Part shown: one piece after another, positions 1-32,000 of the stretch | Layout of the letters: the number at the start of each line of letters is the position of its first letter | How positions within the stretch are numbered: the first letter of the stretch is position 1 | Source of the DNA: Psychrobacter cryohalolentis K5 | GTDB lineage: Bacteria; Pseudomonadota; Gammaproteobacteria; Pseudomonadales; Moraxellaceae | NCBI RefSeq assembly: GCF_000013905.1 | Contig: NC_007969.1 | Location: 1,980,001 to 2,012,000 of the forward strand | Length of the DNA: 32,000 nucleotides | Direction of reading: 5' to 3' | Made by a program: the position numbers and the translations under genes | The notes under the pieces: model-generated | Databases searched by the model: none | What the model was told of the DNA's origin: nothing | What the model saw: only the letters and a program-made list of their open reading frames with translations

Positions 1-3000
1 TGTTGGATCTTACTGCCTTTATATATAGAGGTATCGTTTAGACTGGCCTCAAGCACCCTCACCTGTTCTCTTTCGATATAATCAAAGTTCGCTGATTGAT
101 CTTTCAAGAAATTTTGAGTGTTATCATATATTTCTCTTTGAGAACCATTCATAAAATTGTAAATAGGATCTATCAGCTGCTCTTTGATCTTCAGAAGCTC
201 ATCTTCAATATCTTCGTTAAGGTCAGTTAAAAACCATGCGTAGGATGATTTTGAAAGCTTTTTGATTTGCTGAATAGCGGGATCTAATGCACTCAAGAAA
301 GGATATCGTGCGGACTGTGCATACCAACCCTCCAAATCTTGTAACATCTCTTTGAATGCATCAATCGTTTCATTGCCTAGTGCTTTTGCCTCATTATTAC
401 TAGCAGGCTTAGCAAAAAAGTCTTCATAAAACTCTTTGAGATGACGAACTTGTGACGAAGAAAATTCAACTTGGGGCTCTAATACCAGGTTGCTTTGACG
501 TTGACTATTTACTAAAGCGCGCGCAAGCTCACTGTCCTCTAATATGTTGCCATCCATTCGAACTTCGACTTTGCCATTTACACATAGCTTTGCAAGGGTG
601 CTGAGCACAGCTGCGTATGACCATCCGTATGGTTTTTTTTCAAACTGTTCTAACAACCCTTTTACTGTCGTCCGTATAGCCGCACTAGCATTTCTTTGGA
701 TAAAAGATAATACATCACGCTCTGGCTCGGCTAATGTAGATATATCGGCACCCAACATGTCTTGTTGGGTAGAGTCGAGAATCTTGGCAACATCAGCCTC
801 TGTGTAAGATGCATCGCGTAGCATACGTAGATGAGGGTATGATCTAGAAACAAGCTCATTGAAGCCTTTCTCAATACGTAATTGAGCGTCTTCTGAGCTA
901 ACATTTAGCTCCGTACCTGCTACGAGTAGTTTTGCCTGACTCATGAGACTTTTTATTCGCTGTAGCAACTCGGCCTGACGCTTAGTATTTTGTTGTCCTT
1001 TCTCGCCTAAGATACGTTTTACTGTCTCTTGCTGAGCAATAGAATAATTTTGTCTGACATATTTCTCTGTACGTTTGTACATCGTTATATCACTCATCAA
1101 GCGAGAATCGGCTGGCAAGATTACAAATAATTCATCGCTAGAAAAGTTAGATTTATTAGACATCATCTCTTCATTTTCAGCATGCTCATAAAATGGGCTG
1201 ATGACATTGATACCTATCTCGTATTCACGACCATATAACTTATCATCAAGCTTTCGTGAAAAAGAATAGTCTTGTCCTTGGCTACCTGATGCGCCGCTAC
1301 TGTAACGAATCTTGCGACTTTTAATCACTTGATCAAAGATTATGCTTTCAAGCTCACTAGCCACATCAGCTGCTTCTACTTCCGTATTTTTTATCTCTTC
1401 TTCAATATCTTTTTCTTCGTCCGTCAAATACTCGTACATATCTCCTGTACGTTGTACGTAGGTCTCGTCTTCTAGTAGATTAAGCGCCTCTTCAACACGC
1501 TGACGGAGTATAGCTACATCCTCACCAAAGCTACTCAGCATTAAGACACATATATTACGAATTGTTGATTTGAATCCATCAACATATTTCACTAAAAACA
1601 AGGCTTTTAATACCTGCACTGCAAATTTGTTATCTAAATGGGTTTCTGCATTGATGACAGCTCGTTGGATGTTGGACTTCAATGCGGTACGAATACCTTC
1701 AAACATTAAATCAAAAGTTGCTAGCTGACCTATGTCATGATCACCTACTTTTATTGCTACTTGTTGAAACACACCCAACATCGAACGCTCACCAACTGAG
1801 CTATGCTTACCCTCAAAAGCATTATGTAAGGATAGATCAGCAATTGCAGACTGAAACAAGCTGAACTGGTAAGGGATGAATGGATAGCTGTTTATAAAGT
1901 GTTCTTTGTCTTTAAAATTTCTATATGTCTGTGATCCATCAGCAAAATCAAACAGCGTTTTGAAATTGTTTGACTGATTATCATATATGCCTGATAACAA
2001 CTGAGCGCCTTCATCAGTCTTAACGAGAAGTCGCTTTTGAATAACCTCTGCTACGTTGGCACTGGTTAGCTTCATCCGGTTAGCAAAGCGAGCTTGAATT
2101 TTTGAAAAGTCATTACTTTGTTGCTTGCCCATCTCACCAACAACAGTTCCCATATCTTCTTGAGCGGTCACAATAATCCAAGAACGCCCACGAGATTTGG
2201 TCGCTAAGCTCTCAGCGATCGTCTGAAGGTTGGTCATAAGCTTAACGTTTTCAGCTATATATTGCCCCACCTCATCAACAAAGAAGTTTAGACGAAACTC
2301 AGTGTAGCCATGTTCTTTAATCTGACGCTCAATATAGTCATCAACTTGAGAAGCAAAATCTTCAATCGATACATGATACTGACTACGGTATTTATCTAAA
2401 ATACCAATAGCTAGTGCCTGATCTTCTCCAGTAACCTGACTATAAGCTTGAGCAATATTCTTTGCTTCAAGTATTGCCTGCTCACGTCCTTTTTCCCAAG
2501 GCTTATTAGCGATGGATTCATACGCCTCTTTGAAGCTACCATAAAGTTTTCGACTATCGAGATCACGTTCAAACTGAGCAATATGACCTTGCTTACCGTA
2601 GTAGCCACACATTTCATCGAAGACTTTAACAAATACTGCCAATAAAGCATCAACCTGTGTCTTACTAATGACGTCTGCTTTTTGATCAATATTAAACAAA
2701 ATGCTTTTAGAGGGAATCGCAACCGCGTTTTTGATACCAGAGCTCAATACATCATTGTCACCACATTTAGGTAAGAATAACTCCAGTGCTGATGTGCTAT
2801 CTATTTGACGATTCTCAAGTAATAGCGCCAACATTTTTAATAAGTGAGATTTTCCCGAACCAAAAAATCCAGAAAGCCAGACACCATTAGCAACCTGATA
2901 GTCATTGTAAGCATCGAAAAATGATATTAGACGATTTTCTACTTCATCTGTTAATACATACTCTTCTAACTCTAGGCGTAGGCTGGCTTCATCATCAGCT

Positions 3001-3062
3001 TTAATTACACCTTCAATTGGACGATTTACTGGTTTTTGAAATATTGTTTTAAGGGCAGTCAT
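1..3062 (-). CDS. brxC: BREX ATPase BrxC/PglY, N-terminal ~1020 codons (3' end runs off the left window edge)
   Basis: Uninterrupted minus-strand frame from the ATG at 3062-3060 to position 1. It is missing from the ORF track only because no stop lies inside the window. Hand translation starts MTALKTIFQKPVNRPIEGVIKADDEASLRLELEEY and contains the P-loop GFFGSGKSHL, encoded at 2841-2870. It follows brxA-brxB with a 10-nt gap, and other frames hold only short ORFs. Confidence 0.88.
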   Translation of the reverse strand, partial: MTALKTIFQKPVNRPIEGVIKADDEASLRLELEEYVLTDEVENRLISFFDAYNDYQVANGVWLSGFFGSGKSHLLKMLALLLENRQIDSTSALELFLPKCGDNDVLSSGIKNAVAIPSKSILFNIDQKADVISKTQVDALLAVFVKVFDEMCGYYGKQGHIAQFERDLDSRKLYGSFKEAYESIANKPWEKGREQAILEAKNIAQAYSQVTGEDQALAIGILDKYRSQYHVSIEDFASQVDDYIERQIKEHGYTEFRLNFFVDEVGQYIAENVKLMTNLQTIAESLATKSRGRSWIIVTAQEDMGTVVGEMGKQQSNDFSKIQARFANRMKLTSANVAEVIQKRLLVKTDEGAQLLSGIYDNQSNNFKTLFDFADGSQTYRNFKDKEHFINSYPFIPYQFSLFQSAIADLSLHNAFEGKHSSVGERSMLGVFQQVAIKVGDHDIGQLATFDLMFEGIRTALKSNIQRAVINAETHLDNKFAVQVLKALFLVKYVDGFKSTIRNICVLMLSSFGEDVAILRQRVEEALNLLEDETYVQRTGDMYEYLTDEEKDIEEEIKNTEVEAADVASELESIIFDQVIKSRKIRYSSGASGSQGQDYSFSRKLDDKLYGREYEIGINVISPFYEHAENEEMMSNKSNFSSDELFVILPADSRLMSDITMYKRTEKYVRQNYSIAQQETVKRILGEKGQQNTKRQAELLQRIKSLMSQAKLLVAGTELNVSSEDAQLRIEKGFNELVSRSYPHLRMLRDASYTEADVAKILDSTQQDMLGADISTLAEPERDVLSFIQRNASAAIRTTVKGLLEQFEKKPYGWSYAAVLSTLAKLCVNGKVEVRMDGNILEDSELARALVNSQRQSNLVLEPQVEFSSSQVRHLKEFYEDFFAKPASNNEAKALGNETIDAFKEMLQDLEGWYAQSARYPFLSALDPAIQQIKKLSKSSYAWFLTDLNEDIEDELLKIKEQLIDPIYNFMNGSQREIYDNTQNFLKDQSANFDYIEREQVRVLEASLNDTSIYKGSKIQ

Positions 3063-3072
3063 ATCTGTCTCA

Positions 3073-3684
3073 TTATGCTTCACAGTGATAAATATTAAAT
3101 GCTCGATAGTATTTGTCATCATGCAGTCTGCCAAATAAATCAAGCGATGCGCCAGACTCTAAAGAATGAGTGTAGGCTCCTGGAAAAAAGATAACGGTTG
3201 GTTTTTCTTTGGCTGTACTTTGTAAGTTATTCAAAACGTTATGCGAACGTATATACGGGAAAACCTCACCAACACCTGATAGAAAAAGAACATCGTATTC
3301 TGTACTACTTAGCTTGCTGGCAATCGCTGGTGCCAAATGAGACTCAGGATCTAAGACTCCTTGAAGCAACTCTTTCAGCTGTTCTTTGTCAATCTGCTGT
3401 TCCACTTCTAGTATCTGATCAAAAATCTCGCGCTCTTTAAGTAGCTCTATAGACAGATCATACAAATTTATAGCCAAGATATTGATACCATTTTTCTGTA
3501 ACTGCTTAGTTAATTGGTCTTCAAGACGTAGCATCTCGTTTGATTCTTCAGGCCTAAAAGGACAAATGAAAAATGGAACCTCATTCCCTAGACCTTGCAT
3601 CTTAAGGAAATGCTCACTTGAAATGACAGAAAAAAGATGGTCATAACTTTTTTTATCACATGCTTGTACGTTGCTCATAGTCAT
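3073..3684 (-). CDS. brxB: BREX protein BrxB (DUF1788-like)
   Basis: 203-aa ORF. Its size, its position between brxA and brxC, and sequence stretches (FFICPFRPEE, VLFLSGVGEVFPYIRSH, IFFPGAY) fit my memory of the DUF1788/BrxB family. Confidence 0.82.
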   Translation of the reverse strand: MTMSNVQACDKKSYDHLFSVISSEHFLKMQGLGNEVPFFICPFRPEESNEMLRLEDQLTKQLQKNGINILAINLYDLSIELLKEREIFDQILEVEQQIDKEQLKELLQGVLDPESHLAPAIASKLSSTEYDVLFLSGVGEVFPYIRSHNVLNNLQSTAKEKPTVIFFPGAYTHSLESGASLDLFGRLHDDKYYRAFNIYHCEA

Positions 3685-3696
3685 GACAGCACTCCC

Positions 3697-4296
3697 TTAT
3701 ATTGCATTTTCAGAAATCGTGAAGTATTTGATATCTCTACTACCATTACGCTTTATCGTTTCTATTAGCCTTGAGCTCAACATAGTGGCTTGAATATTAT
3801 TTTTTCTGTCTAAGAAATTGGCATCTCGAAGCATTTTAAATAACACCTGTCTAAGCTTTTTTCTCGTACTTATACTTAAACTATCAAGCTCACTATGCCA
3901 GTCACACTTTCTATTCAGAAACGTATCAAAATCTGAGTGTTGAAGATCTGGTTTGAAAGTGATAAAACGCTCTCGTAGCACTTCAGTAGCAAAATCAGCA
4001 ATGAAGTGATAATAACGACAAATTGCAATCCACAGTATATAGGCTTGTTCTTGGCGCTCAGACTCTATAAGTAACGTAAGCTCATCAATATTAAGTGTTC
4101 TCAAGCGAGCTATAATTTCATGGCTCAGCCTTTTAAGTGTACTTAATGCTCTAGATTGAAGTAAATTCTCAGCAATCACTTTATCTTTCACTAAATCCCA
4201 GTCGCCTAATTCAAGATATAACTTGGCTATCGTTACTGACTCTGGCTGTAGCAGCGCACCAGCTGTAAATGACATATTGTATTTTTGGCTATTCAT
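3697..4296 (-). CDS. brxA: BREX protein BrxA (DUF1819-like)
   Basis: 199-aa ORF, first gene of the brxA-brxB-brxC series, with a 12-nt gap to brxB. Size and helical character are typical of BrxA. Confidence 0.8.
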   Translation of the reverse strand: MNSQKYNMSFTAGALLQPESVTIAKLYLELGDWDLVKDKVIAENLLQSRALSTLKRLSHEIIARLRTLNIDELTLLIESERQEQAYILWIAICRYYHFIADFATEVLRERFITFKPDLQHSDFDTFLNRKCDWHSELDSLSISTRKKLRQVLFKMLRDANFLDRKNNIQATMLSSRLIETIKRNGSRDIKYFTISENAI

Positions 4297-4313
4297 CTAT
4301 TTTTAACCTGCTT

Positions 4314-4353
4314 AAAAAAACGCTTAACCTGCATTTAGAGGTTGAACGTTTTT
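4314..4353 (-). promoter_or_regulatory. Imperfect hairpin followed by a T-run on the minus strand, 17 nt upstream of the brxA ATG (insulating terminator or leader structure)
   Basis: The minus strand reads aaaaacgttcaacctctaaatgcaggttaagcgttttttt. The outer arms aaaacg/cgtttt and inner arms aacct/aggtt pair. Confidence 0.4.
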
Positions 4354-4505
4354 GATAATGCTTATTGTTTATTGCTATAAAGTAACGCAGGCCAGTATTG
4401 TACATGGTTCTGTATATTGCTTAAACATTATGTATATAATTGAGGTATGCTGAAGAAACTGTAGAGCTAAACTTAGTAAACTAAGAACTCGACAAAGAGT
4501 TTACC

Positions 4506-4700
4506 ATCACAAAGAAAATTAGAACTTATAGTACAGAATTTAAAGCAGAAGCCGTTAAGAAGATAGTGGACAATAACGGTAATATTTCAGCGACTTCAGA
4601 ACAGCTAAGCACAGCCATGTAAACGTTATCCAACTGGCATAACCAAGCCAATCAAGACAAGCTTGTCGGTACGGAACAATATGATCCGCTTATGGCGGCT
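4506..4700 (+). pseudogene. Remnant of an IS3-family transposase orfA (HTH part only)
   Basis: The frame reads I-TKKIRTYSTEFKAEAVKKIVDNNGNISATSEQLSTAM*TLSNWHNQANQDKLVGTEQYDPLMAAL. It has ATC where the ATG is expected (4506-4508) and an in-frame TAA at 4620-4622. No orfB and no terminal inverted repeats are visible. Confidence 0.7.
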
Positions 4701-4714
4701 CTTCTGTTATCTGT

Positions 4715-5413
4715 TTAATAAGCGTACTGATCACAGCTAGGTTGATCGCCATTATCACAAGCTTTACTATACCAATCTCTTGACTGCTTTTTATCTTGAA
4801 GAACACCTCTGCCCTCAAAGTACATTAAACCAAGACTATTTTGAGCTAAGGCATATCCTTGATTGGCCGCCTTCAAATACCATTTGGCTGCTTTTACGTT
4901 ATCCTTACTAACGCCAGCACCTTTTTCGTACATATCACCGATATTATTTTGAGCCCCAGCATCTCCTTGATAGGCAGCTTTTAAATACCAATCCATTGCC
5001 TGATCATAATCCTTTTTAATGCCTCTACCGTTATGATACATCCATCCAAGATTGTACTGCGCATCACCATACCCTTGATCAGCAGCTTTCCTGTACCATT
5101 CAACTGCTTTAACAGAGTCTTGACTAACGCCGTCAGCGTGCTCGTACATCCACCCAATATTAAATTGAGCCGATGCATTGCCTTGTTCTGCTGCCTTCTG
5201 ATACCACTCAAATGCTTTAGCAGTGTCTTGAGCAATACCACTACCTTCGTCGTACATCACACCAAGGTTGAATTGAGCTGATGCCCTCCCTTGATTAGCT
5301 TGTACACTCGTCGTAGTAAAGTCTGCTGCAACAACAGGTACTTCAAGCCCTACTAACAAGCCTAAAACTATTAACCTGTAAAGAAACATCTGCCTTAGCG
5401 TTTGTAGATTCAT
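4715..5413 (-). CDS. Secreted Sel1-like repeat (SLR/TPR-family) protein
   Basis: N-terminal signal peptide (LIVLGLLVGLEVPVVAA/DF) followed by five tandem ~36-aa repeats of the form AxAQxNLGxMYxxGxGVxxDxxKAxxWYxKAAxQG. Confidence 0.88.
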   Translation of the reverse strand: MNLQTLRQMFLYRLIVLGLLVGLEVPVVAADFTTTSVQANQGRASAQFNLGVMYDEGSGIAQDTAKAFEWYQKAAEQGNASAQFNIGWMYEHADGVSQDSVKAVEWYRKAADQGYGDAQYNLGWMYHNGRGIKKDYDQAMDWYLKAAYQGDAGAQNNIGDMYEKGAGVSKDNVKAAKWYLKAANQGYALAQNSLGLMYFEGRGVLQDKKQSRDWYSKACDNGDQPSCDQYAY

Positions 5414-5425
5414 ATTTATTCCTTT

Positions 5426-6505
5426 TCAACTATCCAATATCTGGTCTGCTAAATAATCTGGCACACCTAAGAAGTATCCCTTCATCGTCATCCGATCAAA
5501 GCTATAAATATGAGCGTGAGGCGCTTCTTTACAGCGCCCTACCAACGGCGGCATTTGATCTGGCTTACCGTTAGCAAGCTCTATCAATCCTGAGCAAATT
5601 GGACAAGTTGCAGTAAACTCTGTGACTCTCGCTACATTCAGCCTATCTTTATCCCAATACATCTCAATATCCGCATTAACGACATTAATATTTGCAAAGA
5701 ACATAGGCGCTTTAATAACACGGTAATAAGGCAGTCTATATAACGGCACAAAGAAATATCGCCAATTAAGGTAAGCCAAAGGAATGAATGCCACAAAAAT
5801 TATGGCTTGCCAAAGCTTAAAATTTGGCAAATCGCTTAGTAATAAGATAACGAGTAACGAAAATATAGCAATAAGGATATCTACTAAAAAACTCAGCATC
5901 AGCAGAATCATTAGCAAAACGCCTCGAAAGCTTAAGATCTTTAGCTCACCCTTTTTGAAGAAAAGACGAGTGAATAAAGATGGCTTAATCTCAGAAGTCG
6001 CTTTGCGCTCATAAGTAATACTACTTAAATCCTCATCATCCTCATCATCCTTATCAGACTCAAAGACAGCAGATCCAGCTATCTGCTCTTCATCTACTTC
6101 CTCATTTTCAATAGCTTTAATGCTCATCCATACTAGGGTTCTGTTCTTAGCACCACCCTCTGACACAGATGAGATCACTTCTGGCAAATAACCTATATCA
6201 TTAAACGCCTGTTCACAGTCTGGTTGTGACTCAATAAACCTTATTAACTCTACATTTAATCTATCCGTTTTTATTTTGTTTTTAGCAATTTCACTGCTCA
6301 CAGTATTTTCATTTACGCCTCTAGCTTTGGCGTAAATAACTTGCCTCGATAACTTCTCAGGCTCAAAATCTTCGTCCGAATATTTCAGTTTGTTGAGCTG
6401 TGCGTCAACTATTATTCTTAGACAATGATCATAAAAAGTATTTCTTGGGAAATTAAGTAATTGTTTCTTGAGCTCTTCAAAGACATCTAAGTGTATGTTT
6501 TTCAT
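5426..6505 (-). CDS. Hypothetical membrane protein: soluble N-domain, acidic linker, 2 TM helices, C-terminal zinc-ribbon-like domain
   Basis: 359-aa ORF with a 12-nt gap to the Sel1 gene downstream. It has a DE-rich stretch DKDDEDDEDL and hydrophobic helices VLLMILLMLSFLVDILIAIFSLLVILLL and AIIFVAFIPLAYLNW. The C-terminal motif is CPIC-x20-C-x4-H-x-H. I recognise no family. Confidence 0.75.
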   Translation of the reverse strand: MKNIHLDVFEELKKQLLNFPRNTFYDHCLRIIVDAQLNKLKYSDEDFEPEKLSRQVIYAKARGVNENTVSSEIAKNKIKTDRLNVELIRFIESQPDCEQAFNDIGYLPEVISSVSEGGAKNRTLVWMSIKAIENEEVDEEQIAGSAVFESDKDDEDDEDLSSITYERKATSEIKPSLFTRLFFKKGELKILSFRGVLLMILLMLSFLVDILIAIFSLLVILLLSDLPNFKLWQAIIFVAFIPLAYLNWRYFFVPLYRLPYYRVIKAPMFFANINVVNADIEMYWDKDRLNVARVTEFTATCPICSGLIELANGKPDQMPPLVGRCKEAPHAHIYSFDRMTMKGYFLGVPDYLADQILDS

Positions 6506-6607
6506 AGGTAAGTACCGATTAAGACCCTATTATACCCCCAATAGCAGTCTGTTTTAGAGGCAGAATTCTTCTCATAATTACCTCACTCTTAACCAACTAA
6601 CAAGAGG

Positions 6608-7513
6608 ATGGTAACTATGTCAATGTCAATCGCTGTTAATGAGCAAAAGCAAATCGTCAATGTTAAGCAAGTCGAGCGAGGGCTGGCTTGTATGTGTTTT
6701 TGCTTTGAATGTGGTGAGCCTGTAGTGGCTCGTAAGGGTGACAAGAATGAGCATCATTTTGCGCATCTTAACAATAAAGAAAGCTGCACTATTCACCCTG
6801 AAAGCATCCTACACAAGTTTGCTAAGCAAGTCATTATGCAAGAGAGGTATTTAACGCTACCATCCCTACCTGATGATGAAAATAGCGAGGATAAAACTTG
6901 GGAGTTTGACCACCTAATCGAAGAGCAAGCTGTTAGCTGTATTCGACCGGATATAGTCGCAACGGTAGACGGGGAAATGATGTTTATTGAAGTTGCTGTG
7001 ACTTCTTTCATCGATACTGATAAATCAGATTTTATTAAGCAATTGGGTATCAAGACCGTTGAAATCGATTTGAGGGAAATCATCGCACAAGGTATTGAGT
7101 TGCCGAGTGAGGAAGCAAAGGTTCATATTTTAGACTGTGCCAGTAATAAACGGTGGATATTCCCAGCACCGAAATCTTTAACAATACCAGTAGCCCCTAC
7201 ACCATTACCTGAGCCTCTCTATAATTGCCAGAGCAGCACTGATGAGAATAGCAATGGAAGCTTTGACAAAGGCTATACGATCTATCGCTTTACCATCAAT
7301 CATGCTTGGGTCGACGTCAGAGTCTTTAATTCAGGCATGGTATCTATTAAGTGTGTGACCTACAACCATGATGTTATTGAAATACTAAAGCAATGGCGTA
7401 ACGAAGGCGGTGGTCAGTACAATCAAAAATATAAGTCATGGAATTACTTCAAACCATTTTCAGACACCGTCTTTCAGCGACTGCAAGAAATGGACATGAC
7501 CCCTACTGCTTAA
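6608..7513 (+). CDS. CoiA-like protein (N-terminal zinc finger + PD-(D/E)xK-type nuclease core)
   Basis: CFCFECGEPVVARKGDKNEHHFAH...C and ESILHKFAKQVI followed by IRPDIVATVDGEMMFIEVAVTS resemble the competence-protein CoiA family layout. The true start may be the ATG at 6617, 8 nt after AGAGGA. Confidence 0.65.
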   Translation: MVTMSMSIAVNEQKQIVNVKQVERGLACMCFCFECGEPVVARKGDKNEHHFAHLNNKESCTIHPESILHKFAKQVIMQERYLTLPSLPDDENSEDKTWEFDHLIEEQAVSCIRPDIVATVDGEMMFIEVAVTSFIDTDKSDFIKQLGIKTVEIDLREIIAQGIELPSEEAKVHILDCASNKRWIFPAPKSLTIPVAPTPLPEPLYNCQSSTDENSNGSFDKGYTIYRFTINHAWVDVRVFNSGMVSIKCVTYNHDVIEILKQWRNEGGGQYNQKYKSWNYFKPFSDTVFQRLQEMDMTPTA

Positions 7514-7548
7514 ATATGATTCTATTTGATAATACGGAGAATAAAACT

Positions 7549-8085
7549 ATGACACTCACTACTATGCTACTAATTACAATACTGCTGATATTAGCCATGC
7601 TTGTATGGGCTATACAACGGATACAATTACAAAATAAGGCTTTGCTACAAAGTGAACGAGATGTTGCGCAAATTAGGAACGATATGCTCGAAAGAGAAGC
7701 AGGCTTTCAACAGCAATTAGCAAAAGACATTAAAGAGGCTCAAAAGCGTTCCAACAATATGCAGCGCAATGTGCTAAAAGGTCAAATTGGCGAACAGTTC
7801 ACGCCCTTTATTACTGACTTTCCTTACAACCCTTCAGACTGCCGATTCATGGGTGAACCGATTGACTACGTCATCTTCCAAAACTTGCATGAATGCGCCG
7901 ATGGCAACGTGCCTATCGAGGACGTGCATCTCATTATTGCAGAAGTTAAAACAGGGAATGCTAGGCTAAACCAACGGCAGAAGATTATTAAACAAGTAAT
8001 CGAAAATGGGCAGGTTAGCTTTAAAGAGCTTAGGATAAAACACTGTGAAGATACGGAAGATATGCGTGTGAATGTTAGTGCCTAG
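7549..8085 (+). CDS. Membrane-anchored endonuclease related to archaeal Holliday-junction resolvase (COG4741 / Endonuc_Holl-like)
   Basis: I chose the ATG at 7549, preceded by ACGGAGA, instead of the track start at 7438, which overlaps the upstream gene. The protein has an N-terminal TM (MTLTTMLLITILLILAMLVWAI) and a coiled-coil segment. It continues GEQFTPFITDFPYNPSDCRFMGEPIDYVIF...IIAEVKTGNARLNQRQK, which matches that family as I remember it. Confidence 0.75.
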   Translation: MTLTTMLLITILLILAMLVWAIQRIQLQNKALLQSERDVAQIRNDMLEREAGFQQQLAKDIKEAQKRSNNMQRNVLKGQIGEQFTPFITDFPYNPSDCRFMGEPIDYVIFQNLHECADGNVPIEDVHLIIAEVKTGNARLNQRQKIIKQVIENGQVSFKELRIKHCEDTEDMRVNVSA

Positions 8086-8239
8086 TTCAGTCTTTCTATT
8101 CACTCCAACCTTTATATATACAGTCTCTATAATCTTCTTAAAACATATTTACTGGAAAAATAAAGACCATTCATTAATCTCTAGGGAGACACTTAAGTAA
8201 TTGTTTTATATAGATATTTAATGATAAAAATTCCATTAA

Positions 8240-8268
8240 TAGTCTTTTTTAATGAAAAGACTATTTTT
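8240..8268 (+). terminator. Rho-independent terminator after the Hjc-like gene
   Basis: tagtctttt-ttaatg-aaaagacta forms a 9-bp stem followed by ttttt. Confidence 0.6.
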
Positions 8269-8823
8269 GCAACAGCATTAATCCTAAATAAAACACGATA
8301 CATTCTTAGTCAAAATGTATTAATCATAGAAGCATGACAGTTGCAAGTATATGACATTCATTACCAGCAAATTCAATTTCATATAAAGGGGATTTTCATC
8401 AATGATATATATAGGGGCTATTTAAATAGTACAAACAATCGTATAAAGTTATCCAAGGTAGAAGCTGAAAATTTATCATACTTCAATAAAATTAAACGAC
8501 CAGCGCTAGATCTTATATCAAATCAAATACATGTTGAGTTGTTGGAAAAACCAGCACGTGAACAGTTATCTATCTCAAAGTCAGCTTAGTGACCTAATAC
8601 TAAGGATTTCTATCTAACTCCGAGCATTCTACTATTAACTTGTCAGATTCTTATCTACAAGTTAATACATCTGAAACACCCTACAAAAACTCTTTCCAAG
8701 ATTATATTGAGCTATTGCAAGTATTATAACAAAGTGAACCTTAATACACTCAATAATACTACATGTACATTAATATGATATATTATCATGGAAACCACAA
8801 TATTTTGTTAAAAGTGACTTAAT

Positions 8824-10026
8824 ATGATTACTTATATTCGCTTTAATAATTTTTACTCTTACTCAGAGTCTACTGAGGTGTCATTCTCTTTGGGTAAGCA
8901 ACCTACTAAGACTGACTATGATTTTTATGTTGATACCACGCAAGACCAGTATCGACTAAATAAAGTCACAGCTGTTCTTGGCGCGAATGGCTCCGGTAAA
9001 ACGCAGCTATTAAAAGCCATTGCTTTTCTTCGTTGGTTTATGTGTGAATCTACTAGCAGCCTTGACTCAGAGCAACCTATTTCTTTTAGCCAATTTGCGC
9101 TAAGTAATGATGAATTTTCTGAATTTGAATTTGGTTTTTTACTTAAAAATGCTGATGGCATTTATGATGAGTATCGCTATGAGCTAACGTTGACACAGCA
9201 TAGCGTGGTTAAAGAGGCATTATACAAAAAGACCAGTAGCCAATTTAGCTATGTATTTATACGTCATCATGACGGTGACAAGCTTAGCTATAAGCATCGT
9301 AACTTTGTCATTCCCTCTTTAGCTGATGATGTGAAAAAAAACGCCTCACTTATCAGCTATGCCAATTTGCTCGATGAGCCATTGGCAGAAGCCATTTTTG
9401 ATATGTTCAATCACTATAAAACTAATGTAGTCTCAATGGGTAGGCTTGGTAGCCTTAGCCAATCTATACCTGAAATGACAGAATTATTTGCTAGAGATGA
9501 TGGTTTAAAACAAACCGCTGAAAAGCTACTTTGTCAGTTCGATACGGGCATCGATGAGATTAATATAAAAAGCGTGATGATGGTAAACGAGGGTAAACAG
9601 CAAGAAGTACTGCTACCTTTTGGTGTTCATAAAGTGGGTGATGAATCATTTGAGCTTATGATTTATGAAGAGTCTAATGGTACACAATCAGCCTATAGCT
9701 TGCTTGGGCTCATATTGCCAGTGCTTAAGAATGGTGGTGTGGCCATTATTGATGAGCTTGATAATGACTTACACCCCCTACTGTTACCTGCCATTTTTGA
9801 TTTGTTTCGCTCATCGCATCATAATCCTCATAATGCTCAGCTTATTTTTAGTTGCCATACCCCTGAGGTGTTCAACTTATTAAACAAGCATCAAATTTAT
9901 TTGGTCGAAAAATACGAGCAAGCTTCAGAATCTTGGCGGCTTGATGAGATGGAAGGGATTCGTAATGATGATAACCTTTATGCAAAATATATGGCTGGCG
10001 CATTTGACGCGATACCAAATCTATAA
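8824..10026 (+). CDS. AAA_21/ABC-type ATPase (AbiLi/RloA-like)
   Basis: Walker A GANGSGKTQLLKAI, Walker B/D-loop VAIIDELDNDLHPLL, and a late FSCHTPE (H-loop-like). The 400-aa size is typical. Confidence 0.85.
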   Translation: MITYIRFNNFYSYSESTEVSFSLGKQPTKTDYDFYVDTTQDQYRLNKVTAVLGANGSGKTQLLKAIAFLRWFMCESTSSLDSEQPISFSQFALSNDEFSEFEFGFLLKNADGIYDEYRYELTLTQHSVVKEALYKKTSSQFSYVFIRHHDGDKLSYKHRNFVIPSLADDVKKNASLISYANLLDEPLAEAIFDMFNHYKTNVVSMGRLGSLSQSIPEMTELFARDDGLKQTAEKLLCQFDTGIDEINIKSVMMVNEGKQQEVLLPFGVHKVGDESFELMIYEESNGTQSAYSLLGLILPVLKNGGVAIIDELDNDLHPLLLPAIFDLFRSSHHNPHNAQLIFSCHTPEVFNLLNKHQIYLVEKYEQASESWRLDEMEGIRNDDNLYAKYMAGAFDAIPNL

Positions 10027-10037
10027 GGGGTTAGATT

Positions 10038-10559
10038 ATGGCAAAGCGCAAACCTACTAGATCCGTCAACAAAACCACCCTACTCGTGATGGGTGAAGGT
10101 GAGCATGACAAGGCATTTTTAAGTCACATGAAAGGTATCTATCATGAAAGGCGCTCTGGCAGTAAAATTACGCTTGATTTTTCGAGTGGTGGCTCTCCAC
10201 ACGATATCATCAAGGACACAGTTAAAAAGAGTCGTCACGTTGATTATGACCAGAAGTTTATTCTGATGGATAGTGATGTTCCTGTTGAGCAACAAGATAT
10301 TAAAGTAGCTAAAGATTCAGGTATCACCATGTTATACTCAACACCACTATGCCTAGAAGGCATGTTGCTTAGCATACTGAAACAGAATATTCCTCATACC
10401 GCGCAAAAGTGTAAGAGTCTGTTGCATCCACAATTATCCGATAATCCAGCGTTACCGAAAAGCTATGATCCCTTATTCGCTAAGCCAGTGCTTGATGGGA
10501 CCAATCATGCCACAGTCGTAACGTTACGCTCATTATTAGGCATTAAACAAAAAAAATAA
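10038..10559 (+). CDS. Small Toprim-like protein (RloB/DUF4276-like partner of the ATPase)
   Basis: Lies 11 nt after the ATPase stop. The N-terminal LLVMGEGEHDKAFLSHM (EGE acidic motif) and the later FILMDSDV (DxD) fit a Toprim fold as in RloB/AbiLii-type partners. Confidence 0.6.
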   Translation: MAKRKPTRSVNKTTLLVMGEGEHDKAFLSHMKGIYHERRSGSKITLDFSSGGSPHDIIKDTVKKSRHVDYDQKFILMDSDVPVEQQDIKVAKDSGITMLYSTPLCLEGMLLSILKQNIPHTAQKCKSLLHPQLSDNPALPKSYDPLFAKPVLDGTNHATVVTLRSLLGIKQKK

Positions 10560-10585
10560 CCGTCTCACTTTTAAGTAAGACGGTT
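10558..10585. terminator. Hairpin between the convergent Toprim-like gene and alpA (possible bidirectional terminator)
   Basis: aaccgtct-cacttttaagta-agacggtt, flanked by an A-run on the left. Confidence 0.5.
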
Positions 10586-10595
10586 CACTTAATAA

Positions 10596-10847
10596 CTAAG
10601 CTGATCTTGCTTCAATTTTTTCATTAATCCACTCTGCAATCTCACTTGCTACCCAAGCTACCCTCACTTGTGTCAGTTGCACCTTTTTAGGGAACGTTGG
10701 ATCATATTGAGCAGAATTTACATCGGCCATTGCATAGATAGTCGAGCGGCTGATACCTGTATATTCTTTAACGGCTTTGAGGCTAAGTAGCTGAGGAATA
10801 TGGTTGCATTGCTCAATAAATGGTTGTGCTATATTTAAGTTTTCCAT
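10596..10847 (-). CDS. alpA: AlpA-family HTH regulator/excisionase
   Basis: 83 aa. LSLKAVKEYTGISRSTIYAMAD...FPKKVQLTQVRVAWVASEIAEWI has the typical Phage_AlpA pattern. Confidence 0.85.
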   Translation of the reverse strand: MENLNIAQPFIEQCNHIPQLLSLKAVKEYTGISRSTIYAMADVNSAQYDPTFPKKVQLTQVRVAWVASEIAEWINEKIEARSA

Positions 10848-10957
10848 GATTATCTCCTTGTGAGTGAATGAGAGCGTCTGTTCTCATACAGTTACGGAGT
10901 CCCATATTTATTTACGGCGTCCTATGCTGTCCTAACGCTTCCCTTATTTAAAGCAAT

Positions 10958-10985
10958 AAAAAAAAGAGCTGGATCATCCAGCTCC
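10958..10985 (-). terminator. Rho-independent terminator downstream of the 11016 gene
   Basis: The minus strand has gagctgga-tga-tccagctc followed by tttttttt. Confidence 0.7.
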
Positions 10986-11015
10986 CTCTTATGTTGCATA
11001 TGAGCTTTAACCACT

Positions 11016-11927
11016 TCAGCTCACAACAGTCACGCTCTGCCGTAGACCTTGTTCAATGCTATTCACGTTATGAGTTACTAACCCATTCTGATAGCTACCC
11101 TGCTGATTGCTACTGACGTCATCTGTCTCAACTGGATAAAACTCTTCAGCGACTTCTGCTAGATCATCAGCATCAATCTCAAAGCATGAATTCACATAGC
11201 CTTGTCTTGCAGCCTGCTCTAATGCAGCCTGATCAAAGCCGTGTTCACTAAGCTCTGCATCTATCGCTTGCGCATCCTGCACCGCTTGCTTAAGTGTCAC
11301 ACCATCACGCAAGGTTAAATCCACAAAGTAAATTGGGGTGCGATAGCTTTGTGTCGTGCTTTTGCCTCTCAAGGTTAATTGCAGTGGCAAGCATGAAAGC
11401 TTATTACCGGATACTGCTGCAAAGTAGCTGAGCCTTGCTGCTAGTGTGCGAATACTATTAAAGCCAGTTGTCCGAAAGATGAATGTGCCCAGCTCATCGT
11501 CCTCAGAGAGATTGGCGTACAGTCTGCCATACGGCTTACAAGCACCGCCTTGCGCCAGTGGACAGCGATCAGGCGATGGGCAGGGATGGCTTTCAACGCC
11601 TTTACTGGTGCGCCGCTGACACTGCTCACCGTCACCGACGCATAGTGGGCGTCCGGTCTGTCTATCAAATAGCGTGTACTCAGCTCGTAGATTAAGCTCA
11701 GGATCGTTAAACAGCATGCGAACTGGTATTTGCCGCAGCTTGCCTTCATTATTTGCGCGTAGCTTTTCATCGAGTGGATGATTGATCCAGCCATCCTTGT
11801 TTTGAACTTGGCTGGTAATCGTAAATTGATCGTCTTTAGCAGGTAAGCGTTTGCCATCTTTTACAATGACACGCCCAATGCTGATACGACCTAAAACTGG
11901 CGGGGTAATAGTGAGACCTTTAATCAT
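11016..11927 (-). CDS. Conserved island protein with a Cys-rich putative metal-binding centre (often annotated 'hydrolase or metal-binding protein')
   Basis: I chose the start at the ATG at 11927 (MIKGLTITPPVLGRISIGR), 7 nt after AAGGAA. The longer track ORF would overlap the terminator of the upstream gene. The Cys cluster reads CVGDGEQCQRR...HPCPSPDRCPLAQGGACKPYGRL. Confidence 0.65.
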   Translation of the reverse strand: MIKGLTITPPVLGRISIGRVIVKDGKRLPAKDDQFTITSQVQNKDGWINHPLDEKLRANNEGKLRQIPVRMLFNDPELNLRAEYTLFDRQTGRPLCVGDGEQCQRRTSKGVESHPCPSPDRCPLAQGGACKPYGRLYANLSEDDELGTFIFRTTGFNSIRTLAARLSYFAAVSGNKLSCLPLQLTLRGKSTTQSYRTPIYFVDLTLRDGVTLKQAVQDAQAIDAELSEHGFDQAALEQAARQGYVNSCFEIDADDLAEVAEEFYPVETDDVSSNQQGSYQNGLVTHNVNSIEQGLRQSVTVVS

Positions 11928-11960
11928 GGTGATATTCCTTTTGTGTTTTATTTTAGCCAT

Positions 11961-11987
11961 AAAAAAGCCCACCTGTGATAGGTGGGC
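11961..11987 (-). terminator. Rho-independent terminator after the YqaJ gene
   Basis: The minus strand has gcccacct-atcac-aggtgggc followed by tttttt. Confidence 0.7.
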
Positions 11988-12051
11988 GGTTATGCGCGTA
12001 TTTGATTGAGTGGATTAATTTATGGATTATGATTGATGACGGATTATTGGC

Positions 12052-13176
12052 TCAGTTATCGTTAAGGATGACAAAGCGACGACTGCCTTGACGGGTTTTA
12101 CTAAACTGCTCGAGCAACTCAGGATGCGCTTTGGTTAGTGCTTTACTATCAAGACTGACACTGTCTTTAGAGCGCTTCCAAGAGATAGCGCCTTTCTTAA
12201 ATACCGCAATCTCATTGTCTTGAATTAAGCTTTGCAGTTGATGCTTCACTTGGTCATGACGCTGCTCTAACTCTTGCATATAGTCACGGTAGCTAAGCAA
12301 TTGCTCAAACAGTTTATTAGCACCGTCATCATCCGTTAGATCAACTTTGCTTGAGGGCTCAGGGGTTGGATAAAGCTGTTTTAATGCTCTTGCTGCGGAT
12401 TCCGAATGATCAGGAGTTGGAGGCGTGTCCGTTGCTACGTATTGCCAGAACAGATGCTCATGCTCCATGATGGATGCAATCAAGTATTCATCACGCTCAA
12501 CTTTATAAATCTTCGCTTCGTGTCCACAAAGCAGAACGCAAATATGCGCCGCAGCTTTACCCGTGACCGCCAGTTGATGTTGTACTTGGCAAGTGACATA
12601 GAGCGGTACGCCATGCTTCCATAGCTTGGCACCATGTTCACCAGCAGTTTTACATTCCAGTATCTGTACCTCGTCATTACCAGTGATTGCATAGTCTAAG
12701 TTCGCCAGCATAAATGGCTGCTCAGGATGCTGCAAGATGGCATTGACGCGGCGCACCTTATTGCCGGTATGCTCTTGATAGTATTTAGCGACCATCGGCT
12801 CTAAGGTATTGCCCCAATACAATGGCGAGTACCCTTCGATGCTCTCATCGATATCAGAGTCGATACGACCGGTCTTAATCATCCATAGCTCCAGCATAGA
12901 CAAATAAGGATGGATACCACAAGCGGCAGCAGCATCAGAGCTGCCAATACCTTGTCTGCGTACTTGTAGCCAGTCCTCATGGCTCAAAGATTTGGTATTG
13001 ACCAAACGTTTAGCAGTGGTTGATTGATGAGCAGACGGCTTAACGGGTTTGCTCTCTAGCTTGGACTTCGGCATATCTTCGATACCATGCTTAGTCTTTA
13101 TTGGCGTCTTAATCTTAACAGTAGTGCGCTTGGTGTGTCTTGGCTGAGTCGTCGTGTTTAATGCGATCATGTTCAT
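12052..13176 (-). CDS. YqaJ-like viral recombinase/exonuclease domain protein with a basic N-terminal extension
   Basis: RRQGIGSSDAAAACGIHPYLSMLELWMIKTG is the hallmark YqaJ N-motif. Later acidic/Lys motifs (ILECKTAG) fit a PD-(D/E)xK exonuclease. Confidence 0.85.
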   Translation of the reverse strand: MNMIALNTTTQPRHTKRTTVKIKTPIKTKHGIEDMPKSKLESKPVKPSAHQSTTAKRLVNTKSLSHEDWLQVRRQGIGSSDAAAACGIHPYLSMLELWMIKTGRIDSDIDESIEGYSPLYWGNTLEPMVAKYYQEHTGNKVRRVNAILQHPEQPFMLANLDYAITGNDEVQILECKTAGEHGAKLWKHGVPLYVTCQVQHQLAVTGKAAAHICVLLCGHEAKIYKVERDEYLIASIMEHEHLFWQYVATDTPPTPDHSESAARALKQLYPTPEPSSKVDLTDDDGANKLFEQLLSYRDYMQELEQRHDQVKHQLQSLIQDNEIAVFKKGAISWKRSKDSVSLDSKALTKAHPELLEQFSKTRQGSRRFVILNDN

Positions 13177-13234
13177 AGTGAATTCCTTCGTTAGATTGGT
13201 TATGGGTTAATACTGTTTATTAAAAAGGCGACAT

Positions 13235-13261
13235 AAAAAAACCACGCTCAAGGGCGTGGTT
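13235..13261 (-). terminator. Rho-independent terminator after the DUF932 gene
   Basis: The minus strand has aaccacgcc-cttga-gcgtggtt followed by ttttt. Confidence 0.7.
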
Positions 13262-13292
13262 GATTGTATTGTCAGGTTTTAAACGTCGATAG

Positions 13293-14285
13293 TTAGGCCA
13301 GCATCAGTAGCGATTCCTCTAAGCCCTTTTGCTTAAGCTTAGCGCCAGAGCCAAACCAAGCGCCATCTAATCGATGGTCTCTAGACATCGCCCTACGTTC
13401 ATGATCAACGTACTCCGTAATGCTGCACAGCAAACCGTAAGCCGTATCACGAGCGGCGTCGAGTGTGGCACCGCGTCCTTGACCGTTAAACATCTGCATC
13501 ACTTGATTCATCGCTTTAGCATTAGGCACAGCGTCTTTCTCTTTCTTAGCACGGTTAAATAAAATGATGTCATTGTCCTGATCATTGAATACACGGCTAA
13601 GATAATTGGCTGCTTCTGCTTGGGTGACACGGCGCTCTGATAGCTGCTTCATCTCATAAGCGTGCTCATCCCATTGTTTGACGGATACACCTAATTGCTG
13701 CTTAACCTTATCGGCATCAAAGGAGGTGGAATGCGGTACTTTCACCATGCCGCCATTGCCGTTGGCAAGGCTGATCGCTAGAGTGTTATTACAGACCACA
13801 CGAATAGAGGTGAACTGAGCAGTAGTCGCTAACGTCCCATCACAAGCCGTTGCCAGCAAGAGATAGCCATTACTGACATCTTTACCTTTAAGCGTTGCTG
13901 ACTGGCCTGTACGTGCTAATGCCCATAGCTTACGCCCGCCCTTTAGAACACCTGCGGTCTCAAGCTCAAAGTCCGATTGCTCGGTAAGATCACGATAGAA
14001 TTCTAAAATCTCACGCGGCTGTACTTCCTGATAGCGCTGGCTAACAACAGATAACGGCTCAAAGTTATCGCTACGGTACAACACCTTTTGCTCAGCAAAG
14101 GGCAGAATCAGATTGTGCCCTTTATCATTACTAGCCATGTAGCTGACGTCCGATGATTCAATACGCCAGTCCATACCTGCTTGCTTTGCCCAGATCTCGA
14201 TAGGCTGCTTGGGAGCCAGCTCGTTTCCAAGACCGTGCCAGGGCGTGTCACCGACGTAGGCAATTGATTCTAATAAATGTGCCAT
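13293..14285 (-). CDS. DUF932 (phage/plasmid-like protein, TIGR03299-type)
   Basis: 330 aa. The N-terminus MAHLLESIAYVGDTPWHGLGNEL and overall length are typical of DUF932 proteins of integrative elements. Confidence 0.8.
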   Translation of the reverse strand: MAHLLESIAYVGDTPWHGLGNELAPKQPIEIWAKQAGMDWRIESSDVSYMASNDKGHNLILPFAEQKVLYRSDNFEPLSVVSQRYQEVQPREILEFYRDLTEQSDFELETAGVLKGGRKLWALARTGQSATLKGKDVSNGYLLLATACDGTLATTAQFTSIRVVCNNTLAISLANGNGGMVKVPHSTSFDADKVKQQLGVSVKQWDEHAYEMKQLSERRVTQAEAANYLSRVFNDQDNDIILFNRAKKEKDAVPNAKAMNQVMQMFNGQGRGATLDAARDTAYGLLCSITEYVDHERRAMSRDHRLDGAWFGSGAKLKQKGLEESLLMLA

Positions 14286-14335
14286 TATAATTTTTCCTTT
14301 TAGATTTGATTATGAGTATTGGTTATAGGGGTGCT

Positions 14336-14626
14336 TTAGATGGTGAAGGTTCTTGAGCAGGTATTGCAGGTATAACTAGGCTTTACTGCCAAAACGAGTA
14401 AGGGTGGCTGCTGTAGCTTGTCTTTAGCCAAGCTGATTGCAGAAGCAAGCGCCGTGCCTACGACCACACCGATTGCTGAATTGATTTTGTAGTACCTACA
14501 GATGCTTACACCAAGACCTGATAGGGCAGATTGTGAGCACAGTTGCTCGAAGATATTAAAGGGGCTGTCAGTATCCGTATTGCTTTTTACGTTCGCTGAA
14601 TGACAGTGTGGGCAGATCGGTCTCAT
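14336..14626 (-). CDS. Small hypothetical protein with a split zinc ribbon (CPHC...CNTC) and a central hydrophobic segment
   Basis: 96-aa ORF with CxxC pairs at both ends and the hydrophobic stretch AIGVVVGTALASAISLA in the middle. Confidence 0.5.
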   Translation of the reverse strand: MRPICPHCHSANVKSNTDTDSPFNIFEQLCSQSALSGLGVSICRYYKINSAIGVVVGTALASAISLAKDKLQQPPLLVLAVKPSYTCNTCSRTFTI

Positions 14627-14652
14627 AAATTGCTCCTTTTTCGATTGCGCAT

Positions 14653-14681
14653 AAAAAAGGCCTGCAATTAAGCAGACCTTT
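14653..14681 (-). terminator. Rho-independent terminator after the Gp2/YfjJ-like gene
   Basis: The minus-strand RNA folds as AAAGGUCUGC-UUAAUU-GCAGGCCUUU, with one U-G wobble, followed by UUUU. Confidence 0.65.
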
Positions 14682-14760
14682 GATTAGGATGAATTAGGGT
14701 TAAACAGACAGGTAAGCTAGGCTTCATGTCTTATCTCATAGGGATAGTATATACCTGAGA

Positions 14761-15675
14761 TTATTTTACTATGGGCGGTAGTCCGCGACGTTTAGAGGTT
14801 CTATAAATACCATGACCAAAGGTGCGCATGTTTGGTAGCCACAGTTTAAGTTGCTGCTCATCTTTACTTGGCTTAGTTAAATATAAAGCTGAAGCTATAG
14901 CGTTTTCGACTTCCTGAGGGTTATCACGATGAATCATGCCGATACCTAATTTGCCGTATTGTTGGTACTTCTGCTTACGCTCTGGATCGTGGTAGTTATA
15001 GTACTCACCTAAACCCGCTGTAATCATTTTCCATTTTTCACCAATCTCTTTAGCTAGATACCAGTCATTGTCCCTTTTCGAGCCATCGAACATCAACAGT
15101 AAATGACAGTGTAATCCACCGTTCACTCCTCCTTGCTCAACTGCCCAAGCATTGCCATGCAAATGCTCAAAGCAAGTTTTCTTATTACCGATAAGCTCCC
15201 GTAGCTTATTCATGTGATCATCAAAGTTCTCGATAGATACATGGTGGCTCGTCTGCTGTGCGTATTTTAAATCGATACGCACAAATAGTAGTCTTGAGTA
15301 GTGAGTAGTGAGATTACCTACGTAATTCGCTAAATTATTTCTATTTTGCGACTCCTGATAGCTAAACGTAATGCGTTCACGCTCAATATCATTTCTATAG
15401 CAGGATAACGTAGCGATAAACCGCTGGGTTTTATCATGATCCCAGACGACGTCAATTGGATATGATTCACCAACTATAGCGTTGGTGCTATATACAAATG
15501 CGACAACCGGCTGTGAATAAAATAGCTCAGTATTGAAGTGTGTCATGAACGGATAATACAATCCGTTCAGTTGAGTTTTGACATCATCAAAGCTTATGGT
15601 ATTTGCCAATATGGCTGTGACCAGATTATGGACATTAGCAACAACTTGAGGTTGGTTGAAGTTTGAATACGGCAT
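14761..15675 (-). CDS. Inovirus Gp2-type / YagK-YfjJ family protein
   Basis: 304 aa. LLFVRIDLKY, GGLHCHLLLMFDG and the C-terminal LYLTKPSK region match the YfjJ/YagK family seen in CP4-like islands. Confidence 0.78.
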   Translation of the reverse strand: MPYSNFNQPQVVANVHNLVTAILANTISFDDVKTQLNGLYYPFMTHFNTELFYSQPVVAFVYSTNAIVGESYPIDVVWDHDKTQRFIATLSCYRNDIERERITFSYQESQNRNNLANYVGNLTTHYSRLLFVRIDLKYAQQTSHHVSIENFDDHMNKLRELIGNKKTCFEHLHGNAWAVEQGGVNGGLHCHLLLMFDGSKRDNDWYLAKEIGEKWKMITAGLGEYYNYHDPERKQKYQQYGKLGIGMIHRDNPQEVENAIASALYLTKPSKDEQQLKLWLPNMRTFGHGIYRTSKRRGLPPIVK

Positions 15676-15739
15676 GATTGTGATCCTATTAAGTTAATGT
15701 TCATAGGGTCAGGTCAGTCCGTATTTTTATAATGTTGGC

Positions 15740-15762
15740 TGCTGAGAGGTCAGCTCTCAGCA
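15740..15762. promoter_or_regulatory. 9-bp inverted repeat upstream of the Gp2/YfjJ-like gene (possible operator)
   Basis: tgctgagag-gtcag-ctctcagca. No T-run follows on either strand. Confidence 0.35.
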
Positions 15763-15997
15763 TTAGAATAAAGCACCTAGTATATTCAATAATATAAATA
15801 ACCCACTAAGCATGAGCTGCTGTAGTGCAGCTATTTTCCAACTAGCATTGGAGAATGACGTAAGGACTAATTGGAAATTGCCTTATGCTACAAGCCGATG
15901 GTTTGAATGGAGTTAGCATTTTTAGATATGTAACATTTTAGGTATGTTTTATAAGCTCAAGCTCTTATTCTGTGGTAGGATACCTTGAGAATACAAT

Positions 15998-16030
15998 ACG
16001 TTTTAATAACGTTTTAATAACGTTTTAATT
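15998..16030. repeat. Three perfect-to-near-perfect tandem 11-bp repeats (ACGTTTTAATA x2, ACGTTTTAATT)
   Basis: Read directly from the sequence, 53-85 bp upstream of the ATG at 16083. Confidence 0.9.
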
Positions 16031-16082
16031 GCCATTTTTTAGTTAACTAAAGTCTGGTTTTTATTATTTTGGAGATAGAAAG

Positions 16083-17681
16083 ATGAGTGAAGCTGAGGCT
16101 CGAACTGAAGTTAAGCGGTTAAATCGGACTCAAAAAAATGCAGAATATATCGAAAAGAAGATCAATAGTCTTAGTTTTTATAGCGCCTATTGGTGTTTAT
16201 TTGAATTGCGATCTTTATATGCACTCTCTGAAAAACAGATTTTAAGAGACGACACTCGCGTTAAATCAAAGTTAATTCATATCTTAAAAAAGGCAAACTG
16301 TAACCCTAAAAAATTGGATGAAATCTTACAGACGAGCGCTGACGAAAGCATACCTCTATCCTACGTCAGATGGTTTTATGAAGACGACAGAGCGGCTTTA
16401 TGGATAAATATGGTTTTGAAAAAATATAATGCAGCGAGCGATTATATACAAACAAAATCAGACATTGCGATTTTTGCCCATAACCTTATTTTCAATTCAA
16501 ATATTCGTATTTCAGGAAGAGAAATTCATATAGGGTCTGATTCTTACAACGACGCTTTAGTACTGAATAAAAAACAAGTTTTAGGTTTTTTAGAACAAGC
16601 TTACGTTCGTAGTAAAGTTGGCTTAGGGAAAACAAAATGGATGGATAGTCGCAATGATATTCAGGTTAATCATTTATACCAGTATATGCAAAAACCCTGC
16701 GAACTTATTAAGCTAAACGTTGTTACGTTCAGTCCTAGCCAAGCTTTGATTTGTGCTGATACTATTGCTATAAAAGAATCAGATAGGGTTAGTAGGCTTA
16801 ACCATATGCTGGCTTCACTAGATTATTGGATGTTTGATACTTATTGGTTTAATGAAGATGGTGTCGTGCTAGGCAAGGACAATAACAGAAGTAAGTTTCT
16901 AGAGATGATGAAGAATGTCTCCAATTCAAAAGCTAACCGTATTAACGATAAAAATATAAAGAAAAAAGGCTTAGTACTTACCAGTGCAAACAAGAAAACC
17001 CTCAGTCTGATTGCTAAAAGACAAGGTAAAACTCGAGCGCAAATGCTTAACGATATCGTTGCCAGCTACAACCAAACTTTTTTCTCCGAAGTACCTAAAA
17101 CCACTAGAGCTACTGGTGCTTATATAACGGGCGACTATGGAAAACCATATACAGACACATTTGAAACGCAGCAAAGCCTAAAAGCTAAACAGGCTAGCTC
17201 TGAGACTATGTTAGTAGATAGTGATAGCGAGGAGAATACAGAAGATGTTCCTGGCACTGATATATTAGAACCAGCAACAGGCATTGAACGTAAAAACCGC
17301 AAGTGTGTTGAATATGCTGAGATTGATGAATGCGTTAAGAACGATGAGCAAATCGAGAATGACAAGCAAGTCAAAAATGCTAAACCAAAGGATTTCGATA
17401 ATCGATGTAAAAACTTAGAAGACGCTGATAATAGTGCTACTGGCAAATTAACAGATGAACTCATTCTTGCTATCACTCCAAGCAAAAACATTGATACACC
17501 TGTAGACATCTCTACAATTGAAACTGTACAGCCTGTGACTAGCTCACATGATACTGAACATATTTCAGCTTCAGATGAGAATCTTCACAACATTGATGAT
17601 AAAATATATGATGACGATCCTTTTTTGATAAACGCCAGGCTTATAAGCAAAAGGCTGGAAGAACATAAGCAAACCAATTAG
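16083..17681 (+). CDS. Hypothetical 532-aa protein with an acidic, low-complexity C-terminal third
   Basis: Long ORF preceded by GGAGATAGAAAG. The internal segment KKTLSLIAKRQGKTRAQMLNDIVASY looks ribbon-helix-helix-like. I recognise no family. Confidence 0.7.
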   Translation: MSEAEARTEVKRLNRTQKNAEYIEKKINSLSFYSAYWCLFELRSLYALSEKQILRDDTRVKSKLIHILKKANCNPKKLDEILQTSADESIPLSYVRWFYEDDRAALWINMVLKKYNAASDYIQTKSDIAIFAHNLIFNSNIRISGREIHIGSDSYNDALVLNKKQVLGFLEQAYVRSKVGLGKTKWMDSRNDIQVNHLYQYMQKPCELIKLNVVTFSPSQALICADTIAIKESDRVSRLNHMLASLDYWMFDTYWFNEDGVVLGKDNNRSKFLEMMKNVSNSKANRINDKNIKKKGLVLTSANKKTLSLIAKRQGKTRAQMLNDIVASYNQTFFSEVPKTTRATGAYITGDYGKPYTDTFETQQSLKAKQASSETMLVDSDSEENTEDVPGTDILEPATGIERKNRKCVEYAEIDECVKNDEQIENDKQVKNAKPKDFDNRCKNLEDADNSATGKLTDELILAITPSKNIDTPVDISTIETVQPVTSSHDTEHISASDENLHNIDDKIYDDDPFLINARLISKRLEEHKQTN

Positions 17682-17849
17682 TACTGATAGTAAAGCTATC
17701 AGATCTCTGTTACGAAATTACTATAAAACTGAAAAACTAATCTTAAGTATACTCACAAGTATACCGAACTATACTTCTAAATATTTATCCTTATATATCA
17801 AATACTTAATATCATACTACCGTTCCGGCTCCGGGTACCATTATATTGA

Positions 17850-17880
17850 AAGGCTTCCAAGAAATTGGAAGCCTTTTTCT
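17850..17880 (+). terminator. Rho-independent terminator
   Basis: aaggcttcca-agaaat-tggaagcctt followed by tttct. Confidence 0.7.
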
Positions 17881-18239
17881 TATTGTATATCATTAACTTT
17901 CTGTAGCTACCTCTTACCTCTACTATCAGCAGATTATGCTGTAATTCTAATGAGAAATTCAGGCATAAAAGTCAACAAGCGCTTTAATACTATCTTATTC
18001 TCTATCGTTACGTGTTCTATGAATAGACATAGATTATATCCTCTAAATTATTAATCGATTGAAATAGCATCACTTTATTTATTTAGAAAGTACTAGCTAA
18101 TGATAGCCGTTAGATAACACAAAGCCTTATTCAACCTGCTTGTTTCATACAAGTTTTTTAGCTACAGTTAAAATTCCTATATTAAATAATGACGATGAAC
18201 CGTCAAATAAAAACAATCTTTCATAAGCTGGAGTACATT

Positions 18240-18749
18240 ATGGAGCTAAAGCTGAATGAGCTCTCCGATAAAAACAATTTAAATAGTCATCATGGCGAGC
18301 ATATTATCCTGCGTCTAACTTATGTTAGCCGCTATAACACCGAAAATTCAAATATCGAAGTAGCACGTATTCTTGAGCAGGCGCAGCGTAATAATGAGCG
18401 CAATGGTATTACTGGTGCATTAGTAATTAATGAAAACTATTTTCTCCAAGTTATTGAGGGCGCAAGACCAGTTATTAACAATCTGTTAAAAAAATTGATT
18501 GAGGATAAGCGACATTTTTCTTTGCAAATTATTGAGTGCCGTGAAATTGAGGAACGGTATTGGAATAAATGGTCAATGAAATATTTAACGGCTAATGATC
18601 AGAATAAAGAATATGTTATGAAATATTCAGCCAGCAATGAATTCAACCCTTACCTAATGAGTACTTCTCAAATTACAATGTTTATAGACAAGTTATCAAA
18701 ACTTCAAGAACGACAAGAAAAACGCGAGTCTAAGATGAAAAAATCTTAG
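18240..18749 (+). CDS. BLUF-domain blue-light photoreceptor (short, BlsA-like architecture)
   Basis: LRLTYVSRY...NNERNGITGALVINENYFLQVIEGARPVINNLLKKLIEDKRH...WNKWSM carries the conserved Y, Q and W/M positions of BLUF. I chose the start at ATG 18240, 7 nt after GGAG; the track start is 18189. Confidence 0.85.
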   Translation: MELKLNELSDKNNLNSHHGEHIILRLTYVSRYNTENSNIEVARILEQAQRNNERNGITGALVINENYFLQVIEGARPVINNLLKKLIEDKRHFSLQIIECREIEERYWNKWSMKYLTANDQNKEYVMKYSASNEFNPYLMSTSQITMFIDKLSKLQERQEKRESKMKKS

Positions 18750-18820
18750 TTTTTGACCAGACGATTAGAATGGGTATATTTTATAGGTAAGAACAACTTA
18801 ATCGTCTGTTGTATAGCCTA

Positions 18821-18923
18821 CTATATAAGACGCTATACCCCTATATACCTGAAAAACGCCCAAAATAAAGGGCTAACAGTCTATGACGGTCAGCCCTTTA
18901 TCGTTGTTTGGTGGAGATGGCGG
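18821..18923. repeat. Distal direct repeat (att-type) copying the last 15 nt of tmRNA, its terminator and ~40 further bp
   Basis: Aligns with 28198-28310. There are perfect blocks of 53 bp (18850-18902) and 19 bp (18905-18923), four substitutions and one 10-bp indel. Identity stops exactly where the tmRNA body continues in the other copy. Confidence 0.92.
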
Positions 18924-19235
18924 AAACTAAACTATAAATATAAGTCATTGATAATAAACGTTATTAATTATTTTAAAATAGACGATACCAACCATAATAC
19001 CAACAATCGTTTTTTATTTTACTGTTATTCAGTGCCTACCCTATCAACTAAAGATTATTTTGTAATTATTTACCGTTTCAACATGCTAGGGCGGTGCTCT
19101 CTTACGATACCTGTGCATAAAGTCACTTTAACTTTTTAACATGGCTTTAACCTACTAATGATCGCTACAATTCATACGCCTACGTTACTTGTCGCAAAAG
19201 TCGCTTTAACTTCTTTTTGAAACGGTTTTTTTCTT

Positions 19236-19585
19236 GTGCGTGTGAATGGTGGCGGTGTCCTCTGTCGATACGCTCAGCACTCAAAATACTACCCCCCTCA
19301 CTTGTCCGTAAATTACCCCTTTTATGGACTCCAAGTATTATCTTGGCTGCTCTCTAAGATGTCCGAAAACTAGCCAGCATTGGCATAAGCTGCACCTGTG
19401 CGCGTACTGTGCCCATAACTCTAACGTGTGTAATAACCTCCCTCGTACTTGTTAAGAAACTACCCCTTTTATGGACTCCAAGAACCCCCGTCATTGGTGC
19501 TTGCTTCGCGCGTGTGCGTACTGTTCCATAAAGTCATTTTTGACCCTGCTTATGATGTCCGAAAATTACCCCTTTTTATGGACTC
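19236..19585. repeat. Three degenerate ~105-150-bp tandem units, each with a GTGCG-TACTGT-CCATAA box and a GTCCGTAAA-N7-TTTATGGAC palindrome
   Basis: Palindrome boxes lie at 19303-19335, 19450-19482 and 19556-19585, with partial copies at 19360-19372, 19921-19934 and 19991-20017. GTGCG boxes lie at 19236-19260, 19398-19418 and 19513-19533. Confidence 0.8.
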
Positions 19586-19650
19586 GCAAAATTGGATAAC
19601 CCCAAGACTGGGGGCATCTATTCCAGCGTTTAGCGGTGTGTGACTTGGTT

Positions 19651-19915
19651 TTCAATGTAAGGTTTTATAAGGTTTGCGATATGTGGTTTTCTAACGTTTC
19701 AATGTGAGGTTTTATGAGGTTCTACTATGTGAGGGTTCAGGTTTTCTCAGGTTCTCAATGTTAAGTTTTATTAAGTCGGTACTGTCTGCCAATGTTAACA
19801 AATGACAACATGCAAATTGGTTTTGAATGTACGGTTTTGACATGTTATAGACCACAAGTTTTGACAGGTTCATTACTTCGTGTTTTCATTTTGAATGTTG
19901 GGTTTTGTTAGGTTC
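19651..19915. repeat. Array of ~9 degenerate 21-28-bp iteron-like units, consensus TT(C/G)AATGT-NNNG-GTTTT-R-NNNG-GTT
   Basis: Units lie at 19651-19675, 19698-19722, 19727-19754, 19754-19777, 19789-19812, 19823-19846, 19851-19871 and 19891-19915. A further copy is at 20200-20226 and an inverted partial copy at 20161-20180. Confidence 0.8.
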
Positions 19916-20287
19916 TACGATGTCCAAAAACCTAGGGGAAACCTTAGTTTCTTTACACTATAAAAAGGGCTTGGTAGTGATCGCCTAACGTGTCCGAAAA
20001 CTAACCCTTTGTATGGTCAATACGTCCAAAAGTGGACTTATCTATTTTGTTTGACGGCTCTATCCTGTTTTGGTGGCATCATGGCACTGTAGGCTAACGC
20101 TTACCCCATTGGGGGTTATGCAATCGGTAAAACGTGGTAAAAAGAATTATGCTTTTAAACCTTAACATTTATTAACATGCTGGCAGTCGGCAAACTGGTT
20201 TGAATGTTAACTTTTGACAACATGCAGACCGTGAGTATCGAGCGCAAAACCTTAGGGTTTCCTTAGGGTATCTTTACACTATAAAAA

Positions 20288-20310
20288 AAGGCAGACGATA
20301 AACGCCTACC
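20288..20310 (-). terminator. Weak hairpin + T-run just downstream of the primase-helicase stop
   Basis: The minus strand has taggcg-tttatcg-tctgcc followed by ttttttt. The stem is short (4-5 bp, one wobble). Confidence 0.35.
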
Positions 20311-20331
20311 CTTTGTTAAATCATTAATTAA

Positions 20332-23067
20332 TTATGAATAATCTACTTCACTGCCAAACGGTGGTATTTCATTATCAGGATCAATTACACCCTGTTTTGT
20401 TGTACCTTGCTTTTTAGTGGCGGACAAGGCGGACAAGGGGACATCGCCCGTGATTACTGGGTTTGCAGCTGTCCCCCGTGTTTTTGGGTAGGCGGACAAG
20501 GCGGACAATTCATCTACTTGTGGCTCACTGTGTCCGCTGTGTCCGCGTGTGTCCCTTTGGCTGTGGACAGCCTCTAGCCCTTGATCTATATGGTGTGTCC
20601 GCTGTGTCCGCGCTGTCCCTGTGCTTTTATCAGTTTCATAACTTAGTATGTCGCTTTTGATGGCATAAACACGCGTACGGGCTTTGGGGTTCTTTGCTGT
20701 TGGTGCTGGGACTCTAAACGTCTTTTTGTTGGTTTCATTGGTAATTAGCAGACTAGCATCATCTAATACTTGCGTTACTTTTTTAAGCTCATACGGTGTG
20801 CACACCTCTTTTTCAAACGCATTAATATAAAAATAGTAATCATCGCTGCCTTGCTTACGATAGCCAACACGGTTAGTAACTTTCTGCTCACTATCAGCAT
20901 AAAAAGACTTCTCACATGGTTGAAAGCGACTACTACCATGCAATTCAATAAATGCTTGAATATGTTTAATGATTTGGCGCTGCTCATGCTCACCATCACG
21001 CCCATAGTTATCAAGCCAATTATCTAAGCATGTCATAACGGCTGTGGTCGCTTGTCGTGCTTGCCAGCCCGTAATGTCTGCACCTGTTGCCATCTCACCA
21101 GCCGCGGCAACAATAGCGAACCGTTTAGCCACTCTATGCGCTTGCGGTGCTAGCTGTGGGTAATGGCTCATAAAGTCACTTACAAGCTGCTTGGCGGTGG
21201 CTGTGGTCGCTGCTTTGTCATTGGTGATATATTCCAGCCATGCTATGCCAGCTGATCCATAGTAAGTGTGTGATAACTCCTTGATCTTATCGGCTTGTGC
21301 TGCGCCTGTGTCTGCCAGTACCAAACTATCAAACGTCTTTAAACCTTGACCAGCATCAGCATCTATATGTGCTACTCGAACCTCAATACCTGCATTCGTT
21401 TTCTGTCCTGCTTGTGCCATAAAGTTTTGTAGCGACTCCTCACCATTAGATAAGAAAATAATGCGCCATGTCTTAGCAGTGCGATTATGTCCTGTGGTGG
21501 TGCTTCTACCTTTGCCTTTGCCATTAGCCAACATGTAAACGCTGTTACCTACTATCCGTGGATCACATTCGCTGATTTCATCAAGCGGTAAGAAACTATC
21601 GTTATGCTCGCTGGCTGTGCCCTCTAAGGCGTTATCAGTGCTGCGCCATGTCTTAGTATAGCTGTCAGGCTTGCCCCATACGCTAGACGCTGTTTTAAGT
21701 GATAATGACTTGCCCATGCTTGATGATCCTAAAAGGTGAAAGCCACCCCCATCATCATCTAACAGCTCTAACAATTGACCAGCAAACGCGCAAGCAATAG
21801 AGAAAACAAAACGGCTTTGATCTGCTAGTTTTTTGCATAGTTCATCACGCCATTGGGCTAATGTACCTTGCTGGGCTATGGTGCTATTGATTGCATGGGC
21901 AGACTGATAGACTATTAACTGCTTGCCATCGCCGCCTATTGCGCTGTCAGGTAATATATATTGCCCGTCATGCCAGCCTAGCTTATCCACGCATAACGCC
22001 CGTTTATGAATAGGATAGTCCTGAATATAGGTGTCTAAGTAATTGCGCTTTTTGCCGTTGGTGGTAATGTTCAATCCTTGACTGGCTAGCTCTCTACGAT
22101 ACTCACGGGCATCACCTTGTAGCAGTGATAACGGCATTGACCACGTATGTAGCACGCTATCATCATCACGCCATTGTAATAGCCGCCCCCATGTACCGCT
22201 GCTTGTGTCCCGTGTCTTTGCGATAACCTCAATCGGTGAACAAACAAAAGCCTTAAACTTAAAGGTTATGTTTGCTGGATCGTCATCGTTATACTTCACA
22301 AAAAACAGTCCATCATGGTATAGCTCAAAACGCCCATCACCATAAATCATCGGTTCATTCAGCTGTGAATCATCGCGCCATTCAGGATAGTAAGCAGTGT
22401 CTTTTAAACTTATTAGCTGGGTGTCATCAGCTGCCAGTATTGCCTCATAGCTATGATTGGCATGTAGCATCGTGACAATATCAGCCACAGTAAGCAATGC
22501 CCTAGCATTCACACCTGCCAATAGATTTATCATGCCTTTGTTATCTATAGTCATTGGTACGGTTAGCAGTGATCCGCTACTCCAATGCTGCACCATCTTT
22601 TTAAAGCATTGCTTTGTCTTTTGAGGGCTAATAATAAAGGTTGTTTTGTCGTCTGCCATACACTGATAGGCATCAATGCCATATTCTGCTTCATCAAAAG
22701 CGATTATCTCATTGCCTTTGTTTACCTCACCAATGACGATAGCGCCATACCCTGTAGGATCAATAACAATGGGCTTTGCTTTGCTGTTTGGTGTGTAGAA
22801 TACCGCGCCTACAATATCGCCTTGTTTGTCATGCAATCGTAGGGCTATCGTGCCAGCTGTCGGTACTACTGACGCGTCATTTGTAGTAAGATCATCAGTA
22901 ACGCTTAACAAGCTATTGGGCGGTAATAGCTCATGTAGTTTTATTAAAGTAGGATCGTCTGCCAGTCCTTGCCGTGTGACTGCATTAAAACTATTCATTA
23001 CCACTGTAAAGCCTGTGCTAAATGCACGGGCTTTTTCATGGGTGGTGGTTTGTGGTGTGGTGGTCAT
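20332..23067 (-). CDS. Primase-helicase (Toprim-like N-domain + DUF927 + P-loop NTPase)
   Basis: 911 aa. The DUF927-type stretch reads WGRLLQWRDDDSVLHTWSMP...ALCVDKLGWHDGQYILPDSAIGG, and the Walker A is LLGSSSMGKSLSLKTAS. The C-terminal ~110 aa are low-complexity and encoded by DNA repeats. Confidence 0.88.
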   Translation of the reverse strand: MTTTPQTTTHEKARAFSTGFTVVMNSFNAVTRQGLADDPTLIKLHELLPPNSLLSVTDDLTTNDASVVPTAGTIALRLHDKQGDIVGAVFYTPNSKAKPIVIDPTGYGAIVIGEVNKGNEIIAFDEAEYGIDAYQCMADDKTTFIISPQKTKQCFKKMVQHWSSGSLLTVPMTIDNKGMINLLAGVNARALLTVADIVTMLHANHSYEAILAADDTQLISLKDTAYYPEWRDDSQLNEPMIYGDGRFELYHDGLFFVKYNDDDPANITFKFKAFVCSPIEVIAKTRDTSSGTWGRLLQWRDDDSVLHTWSMPLSLLQGDAREYRRELASQGLNITTNGKKRNYLDTYIQDYPIHKRALCVDKLGWHDGQYILPDSAIGGDGKQLIVYQSAHAINSTIAQQGTLAQWRDELCKKLADQSRFVFSIACAFAGQLLELLDDDGGGFHLLGSSSMGKSLSLKTASSVWGKPDSYTKTWRSTDNALEGTASEHNDSFLPLDEISECDPRIVGNSVYMLANGKGKGRSTTTGHNRTAKTWRIIFLSNGEESLQNFMAQAGQKTNAGIEVRVAHIDADAGQGLKTFDSLVLADTGAAQADKIKELSHTYYGSAGIAWLEYITNDKAATTATAKQLVSDFMSHYPQLAPQAHRVAKRFAIVAAAGEMATGADITGWQARQATTAVMTCLDNWLDNYGRDGEHEQRQIIKHIQAFIELHGSSRFQPCEKSFYADSEQKVTNRVGYRKQGSDDYYFYINAFEKEVCTPYELKKVTQVLDDASLLITNETNKKTFRVPAPTAKNPKARTRVYAIKSDILSYETDKSTGTARTQRTHHIDQGLEAVHSQRDTRGHSGHSEPQVDELSALSAYPKTRGTAANPVITGDVPLSALSATKKQGTTKQGVIDPDNEIPPFGSEVDYS
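20419..20619. repeat. Cluster of ~10 GTCCG-core octamers (4 as GGCGGACAA, then 6 as TGTGTCCGC/GTGTCCC) inside the 3' end of the primase-helicase gene
   Basis: ggcggacaaggcggacaagggga at 20419-20441, ggcggacaaggcggacaa at 20491-20508, tgtgtccgctgtgtccgcgtgtgtccc at 20529-20555 and gtgtgtccgctgtgtccgcgctgtccc at 20593-20619. The two orientations face each other. Confidence 0.85.
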
Positions 23068-23177
23068 TTAGTCCCCCTTGCTTGTGACTGGTTCGGCTTG
23101 CGCTGCTCTCTATATTTTTTATAGTAGCTTTTGCGCTTAGCGTGCTTACGGCTTTGCTTTGGTGGGTAGGTTTTCAT
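23064..23177 (-). CDS. 37-codon very basic micro-ORF, translationally coupled on both sides
   Basis: The minus strand reads ATAATGAAAACC. The TAA of the upstream gene shares its last A with this ATG (23177-23175). The frame gives MKTYPPKQSRKHAKRKSYYKKYREQRKPNQSQARGTK, and its TGA overlaps the primase ATG as ATGA (23067-23064). It is below the ORF-track length cut-off. Confidence 0.45.
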   Translation of the reverse strand: MKTYPPKQSRKHAKRKSYYKKYREQRKPNQSQARGTK

Positions 23178-23767
23178 TATTTACCCTCCTTGCCGTAACT
23201 GGTCATTGCTAGGGTTTCTTTGATTGAATTTACCCGTCTTAGTAATAAGTCGTCCCACGTTACAGTGGCATCATGCGTCAGTCGCGCCATTGATATAGCA
23301 GTGTGAGTGTCTATTTTTTTGTAGTGAATAAGGGCTAACAGCTTGCCAATGTCACTTATAACGATAGCAGCACTCTCTATGTCACAAGCAATATCTGATA
23401 ACTCAAAGACTGACATAACAACAACTTCTTTATCGTCTGCTTCGGTTAGGTCTATTACTGTGCGTTGGTTTGATTGGGTAGTAGGTGCGCCACTGTATAG
23501 CGTGGCTATTGCTTGGCGGTTTGCTGGCGTGTCATGGAATAGTGAGGGTAAGACGTAGCAGTCATCATGATAAGCCCTACCATCAGCGCGATATAGGCAC
23601 TCAACATTGCCAATATTGATGGTTAGGCAGTCTTTTGACTTTTGGACTAGCTTATATGTGCCATTGCCCACAGACGGACACAGAACGCTATCACCTGCCT
23701 TGAATGTGGCTGGTGTGCTGTTGGTAGTGGTTTGGGTGTTTGAGGTCGTACGGATTGATTTACCCAT
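23177..23767 (-). CDS. Hypothetical protein (196 aa)
   Basis: ORF in the operon whose start overlaps the stop of the upstream gene by 8 nt. I recognise no family. Confidence 0.65.
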   Translation of the reverse strand: MGKSIRTTSNTQTTTNSTPATFKAGDSVLCPSVGNGTYKLVQKSKDCLTINIGNVECLYRADGRAYHDDCYVLPSLFHDTPANRQAIATLYSGAPTTQSNQRTVIDLTEADDKEVVVMSVFELSDIACDIESAAIVISDIGKLLALIHYKKIDTHTAISMARLTHDATVTWDDLLLRRVNSIKETLAMTSYGKEGK

Positions 23768-24290
23768 GATGGATAGCTCCTACTAATTTATGAGTTAATG
23801 CCACGCTATACGGTAAAAGTATAGGGTGACGGGTCTTACTCTCGGTCTTAGTAGTAACCGCCCTGCATATTCGCCTTACGGCTATTTTATTTTGCAGCGT
23901 CAACCCGTCATAGTCGGTTAGCAAGTGACTTGCTATAGATATGATGGTTTGCCCCCTTGTGGCGCTTAGGTGCGCTTGTGGGGCTGTGCTTGAATGGATA
24001 GTGACAGCTTGAGAGGCTGCGCTATTATCAGGCACAAAAAAAGCCAATAATTTACGACTTGGCACGTCGCTACTAATTTTCGAGAGGTCTATATAGTAAC
24101 CATTGTTGGTATTGGTTGCAATCTGTTTTGCTTGTACTGGTTGGCAAGCAATTAATGATAGTAGCAAGCCAATACCTGCTACCCATGCCATGAATATGAT
24201 AAAGCTAAGTAGTAAGCCGCGCTTATGTGGCTGTGTGCGATTGTGTGCCCCGTGGCTGGCTTTTAGACTGGTTCTGTTATCGTTGGTCAT
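23760..24290 (-). CDS. Putative lipoprotein (176 aa)
   Basis: Signal-anchor LLLSFIIFMAWVAGIGLLLSLIAC with the lipobox-like LIAC. It overlaps the upstream gene by 14 nt. Confidence 0.6.
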   Translation of the reverse strand: MTNDNRTSLKASHGAHNRTQPHKRGLLLSFIIFMAWVAGIGLLLSLIACQPVQAKQIATNTNNGYYIDLSKISSDVPSRKLLAFFVPDNSAASQAVTIHSSTAPQAHLSATRGQTIISIASHLLTDYDGLTLQNKIAVRRICRAVTTKTESKTRHPILLPYSVALTHKLVGAIHHG

Positions 24291-24558
24291 TTCTTACGTC
24301 CTCCACGTTGAAAGCGATTTCTGCAATGTTTTTCGATAGCTCTTTTAATGACTCCACTTGTCGGCTGCCTGTCGGTAACAAGCTGCCTAACATTTTTACT
24401 TCTATTTCTGCTAATTGGGTCATGGTGTTAATGATGGTCACATTGGCGTGCAAGGTAATGATGAGCTGGTCGATAAAGCCATCAGGCATCATCAGCACGC
24501 CTTGTTCTTTCAACCCGTCCATGACTTGATTTATAAAGGTGTCATCACTCATAGTCAT
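24277..24558 (-). CDS. Hypothetical protein (93 aa)
   Basis: ORF in the operon, overlapping the upstream gene by 14 nt. Confidence 0.55.
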   Translation of the reverse strand: MTMSDDTFINQVMDGLKEQGVLMMPDGFIDQLIITLHANVTIINTMTQLAEIEVKMLGSLLPTGSRQVESLKELSKNIAEIAFNVEDVRNDQR

Positions 24559-24832
24559 TCACCTTGATTTCAGGCAGTAATATAAGCTGCTCCATGATGC
24601 CCTCGCTTGTTTCCTCAGCATGTTGGCTTATTCTGAATAAAGCGGACTGTACGGCTGTTAGAACGCCTTTACTGGTGGGGTCATCTGCTAATGCCGTGTT
24701 TAGTGCATTGAGGGCATAACCTAAGCTCTCACACTCGCTTGAGTAACTTTGAATATAGTCATCTACTACGCTAAGCATATGGCTATCTACTGCCACTAGG
24801 CATGGTTCTAATCTGTCGTTTGATTGGCTCAT
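24545..24832 (-). CDS. Hypothetical acidic protein (95 aa)
   Basis: ORF in the operon, with a 4-nt ATGA-type overlap with the upstream gene. Confidence 0.55.
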   Translation of the reverse strand: MSQSNDRLEPCLVAVDSHMLSVVDDYIQSYSSECESLGYALNALNTALADDPTSKGVLTAVQSALFRISQHAEETSEGIMEQLILLPEIKVNDYE

Positions 24833-25083
24833 GATTGCACCCCTTTGCTGTCGTTATTGTTATCTGTTGGCTGGTCTATCCAGTACTCTTTGAACGTCTT
24901 ACCATTGCGTTTGATGGTCTTATCTTGAATAACCACGCCTTGCGCTCTTAGCTCGCTGATCCGCTGTAAAAAGCATGTTATTTGCCATAGATCAAAGGCT
25001 TCATAAGTGGATAGGCTGTTACCTGCCAGCATGTGATTATGGATAATCTGCTTATAGCTTTTTTTGGGTTGCCGTGTGTTCAT
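24829..25083 (-). CDS. Winged-helix/HTH protein (HTH_39-like)
   Basis: GNSLSTYEAFDLWQITCFLQRISELRAQGVVIQ resembles the small helix-turn-helix family that reads xLTxxEAxxxxGIxRLAARIxELRxxGxxI. Confidence 0.6.
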   Translation of the reverse strand: MNTRQPKKSYKQIIHNHMLAGNSLSTYEAFDLWQITCFLQRISELRAQGVVIQDKTIKRNGKTFKEYWIDQPTDNNNDSKGVQS

Positions 25084-25086
25084 GAT

Positions 25087-25377
25087 CTACACCTCGCTAG
25101 TGGTTGAGGTGTGAGAATTAAGCCATTCGTGAATGTCTGCATAGCTCCATGCGGTCATTGTAGGGCTTAACTTCTTGCCAGCTGGGAAACGTCCATCTTT
25201 TGACCATTCAAAAAGGGTGGTTTTGCTAAAGGGTAGGAACGGCAAAATGTCCTTTGCTCTGCCCATGCCAGTAGTAGGCAGTTGCATAGCTGGACTGTTT
25301 GCGTTGGTTGGTTCGGTATCGTGAGGGGTGTTATCAGTAAAAGGAATTACTGGGGTGTTTTGGGTTGGGTGTGTCAT
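25087..25377 (-). CDS. alpA: AlpA-family HTH regulator/excisionase with an N-terminal extension
   Basis: ILPFLPFSKTTLFEWSKDGRFPAGKKLSPTMTAWSYADIHEWL has the Phage_AlpA pattern. I chose the ATG at 25377, 7 nt after GGAG; the track ORF starts at a GTG at 25392. Confidence 0.8.
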   Translation of the reverse strand: MTHPTQNTPVIPFTDNTPHDTEPTNANSPAMQLPTTGMGRAKDILPFLPFSKTTLFEWSKDGRFPAGKKLSPTMTAWSYADIHEWLNSHTSTTSEV

Positions 25378-25432
25378 TGTGTGTAGCTCCACTAAATGAC
25401 GCTACGGTATGTAACGTCCAGTGGTTCTACTT

Positions 25433-25511
25433 TAGGGGGTAGGGTTATTTGCAGCACCCTAGCTGGGGTGAAGTCACGCCCTAAATGGGGTATGAGTTTA
25501 TTTTGGGGTGG
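25433..25511. promoter_or_regulatory. G4/C4-box repeats upstream of the satellite alpA operon (candidate operators)
   Basis: tagggggtagggt at 25433-25445, ccctagctggggtg at 25457-25470 (near-palindrome CACCCtAGCTgGGGTG), ccctaaatggggta at 25479-25492 and ttggggtgg at 25503-25511. Confidence 0.4.
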
Positions 25512-25529
25512 TGTCTAATCATGGTTATA

Positions 25530-26768
25530 TTATTTCTTTTTTGCATCACTCAAAATAGAATTAGCATCACTAAAGCGAGTTTCTAAAGTGCTTTTACCTT
25601 GTCCGTATATTCCTTTATCTGTAATTTCACTAATAATGACTGCTTGGCTTGAAAATGGTTGTTTATGGTCAATTCCTTTAGGCGTGACCATCAATTCTAA
25701 TAATAAGCCTATGGTAGTCTGATAGCTTTTTTCGGTACGTTCACTCAATTGTTGATAGTCATCAGCTGGCTTGTCTGCCAGTGCTGCATTAGCTTGTGCT
25801 AATTGGTTCTCAAGGTCTGATATTTTGGCGTTTGCTGCTGTTAATCTTTTAATAATTTGCTCATTATTCGGGGGTTCAGTTTGCGTTACTGTGGGCGCTG
25901 GTATCTTGTCGGTATCGTTTGGCAGATTGTCATTAAAACCCCTAATAATGAAGTTGTAACGAGCAAGCCATAATTTTACTTGTTCAGCTGGTATCTGTTC
26001 TTTATCGTTAATAGGATTTAATGCTTTTGCCTCTATTGCGTTGCTTACCATATCTTTGTAAGCGTTATATTTATCATCATTATGGCTATATGCTGGGTTA
26101 TCGTTAGATAATAAGCAAGTGACTTGGTGGGGAGTGAATAGAACATAACTAATAAGCAGTCTTTGGCTGCCAGTCGGCTCTATTAGGTCATTTCTTGCAT
26201 TCATGTCCGCTGTAACACTATCTCTTATTGTTTTAGCAGCATTCATATAAAATTCAAACTCATTTTGTGCGTTATCGTATGATTTTTTGACGTTAAATAA
26301 ATTGATTAACTCATTTCTTGAAAAACGCACCTCATCAAAATCAATATTTGAATATTTAAGGTCATCGAGCTTATCAACTTCTCCAATAGGGGGATTTTTA
26401 AACAAAAAAACTTCATCAAAAACACTATATGCCTTACTTTGCTGTTTAATAATTTTCTGAATAGTAAAAGGCGAATGTATTTCTATCCATTCGGGCACGT
26501 CAGCATCACCAAATGTTGAGTAACTCTCATAATTCCTAGTTTGGTGCATAAAAAAATCATCATGTGTGAAATAGGCTTTCATTTTGTCATAACGAATTGT
26601 TTTATAATTAATATCAGGATAGCTAACGTAACCACTGAACAAAAATACTGGGGTAAGCTTTTCAATATTGCTTAATTCCTCAAGGGTTGAACCATCTATT
26701 TTTTCGCCCGTTAATTCAAAAACAAAGTCAATGGCTTGCCGTATAGATAGATATTCTTGCACTAACAT
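25530..26768 (-). CDS. Hypothetical 412-aa protein, visibly more AT-rich than its neighbours (island cargo)
   Basis: Long ORF between int and alpA. It has a coiled-coil-like segment (IIKRLTAANAKISDLENQLAQANAALADK). I recognise no family. Confidence 0.75.
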   Translation of the reverse strand: MLVQEYLSIRQAIDFVFELTGEKIDGSTLEELSNIEKLTPVFLFSGYVSYPDINYKTIRYDKMKAYFTHDDFFMHQTRNYESYSTFGDADVPEWIEIHSPFTIQKIIKQQSKAYSVFDEVFLFKNPPIGEVDKLDDLKYSNIDFDEVRFSRNELINLFNVKKSYDNAQNEFEFYMNAAKTIRDSVTADMNARNDLIEPTGSQRLLISYVLFTPHQVTCLLSNDNPAYSHNDDKYNAYKDMVSNAIEAKALNPINDKEQIPAEQVKLWLARYNFIIRGFNDNLPNDTDKIPAPTVTQTEPPNNEQIIKRLTAANAKISDLENQLAQANAALADKPADDYQQLSERTEKSYQTTIGLLLELMVTPKGIDHKQPFSSQAVIISEITDKGIYGQGKSTLETRFSDANSILSDAKKK

Positions 26769-26890
26769 AACTCACACCTTTACACACCCTTAATTCAAAG
26801 TAGGTGCAAGGCAGTGCCAGCCTAAAGGTGTGTGAACGGCTGGCTTTCGGGTAATTAGTCCTAGCCTTGCATAGTCGTTACAGCATGATA

Positions 26891-28132
26891 TTAGCCATGC
26901 TTTTGTTTTTGTTGTCTAAAGTTGGTATGTATGACGTTATCCAATTTGCCAGCATAAGCATCATCAATAAAGTTTGCCCATTGGTGCATCATGTCTATTC
27001 TATATGGCAAGTGCTGCGCCCCGTTGTAGGCTGCGCTGATCTTGTTTTCTCTATCATGTGCCAGCTGTAGCTCTATGGCTTCGTGCATAAACTCTTTTTC
27101 ATGTAGTGTGGTACTGGCAAGCCCTCTAAACCCGTGCCCCGTCATCTTGCCTTTATAACCCATATTCCATAGGGCATTAATAAACGCGCTTTGACTGTAT
27201 GGCTTACGAGTTGAGGTATTAAAGAAAACGTACTGATCGGAAAAACCTAGCTCTTTGATCTGTTCCAGTATCGCCATTGCTTGCGGTGCTAATGGCACAA
27301 TATGCAAACGCTTGGCTTTCATCTTATCGGCTGGTATGCGCCATAAGCCATGTTTGTAGTCAATCTCCGACCACTCCATGAAGCGGATCTCATTAGTACG
27401 CACAAACGTATAGCATAAAAACCATAAGCCTAGTTTCACCAGTACATCACCTTGATAAGCATTGATGTCTGTTAGTAGCTTTGGCAGTTGCTGGCTAGTA
27501 ATACGGTGGTGGTTGGTCGTTTTGTGTGGTTTGATTGCTTCGGCTAGGTCGGTGGCTGGGTTATGTGTGGCTAGTCCATTGCGGATAGCGTGCTTAAATA
27601 TCTGTCCTACTTCTCTAATGGTACGCCTTGCCATTTCATTAGCACCACGGCTTTCTACTGCTTTGCCAATAGCTAATATATCAGGCGCGGTTATGTCGTT
27701 GATGTTCTTTTGACCAATAGAGGGCTTAACATCGCGCATATAGGCGGAATAGTTACGAGTAAAGGTGCTTTCTGCTAGGTAGGTTTTGCGTTCTGCATAC
27801 CATGACTGGGCTATGTTATCGAAAATATTTAAACCGTCTTGGCTGGCTTGCTGCTCTTTTTTATGATCTTTGGGGTTCACACCATCAGCTATTAAGCGTT
27901 TGATCTCAATATTGCGCTGCCTTGCGTTCTGCAAGCTCATAACTGGATAAGTGCCAATAGTGAGGGTTTGCTGCTTACCTTGCCAGCGGTAGGCGCTGAT
28001 CCATGACTTAACGCCCGTGTAACGAACCCATAATTGCAGCCCGTTACCATCACTATGTTTATCAGGTCGCTTTGTATCAATCGAGGTGCTACTGGGCTGT
28101 AGCTTATTGATAACGGTATGAGTTAAGGGCAT
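26891..28132 (-). CDS. int: Tyrosine recombinase, P4-type integrase (DUF4102 arm-binding N-domain + catalytic domain)
   Basis: GLQLWVRYTGVKSWISAYRWQGKQQTLTIGTYPVMSLQNAR is DUF4102-like. The C-terminal HGFRGLASTTLHE...LAHD...AYN region carries the R..H.xR..Y catalytic pattern. The gene lies adjacent to the tmRNA. Confidence 0.93.
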   Translation of the reverse strand: MPLTHTVINKLQPSSTSIDTKRPDKHSDGNGLQLWVRYTGVKSWISAYRWQGKQQTLTIGTYPVMSLQNARQRNIEIKRLIADGVNPKDHKKEQQASQDGLNIFDNIAQSWYAERKTYLAESTFTRNYSAYMRDVKPSIGQKNINDITAPDILAIGKAVESRGANEMARRTIREVGQIFKHAIRNGLATHNPATDLAEAIKPHKTTNHHRITSQQLPKLLTDINAYQGDVLVKLGLWFLCYTFVRTNEIRFMEWSEIDYKHGLWRIPADKMKAKRLHIVPLAPQAMAILEQIKELGFSDQYVFFNTSTRKPYSQSAFINALWNMGYKGKMTGHGFRGLASTTLHEKEFMHEAIELQLAHDRENKISAAYNGAQHLPYRIDMMHQWANFIDDAYAGKLDNVIHTNFRQQKQKHG

Positions 28133-28144
28133 TGGACTATCCTT

Positions 28145-28195
28145 TGTTGGTATTGAGCATATGTATAAACTCTAATACCAACAATAATACCAACA
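28145..28195. repeat. AATACCAACA decamers (one inverted, two direct) between the int start and the att repeat; candidate integrase arm-type sites
   Basis: tgttggtatt at 28145-28154, taataccaaca at 28173-28183 and ataataccaaca at 28184-28195. Matching copies gataccaacc (18984-18993) and ataataccaaca (18994-19005) lie at the opposite island end. Confidence 0.5.
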
Positions 28196-28197
28196 TT

Positions 28198-28310
28198 CTA
28201 TATAGGACGCTATACCCCTACATAACCCTCAATCCTTGAAAAACGCCCAAAATAAAGGGCTAACAGTCTATGACGGTCAGCCCTTTATCAATGTTTGGTG
28301 GAGATGGCGG
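28198..28310. repeat. tmRNA-proximal direct repeat (att-type), partner of 18821-18923
   Basis: See the alignment described for 18821-18923. Confidence 0.92.
28239..28286 (-). terminator. ssrA rho-independent terminator
   Basis: The minus-strand RNA forms AAAGGGCUGAC-CGUCAUAGACU-GUUAGCCCUUU, an 11-bp stem with one G-U, followed by AUUUUGGGCGUUUUU. Confidence 0.7.
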
Positions 28311-28654
28311 GAGTTGAACCCGCGTCCGCCAGCATTACGCTCATGAATCTACATGTTTAGTTTCTGTCTTTGGTTTTAGTCCGCACCGATCCGACAGTCA
28401 GGATGGATAGGACGATTCTCTACTTTTAAACCCAAGCAATTGAGACAATCACTTGTGGCGCTTCTACATGCGGACGCTTCAACTTAGTTGACCAACTGTA
28501 GATGATCAGCAACCAAGTAAACAGGGTTTAAGCTGCTAGAGCGTAATTTTCGTCGTTTGCGACTATAACAATATATGTTTGATTAACGAGAGGACATATA
28601 CTCTCGACATGCATCATTGAGTTTCATCACCAGCGTCGAAGCCAGAACATCCCC
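28296..28654 (-). ncRNA. ssrA: tmRNA (transfer-messenger RNA)
   Basis: The minus strand starts GGGGATGTTCTGGCTTCGACG and ends GGGTTCAACTCCCGCCATCTCCACCA. The internal tag frame GCAAACGACGAAAATTACGCTCTAGCAGCTTAA encodes ANDENYALAA* (28528-28560). Confidence 0.95.
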
Positions 28655-28667
28655 AATAAGGTCGATG

Positions 28668-28697
28668 ATTATATAGCATATATACGGCTGCTTGCAA
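28668..28697 (-). promoter_or_regulatory. Sigma70-like promoter for ssrA
   Basis: The minus strand has TTGCAA-N18-TATAAT (or N16-TATATA) ending about 13 nt before the mature 5' GGGG. Confidence 0.5.
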
Positions 28698-28739
28698 CCT
28701 ATTAGAGCTCTGTATTACATTACGTTACAGCTTAATCAT

Positions 28740-29411
28740 CTAAGCCAGTATGGTATTTAACCATTTACCGATATTTTGAATCTGCGGCATACATACCTGA
28801 TGGGCCATAGGATAGGTATGATAAGCAACATTATATCCTTTCTCTGATAATAACTGCTTTGCTTGTTCGCCTAATATAACGGGAACAACTGGATCATGCG
28901 TACCATGCTCGATCAAAATTGGCATATCTATGTTGACAGCGCTATAGCGAACGCTGTCATTGGTTGCAAAGTAGGTAGAAAGCGCCATCAAGCCAGCCAA
29001 GCGCTGTGGGTAACCGAGTGCCACATGATACGCCACTGCCCCGCCCTGCGAAAATCCTGCAATCACAATATGTTCAGGTTTCACACCGCGCTCGATTTCA
29101 CGAGCAATCAAGTCATGGATTTGTTGTGCGGACTCTTCAATCTGCGCAATATCAACTTTGCGCTCAAGGCTCATCTCCAGGATATCATACCATGCGGGCA
29201 TGACCATACCGCCATTGACCGTCACTGGGCGGTTGGGTGCATGCGGAAAGATAAACCGCACTGCCATTCCATCCGCTAAGCCGAGCTGCGGCACGACTGG
29301 CTCAAAGTCATGACCGCTAGCCCCCAAACCATGCAGCCAAATCACGGATCGATTAATCGCTTTGTTTGCATGATTGTGTTCGACAATAACGGCATCTAGA
29401 TACTTATTCAT
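28740..29411 (-). CDS. Carboxylesterase/phospholipase-type alpha/beta hydrolase
   Basis: 223 aa with the nucleophile elbow GFSQGG, LHGLGASGHDF near the N-terminus, and the late HGTHDPVV and PMAHQV motifs. Confidence 0.85.
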   Translation of the reverse strand: MNKYLDAVIVEHNHANKAINRSVIWLHGLGASGHDFEPVVPQLGLADGMAVRFIFPHAPNRPVTVNGGMVMPAWYDILEMSLERKVDIAQIEESAQQIHDLIAREIERGVKPEHIVIAGFSQGGAVAYHVALGYPQRLAGLMALSTYFATNDSVRYSAVNIDMPILIEHGTHDPVVPVILGEQAKQLLSEKGYNVAYHTYPMAHQVCMPQIQNIGKWLNTILA

Positions 29412-29571
29412 TAATTATCCTTAATGAGAGTCAAAAATTTAAACAAAATTAATATTACAAAATGACTTTGGTTGTCATCATTCCTTAAACATAACCCTAT
29501 ATTTTAGGAACTAAGTCAGTAACCATAAAATTAGTAATGATGATTTATGCACATTTATGAGGATAGTTTAC

Positions 29572-30936
29572 ATGACAATTTCAAAAAATTCAGCGAATGA
29601 GCGGGCGCAGCTATACAACGCAGTGCTGAATAGACTCAGACGCCAAGGTTCTACCTTACCTTTAGCACTTATCAGCACTTTTTTATTAATAGGCTGTAAT
29701 GAAGATGACGGTTCATCAGCGATCGTACCACCTACTCTACCGCCAACGATTGAACCTATACAGACGCTAGCTTATACCTATGGCGTTCGACCATTTTATC
29801 TGGTCAACGATATGGATGACAGCCCGCTAAAAGATGAGTTACTGGCATGTAAGGGTCAAACACCTAGCAAGACAGATTTCTCTATCGCCCATCGCGGCGC
29901 GCCTCTACAATTTCCTGAGCATACTTATGACAGTTACATGGCCTCAGCACAGATGGGTGCAGGCATTTTAGAGTGCGATGTGGCCTTTACCAACGATGGT
30001 GAGCTGGTATGTCGCCATGCCCAAAACGATTTGCATACCACTACCAATATTGTCGCCACGCCATTAGCGAATCAATGTAGTGTCCCACCTATAATAGATG
30101 CTAATGGAACTCTCACCAATGCGGCCGATATTGAATGTCGCACTTCAGATATTAGCGTCAGGGATTTTAAAAGCTTAACGGGAAAAATGGACGCCGCTAA
30201 TCCAAAAGCCACCAGTATTAGTGCCTACATGAATGCGACTGCCCCATGGCGCACCGATTTATATTCACAAAATGGTGAGGTATTGACATTAAAAGAGCAT
30301 ATAGCACTTGCCAGTAGCTTGGGCATGAAGCATACACCTGAGCTCAAAGAACCCGTGGTTACTATGCCATTTAATGGATATAGTTTAGATACTTATCGTC
30401 AACAACTGATTGACACTTATAAAGTTGCAGGCGTGCCCGCCAGCGATGTATACCCGCAGTCGTTCAATCTTGCAGATATTGACTATTGGATTAATAACGA
30501 ACCGAACTATGCCACCAATGCCGTCTACCTCATCGATGATAGCAACGAGAGCGCGGCGGGTAAAATATTTGATAAAAACGACCCAACGACGTGGAAGCAT
30601 TCATTGGCTGAGCTGAAAGCGCGCGGCGTTAATATCATTGCCCCCGCAACTTGGCTATTGGTCACCAGCGATGGTAATGGCAAGCTGCTACCGTCGGCAT
30701 ATGCCTTGCAAGCCAAAGCCAATGGCCTCGACATTCTCACGTGGTCGCTTGAACGGTCAGGGCCATTAAAAAGTGGTGGTGGCTGGTATTATGGTGGGCT
30801 TAGCGACGCTATTAATAACGATGGCGACATCATGAATGTCATTGATGTGCTGGCGCAAGAAGTTGGAGTGAAAGGCATCTTCTCAGATTGGCCAGCAACG
30901 GTCAGTTACTATGCCAACTGTAAAGGTTTAAAATAA
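29572..30936 (+). CDS. Glycerophosphodiester phosphodiesterase-family lipoprotein
   Basis: Lipobox LLIGC. IAHRGAPLQFPEHTYDSY...ECDV...CRHAQ resembles the GDPD catalytic region. I chose the start at ATG 29572, 9 nt after GAGGA. Confidence 0.7.
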   Translation: MTISKNSANERAQLYNAVLNRLRRQGSTLPLALISTFLLIGCNEDDGSSAIVPPTLPPTIEPIQTLAYTYGVRPFYLVNDMDDSPLKDELLACKGQTPSKTDFSIAHRGAPLQFPEHTYDSYMASAQMGAGILECDVAFTNDGELVCRHAQNDLHTTTNIVATPLANQCSVPPIIDANGTLTNAADIECRTSDISVRDFKSLTGKMDAANPKATSISAYMNATAPWRTDLYSQNGEVLTLKEHIALASSLGMKHTPELKEPVVTMPFNGYSLDTYRQQLIDTYKVAGVPASDVYPQSFNLADIDYWINNEPNYATNAVYLIDDSNESAAGKIFDKNDPTTWKHSLAELKARGVNIIAPATWLLVTSDGNGKLLPSAYALQAKANGLDILTWSLERSGPLKSGGGWYYGGLSDAINNDGDIMNVIDVLAQEVGVKGIFSDWPATVSYYANCKGLK

Positions 30937-30979
30937 TGTAAAGGGTCAACCTTACTCATGTTATAAAGACATAAGGACC

Positions 30980-32000
30980 TTAAGTAATCGATTGGACTGG
31001 TTGCTTAATATCGGCATTTTGACCACGATGACGCAGATAATGATCCAGTAACACAATCGCTAACATAGCTTCGGCGATAGGTGTTGCACGTACACCAACG
31101 CAAGGATCATGACGACCTTTAGTCAGCATCTCAATCGCCTCCCCCTCTGTATTGATACTCTTGCCAGCCGTAGTAATACTAGAGGTTGGCTTCAGTGCAA
31201 TACTGACACGGATATCTTGTCCTGATGAGATACCACCCAAGATGCCGCCTGCATGATTGGCGGTAAAACCATCGGGTGTCATTTCATCACGAGAGCTATG
31301 CCCAAATTGTCCTGCCACTGCCATGCCATCACCAATCTCAACACCTTTAACAGCATTGATACTCATCATGGCATGGGCAATATCGGCATCTAAACGGTCA
31401 AAGACAGGCTCACCAAGTCCAACTGGTACACCGCTTGCAATAATCTCAAGACGGGCACCACAGCTCGTACCTTCACGGCGTAAACTATCTATCAAGGTCT
31501 CAAAGCGACTGACAGCATCGGCATCCGCACAGAAAAACGGATTACTATTCACAAAATCCCAATCGATTGTGCTCGAGTTTAGGACATCACTGTACTCATG
31601 ACCAATTTGGGTCACATGACCACGGATTTGCACACCTAAGCGCTCTAGCAAGTATTTTTTGGCGATAGCACCTGCCGCTACACGCATGGCAGTCTCACGC
31701 GCCGATGATCGACCACCGCCACGATAGTCACGAAAGCCATACTTCATACTATAAGTATAATCGGCATGACCAGGGCGAAAGGTATCTTTAATTTCACCAT
31801 AGTCTTTAGATTTTTGATTGGTATTACGAATCAGTAGACCGATAGAAGTACCTGTCGTTTTACCTTCAAAAACGCCAGAGATAATCTCGACTTCATCAGA
31901 TTCACGGCGCTGGGTCGAGTACTTAGAAGTACCCGGTTTACGGCGATCCAAATCTATTTGCAAGTCGGCTTCGGATAAGGCTAAACCTGGTGGCACGCCA
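30980..32000 (-). CDS. aroC: Chorismate synthase, lacking ~30 N-terminal codons (runs off the right edge)
   Basis: [45 protein letters not shown]...[41 protein letters not shown] is nearly collinear with E. coli AroC. Confidence 0.95.

Follow-up and report, generated by a model that had tools for sequence, protein, structure and literature searches.

The window analyzed here, a 32,000-nucleotide stretch of the Psychrobacter cryohalolentis K5 genome (NC_007969.1, positions 1,980,001 to 2,012,000), is a tmRNA-integrated island that carries a P4-type integrase, a DUF927 primase, AlpA, and AbiL. Near its left end, on the minus strand, lie brxB (positions 3073 to 3684; Pfam BrxB, 1.7e-41; PADLOC, 5.9e-70) and brxA (3697 to 4296; Pfam BrxA, 1.5e-51; PADLOC, 1.5e-89). 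These two genes open a type 1 BREX locus that continues beyond the left end of the window; at the identical locus L035, BREX goes on with BrxC, PglX, and PglZ. Next comes a gene for a 232-amino-acid (aa), secreted-type Sel1-repeat protein (4715 to 5413), followed by the gene for a 359-aa membrane zinc-ribbon protein that we call X359 (5426 to 6505). A preliminary description of this DNA had placed both genes on the BREX strand and had reported a dead IS3 fragment and a hairpin between the Sel1 gene and brxA. All of these genes are indeed on the minus strand, and we found both an IS3-family orfA remnant with an in-frame stop (HTH_Tnp_1; about 4488 to 4690, plus strand; Pfam, 6.8e-8) and a short GC hairpin (4686 to 4698). 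On the other side of X359, a 102-bp head-to-head intergenic region (6506 to 6607) leads to a plus-strand gene for a putative CoiA-like nuclease (6608 to 7513). This open reading frame (ORF) encodes 301 aa, and its likely true start at 6617 would give a protein of 298 aa. A third gene lies 35 nt downstream in the same orientation (7549 to 8085, plus strand) and encodes a 178-aa protein with one N-terminal transmembrane (TM) helix and an Endonuc_Holl domain (PF10107, Hjc-like; Pfam, 2.8e-28); the gene call for this protein at L035 is also 178 aa. The X359 and Sel1 ORFs, identified in the preliminary description, are real genes.

X359 has 133 close homologs, and its relatives form 535 clusters at 50% identity. 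No family had been recognized for it, and our searches agree, with zero matches in Pfam, NCBIfam, PHROGs, PADLOC, and the PDB; here X359 is the founding member of an unannotated family. Extending the Pfam search to 30 divergent family members (mean identity, 22%) at E ≤ 1 gave no consistent match, PDB profile searches with either X359 or the CoiA-like protein gave no match, and Foldseek comparison of the X359 model with PDB and viral structures returned nothing at E ≤ 0.001. The sequence and an AlphaFold2 (AF2) model (overall pLDDT, 77.7) bear out the layout proposed earlier, namely, a soluble N-domain (aa 1 to 133; nt 6107 to 6505), an acidic linker, a hairpin of two TM helices (aa 195 to 254; nt 5744 to 5923), and a Cys/His C-domain, a putative beta-rich C3H zinc domain (aa 263 to 350; nt 5456 to 5719). 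The linker (aa 134 to 160) is disordered, with pLDDT below 50 across residues 134 to 157, and residues 130 to 162 hold 15 D/E versus 2 K/R. Hydropathy places the helices at residues 195 to 223 and 232 to 254, with an 8-residue loop between them, and the AF2 model places them at 193 to 221 and 231 to 261. By the positive-inside rule, both soluble domains are predicted to be cytoplasmic, leaving that 8-residue loop as the periplasmic part.

The Cys/His motif in the C-domain, C301-P-I-C304-x20-C325-x4-H330-x-H332, is present as previously reported, but H330 is not a conserved residue among the 30 divergent relatives. The residues that are invariant in this set are C301, C304, C325, H332, F336, and D337. 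The resulting pattern of four conserved Cys/His residues (C-x2-C...C...H) on an all-beta AF2 scaffold is that of a zinc ribbon or treble clef, and C301, C304, C325, and H332 are candidate zinc ligands. None of the Pfam zinc-ribbon models matched this domain significantly in the 30 divergent members. We also observed a CoiA_N match in 1 of these 30 proteins (E = 0.0068), from which we claim no kinship with the X359 zinc domain. An origin for X359 as a phage gene was considered and rejected: a tblastn search of 50,697 phage genomes found no homolog, and IMG/VR held a single distant match.

The CoiA-like protein begins with a Cys/His zinc finger (aa 25 to 62), continues with a PD-(D/E)xK-like core in which E65, D115, E128, and K139 are invariant, and ends, after a variable linker (aa 190 to 219), in a small alpha/beta C-terminal domain (aa 222 to 298). 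Pfam CoiA_N (PF25164) matches residues 29 to 62 of the 301-aa protein (30.1 bits versus a cutoff of 26.3) and is also precomputed in nearly all of its homologs. At E ≤ 0.01, Pfam detected nothing outside the zinc ribbon, with no match to either the CoiA nuclease domain (PF06054) or the C-terminal domain of CoiA. DUF7830/DUF7828 gave weaker matches. In the AF2 model (pLDDT, 78.3), the best Foldseek matches were all to proteins with a restriction-endonuclease fold (Bax1, SfsA, Hjc, RecU, and HincII; E ≥ 7e-3). Together with the E...D...E...K pattern, these matches (best E = 7e-3) weakly suggest a nuclease fold.

The conserved partner of X359 is this divergent gene at 6608 to 7513, which the preliminary description had missed, and not the Sel1 gene. 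In an HMM census, a CoiA-like gene was adjacent and divergent to X359 in 86 of 92 loci spanning Psychrobacter, Moraxella, Acinetobacter, Pseudomonas, plasmids, and metagenomes. Inspection of 34 genome loci by tblastn and ORF maps recovered the same head-to-head pair in Psychrobacter, Moraxella, Acinetobacter, Pseudomonas, and Halopseudomonas. The pair is retained on two plasmids and beside X359 homologs of only 19 to 22% identity (L042 and L134; nuclease HMM, 4.5e-56 at L134). The Endonuc_Holl gene, by comparison, occurs as the third gene in 24 loci that are almost solely of the Psychrobacter type and is lineage specific.

In some distant lineages, the partner is split. Free-standing 75- to 94-aa homologs of the nuclease C-terminal domain adjoin X359 at L047 (2.7e-9), L039 to L041 (4.8e-7), and L038 (3.8e-4); these scores come from an iterated HMM, which replaced single-sequence hhalign comparisons that had given the right registers with weak statistics. 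In Wohlfahrtiimonas, the small C-terminal-domain gene is found alone, without the rest of the nuclease. The C-terminal domain of the nuclease is, in distant lineages, a separate gene kept beside the membrane gene, with protein pairs of 339 and 79 aa at L039 and of 329 and 75 aa at L047. The most remote X359 clade (L136 and L052) has an excisionase-integrase as its divergent neighbor and no nuclease there; its X359-like gene is part of a minimal integrative element, in which it belongs to the integrase-excisionase module. Decayed copies also occur, with X359 truncated and frameshifted at L032 and L033 and the nuclease missing at L038. The first two, from Pseudomonas oleovorans, had raised the possibility of a partner swap to a nuclease with NERD and zinc-ribbon domains. 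We rejected it: what is left of X359 there lacks its 5' part and is frameshifted, and it aligns with the intact locus of P. xionganensis only from a point inside the gene.

The two halves of X359 differ in how they evolve. Pairwise identity averages 0.47 in the N-domain and 0.73 in the C-domain, and for P0034, identity is 53% in the N-domain, 93% in the TM region, and 87% in the C-domain. When L009, L012, and L014 were compared with the window, identity was 88 to 100% through the nuclease genes and dropped to 57 to 68% exactly at the start of X359. The N-domain is thus a fast-evolving part that recombination exchanges, and the C-domain is the conserved one.

We next consider the genetic setting of the pair. 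The preliminary description had weighed a defense or exclusion module against unrelated envelope cargo. The homologs of X359 lie mostly on mobile elements and beside defense genes, rather than in housekeeping envelope loci. Elsewhere, the neighbors of the pair include type I, III, and IV restriction-modification (RM) systems, McrBC, BREX, Wadjet, IetA, PbeA, a DUF3427 helicase, and integrases, and known defense genes adjoin it in most of the contexts sampled by pattern-limited scans. Its occurrence mainly amid anti-phage genes makes the pair a candidate new defense system.

Our preferred reading, to which we assign a probability of roughly 0.5, is that X359 makes up, with the CoiA-like nuclease, a conserved, mobile defense or exclusion module in which the membrane protein controls the nuclease, with Sel1 and BREX as separate cargo. 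The module consists of the two divergent genes, which move horizontally and share an intergenic region of about 100 bp, and in Psychrobacter the third gene, for a membrane-anchored Hjc-like nuclease, follows the nuclease gene. It would act against phages or mobile DNA. X359 would be anchored in the inner membrane, where its zinc domain may hold or gate the nuclease via the small C-terminal domain of the latter, and its variable N-domain, possibly winged-helix-like, may recognize DNA or a cue from an invader at that site. Once triggered, the nuclease would cut incoming DNA or, as abortive infection, host DNA. A bolder version, which we regard as tentative, makes the pair a widespread and previously undescribed immune module at the point of DNA entry: X359 would tether a structure-specific nuclease by the detachable C-terminal domain of that nuclease, its hypervariable, recombining N-domain would recognize invaders, and phage, plasmid, or transforming DNA would be destroyed while crossing the membrane. 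Equally tentative, and proposed jointly with this DNA-entry version, is that tmRNA-integrated defense islands of Psychrobacter may have two cargo slots, with the module as the fixed boundary that separates them.

Several observations count against a defense role. Divergent gene order is unusual for defense systems and typical of a regulator and its target. Guilt by association in defense islands also fits addiction or island maintenance. The pair also exists as a lone islet between housekeeping genes (smpB and infC in Moraxella, ftsX and ispD at L039, and thyA in one Psychrobacter clade), the remote clade at L136 and L052 has its excisionase-integrase neighbor, and PADLOC gave no match.

The nearest parallels for a defense module of this kind are partial. 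Kiwa (KwaA/KwaB), an example of the two-gene defense systems in which a membrane sensor is coupled to an effector that targets DNA, follows the same general logic, with genes for an inner-membrane protein and a cytoplasmic DNA-acting protein side by side in defense islands. To our knowledge, it has no sequence relationship or detectable structural relationship to the X359 pair. Unlike Kiwa, the X359 pair is divergent rather than an operon, and its membrane protein has two predicted cytoplasmic domains and an invariant C3H site. The Sie superinfection-exclusion proteins of prophages, encoded beside integrase and repressor genes, are like X359 in being small membrane proteins of mobile elements; we know of no homology between them and X359 and of none with a nuclease partner or a zinc ribbon. 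The partner gene resembles CoiA of Bacillota, a resolvase of transformation D-loops (PF25164, PF06054, and a C-terminal domain), in having a zinc ribbon followed by a PD-(D/E)xK-like domain. Unlike CoiA, it has no match to the CoiA nuclease domain, and it has a different C-terminal domain that is able to be a separate gene. It also differs from the chromosomal CoiA of Bacillota in being gammaproteobacterial, in residing on islands and plasmids, and in lying beside a membrane zinc-ribbon protein. PD-lambda-4 is a validated two-gene defense system of Escherichia coli (Vassallo et al. 2022, PMC9519451), and its component PD-lambda-4B has a CoiA-type N-terminal zinc ribbon (HHpred, 93.6% to residues 1 to 63 of PF06054). 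The likeness thus extends to a two-gene system and a defense-island protein with a zinc ribbon like the CoiA N terminus, but the partner in PD-lambda-4 is an AAA/helicase-like ATPase and here it is a membrane protein. PADLOC-DB v2.0 returned no family at E ≤ 0.01 for either X359 or the CoiA-like protein; several other candidates of the PD series (PDC) do appear among its models, but those for PD-lambda-4 may not. In our literature search, neither the pair, DUF7830/DUF7828, nor CoiA-like defense proteins were described, with the exception of PD-lambda-4B.

One alternative, which we consider rather unlikely, is that X359 is only a regulator, with an N-domain that binds the intergenic DNA and controls the divergent gene or genes, and perhaps cargo such as BREX, so that gating of the nuclease would be unneeded. 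The short head-to-head spacing is kept family-wide, at about 102 nt throughout Psychrobacter and 52 to 130 nt in most other lineages (30 loci compared), and persists even where the neighbor is the excisionase-integrase. By inspection, putative promoters lie in both directions, with TATAAT ~25 nt upstream of the X359 ATG and CATAAT plus AAGAGG toward the CoiA-like gene; a consensus promoter scan did not flag these elements within 6506 to 6607. An AAAACAG motif upstream of X359 is conserved in several genera, and the X359-proximal half of the intergenic region varies with the X359 allele class, although a recombination breakpoint explains this covariation equally well. Foldseek leads for the N-domain, weak but recurring, point to proteins of the origin-binding or winged-helix type (the RepE54 winged helix at a probability of 0.2, the N terminus of lambda GpO, and helix-turn-helix [HTH] proteins), but every one of these fold matches is nonsignificant, and no HTH family in Pfam was found across the 30 divergent members. 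Nor is the layout that of ToxR or CadC, with a single TM helix followed by a periplasmic sensor domain, as X359 has two TM helices and an 8-residue loop. A regulator-only role would also leave unexplained the 2-TM anchor, the invariant zinc domain, and the separate C-terminal-domain gene that stays beside X359.

We judge it unlikely that the pair is instead an addiction or stability module without a primary anti-phage role, in which the nuclease is a toxin and X359 its membrane neutralizer, or the reverse. Its replicon associations fit such a role: the pair is present on two plasmids, one of 15.6 kb in Psychrobacter, where its neighbors are replication genes, and one of 310 kb in Acinetobacter, it adjoins ParB/RepB genes in Pseudomonas, it occurs on integrase-bearing islands, and it can last as an isolated two-gene islet. 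However, type II toxin-antitoxin systems are co-directional and encode two small proteins, and classical operons of this kind differ from the present genes, which are divergent and large (359 and about 300 aa). That the N-domain evolves fast and recombines suggests interaction with a changing external target, and the decayed copies (L032, L033, and L038) come without obvious compensation. This explanation overlaps with the defense reading, because many toxin-antitoxin systems also defend against phages.

The preliminary description had itself raised the possibility that X359 and the Sel1 protein are an operon pair acting on the envelope, with a sensor in the cytoplasm, a hairpin in the membrane, and the Sel1 partner in the periplasm, and possibly a BREX accessory. 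We now consider this very improbable, even though several of its details stand. The Sel1 gene shares the strand of X359, and the 12-nt gap with AGGA described between them is present (TGA-AAAGGAATAAAT-ATG). Its product is a straightforward member of the Sel1-like repeat proteins (PF08238), with the five repeats previously counted (Pfam E = 3.3e-61; 202 bits versus a cutoff of 30.7) and an N-terminal hydrophobic stretch ending in VVAAD; phage genomes encode proteins similar to it (phrog_8741, 2.2e-76). Three Psychrobacter sublineages have a Sel1 gene after X359 (L001 and L035 to L037, L003, L005, and L065), with the copies only 46 to 59% identical in two of three lineages. Across 84 loci, however, it lies directly downstream in just 7, all from one Psychrobacter clade; it is absent from the relatives L002 and L004 (90 to 91% identity), and at L007 and L010, Sel1 genes occupy another slot of the same island type. 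Since the two genes are not co-conserved, we read Sel1 as lineage-specific cargo at the edge of a variable slot, outside the conserved module. A periplasmic Sel1 partner would moreover have almost nothing to contact, because the predicted periplasmic part of X359 is 8 residues.

The proposed link to BREX fared similarly. BREX is downstream of X359 homologs in about 4 independent contexts, including directly downstream of one 22%-identical metagenomic homolog, but this amounts to 9 of 84 loci, and other Psychrobacter carry type I RM, type III RM, or McrC-like genes in that slot; X359 is therefore not a dedicated BREX accessory. PADLOC assigned no BREX-related family to X359 or the Sel1 protein in the same search that matched BrxA and BrxB. 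In our reading, both Sel1 and BREX are cargo distinct from the module and simply happen, in this strain, to fill the variable slot beside it.

Finally, the NCBI name of the partner ("competence protein CoiA family protein"), its Pfam CoiA_N match, and the existence of naturally transformable species in Acinetobacter, Psychrobacter, Moraxella, and some Pseudomonas might suggest that this gene and its membrane partner process DNA acquired by natural transformation. We reject this on distribution and literature and give it almost no credence: the CoiA match is limited to the N-terminal zinc ribbon, with no CoiA nuclease domain; the pair is not a core competence locus, because its distribution is sporadic, it is borne on mobile elements, and some copies are pseudogenes or lie on plasmids; and true CoiA, which acts with RadA, is reported to be limited to Bacillota, with Proteobacteria, including Acinetobacter baylyi, using YraN/ComM (bioRxiv 10.1101/2024.02.06.579203).

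Returning to the defense or exclusion reading, if it is true, the module would be a new family that, apart from the zinc ribbon of the nuclease, is absent from Pfam, NCBIfam, PHROGs, PADLOC, and the PDB. Its architecture is unusual in that the genes are divergent, both domains of the membrane protein are predicted to be cytoplasmic, and the partner domain is either fused or free. The label "Competence protein CoiA family" would then be misleading for these gammaproteobacterial genes, having been given on the zinc ribbon alone. For annotation, the unit to examine is X359 together with the upstream nuclease gene, rather than X359 with Sel1 or BREX. In Psychrobacter, the pair may serve as a landmark between the two variable cargo slots of tmRNA-integrated islands.

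The gene lying head-to-head with X359, which encodes a 359-aa membrane zinc-ribbon protein (window 5426..6505, minus strand), is in every sampled genus a homologue of window 6608..7513 (plus strand), a 301-aa ORF whose CoiA-like product is probably 298 aa long, with a start at 6617. The intergenic region is short, measuring 102 bp in the window. We took a census of this partner with HMMs for its nuclease part and for its C-terminal domain in the 92 loci where the X359 homologue was full length and 1.1 kb or more of upstream sequence was available, and found it on the opposite strand in 86. The pairing is kept on a 15.6-kb Psychrobacter plasmid and a 310-kb Acinetobacter plasmid, as well as beside X359 homologues of just 19 to 22% identity (loci L042 and L134, the latter with a NUC HMM match of 4.5e-56). 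The CoiA-like gene is a real partner of X359. Its product begins with a Cys/His zinc ribbon (Pfam CoiA_N, 30.1 versus a threshold of 26.3 bits; weaker DUF7830 and DUF7828 matches), continues with a core in which E65, D115 (in R-P-D), E128 (in I-E-V), and K139 are invariant, and ends, after a variable linker, in a small alpha/beta C-terminal domain (residues 222 to 298). Foldseek searches with its AlphaFold model (pLDDT, 78.3) gave weak top matches (best E, 7e-3), all of the restriction-endonuclease fold (Bax1, SfsA, Hjc, RecU, HincII, and Can2). Starting 35 nt after this gene, window 7549..8085 (plus strand) encodes a one-TM protein with an Endonuc_Holl domain (PF10107, Hjc-like), a second, predicted membrane-anchored nuclease in the same small locus; it occurs in 24 loci, nearly all of the Psychrobacter type. 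The Psychrobacter intergenic regions (window 6506-6607) also hold an AAAACAG motif, often within CAGnCTG, about 45 to 50 nt upstream of the X359 start, and similar AAACAG elements occur in those of Moraxella, Wohlfahrtiimonas, and Pseudomonas (L017, L018, L030, and L038); the motif may serve as a -35 element or as an operator.

Of the six census exceptions, three (L039 to L041) have a split partner, as does L047. In these loci, a gene of 75 to 79 aa lies directly beside X359 and is followed by a DUF7830 zinc-finger gene with or without the nuclease core. One HMM iteration identified the small proteins as homologues of the nuclease C-terminal domain (2.7e-9 for L047 and 4.8e-7 for L039, scored before their inclusion in the model in a search space of 5,045 ORFs), and in Wohlfahrtiimonas a 94-aa C-terminal-domain gene alone is present (3.8e-4, round 0). 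Mainly because this small domain persists beside X359, we infer a putative protein-protein relationship between the two. Genuine exceptions were L133, where the neighbors are a 203-aa protein without a known family and a NERD protein, and a remote clade (L052, L136, and L137), where an X359-like gene is divergent from an excisionase-integrase and has a Phage_GPA replication gene next to it, all within a minimal integrative element. This element is made up of an integrase, a DUF1233 excisionase, the remote X359-like gene, a small ORF, and the Phage_GPA gene, with no nuclease partner for the X359-like protein; in L136 and L137, it is flanked by a ParE/Phd toxin-antitoxin pair. An apparent NERD plus zinc-ribbon partner gene in Pseudomonas oleovorans was rejected as an artifact, the X359 copy there being a 5'-truncated, frameshifted remnant.

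The preliminary description gave X359 an acidic linker, two hydrophobic helices, and a CPIC...C...H-x-H motif, and the sequence and AlphaFold model (mean pLDDT, 77.7) bear this out. Residues 130 to 162 are acidic (15 D/E versus 2 K/R) and disordered in the model, the helices span residues 195 to 223 and 232 to 254, and the motif reads C301-P-I-C304-x20-C325-x4-H330-x-H332. Across 30 divergent relatives, C301, C304, C325, H332, G313, G323, F336, D337, and G343 are invariant and H330 varies, which makes C-x2-C...C-x6-H the best reading of the candidate zinc site. From the K/R-rich flanks before TM1 and after TM2 and the 8-residue loop between them, both soluble domains are predicted to be cytoplasmic. 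The protein had been described as belonging to no recognizable family, and we likewise obtained no match in Pfam, NCBIfam, PHROGs, or PADLOC (the last also without a match for the CoiA-like protein), none for the 30 divergent members at a permissive threshold, none for an X359 profile against all PDB sequences, and none by Foldseek at an E of ≤0.001 in the PDB or predicted viral structures. Weak Foldseek matches of the N-domain over about 108 residues recurred to the winged-helix origin-binding protein RepE54 (probability, 0.2) and the lambda GpO N terminus, a modeled likeness that is only a lead. An exhaustive profile search returned 535 clusters at 50% identity (291 at an E of ≤1e-10), nearly all of 320 to 365 aa with the same architecture; with 133 close homologues, almost all from Psychrobacter, X359 is a real, conserved gene.

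The two soluble domains evolve differently. The N-domain diverges faster (mean pairwise identity, 0.47 versus 0.73 for the C-domain), and the homologue P0034 shows 53% identity in the N-domain, 93% in the TM region, and 87% in the C-domain. The DNA of L009, L012, and L014 is 88 to 100% identical to the window from the Endonuc_Holl gene through the nuclease gene and over most of the intergenic region, then falls to 57 to 68% exactly at the X359 start, and in L005 a sharp recombination breakpoint lies in the middle of X359. Since near-identical nuclease genes stand beside diverged X359 genes, nuclease alleles work with X359 variants whose differences lie mostly in the N-domain. This mixing is consistent with a conserved C-domain interface and a variable recognition function of the N-domain, and recombination alone could also produce it. 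The X359 alleles form at least two deep classes, freely combined with nuclease alleles and downstream cargo.

A genomic island (noted from 10596 to 28654), integrated at the tmRNA gene (28296..28654, minus strand), takes up most of the window, and its far end lies beyond the left edge. It carries, in order, a P4-type integrase (26891..28132) and a DUF927 primase-helicase (20332..23067), genes for YagK/YfjJ_C (14761-15675), DUF932 (13293-14285), YqaJ (12052-13176), a Gp3-like protein (11016-11927), and AlpA (10596-10847), an AbiL pair (8824-10559, plus strand; AbiLi, PADLOC 5.5e-74; AbiLii, 1.6e-18), the Endonuc_Holl (TM) gene, the CoiA-like gene, X359, Sel1, and BREX; the same arrangement occurs, identical, in Psychrobacter assembly GCA_904845985.1 (L035). 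The island also encodes a BLUF blue-light sensor protein (18189-18749, plus strand; Pfam 2.9e-27), an unusual cargo for a mobile island, followed by a 128-aa ORF with no family match, and ORFs of 532 aa (16083-17681, plus strand) and 412 aa (25530-26768, minus strand) without a Pfam match. The Psychrobacter module, that is, X359 plus the CoiA-like gene, sits between two variable cargo slots. The complete AbiL pair fills the slot on the module's other side from Sel1; AbiL recurs in some related Psychrobacter islands, and elsewhere three genes without a Pfam match (clusters c13, c24, and c25) are found instead. Neighbors in other lineages include an HNH and a DUF3427 helicase-PLD gene within an element that also bears an integrase (Acinetobacter), McrBC (Acinetobacter plasmid), type III restriction-modification (L051), Wadjet JetABCD (Halopseudomonas), ParB/RepB (Pseudomonas), and an integrase and Fic (L134). 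When 91 neighboring ORFs were scanned with PADLOC (14 loci, none of the main Psychrobacter clade), there were strong matches to type I, IIG, III, and IV restriction, Wadjet, IetA, PbeA, and mad2. The pair is also found by itself among housekeeping genes: between smpB and infC in Moraxella, between ftsX and ispD in L039, and beside thyA in one Psychrobacter clade. No X359 homologue was found in the 50,697 phage genomes searched.

Association and architecture suggest, with a probability of about 0.5, that the module serves to defend against, or exclude, phage or other incoming DNA. Beside the observed pairing, topology, conserved residues, domain fission, domain-specific evolution, and neighborhoods, we infer a scheme for its interaction, trigger, nuclease activity, and phenotype. 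X359 would have an inner-membrane anchor and two cytoplasmic domains, and its invariant zinc domain would bind the small C-terminal domain of the nuclease, which would thereby be tethered or restrained; the variable N-domain would sense DNA at the membrane or some cue from the invader, and the nuclease would then cut DNA. This logic would be like that of defense pairs such as Kiwa (membrane sensor plus DNA-acting effector) and of superinfection-exclusion proteins, with no homology to either. The chief rival makes X359 above all a membrane-tethered regulator of the divergent promoter; it would explain why the head-to-head order is kept even with an excisionase-integrase as the neighbor, and we consider it improbable. 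An addiction function for mobile elements, which overlaps with defense, seems a little less probable still.

The Sel1 gene and BREX had been proposed as the functional context of X359, and the features on which this proposal was built are all present. The ORFs for X359 and the 232-aa Sel1-repeat protein (4715..5413, minus strand) lie exactly as described, with brxA (3697..4296; Pfam BrxA 1.5e-51) and brxB (3073..3684; Pfam BrxB 1.7e-41) further along the same strand. The 12-nt X359-Sel1 gap contains AGGA (TGA-AAAGGAATAAAT-ATG), the Sel1 protein has a hydrophobic leader at its start and five repeats (Pfam Sel1 3.3e-61), and the Sel1-brxA spacer holds the dead IS3 fragment, an orfA remnant that lies on the opposite strand and has an in-frame stop, and a short GC hairpin. 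We mapped the window proteins onto 34 genome loci, 80 metagenome loci, and about 20 more from protein look-ups and plasmid searches. In 84 loci, the X359 homologue was full length and 1 kb or more of downstream sequence was available. Sel1 directly follows X359 in 7 of these, all within the main Psychrobacter clade; L002 and L004, with X359 genes 90 to 91% identical, lack it, and L007 and L010 have Sel1 genes at another position of the same island type. A same-strand BREX locus comes next in 9 of the 84, in about four independent contexts that include L007, where brxA comes directly after X359 without Sel1, and L042, a metagenomic locus whose X359 homologue is 22% identical. In other Psychrobacter loci, the slot holds type I (L003, L004, L005, and L014) or type III (L002, L009, and L013) restriction-modification, or a DUF7380-DUF4209 gene with a McrC-like DUF2357/PDDEXK_7 gene (L006 and L010 to L012), so Sel1 and BREX are interchangeable cargo. 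Moreover, as both soluble X359 domains are predicted to be cytoplasmic and the loop between TM1 and TM2 has 8 residues, hardly any of X359 would be within reach of a periplasmic Sel1 protein. A Sel1 or BREX role for X359 is thus very unlikely; the idea of a defense-linked protein of no known family is supported for the module with the CoiA-like nuclease and is not supported for a Sel1 pair or a BREX accessory. Sel1 proteins recur as cargo in different slots of related Psychrobacter islands: L007 (3824-4987) and L010 (3703-4860) carry larger Sel1-repeat genes (385 to 387 aa) between AlpA and AbiL. The window protein matches the phage family phrog_8741 (2.2e-76).

A competence role for the pair, whose partner genes NCBI labels "competence protein CoiA family protein," is scarcely credible, as true CoiA is reported to be a Bacillota-restricted D-loop resolvase, with YraN/ComM used in Proteobacteria (bioRxiv 10.1101/2024.02.06.579203). 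CoiA and the partner have the zinc ribbon alone in common; Pfam found no CoiA nuclease domain in the partner, which we therefore do not file as a CoiA ortholog. The closest validated defense protein, PD-lambda-4B, carries a CoiA-type zinc ribbon at its N terminus and has an ATPase as its partner (PMC9519451), whereas here the other member is the membrane protein X359. Literature searches found no description of the X359 plus CoiA-like pair. These data support an undescribed, widely distributed pair of a membrane zinc-ribbon protein and a CoiA-like nuclease, which we liken to defense-island nuclease modules with a membrane partner; its function is read from association and architecture, and the pairing itself is robust and testable.

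Follow-up and report, generated by a model that had tools for sequence, protein, structure and literature searches.

In the window, a 32,000-nucleotide stretch of DNA from Psychrobacter cryohalolentis K5, the locus described here lies in an island that has integrated at ssrA, and an integrase is present. An open reading frame check confirmed two co-directional genes, gene 1 (301 aa) and gene 2 (178 aa), at the positions given in an earlier note on this sequence and separated by 35 nt (Table 1). That note placed them between a type 1 BREX operon and an abortive-infection-type gene pair, and both flanks were matched: BrxA (1.5e-51), BrxB (1.7e-41) and a cut BrxC by HMM on one side, and AbiLi (5.5e-74) and AbiLii (1.6e-18) by PADLOC on the other, so that both parts of AbiL, the ATPase and AbiLii, are present. 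The type 1 BREX order is brxA-brxB-brxC-pglX-pglZ-brxL, and PglX, PglZ and BrxL would fall beyond the start of the window. However, the description omitted two genes on the BREX side, one coding for a Sel1-repeat protein and one, referred to here as up359, that is divergent from gene 1.

Table 1. Coordinates of the features at the locus (window numbering)
Feature	Position	Strand	Description
Sel1-repeat protein gene	4715-5413		Between the BREX side and up359
up359	5426-6505	-	359-aa inner-membrane protein, conserved partner of gene 1
up359/gene 1 divergent intergenic region	6506-6616		Presumed to hold both promoters; by alignment, kept within Psychrobacter
RBS AAGAGGA	6600-6606		
Gene 1	6608-7513, likely true start 6617	+	CoiA_N zinc finger, PD-(D/E)xK-like core, linker, C-domain
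Gene 1, zinc finger	6689-6793		Residues 28-62
Gene 1, PD-(D/E)xK-like core	6797-7162		Residues ~64-185
Gene 1, alpha/beta C-domain	7271-7501		Residues 222-298, conserved
Promoter-like site	7491-7520		Directly 5' of gene 2
Gene 2	7549-8085	+	Predicted membrane-anchored Endonuc_Holl/COG4741 minimal PD-(D/E)xK nuclease; apparent clade-specific accessory
AT-rich hairpin + U-run	8238-8270	+	Terminator-like, ~155 nt downstream of gene 2

Translation of gene 1 likely starts at the ATG at 6617 rather than at 6608, as the RBS is too near to 6608 and the homologues begin with MSMSIA. Gene 2 has a GGAG RBS 8 nt 5' of its ATG. The promoter-like site found by a consensus scan (10/12 matches) leaves the status of the operon proposed earlier uncertain; the same scan gave no sigma-70 match in the up359/gene 1 intergenic region. 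The proposed terminator at 8240-8268 proved to be a real hairpin, with a stem of 12 pairs, mostly A-U, and UUUUU directly after it (dG -13.4 kcal/mol, z -4.5, 0/200 shuffles as stable). Its G-C pairs number fewer than 3, for which reason a consensus terminator scan missed it; in a repeat scan it was recovered as an inverted repeat. Apart from this hairpin and the tmRNA, Rfam and repeat scans of the region returned nothing.

Predicted proteins of the locus

Gene 1 matches the Pfam family CoiA_N (PF25164) over residues 29-62 (E=3.3e-7, 30.1 bits against a cut-off of 26.3), and in alignments its zinc finger has the invariant residues C28, C30, C32, C35, H49, H50, H53 and C60. Further invariant positions are E65, H69, K70, K73, D115 (in RPD), E128 (in FIEVAVT) and K139. 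When the AF2 model (mean pLDDT 80.5) was compared with the PDB using Foldseek, the top-ranked matches were nearly all PD-(D/E)xK nucleases, among them SfsA, R2 RLE, Bax1, Hjc, RecU and HincII, all weak (best E=9e-3) and with low TM-scores; a gene 1 profile gave no match to PDB sequences even at E up to 10. Based on these weak structural matches, gene 1 is predicted to encode a soluble PD-(D/E)xK nuclease that carries a zinc finger and an additional domain at its C-terminus. The CoiA-type finger described earlier was recovered, together with a putative nuclease-like core, and the C-terminal extension, which the earlier note could not place, is a conserved domain that follows a disordered, variable linker (residues 189-221). 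While D115 and E128 are invariant, the canonical ExK lysine position is occupied by Ala130; judged from the alignments, K70, K73 or K139 might substitute for the missing lysine in the putative nuclease.

The relatives of gene 1 are named 'competence protein CoiA family protein' by NCBI, and the Moraxellaceae are naturally transformable. Together with the CoiA_N domain, this could suggest that gene 1 is a genuine CoiA acting in natural transformation. CoiA, the transformation D-loop resolvase of Bacillota, does resemble gene 1 in that a CoiA_N zinc finger precedes a nuclease of PD-(D/E)xK type, which in gene 1 is a predicted one. However, gene 1 has no Pfam match to CoiA_nuc (PF06054) even at E up to 0.1 and no CoiA nuclease match in NCBIfam, its C-terminal domain is different, it is almost always found next to a membrane protein, and its distribution is sporadic, in defence islands and on plasmids rather than in a competence regulon. 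CoiA has also been reported to be restricted to Bacillota, with YraN as its equivalent in Proteobacteria including Acinetobacter (bioRxiv 10.1101/2024.02.06.579203), whereas gene 1 is hosted by Gamma- and Betaproteobacteria. A role as competence protein is hardly credible, and the family label is misleading, as it is given to proteins of Proteobacteria in which the zinc finger is the only shared part.

Of the two Pfam families named in the earlier note, PF06054 is unmatched in gene 1, but Endonuc_Holl (PF10107) is matched by gene 2 with E=1.6e-28 and 100 bits against a cut-off of 23.8. The hallmark of the corresponding COG4741 family is a transmembrane helix and an E-(V/I)D-E(V/I)K motif (PMC1189080). 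Gene 2 contains a hydrophobic N-terminal transmembrane helix (residues ~4-21), a long helix and, by direct reading, an intact motif (E82, I105-D106 and E132-V133-K134) with E82, D106, E132 and K134 as the predicted catalytic residues. It is a clear member of these membrane-anchored Hjc/YraN-like nucleases, with a minimal core, as had been proposed. Many of its database relatives are fragments of 98-135 aa. In PADLOC-DB v2.0.0, gene 2 had no match and gene 1 only a faint match to the N-terminus of DruB (E=0.023), consistent with the earlier statement that no named defence system is known to be built from these two families.

The overlooked neighbour up359 is predicted to be a hairpin inner-membrane protein. 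Its N-terminal domain (residues 1-131) is helical and includes a beta-hairpin; it is followed by a disordered, acidic linker (residues 134-156), two transmembrane helices (193-221 and 231-261) and a beta-rich, nearly invariant Zn-ribbon C-domain (residues 263-345), in which C301, C304, C325 and H332 are invariant and H330 is 90%-conserved in the alignment. Both terminal domains are probably cytoplasmic, based on positive residues seen by eye on both cytoplasmic flanks. Clustering of the family at 50% leaves 540 representatives, which are uniform in length. No match was found for up359 among Pfam, NCBIfam, PADLOC and PHROGs models, its profile did not match PDB sequences even at E up to 10, and Foldseek searches of PDB and BFVD (AF2 model, mean pLDDT 78.9) gave nothing with E < 0.1. 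A winged helix-turn-helix assignment of the N-domain was rejected, the RepE winged-helix matches being too weak (prob 0.16).

Conservation of the gene pair and linkage of gene 2

Among 58 distinct loci with full-length gene 1 relatives, an up359 relative adjoins gene 1 in divergent orientation in 57, and this adjacency holds down to 29-33% identity. The pair is found in Psychrobacter, Moraxella, Acinetobacter, Pseudomonas, Stutzerimonas, Pseudidiomarina, Methylotenera, Azonexaceae, Thauera and Thiocystis, which fall in the Gamma- and Betaproteobacteria. Gene 2, on the other hand, accompanies gene 1 in only 18 loci, all from one Moraxella/Psychrobacter clade, and is missing in the other 40, including the whole clades of Acinetobacter, Pseudomonas and Betaproteobacteria. 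Judged by sequence conservation, the conserved unit is the divergent pair of up359 and gene 1 and not genes 1 and 2. The view of genes 1 and 2 as one functional unit is not supported: their conservation as neighbours, which the earlier note had set as a test, extends to a single clade only. For guilt-by-association approaches this is a caution, since conservation pointed to the divergent gene and not to the neighbour on the same strand, which had seemed the obvious choice.

In more distant gene 1 relatives (L062-L080), which have only the zinc finger and nuclease in common with it, up359 is missing and no neighbour is conserved. Outside the Moraxellaceae, no third conserved gene was found among the pair loci, and the recurrent Metallophos and McrC-like neighbours are confined to Acinetobacter lwoffii-type loci. 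The Sel1 gene was rejected as a core component, as it adjoins up359 in only four Psychrobacter loci, the window included. A link between gene 2 and AbiL was likewise rejected: the M. osloensis trios do not contain AbiL, although it is found behind gene 2 in several Psychrobacter loci. No description of the up359-gene 1 pair was found in the literature on CoiA-like proteins and defence.

How gene 2 relates to the pair was assessed from the trios (up359, gene 1 and gene 2). These are retained even where gene 2 has diverged to only 46% identity, hence the linkage between genes 1 and 2 is not random, and the two genes stay on the same strand with a spacing of 10-35 nt. Such close, long-lasting adjacency inside a defence island is also what a self-contained two-nuclease system, in which a sensor nuclease acts with a membrane-tethered effector nuclease, would produce. 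This is a very unlikely explanation, given the many loci and entire clades without gene 2, the promoter-like site directly upstream of it and the presence of up359 in every trio seen wherever the contig reaches far enough upstream. Within the clade, gene 2 has moreover been lost or has decayed beside an intact gene 1 (L006, L013, L015, L007-9 and L017-20; decayed specifically in L006, L013 and L015). Alternatively, gene 2 could be a general membrane-anchored Hjc/YraN-like nuclease, functionally unrelated to gene 1 and linked to it by chance in one lineage. Its frequent loss and possible own promoter would fit, as would the finding that other Endonuc_Holl genes with ~50% identity are solitary and located among housekeeping genes (map/thyA/folA, accBC or recA). 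However, the tight same-strand spacing has been kept while gene 1 falls to ~55% and gene 2 to 46-57% identity, which makes an unselected linkage improbable, and we regard a chance association as rather unlikely. As the pair often survives the loss or disruption of gene 2, this gene appears to be dispensable to the core and is best described as a putative clade-specific add-on, acquired once in the Moraxella/Psychrobacter lineage.

Genomic neighbourhood and mobility

The neighbours of the pair differ between genomes and mostly belong to defence systems, including types I, IIG and III restriction-modification, McrBC, Gabija, BREX and AbiL, a picture that is based on counts from about 60 loci. 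The context is variable, with 426 flanking genes forming 296 clusters. In a first batch of flanking genes, the commonest Pfam families were those of restriction-modification (ResIII, HSDR_N, N6_Mtase, Methylase_S, HsdM_N and MmeI), and BrxA and McrBC were also present; a second batch was more heterogeneous and contained integrases, AAA_15, OLD-TOPRIM and DNA methylases. PADLOC counts on the pooled neighbours were dominated by redundant GajA models and were taken qualitatively. Named neighbours include Gabija (L057), a type IIG restriction-modification system (L041), a type III restriction enzyme (L059) and a type II methyltransferase (L051), and some pair loci lie in an ordinary chromosomal context (L081, with a two-component system and PPK2). 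The pair was found on two plasmids: in Acinetobacter it is located beside McrC and a type III restriction-modification system (L100), and on the 15.6-kb Psychrobacter plasmid pA18P2 it adjoins rep genes and lacks gene 2. No match was obtained when the DNA from 6400 to 8400 was compared with plasmids by megablast, or in a protein search against phages. With its occurrence in differing islands and on plasmids, the up359-gene 1 pair appears to behave like a mobile defence gene set.

The location next to rep genes on pA18P2, and within an integrative island in the window, could also indicate that the pair works for the mobile element and not for the host, for example as an addiction module, in exclusion, or in the processing or replication of element DNA. 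A Klebsiella plasmid likewise carries a distant gene 1 relative (26% identity), with hha on one side and repB on the other, and similar matches occur on more than 1100 Klebsiella plasmid records. However, this relative lacks both up359 and the gene 1 C-domain, and most pair loci are chromosomal and found among restriction-modification, Gabija or McrBC genes rather than replication modules. In addition, gene 1 is intact in loci where up359 has been deleted or split by an IS element (L007/8, L017 and L021), which argues that gene 1 is not a toxin requiring neutralisation by up359. A role in the service of the element is therefore considered unlikely.

Proposed function and relation to known systems

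Hence, we favour the reading, with a probability of roughly 55%, that genes 1 and 2 belong to a three-gene cluster, of which they make up the plus-strand side, and that its core is the divergent up359-gene 1 pair, a mobile defence gene set to which gene 2 has been added. With function inferred from this distribution, up359 and gene 1 are regarded as a candidate module for defence that has no name so far, extended by gene 2 in a single clade. A clue to how it may work comes from a comparison with locus L001, in which the up359 N-domain is only 56% identical at the protein and ~60% at the DNA level, though the adjoining intergenic region is 89-97% and gene 1 93-100% identical. The up359 allele has thus been shuffled against a nearly identical gene 1, and up359 and gene 1 tolerate partners that are only 67% identical. 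An N-domain that varies beside a near-constant gene 1 fits the pattern of a specificity or sensor module, and it could help in identifying the trigger if the pair is indeed protective.

In the proposed mechanism, up359 would hold or license the gene 1 nuclease at the inner membrane. A cue derived from the invader may be recognised by its fast-evolving N-domain, and its invariant zinc ribbon may provide the coupling to the nuclease, which would then cut incoming or replicating foreign DNA; in Moraxella and Psychrobacter, gene 2 would contribute another nuclease, with a membrane anchor of its own. Tentatively, and at somewhat less than even odds, up359 and gene 1 could thus form a widespread, unnamed two-gene anti-phage or anti-plasmid system, in which a diversifying N-domain senses invasion at the envelope, the zinc ribbon licenses a CoiA-finger nuclease, and an Hjc-like nuclease is added in the Moraxella/Psychrobacter lineage. 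Should the pair protect against phages or foreign DNA, it would be a new component family for bacterial immunity and another example of envelope-linked nuclease control.

PADLOC, which probably covers the PD-lambda systems, returned no PD-lambda match for gene 1, gene 2 or up359. PD-lambda-4 is a validated anti-phage system consisting of the ATPase PD-lambda-4A and of PD-lambda-4B, which has a CoiA-type N-terminal zinc ribbon and was matched to PF06054 over residues 1-66 using HHpred (Vassallo et al. 2022, PMC9519451). The likeness between PD-lambda-4B and gene 1 is limited to this zinc finger, and the partner is a P-loop ATPase in PD-lambda-4, whereas up359 is a membrane protein without an ATPase domain. 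The COG4741/Endonuc_Holl family is functionally uncharacterised and its members are mostly solitary; only the sub-clade of gene 2 is tied to a CoiA_N nuclease and up359. In Kiwa, the membrane protein KwaA is combined with the cytoplasmic effector KwaB, and Shield comprises a transmembrane segment and an RmuC nuclease. By analogy only, these systems resemble the up359-gene 1 pair in that a membrane component is paired or fused with a nucleic-acid-targeting effector in a defence island, but no sequence or fold relation was detected, the domains are others, and here the two genes are divergently arranged. This orientation would also be compatible with a regulatory function of up359.

The up359–gene 1 pair, a candidate defence module, and its probable accessory gene 2

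The best-supported reading of the locus is that up359, coding for a 359-aa membrane protein, and gene 1, coding for a zinc-finger protein with predicted nuclease activity, together make up a candidate module, as yet unnamed, for defence or against mobile elements, with gene 2, coding for a predicted membrane-anchored nuclease, as an accessory specific to a Moraxella/Psychrobacter clade. Sampling of one genome per species yielded 80 loci encoding gene-1 relatives, which were compared by tblastn and profile HMM searches. The gene-1 relative is of similar length in approximately 61 of these, and in all but a few of the 61 an up359 relative directly adjoins it in divergent orientation. The pair is found in Psychrobacter, Moraxella, Acinetobacter, Pseudomonas, Stutzerimonas, Pseudidiomarina, Methylotenera, Azonexaceae, Thauera and Thiocystis, and its divergent layout is kept down to approximately 30% identity. 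As for the exceptions, L007 and L008 retain a 44-aa remnant of up359, gene 1 itself is broken in L042 and L060 is built differently; an IS element splits up359 in L017 and L021. Loss or interruption of up359 leaves gene 1 intact (L007/8, L017, L021), which argues against a simple toxin–antitoxin system with up359 as the antitoxin. Distant gene-1 relatives (L062–L080), with only the zinc finger and nuclease in common, have neither up359 nor a conserved neighbour.

The earlier note had proposed gene 1 and gene 2 as a plausible two-nuclease module. However, in an approximate neighbour-joining tree (without support values) of 58 distinct full-length gene-1 proteins, the conserved partner is up359 (57/58; in the exception, L106, the sequence stops just upstream of gene 1), whereas gene 2 accompanies only 18/58, all within one clade with several internal losses and never in the Acinetobacter, Pseudomonas or betaproteobacterial clades. 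What stands of the proposal is that trios of up359 (−), gene 1 (+) and gene 2 (+) recur in this one Moraxella/Psychrobacter clade with gene 2 identities down to 46%; the linkage of gene 1 to gene 2 is not accidental. By tblastn and profile HMM searches, the loci with gene 2 downstream of gene 1 are confined to Psychrobacter and the Moraxella osloensis type. Gene 2 has a frameshift in L006 and an internal deletion in L013, a mere remnant of it is left in L015, and many of its database relatives are fragments of 98–135 aa. Endonuc_Holl genes approximately 50% identical to gene 2 (P0299, P0300) are solitary, located beside map/thyA/folA, accBC or recA. The assignment of gene 2 to COG4741/Endonuc_Holl is borne out (E=1.6e-28), the expected N-terminal hydrophobic membrane helix is present, and the published E-(V/I)D-E(V/I)K motif corresponds to E82, D106, E132 and K134. 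A promoter-like site lies immediately upstream of gene 2, and the terminator suspected near 8240–8268 coincides with a stable hairpin (dG −13.4 kcal/mol, z −4.5) followed by a U-run. L022, from a record titled Streptomyces cinereus JCM 3040 (BMPS01000038.1), matches Moraxella osloensis L021 both in layout and in how similar each gene is to its counterpart in the window, and its contig is probably a contamination in the Streptomyces assembly.

Domain layouts of up359 and the gene-1 protein

Searches of Pfam, NCBIfam, PADLOC, PHROGs and the PDB sequences gave no match to up359, and its fold has no significant match in PDB or BFVD. In the AF2 model (pLDDT 78.9), a helical N-domain that closes with a beta-hairpin (residues 1–131) is followed by an acidic disordered stretch (134–156), two long hydrophobic helices (193–221 and 231–261) and a beta-rich C-domain (263–345). 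Basic residues on the N- and C-terminal flanks of the helices and the short loop between them, read by eye, suggest that both soluble domains are cytoplasmic. Within the aligned C-domain (consensus TCPIC...GKPDQ..PLVGRC.EAPHAHVYSFDR), C301, C304, C325 and H332 are invariant and H330 is 90% conserved. An exhaustive profile search gave 540 family representatives after clustering at 50%, of which 298 have E up to 1e-10; full-length matches are approximately 320–365 aa long, the match always extends to the C-terminus, and shorter ones look like fragments. Sequence change is much faster in the N-domain than elsewhere in the protein: compared with L001, L002 and L005 the N-domain is 56–58% identical, the C-domain 82–88% and gene 1 93–100%, and at the DNA level the up359 start codon marks the precise point where identity drops from approximately 97% to approximately 60%. 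Hence, up359 alleles are shuffled next to a gene 1 that hardly varies. We hypothesize that the N-domain acts in sensing and that up359 may regulate the gene-1 nuclease or anchor it at the membrane.

Gene 1 (301 aa) and gene 2 (178 aa) are co-directional and 35 nt apart, as the earlier note had placed them, with the minor correction that 6617 is the likelier gene 1 start. The CoiA-type zinc finger of gene 1 was recovered as a Pfam CoiA_N match (residues 29–62, 30.1 bits, cut-off 26.3), and there was no significant match to the CoiA nuclease domain or to NCBIfam, PADLOC or PHROG models. Two alignments, of 17 and 51 homologues, have C28, C30, C32, C35, H49, H50, H53 and C60 invariant in the finger and E65, H69, K70, K73, D115 (RPD), E128 (FIEVAVT) and K139 in the core, with a conserved C-terminal block (W234, G243, W263, G269, P283, R291, L292). 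The AF2 model (pLDDT 80.5) comprises the finger and an alpha/beta core (1–185), a disordered linker (190–219) and a compact beta3-alpha-beta2-alpha C-domain (223–295). The top Foldseek ranks against PDB are nearly all PD-(D/E)xK nucleases, including SfsA, R2 restriction-like endonuclease, Bax1, Hjc, RecU and HincII, but all are weak (best E=9e-3); they are consistent with the claimed PD-(D/E)xK-like core but do not prove it. Ala130 occupies the canonical lysine position of the ExK motif, for which K70, K73 or K139 may substitute. In three Moraxella species (L049 3886–4824; L050 6907–7947; L054 8182–9030) up359 is kept and an unrelated, beta-rich stretch of approximately 100 aa (NPVF.VVGLHKSKGTFNNYGRSIDYDN...) forms a domain in place of the gene-1 C-domain; the nuclease therefore swaps its C-terminal module. 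The zinc finger (window 6608–6784) also faintly resembles positions 1–53 of the PADLOC DruB1 model (E=0.023, not significant), and the N-terminus of Druantia DruB may be a CoiA-type zinc ribbon.

According to one report, true CoiA occurs only in Bacillota, and YraN acts in Proteobacteria, including Acinetobacter (bioRxiv 10.1101/2024.02.06.579203); together with the missing CoiA nuclease domain match, this makes a competence role for gene 1 very unlikely. Among validated systems, PD-lambda-4 comes nearest: its B protein begins with a CoiA-type zinc ribbon, but the partner of this protein is an ATPase (PMC9519451) and not a membrane protein such as up359; a PADLOC search gave no link between the two. 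In agreement with the earlier note, gene 1 and gene 2 correspond to no named system in PADLOC, and the literature searched contains no description of the up359–gene 1 pair. Nuclease gene modules in defence islands are a familiar type and candidate systems are numerous, of which the pair is one; its partner family was previously undescribed, and the conserved divergent arrangement, the new membrane zinc-ribbon family and the hypervariable N-domain recommend it as a clean candidate for testing.

Defence-rich and mobile contexts of the pair

In 61 loci, the four nearest genes on either side of the pair amount to 426, which form 296 clusters, and hence the neighbourhood is not conserved. The commonest Pfam families in a first non-redundant batch of neighbours are ResIII, DEAD, SWI2_SNF2, HSDR_N, N6_Mtase, Methylase_S and HsdM_N, joined by MmeI, DNA_methylase, BrxA and McrBC; a second batch is more mixed, with ORC-CDC6-like, AAA_15 and phage integrases among the frequent families, and also lists DNA methylases and OLD-type TOPRIM domains. 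For instance, the pair lies beside Gabija GajA/GajB in Methylotenera (L057). In Pseudomonas jinjuensis (L041) its neighbour is a type IIG restriction-modification enzyme, in Thiocystis (L059) a type III restriction enzyme, in Metapseudomonas (L051) a type II methyltransferase, and on an Acinetobacter plasmid of 310 kb (L100) McrC with type III RM. The 15.6-kb Psychrobacter plasmid pA18P2 carries the pair without gene 2 beside replication genes, and none of the phage records searched carries it. On Klebsiella pneumoniae plasmid NZ_CP069846.1 (L101, 5956–6810), hha and repB flank a distant gene-1 relative that is 26% identical, has only the zinc finger and nuclease and is annotated as hypothetical, and similar matches occur on >1100 Klebsiella plasmid records.

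The ssrA island in the window

The up359/gene 1/gene 2 cluster is carried as cargo by an island that has inserted at the tmRNA gene ssrA, right of which lie the core genes abhydrolase, GDPD and aroC. The flanks are as previously described, with BrxA, BrxB and a cut BrxC to the left and the ATPase/Toprim abortive-infection-type pair AbiLi and AbiLii to the right.

Features of the window
Feature	Coordinates	Strand	Remark
Sel1-repeat protein	4715-5413	-	N-terminal signal peptide; phrog_8741, strong match, E=2e-76
up359	5426-6505	-	
gene 1	6608-7513	+	
promoter-like site	7491-7520		
gene 2	7549-8085	+	
hairpin	8238-8270		
82-aa ORF	8341-8589	+	between gene 2 and AbiLi
region of the ssrA island	10560-28654		
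Gp3-like directionality factor	11016-11972		
YqaJ exonuclease	12052-13176		
DUF932	13293-14285		
YfjJ-like protein	14761-15675		
BLUF blue-light sensor protein	18189-18749	+	unusual cargo for a mobile island
DUF927 protein	20332-23067		
AlpA	25087-25392		
P4-type integrase	26891-28132	-	
tmRNA (ssrA)	28296-28654	-	

The Sel1-repeat gene, which follows up359 in the same orientation at a distance of 12 nt, adjoins it in only four Psychrobacter loci (the window, L003, L006 and L010). The 82-aa ORF is what remains of the 3' end of a gene of approximately 300 aa. L006 (12224–13129) and L021 (12735–13631, −) have this gene intact, with a DUF3944 protein of approximately 240 aa as its partner; the two may constitute another small module, deleted in the window.

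Follow-up and report, generated by a model that had tools for sequence, protein, structure and literature searches.

The question raised by this locus is what function is served by an AT-rich gene of 412 codons, here called X, which lies between the integrase gene (int) and alpA of a small integrated island. The original prediction placed X in a hot spot for anti-phage cargo and proposed a single-gene abortive-infection or helper-interference function. In the window, i.e. the whole 32-kb stretch of DNA that was analysed, X belongs to a Psychrobacter island of ~9.4 kb which is integrated at the tmRNA gene, with the gene order int, X, alpA, a helix-turn-helix gene (encoding an HTH_39 protein), small ORFs and a DUF927 primase; int, X, alpA and the primase share the minus strand. 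The main features of the island are as follows.

28222–28319, no strand assigned: island end at the tmRNA 3' end, a 98-nt direct repeat, 89% identical to its partner
26891–28132, minus strand: tyrosine integrase (Arm-DNA-bind_3, Phage_int_M and Phage_integrase; Pfam)
26769–26890, minus strand: int–X leader with nested hairpins, conserved in 48 related loci
25530–26768, minus strand: gene X, ATG start, 412 aa, mosaic protein (ORF list, homologues and GC)
25087–25377, minus strand: alpA (Phage_AlpA domain, Pfam 5e-07), first gene of the proposed X-controlled operon
18835–18932, no strand assigned: distal att repeat copy, a displaced tmRNA 3' end with terminator

The GC content of X (0.349) is lower than that of int (0.447), alpA (0.478), the primase (0.452) and the whole island (0.427), and X has intergenic flanks of 122 nt upstream (26769–26890) and ~150 nt downstream (25378–25529); the AT-richness relative to int and the alpA operon, and the separate intergenic regions with nested inverted repeats, were thus correctly predicted. 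The start of alpA is likely the ATG at 25377, as this start codon and a GGAG Shine-Dalgarno sequence are conserved in the intergenic alignment. X is essentially identical to a 'hypothetical protein' of Psychrobacter cibarius (100% in one search, 411/412 identical by BLASTP). Homologues number 117 in a set of 5.8 billion proteins and 154 cluster representatives in an exhaustive search of a 1.84-billion set, which establishes X as a real, conserved gene. The mosaic family to which it belongs comprises ~150–250 proteins, and Psychrobacter is the sole genus among members with a named source. A scan of viral contigs using X gave no match; with the C-terminal profile, the scan picked up a single island, located where an IMG/VR contig ends, from which nothing new was learnt.

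Comparison of related islands reveals that the int–alpA gap is filled in 55 of 55, by at least 1040 bp and with a co-directional first ORF, the same int–X–alpA order being found across all 55 loci. The gap ranges from 1040 to 7561 bp with a GC content of 0.31–0.44 (0.39 or less except with large cargo); int and alpA are conserved, and the sequence classes of the slot differ. This order is kept in L069, which has a different integrase and attachment site, in L071, which differs in integrase, attachment site and primase type, in L077, which has a DUF3987 primase, and in the int-less remnants L075 and L079. Int is nearly always followed first by a co-directional gene of similar size and composition, mostly a member of the mosaic family, which 43 slot ORFs join; for the slot proteins of classes C2, C7, C12 and C13, no similarity to the sequence of X could be detected. 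True accessory cargo is found only in a few relatives, beside X, and the RelA/SpoT-type PADLOC candidate PDC-S33 occurs in L017 alone, adjoining X. The expected picture of a variable slot between conserved flanks is therefore only half of what was found: the slot is hypervariable and int and alpA are conserved, but it is never empty and is occupied in every island, mostly by one family. Likewise, the idea of a hot spot for anti-phage cargo fits the few relatives holding extra cargo, PDC-S33 included, but X itself is unlike exchangeable cargo.

The family is built of N-terminal, middle, coiled-coil and C-terminal modules which are reshuffled, with junctions at the low-confidence linkers of the AlphaFold2 model. 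The modules of X are as follows.

26199–26768, minus strand: N-terminal variable module(s), residues 1–190, proposed input/sensor part
25899–26186, minus strand: middle domain, residues 195–290, compact and helical, the most widely common module
25776–25865, minus strand: coiled-coil helix, residues 302–331 (AlphaFold2 helices), presumed dimerisation element
25533–25739, minus strand: C-terminal module of class C1, residues 344–412, proposed DNA-recognition domain (alignments A3 and A5; co-variation with operator class)

The N-terminal module has a GC content of 0.318 and is common to P0029–P0048 and others which do not share the rest of the protein; its residues 6–68 are predicted as beta-alpha-alpha-beta-beta at low pLDDT. 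The middle domain is modelled with a pLDDT of 88–96, is the best-matched stretch in most distant matches and has no Foldseek match. The coiled coil is a frequent recombination junction, as evident from the clustering of HSP starts at 280–315. It is followed by predicted helices at 346–361, 375–385 and 392–411, in agreement with the anticipated coiled coil and C-terminal domain; the consensus of class C1 reads SYxTTIGLLLELM...PFxSQAxII..I...IYGQGKSTLExRFxxAN. Mean pLDDT is 68 for full-length X and 81.5 for a C-terminal model of 121 aa.

X was rightly described as having no recognisable family, since Pfam, PADLOC, PHROGs, NCBIfam and PDB sequences gave no significant match; nor was any enzymatic, transmembrane or known defence domain found with Pfam, PADLOC and the AlphaFold2 model. 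In Foldseek searches of PDB and BFVD, the full model gave a best E not below 0.04 and none at E ≤ 0.001, while the C-terminal model gave nothing below E = 2.5; the top matches of X (JetA, TerS and FinO/RocC) are not significant and were set aside. A profile of the C-terminal domain found no match among PDB sequences. No HTH match was obtained for X in Pfam or NCBIfam, and the same holds for 20 other slot proteins save one HTH_17 match (E = 0.02). Pfam searches of 82 family members and these 20 slot proteins returned coiled-coil noise and weak RHH or HTH_17 matches only, the RHH matches being NikA-like in three members (4.5e-4) and DUF6290 in one (2.5e-5). A regulatory reading of X has to reckon with this result, as no DNA-binding fold or family was recognised by Pfam, NCBIfam, PDB-profile or Foldseek searches.

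The non-coding DNA between X and alpA contains the following elements.

25477–25492, minus strand: distal operator-like palindrome TACCCCATTTAGGGCG, kept in every class-C1 locus
25455–25470, minus strand: proximal operator-like palindrome CACCCCAGCTAGGGTG, with its centre near −40, ~28 nt before the putative −10 as counted from the sequence
25429–25434, minus strand: putative −10 hexamer TAAAGT of the alpA operon, deduced from the intergenic alignment and missed by the consensus scan
25398–25418, minus strand: hairpin GACGTTAC..GTAGCGTC in the 5' leader of alpA; other islands have compensatory variants of it

Both palindromes lie between the stop codon of X and the −10 of the alpA operon, and their motif occurs at two places only in the 32-kb window, against 0.14 expected by chance. 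The equivalents of the −10 in relatives are TAAGAT, TAACAT and TATCAT; no good −35 was found by consensus scan or in intergenic alignments. Dyad symmetry is kept through changes on both arms (ACCCCAAATGGGGT in L075/L079 and ACCTCAGTTGAGGT in L071). The palindrome ACCCCCAATGGGGT downstream of the primase (~20102–20115) was considered as a third X site and rejected because L009, L028 and L055, whose X belongs to other classes, have it too.

The evidence which connects X to these palindromes is their co-variation with its C-terminus. By their C-terminal 80 aa the proteins sort into more than 15 classes, and for most classes with at least two members the non-coding DNA ahead of alpA contains a distinctive motif, repeated or palindromic, which the members share: two copies of CACCCCAnnTAGGGTG in C1, TTGCGAT/ATCGCAA repeats in C0, two copies of ATCTACTATAGAT in C6, two copies of TTCTAGTTAGAA in C9, and GGTATAT..ATATACC versus GCATATGAC..GTCATATG in C14. 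Within a class, the longest common substring of this region has a median length of 15.5 nt, as against 7 nt between classes; the 216 locus pairs which differ in X class despite an alpA identity of at least 85% have nothing in common (median 7 nt). A change from GQGKSTLETRF to LSKSNIEKIF between C-terminal classes goes alongside an operator change. L026 carries the operator and C-terminal module of the window, yet its HTH_39 protein is only 38% identical; conversely, L009 and L012 have HTH_39 proteins 89–90% identical and different operators, and int is 91–98% identical across many X classes. As judged from these alignments, the sites follow X, and not AlpA, Int or the HTH_39 protein. Paired, phased and dyad-symmetric sites which differ by class and show two-arm compensatory changes imply a class-specific dimeric binder.

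These observations lead us to favour, at somewhat better than even confidence, the reading that X is the regulator which gives the island its specificity and controls the alpA operon, functionally analogous to Stl or cI and with N-terminal input domains that can be exchanged. X would be expressed alongside int while the island is integrated, would dimerise through the coiled coil (residues 302–331) and would bind TACCCCATTTAGGGCG and CACCCCAGCTAGGGTG through its C-terminal three-helix module, as the co-variation suggests; bound there, it would control alpA and the downstream excision and replication genes. By analogy with SaPI Stl and the phage cI immunity regions, the most likely role is that of a repressor: the island would stay silent until the exchangeable N-terminal modules respond to some cue, which may be a phage protein. 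What the comparison shows directly is the position of X, its mosaic architecture, the class-specific operator-like palindromes and the lack of any other island protein which tracks them; that X binds DNA, represses, senses phage and is co-transcribed with int is what we infer.

Int is probably co-transcribed with X, and no promoter-like site was found between the two by consensus scan. Their leader carries an outer repeat (GCAAGGC, 26870–26864, with GCCTTGC, 26812–26806) and an inner repeat (GCCAGCC, 26844–26838, with GGCTGGC, 26822–26816), and its loop CACACCTTTA (26832–26823) is complementary to TAAAGGTGTG (26782–26773), which overlaps the ribosome-binding site of X. With Rfam covariance models over 25000–28700, the tmRNA was the sole match reaching the gathering score, with none in this leader. 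The folding energy of the leader is no better than that of shuffled sequence (MFE z = 0.13), and the complementarity of loop and ribosome-binding site, a weak test, was 11.1 nt for self versus 10.3 nt for cross comparisons. As the z-score and the self/cross test gave little, the case for leader pairing comes down to a few compensatory variants.

The opposite sign of regulation, in which X occupies the same sites (about −40 and −62) as a class II/I-like activator and turns on a weak alpA promoter upon an N-terminal signal, appears unlikely. Immunity repressors such as cI and Stl typically have diversified operator specificities and are expressed during quiescence, and the many regulator/operator specificities and presumed co-expression with int found here are of this kind. 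An activator would agree with the lack of a recognisable −35 and with the proximal palindrome of classes C1, C6 and C9, whose centre is 27–28 nt before the putative −10, but the sites are centred elsewhere in classes C2a, C2b and C14. The position near −40 in three classes suits an activator as well as a repressor. In Gram-negative PICIs, for which no repressor is known, the helper phage switches on alpA by an undescribed route (PMC6092414), which speaks for an activator. AlpA is a positive autoregulator in PICIs (PMC6092414), and this would itself account for the weak −35.

That X is an accessory anti-phage or helper-interference gene, its variability reflecting an arms race with phages, is improbable. 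X is hypervariable, AT-rich and next to int, PDC-S33 and other cargo occupy the same gap in related islands, and the retention of an intact X in decayed, int-less islands could mean a benefit to the host. Against this stand the absence of any defence-family match and of an enzymatic or membrane domain in X, and the fact that the slot is never empty, its first gene being mostly of one mosaic family and not of assorted defence systems; the class-specific paired palindromes at the alpA promoter would also be left unexplained. Since the slot is never empty and holds one family, and X has no defence domain and a C-terminus co-varying with the sites, X is a positionally conserved core gene of hypervariable sequence and most likely a regulator rather than the single-gene abortive-infection system first proposed. 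X may in addition have an anti-phage role. A variable AT-rich gene beside an integrase thus need not be defence cargo.

We attach a similarly small probability to the view that the association of motif and C-terminus is hitch-hiking of adjacent DNA, the palindromes having another binder or none and X an unrelated function. The operator lies within ~30–110 nt of the C-terminal coding end, with which it is contiguous, so that physical linkage accounts for part of the association, and no DNA-binding fold was recognised in X. In C6 islands, the operator pair also precedes inserted cargo genes, as expected for a small regulon; their use as a linkage-free test was downgraded, as this 'separated' case has a duplicated operator copy beside X. 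Hitch-hiking is nevertheless opposed by the finding that no other island protein varies with the sites.

It is very improbable that X is a site-specific DNA binder with a non-transcriptional job, either in packaging (TerS-like) or in partition or replication as a KfrA/ParB-like accessory factor, the palindromes serving as its cis site: small helical domains with a coiled coil do recall the outline of TerS and KfrA, the non-significant Foldseek matches include small terminase and FinO/RocC (E = 2.5–4.7; G20c TerS E = 3.9) and satellites often carry their own TerS (PMC6092414), but Pfam found no terminase, KfrA or ParB match in X or 102 other members scanned, PHROG found no terminase match in X, Pfam and PHROG revealed no packaging or capsid genes among the island ORFs, the sites are directly upstream of a promoter-like −10 (and of cargo genes in C6 islands), candidate replication iterons are elsewhere (19303–20011, away from the X–alpA sites), and hypervariable packaging specificity has no obvious rationale.

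To return to X as regulator of the alpA operon, a bolder and tentative extension is that it supplies the island-encoded master switch so far missing from satellite-like islands of the AlpA type in a Gram-negative host, as a phage-sensing repressor with interchangeable N-terminal sensors, a coiled-coil dimeriser and interchangeable DNA-recognition heads of unseen fold, each head with its own operator. If true, one genus would harbour more than 15 mutually non-cross-reacting 'immunity' specificities, with cargo genes wired into the same regulon. The pairing of X with its putative operators could explain how such islands stay silent or get switched on. The unannotated family, without a Pfam, PDB or Foldseek match, also offers a natural library of proposed modular regulator/operator pairs, of more than 15 specificities, in which to study how DNA-binding specificity and input domains recombine, and possibly a source of orthogonal parts.

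Among known systems, KfrA of plasmids is all-helical with a coiled coil and binds an inverted repeat near a promoter through an N-terminal DNA-binding head. X is likewise all-helical with a coiled coil and has inverted repeats, its putative binding sites, near a promoter; it differs in having no KfrA_N (PF11740) match, a reversed domain order and a different genetic context. The defence hot spots of P4-like satellites can be empty. The X slot resembles them as a variable AT-rich locus in a small integrative element, in which a few relatives hold PDC-S33 or other cargo, but differs in being never empty and filled mostly by one mosaic family, X having no PADLOC match. P4-like hot spots are reported to hold assorted unrelated systems (PMC13586616).

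With the lambdoid cI/Cro immunity regions, the locus shares the layout of a regulator, putative here, and cognate dyad-symmetric sites swapped as a cassette between conserved flanks, with many specificities as the outcome, the sites being paired and about two helical turns apart. X differs from CI/LexA-like repressors in having neither HTH_3 nor the Peptidase_S24 autocleavage domain (Pfam), and the system has a single putative regulator with no obvious Cro-like partner, in a 9.4-kb int–alpA–primase island and not a phage. The action proposed for X from its sequence context, on sites before the excision/replication operon, is like that of Stl/Rpr of SaPIs and Gram-positive PICIs. Stl/Rpr, like X, adjoin int, are highly divergent and modular between similar islands and are missed by family annotation, and they have separate DNA-binding and partner-binding parts, as is proposed for X (PMC6092414 and PMC6695447). 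X resembles them neither in sequence nor in fold and has no HTH of the XRE type; it differs further in its C-terminal putative DNA-binding part and in its Gram-negative Moraxellaceae host; it is also co-directional with alpA, whereas Stl is divergent from the operon it regulates.

The Gram-negative PICIs EcCICFT073 and EcCIMP1 have the same co-directional backbone of int, AlpA-family regulator and primase. AlpA is the activator of the cycle in such PICIs, and in those of E. coli alpA is directly downstream of int, with no island-encoded repressor known (PMC6092414); no gene equivalent to X is described in the papers on VEIMEs, on tmRNA islands of Pseudomonas and on EcCIMP1. The Psychrobacter island differs from the E. 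coli PICIs in having an extra, always-present gene with its own putative operators between int and alpA, and this hypervariable gene with its matching operator-like sites makes a testable candidate for the switch.

The island that carries X has all its genes on the minus strand, in the order int, X, alpA, a gene for an HTH_39 protein, four small ORFs and a DUF927 primase gene. Its main features are as follows.

18835-18932 and 28222-28319: island ends, a 98-nt direct repeat with 89% identity
28296-28654, minus strand: tmRNA gene
26891-28132, minus strand: int
25530-26768, minus strand: X, 412 aa
Minus strand, last in the island gene order: DUF927 primase, 911 aa

The GC content of X is 0.349 as compared to 0.447-0.478 for its neighbours, nested inverted repeats upstream of it were confirmed at 26773-26870, and searches of Pfam, PADLOC, PHROGs, NCBIfam and PDB sequences gave no significant match. 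The original prediction of an AT-rich gene with adjacent inverted repeats and no recognised family was thus correct in describing the sequence. X has a near-identical match in a hypothetical protein of Psychrobacter cibarius and 117 homologues. Packaging genes were not found in the island, which is therefore only a candidate phage satellite. The 1.4 kb of non-coding DNA that separates the primase gene from the distal att repeat contains four copies of TGTCCGAAAATTACCCCTTTT (76-100% identical; 19303-20011), candidate replication-origin iterons. Within its 3' end (20419-20621) the primase gene contains short tandem or direct repeats, GGCGGACAAGGCGGACAA and TGTGTCCGCTGTGTCCGCG, and codes for a repetitive C-terminal tail. 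Close by, outside the island, are a 532-aa AT-rich ORF (16083-17681; GC ~0.33), which has no match in Pfam or PADLOC, and a gene for a BLUF blue-light sensor protein (18189-18749).

Scanning of GTDB species genomes with the integrase yielded 68 Psychrobacter loci. The int-alpA gap of all 55 loci that possess both genes spans 1040 to 7561 bp and is opened by a co-directional ORF; its GC content is 0.31-0.44, not exceeding 0.39 save where large cargo sits, and that of the adjacent int is 0.40-0.49. Single-linkage BLAST clustering placed 43 slot ORFs in the X family. Slot proteins of four smaller groups (C2, C7, C12 and C13, classes defined by the C-terminal module) display no sequence similarity to X and match it in position, size range and AT-richness; in the first three, palindromic or repeated motifs of their own precede alpA, and C13 is without an obvious one. 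The order int-X-alpA is retained in locus L069, whose integrase and attachment site differ, in L071, where both differ as well and the primase is of the DUF3987 type, and in L077, also with a DUF3987 primase. Two int-less decayed remnants downstream of gatB (gatCAB) and a tRNA gene keep the int-X leader, an intact X (310 or 458 aa, with different N-termini) and the operator sites of C1, the class of X in the window, along with a truncated alpA of 57 aa.

L075, 3420-4682: decayed-island features
L079, 4001-5705: decayed-island features

The slot is hypervariable in sequence and invariant in occupancy, and X is a core gene by position.

Searched exhaustively with HMMER, a set of 1.84 billion representatives yielded only 154 relatives of X, and every source that names an organism names Psychrobacter. 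The part of X found in a homologue may be residues 1-163 or 1-190 alone, 190-290 alone or ~300-412 alone, and some homologues combine these parts; alignment ends cluster at residues 160-190, 280-315 and 320-345. These clusters coincide with low-confidence linkers of the AlphaFold2 model of full X, built from a 58-sequence alignment (mean pLDDT 68). This partial sharing, together with the position of the alignment ends at the predicted linkers, shows that X is an assembly of modules recombining at domain boundaries. The model defines the N-terminal part poorly, with a beta-alpha-alpha-beta-beta order predicted for residues 6-68. A compact helical domain is modelled with confidence at residues 200-285 (pLDDT 88-96); it is followed by a 30-residue helix with a heptad pattern (302-331) and a three-helix C-terminal module (346-411). 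Modelled separately, residues 292-412 gave a pLDDT of 81.5. Foldseek comparison of the full and 292-412 models with PDB and BFVD returned no match at E ≤ 0.001, nor did the C-terminal module profile match PDB sequences. In locus L024 a second X homologue (20586-21239), 69% identical to window residues 1-221, lies ~3.3 kb past the primase of the first island, which indicates tandem islands at one site. The X classes differ within each of the five two-island genomes.

When the slot proteins were classed by clustering the last 80 residues of the first protein in each slot, and the classes compared with the non-coding DNA between slot and alpA, most classes with at least two members were found to possess their own repeated or dyad-symmetric motif.

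Class-specific motifs before alpA
C1 (window, L026, L071-L081): CACCCCAnnTAGGGTG, two copies, 22 bp apart
C0 (several loci): TTGCGAT / ATCGCAA / TTGCAAT repeats
C6 (L005, L006, L008): ATCTACTATAGAT, two copies
C9 (L010, L027): TTCTAGTTAGAA / TTCTAACTAGAA
C2a (L003, L023, L031): GCAGCGTAA..TTACGCTGC
C2b (L009, L013, L024): ATGCATGCAT repeats
C12 (L028, L033): CCCCTAAACA..TGTTTAGGGG
C14 (L055): GGTATAT..ATATACC
C14 (L057): GCATATGAC..GTCATATG

The median longest common substring of the strictly non-coding region is 15.5 nt for same-class pairs as compared to 7 nt for different-class pairs (Mann-Whitney p = 1.6e-28, the pairs being non-independent), and is likewise 7 nt for the 216 pairs with alpA at least 85% identical but X of different class. 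Individual islands display the same pattern. L026 combines the C-terminal module and operator of the window with an N-terminus that is unrelated and with an HTH_39 protein of only 38% identity; L071 has the window's C-terminal class and sites with unrelated integrase, alpA and primase; L029 has the window's N-terminal and middle modules and a 96% identical AlpA, but differs in C-terminus and sites. In the aligned C-terminal modules GQGKSTLETRF (C1) is replaced by LSKSNIEKIF or similar (C0), in parallel to the site change. In the window the C1 motif has just two occurrences (25455-25470 and 25477-25492), as against 0.14 expected by chance, and its variants ACCCCAAATGGGGT and ACCTCAGTTGAGGT carry two-arm changes preserving the symmetry. 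A perfect palindrome downstream of the primase, ACCCCCAATGGGGT (~20102-20115), was discarded as an X-specific site; it is also present in L009, L028 and L055, islands of other X classes, and is therefore a conserved island feature unrelated to X specificity.

Paired, phased, dyad-symmetric and class-specific sites call for a class-specific dimeric DNA-binding protein. As X alone among the island proteins changes with the site class, it is read as a putative regulator of the alpA operon, whose DNA binding we infer from this co-variation. The C-terminal module would recognise the sites, the coiled coil would hold the dimer together and the N-terminal modules, which are freely exchanged, would serve as inputs, so that X and its sites would form an immunity-region-like cassette. 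The sites lie ~30-110 nt from the C-terminal coding end of X, and physical linkage therefore adds to the class-site association. The C6 islands, in which X is 0.6-6.5 kb from alpA, were considered as a linkage-free test, which is weakened by a duplicated operator pair: in L005, L006 and L008 it occurs directly after X and again before alpA, bracketing cargo. This arrangement suggests that the C6 cargo genes stand behind a second X-type operator, and that cargo cassettes were inserted via duplication or recombination at the operator/promoter region.

Repression is the favoured mode of action, in view of the diversification into many specificities and the likely co-expression of X with int in the quiescent state. 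Activation of the alpA operon by X is a serious alternative, since the putative alpA promoter (-10 TAAAGT, 25434-25429) has no good -35 and the centre of the proximal site in C1, C6 and C9 is ~27-28 nt upstream of the -10. The most likely alpA start is ATG 25377 (MTHPTQ..., preceded by GGAG) rather than the mechanically called GTG 25392; in 28 loci this ATG and its Shine-Dalgarno sequence are conserved. The alpA 5' leader contains a hairpin, GACGTTAC..GTAGCGTC (25398-25418, minus strand). In other islands GCCGTAG..TTACGGC or ATCGCAG..CTGCGAT stands in its place, the stem being retained through two-sided changes.

In 48 loci, which cover all island types and include islands with other integrases and an int-less remnant, the 122-nt int-X leader (26769-26890, minus strand) is conserved as far as the start codon of X. 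Its inner stem shows compensatory variants (GCCAGCC/GGCTGGC vs GACAGC/GCTGTC), and complementarity links the loop of its hairpin, CACACCTTTA, with TAAAGGTGTG, a stretch that overlaps the ribosome-binding site of X. Matched loop/RBS variants (CACACCCTTA with TAGGGGTGTG; ACACCCTCA with TGAGGGTGT in L016; CGCACCC with GGGTGCG in L071) were seen across the L001-type loci, L016, L071 and L054. This complementarity and its matched variants suggest that the leader may be an RNA element limiting X translation. The self-versus-cross complementarity test of loop and RBS was weak, the minimum free energy was no better than that of shuffled sequence, giving no thermodynamic signal, and no Rfam family matched the leader.

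The original prediction had also placed X, as a candidate immunity or accessory gene, in a cargo slot. A few relatives do hold true cargo in the gap, so that the region serves in a minor way as a cargo site; X, however, is not cargo. In L017 a RelA/SpoT-domain protein matching the PADLOC candidate PDC-S33 (3.7e-120) lies between int and X; L016 has a 1278-aa tape-measure-like protein after X (TMP_3, 6.8e-58), and L008 and L006 have a tail-lysozyme-like (Phage_lysozyme2-like) protein and large proteins of no recognised family, those between X and alpA being of 533-741 aa.

L017, 4435-5490: RelA/SpoT-domain protein gene
L016, 13280-17116: large cargo between X and alpA
L008, 12533-18507: large cargo between X and alpA
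L006, 12726-14951: large cargo between X and alpA

Cargo of the tail-protein type is unexpected in an island that otherwise lacks virion genes. Restriction-type defence genes occur at the primase-distal end in L069 (14169-16955; MmeI-family) and L071 (7631-12034; SRA-HNH plus type I R subunit), and the main defence cargo site of the island family may be this end, not beside int. X may still have a defensive side-role, with which its survival as an intact gene in decayed islands would be compatible.

In E. coli PICIs alpA directly follows int, AlpA is an activator that the helper phage induces by a route not yet known, and these islands have no known repressor of their own (PMC6092414; PMC11773190). 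The Psychrobacter islands differ in that X is interposed, and no description of such a gene between int and alpA was found in the literature. The X cassette would be functionally analogous to SaPI Stl and phage cI, but X is unrelated to them in sequence and co-directional with its target. The X-operator cassette would be of a known type, the regulator/operator immunity cassette of mobile elements, with a new protein family as its carrier.
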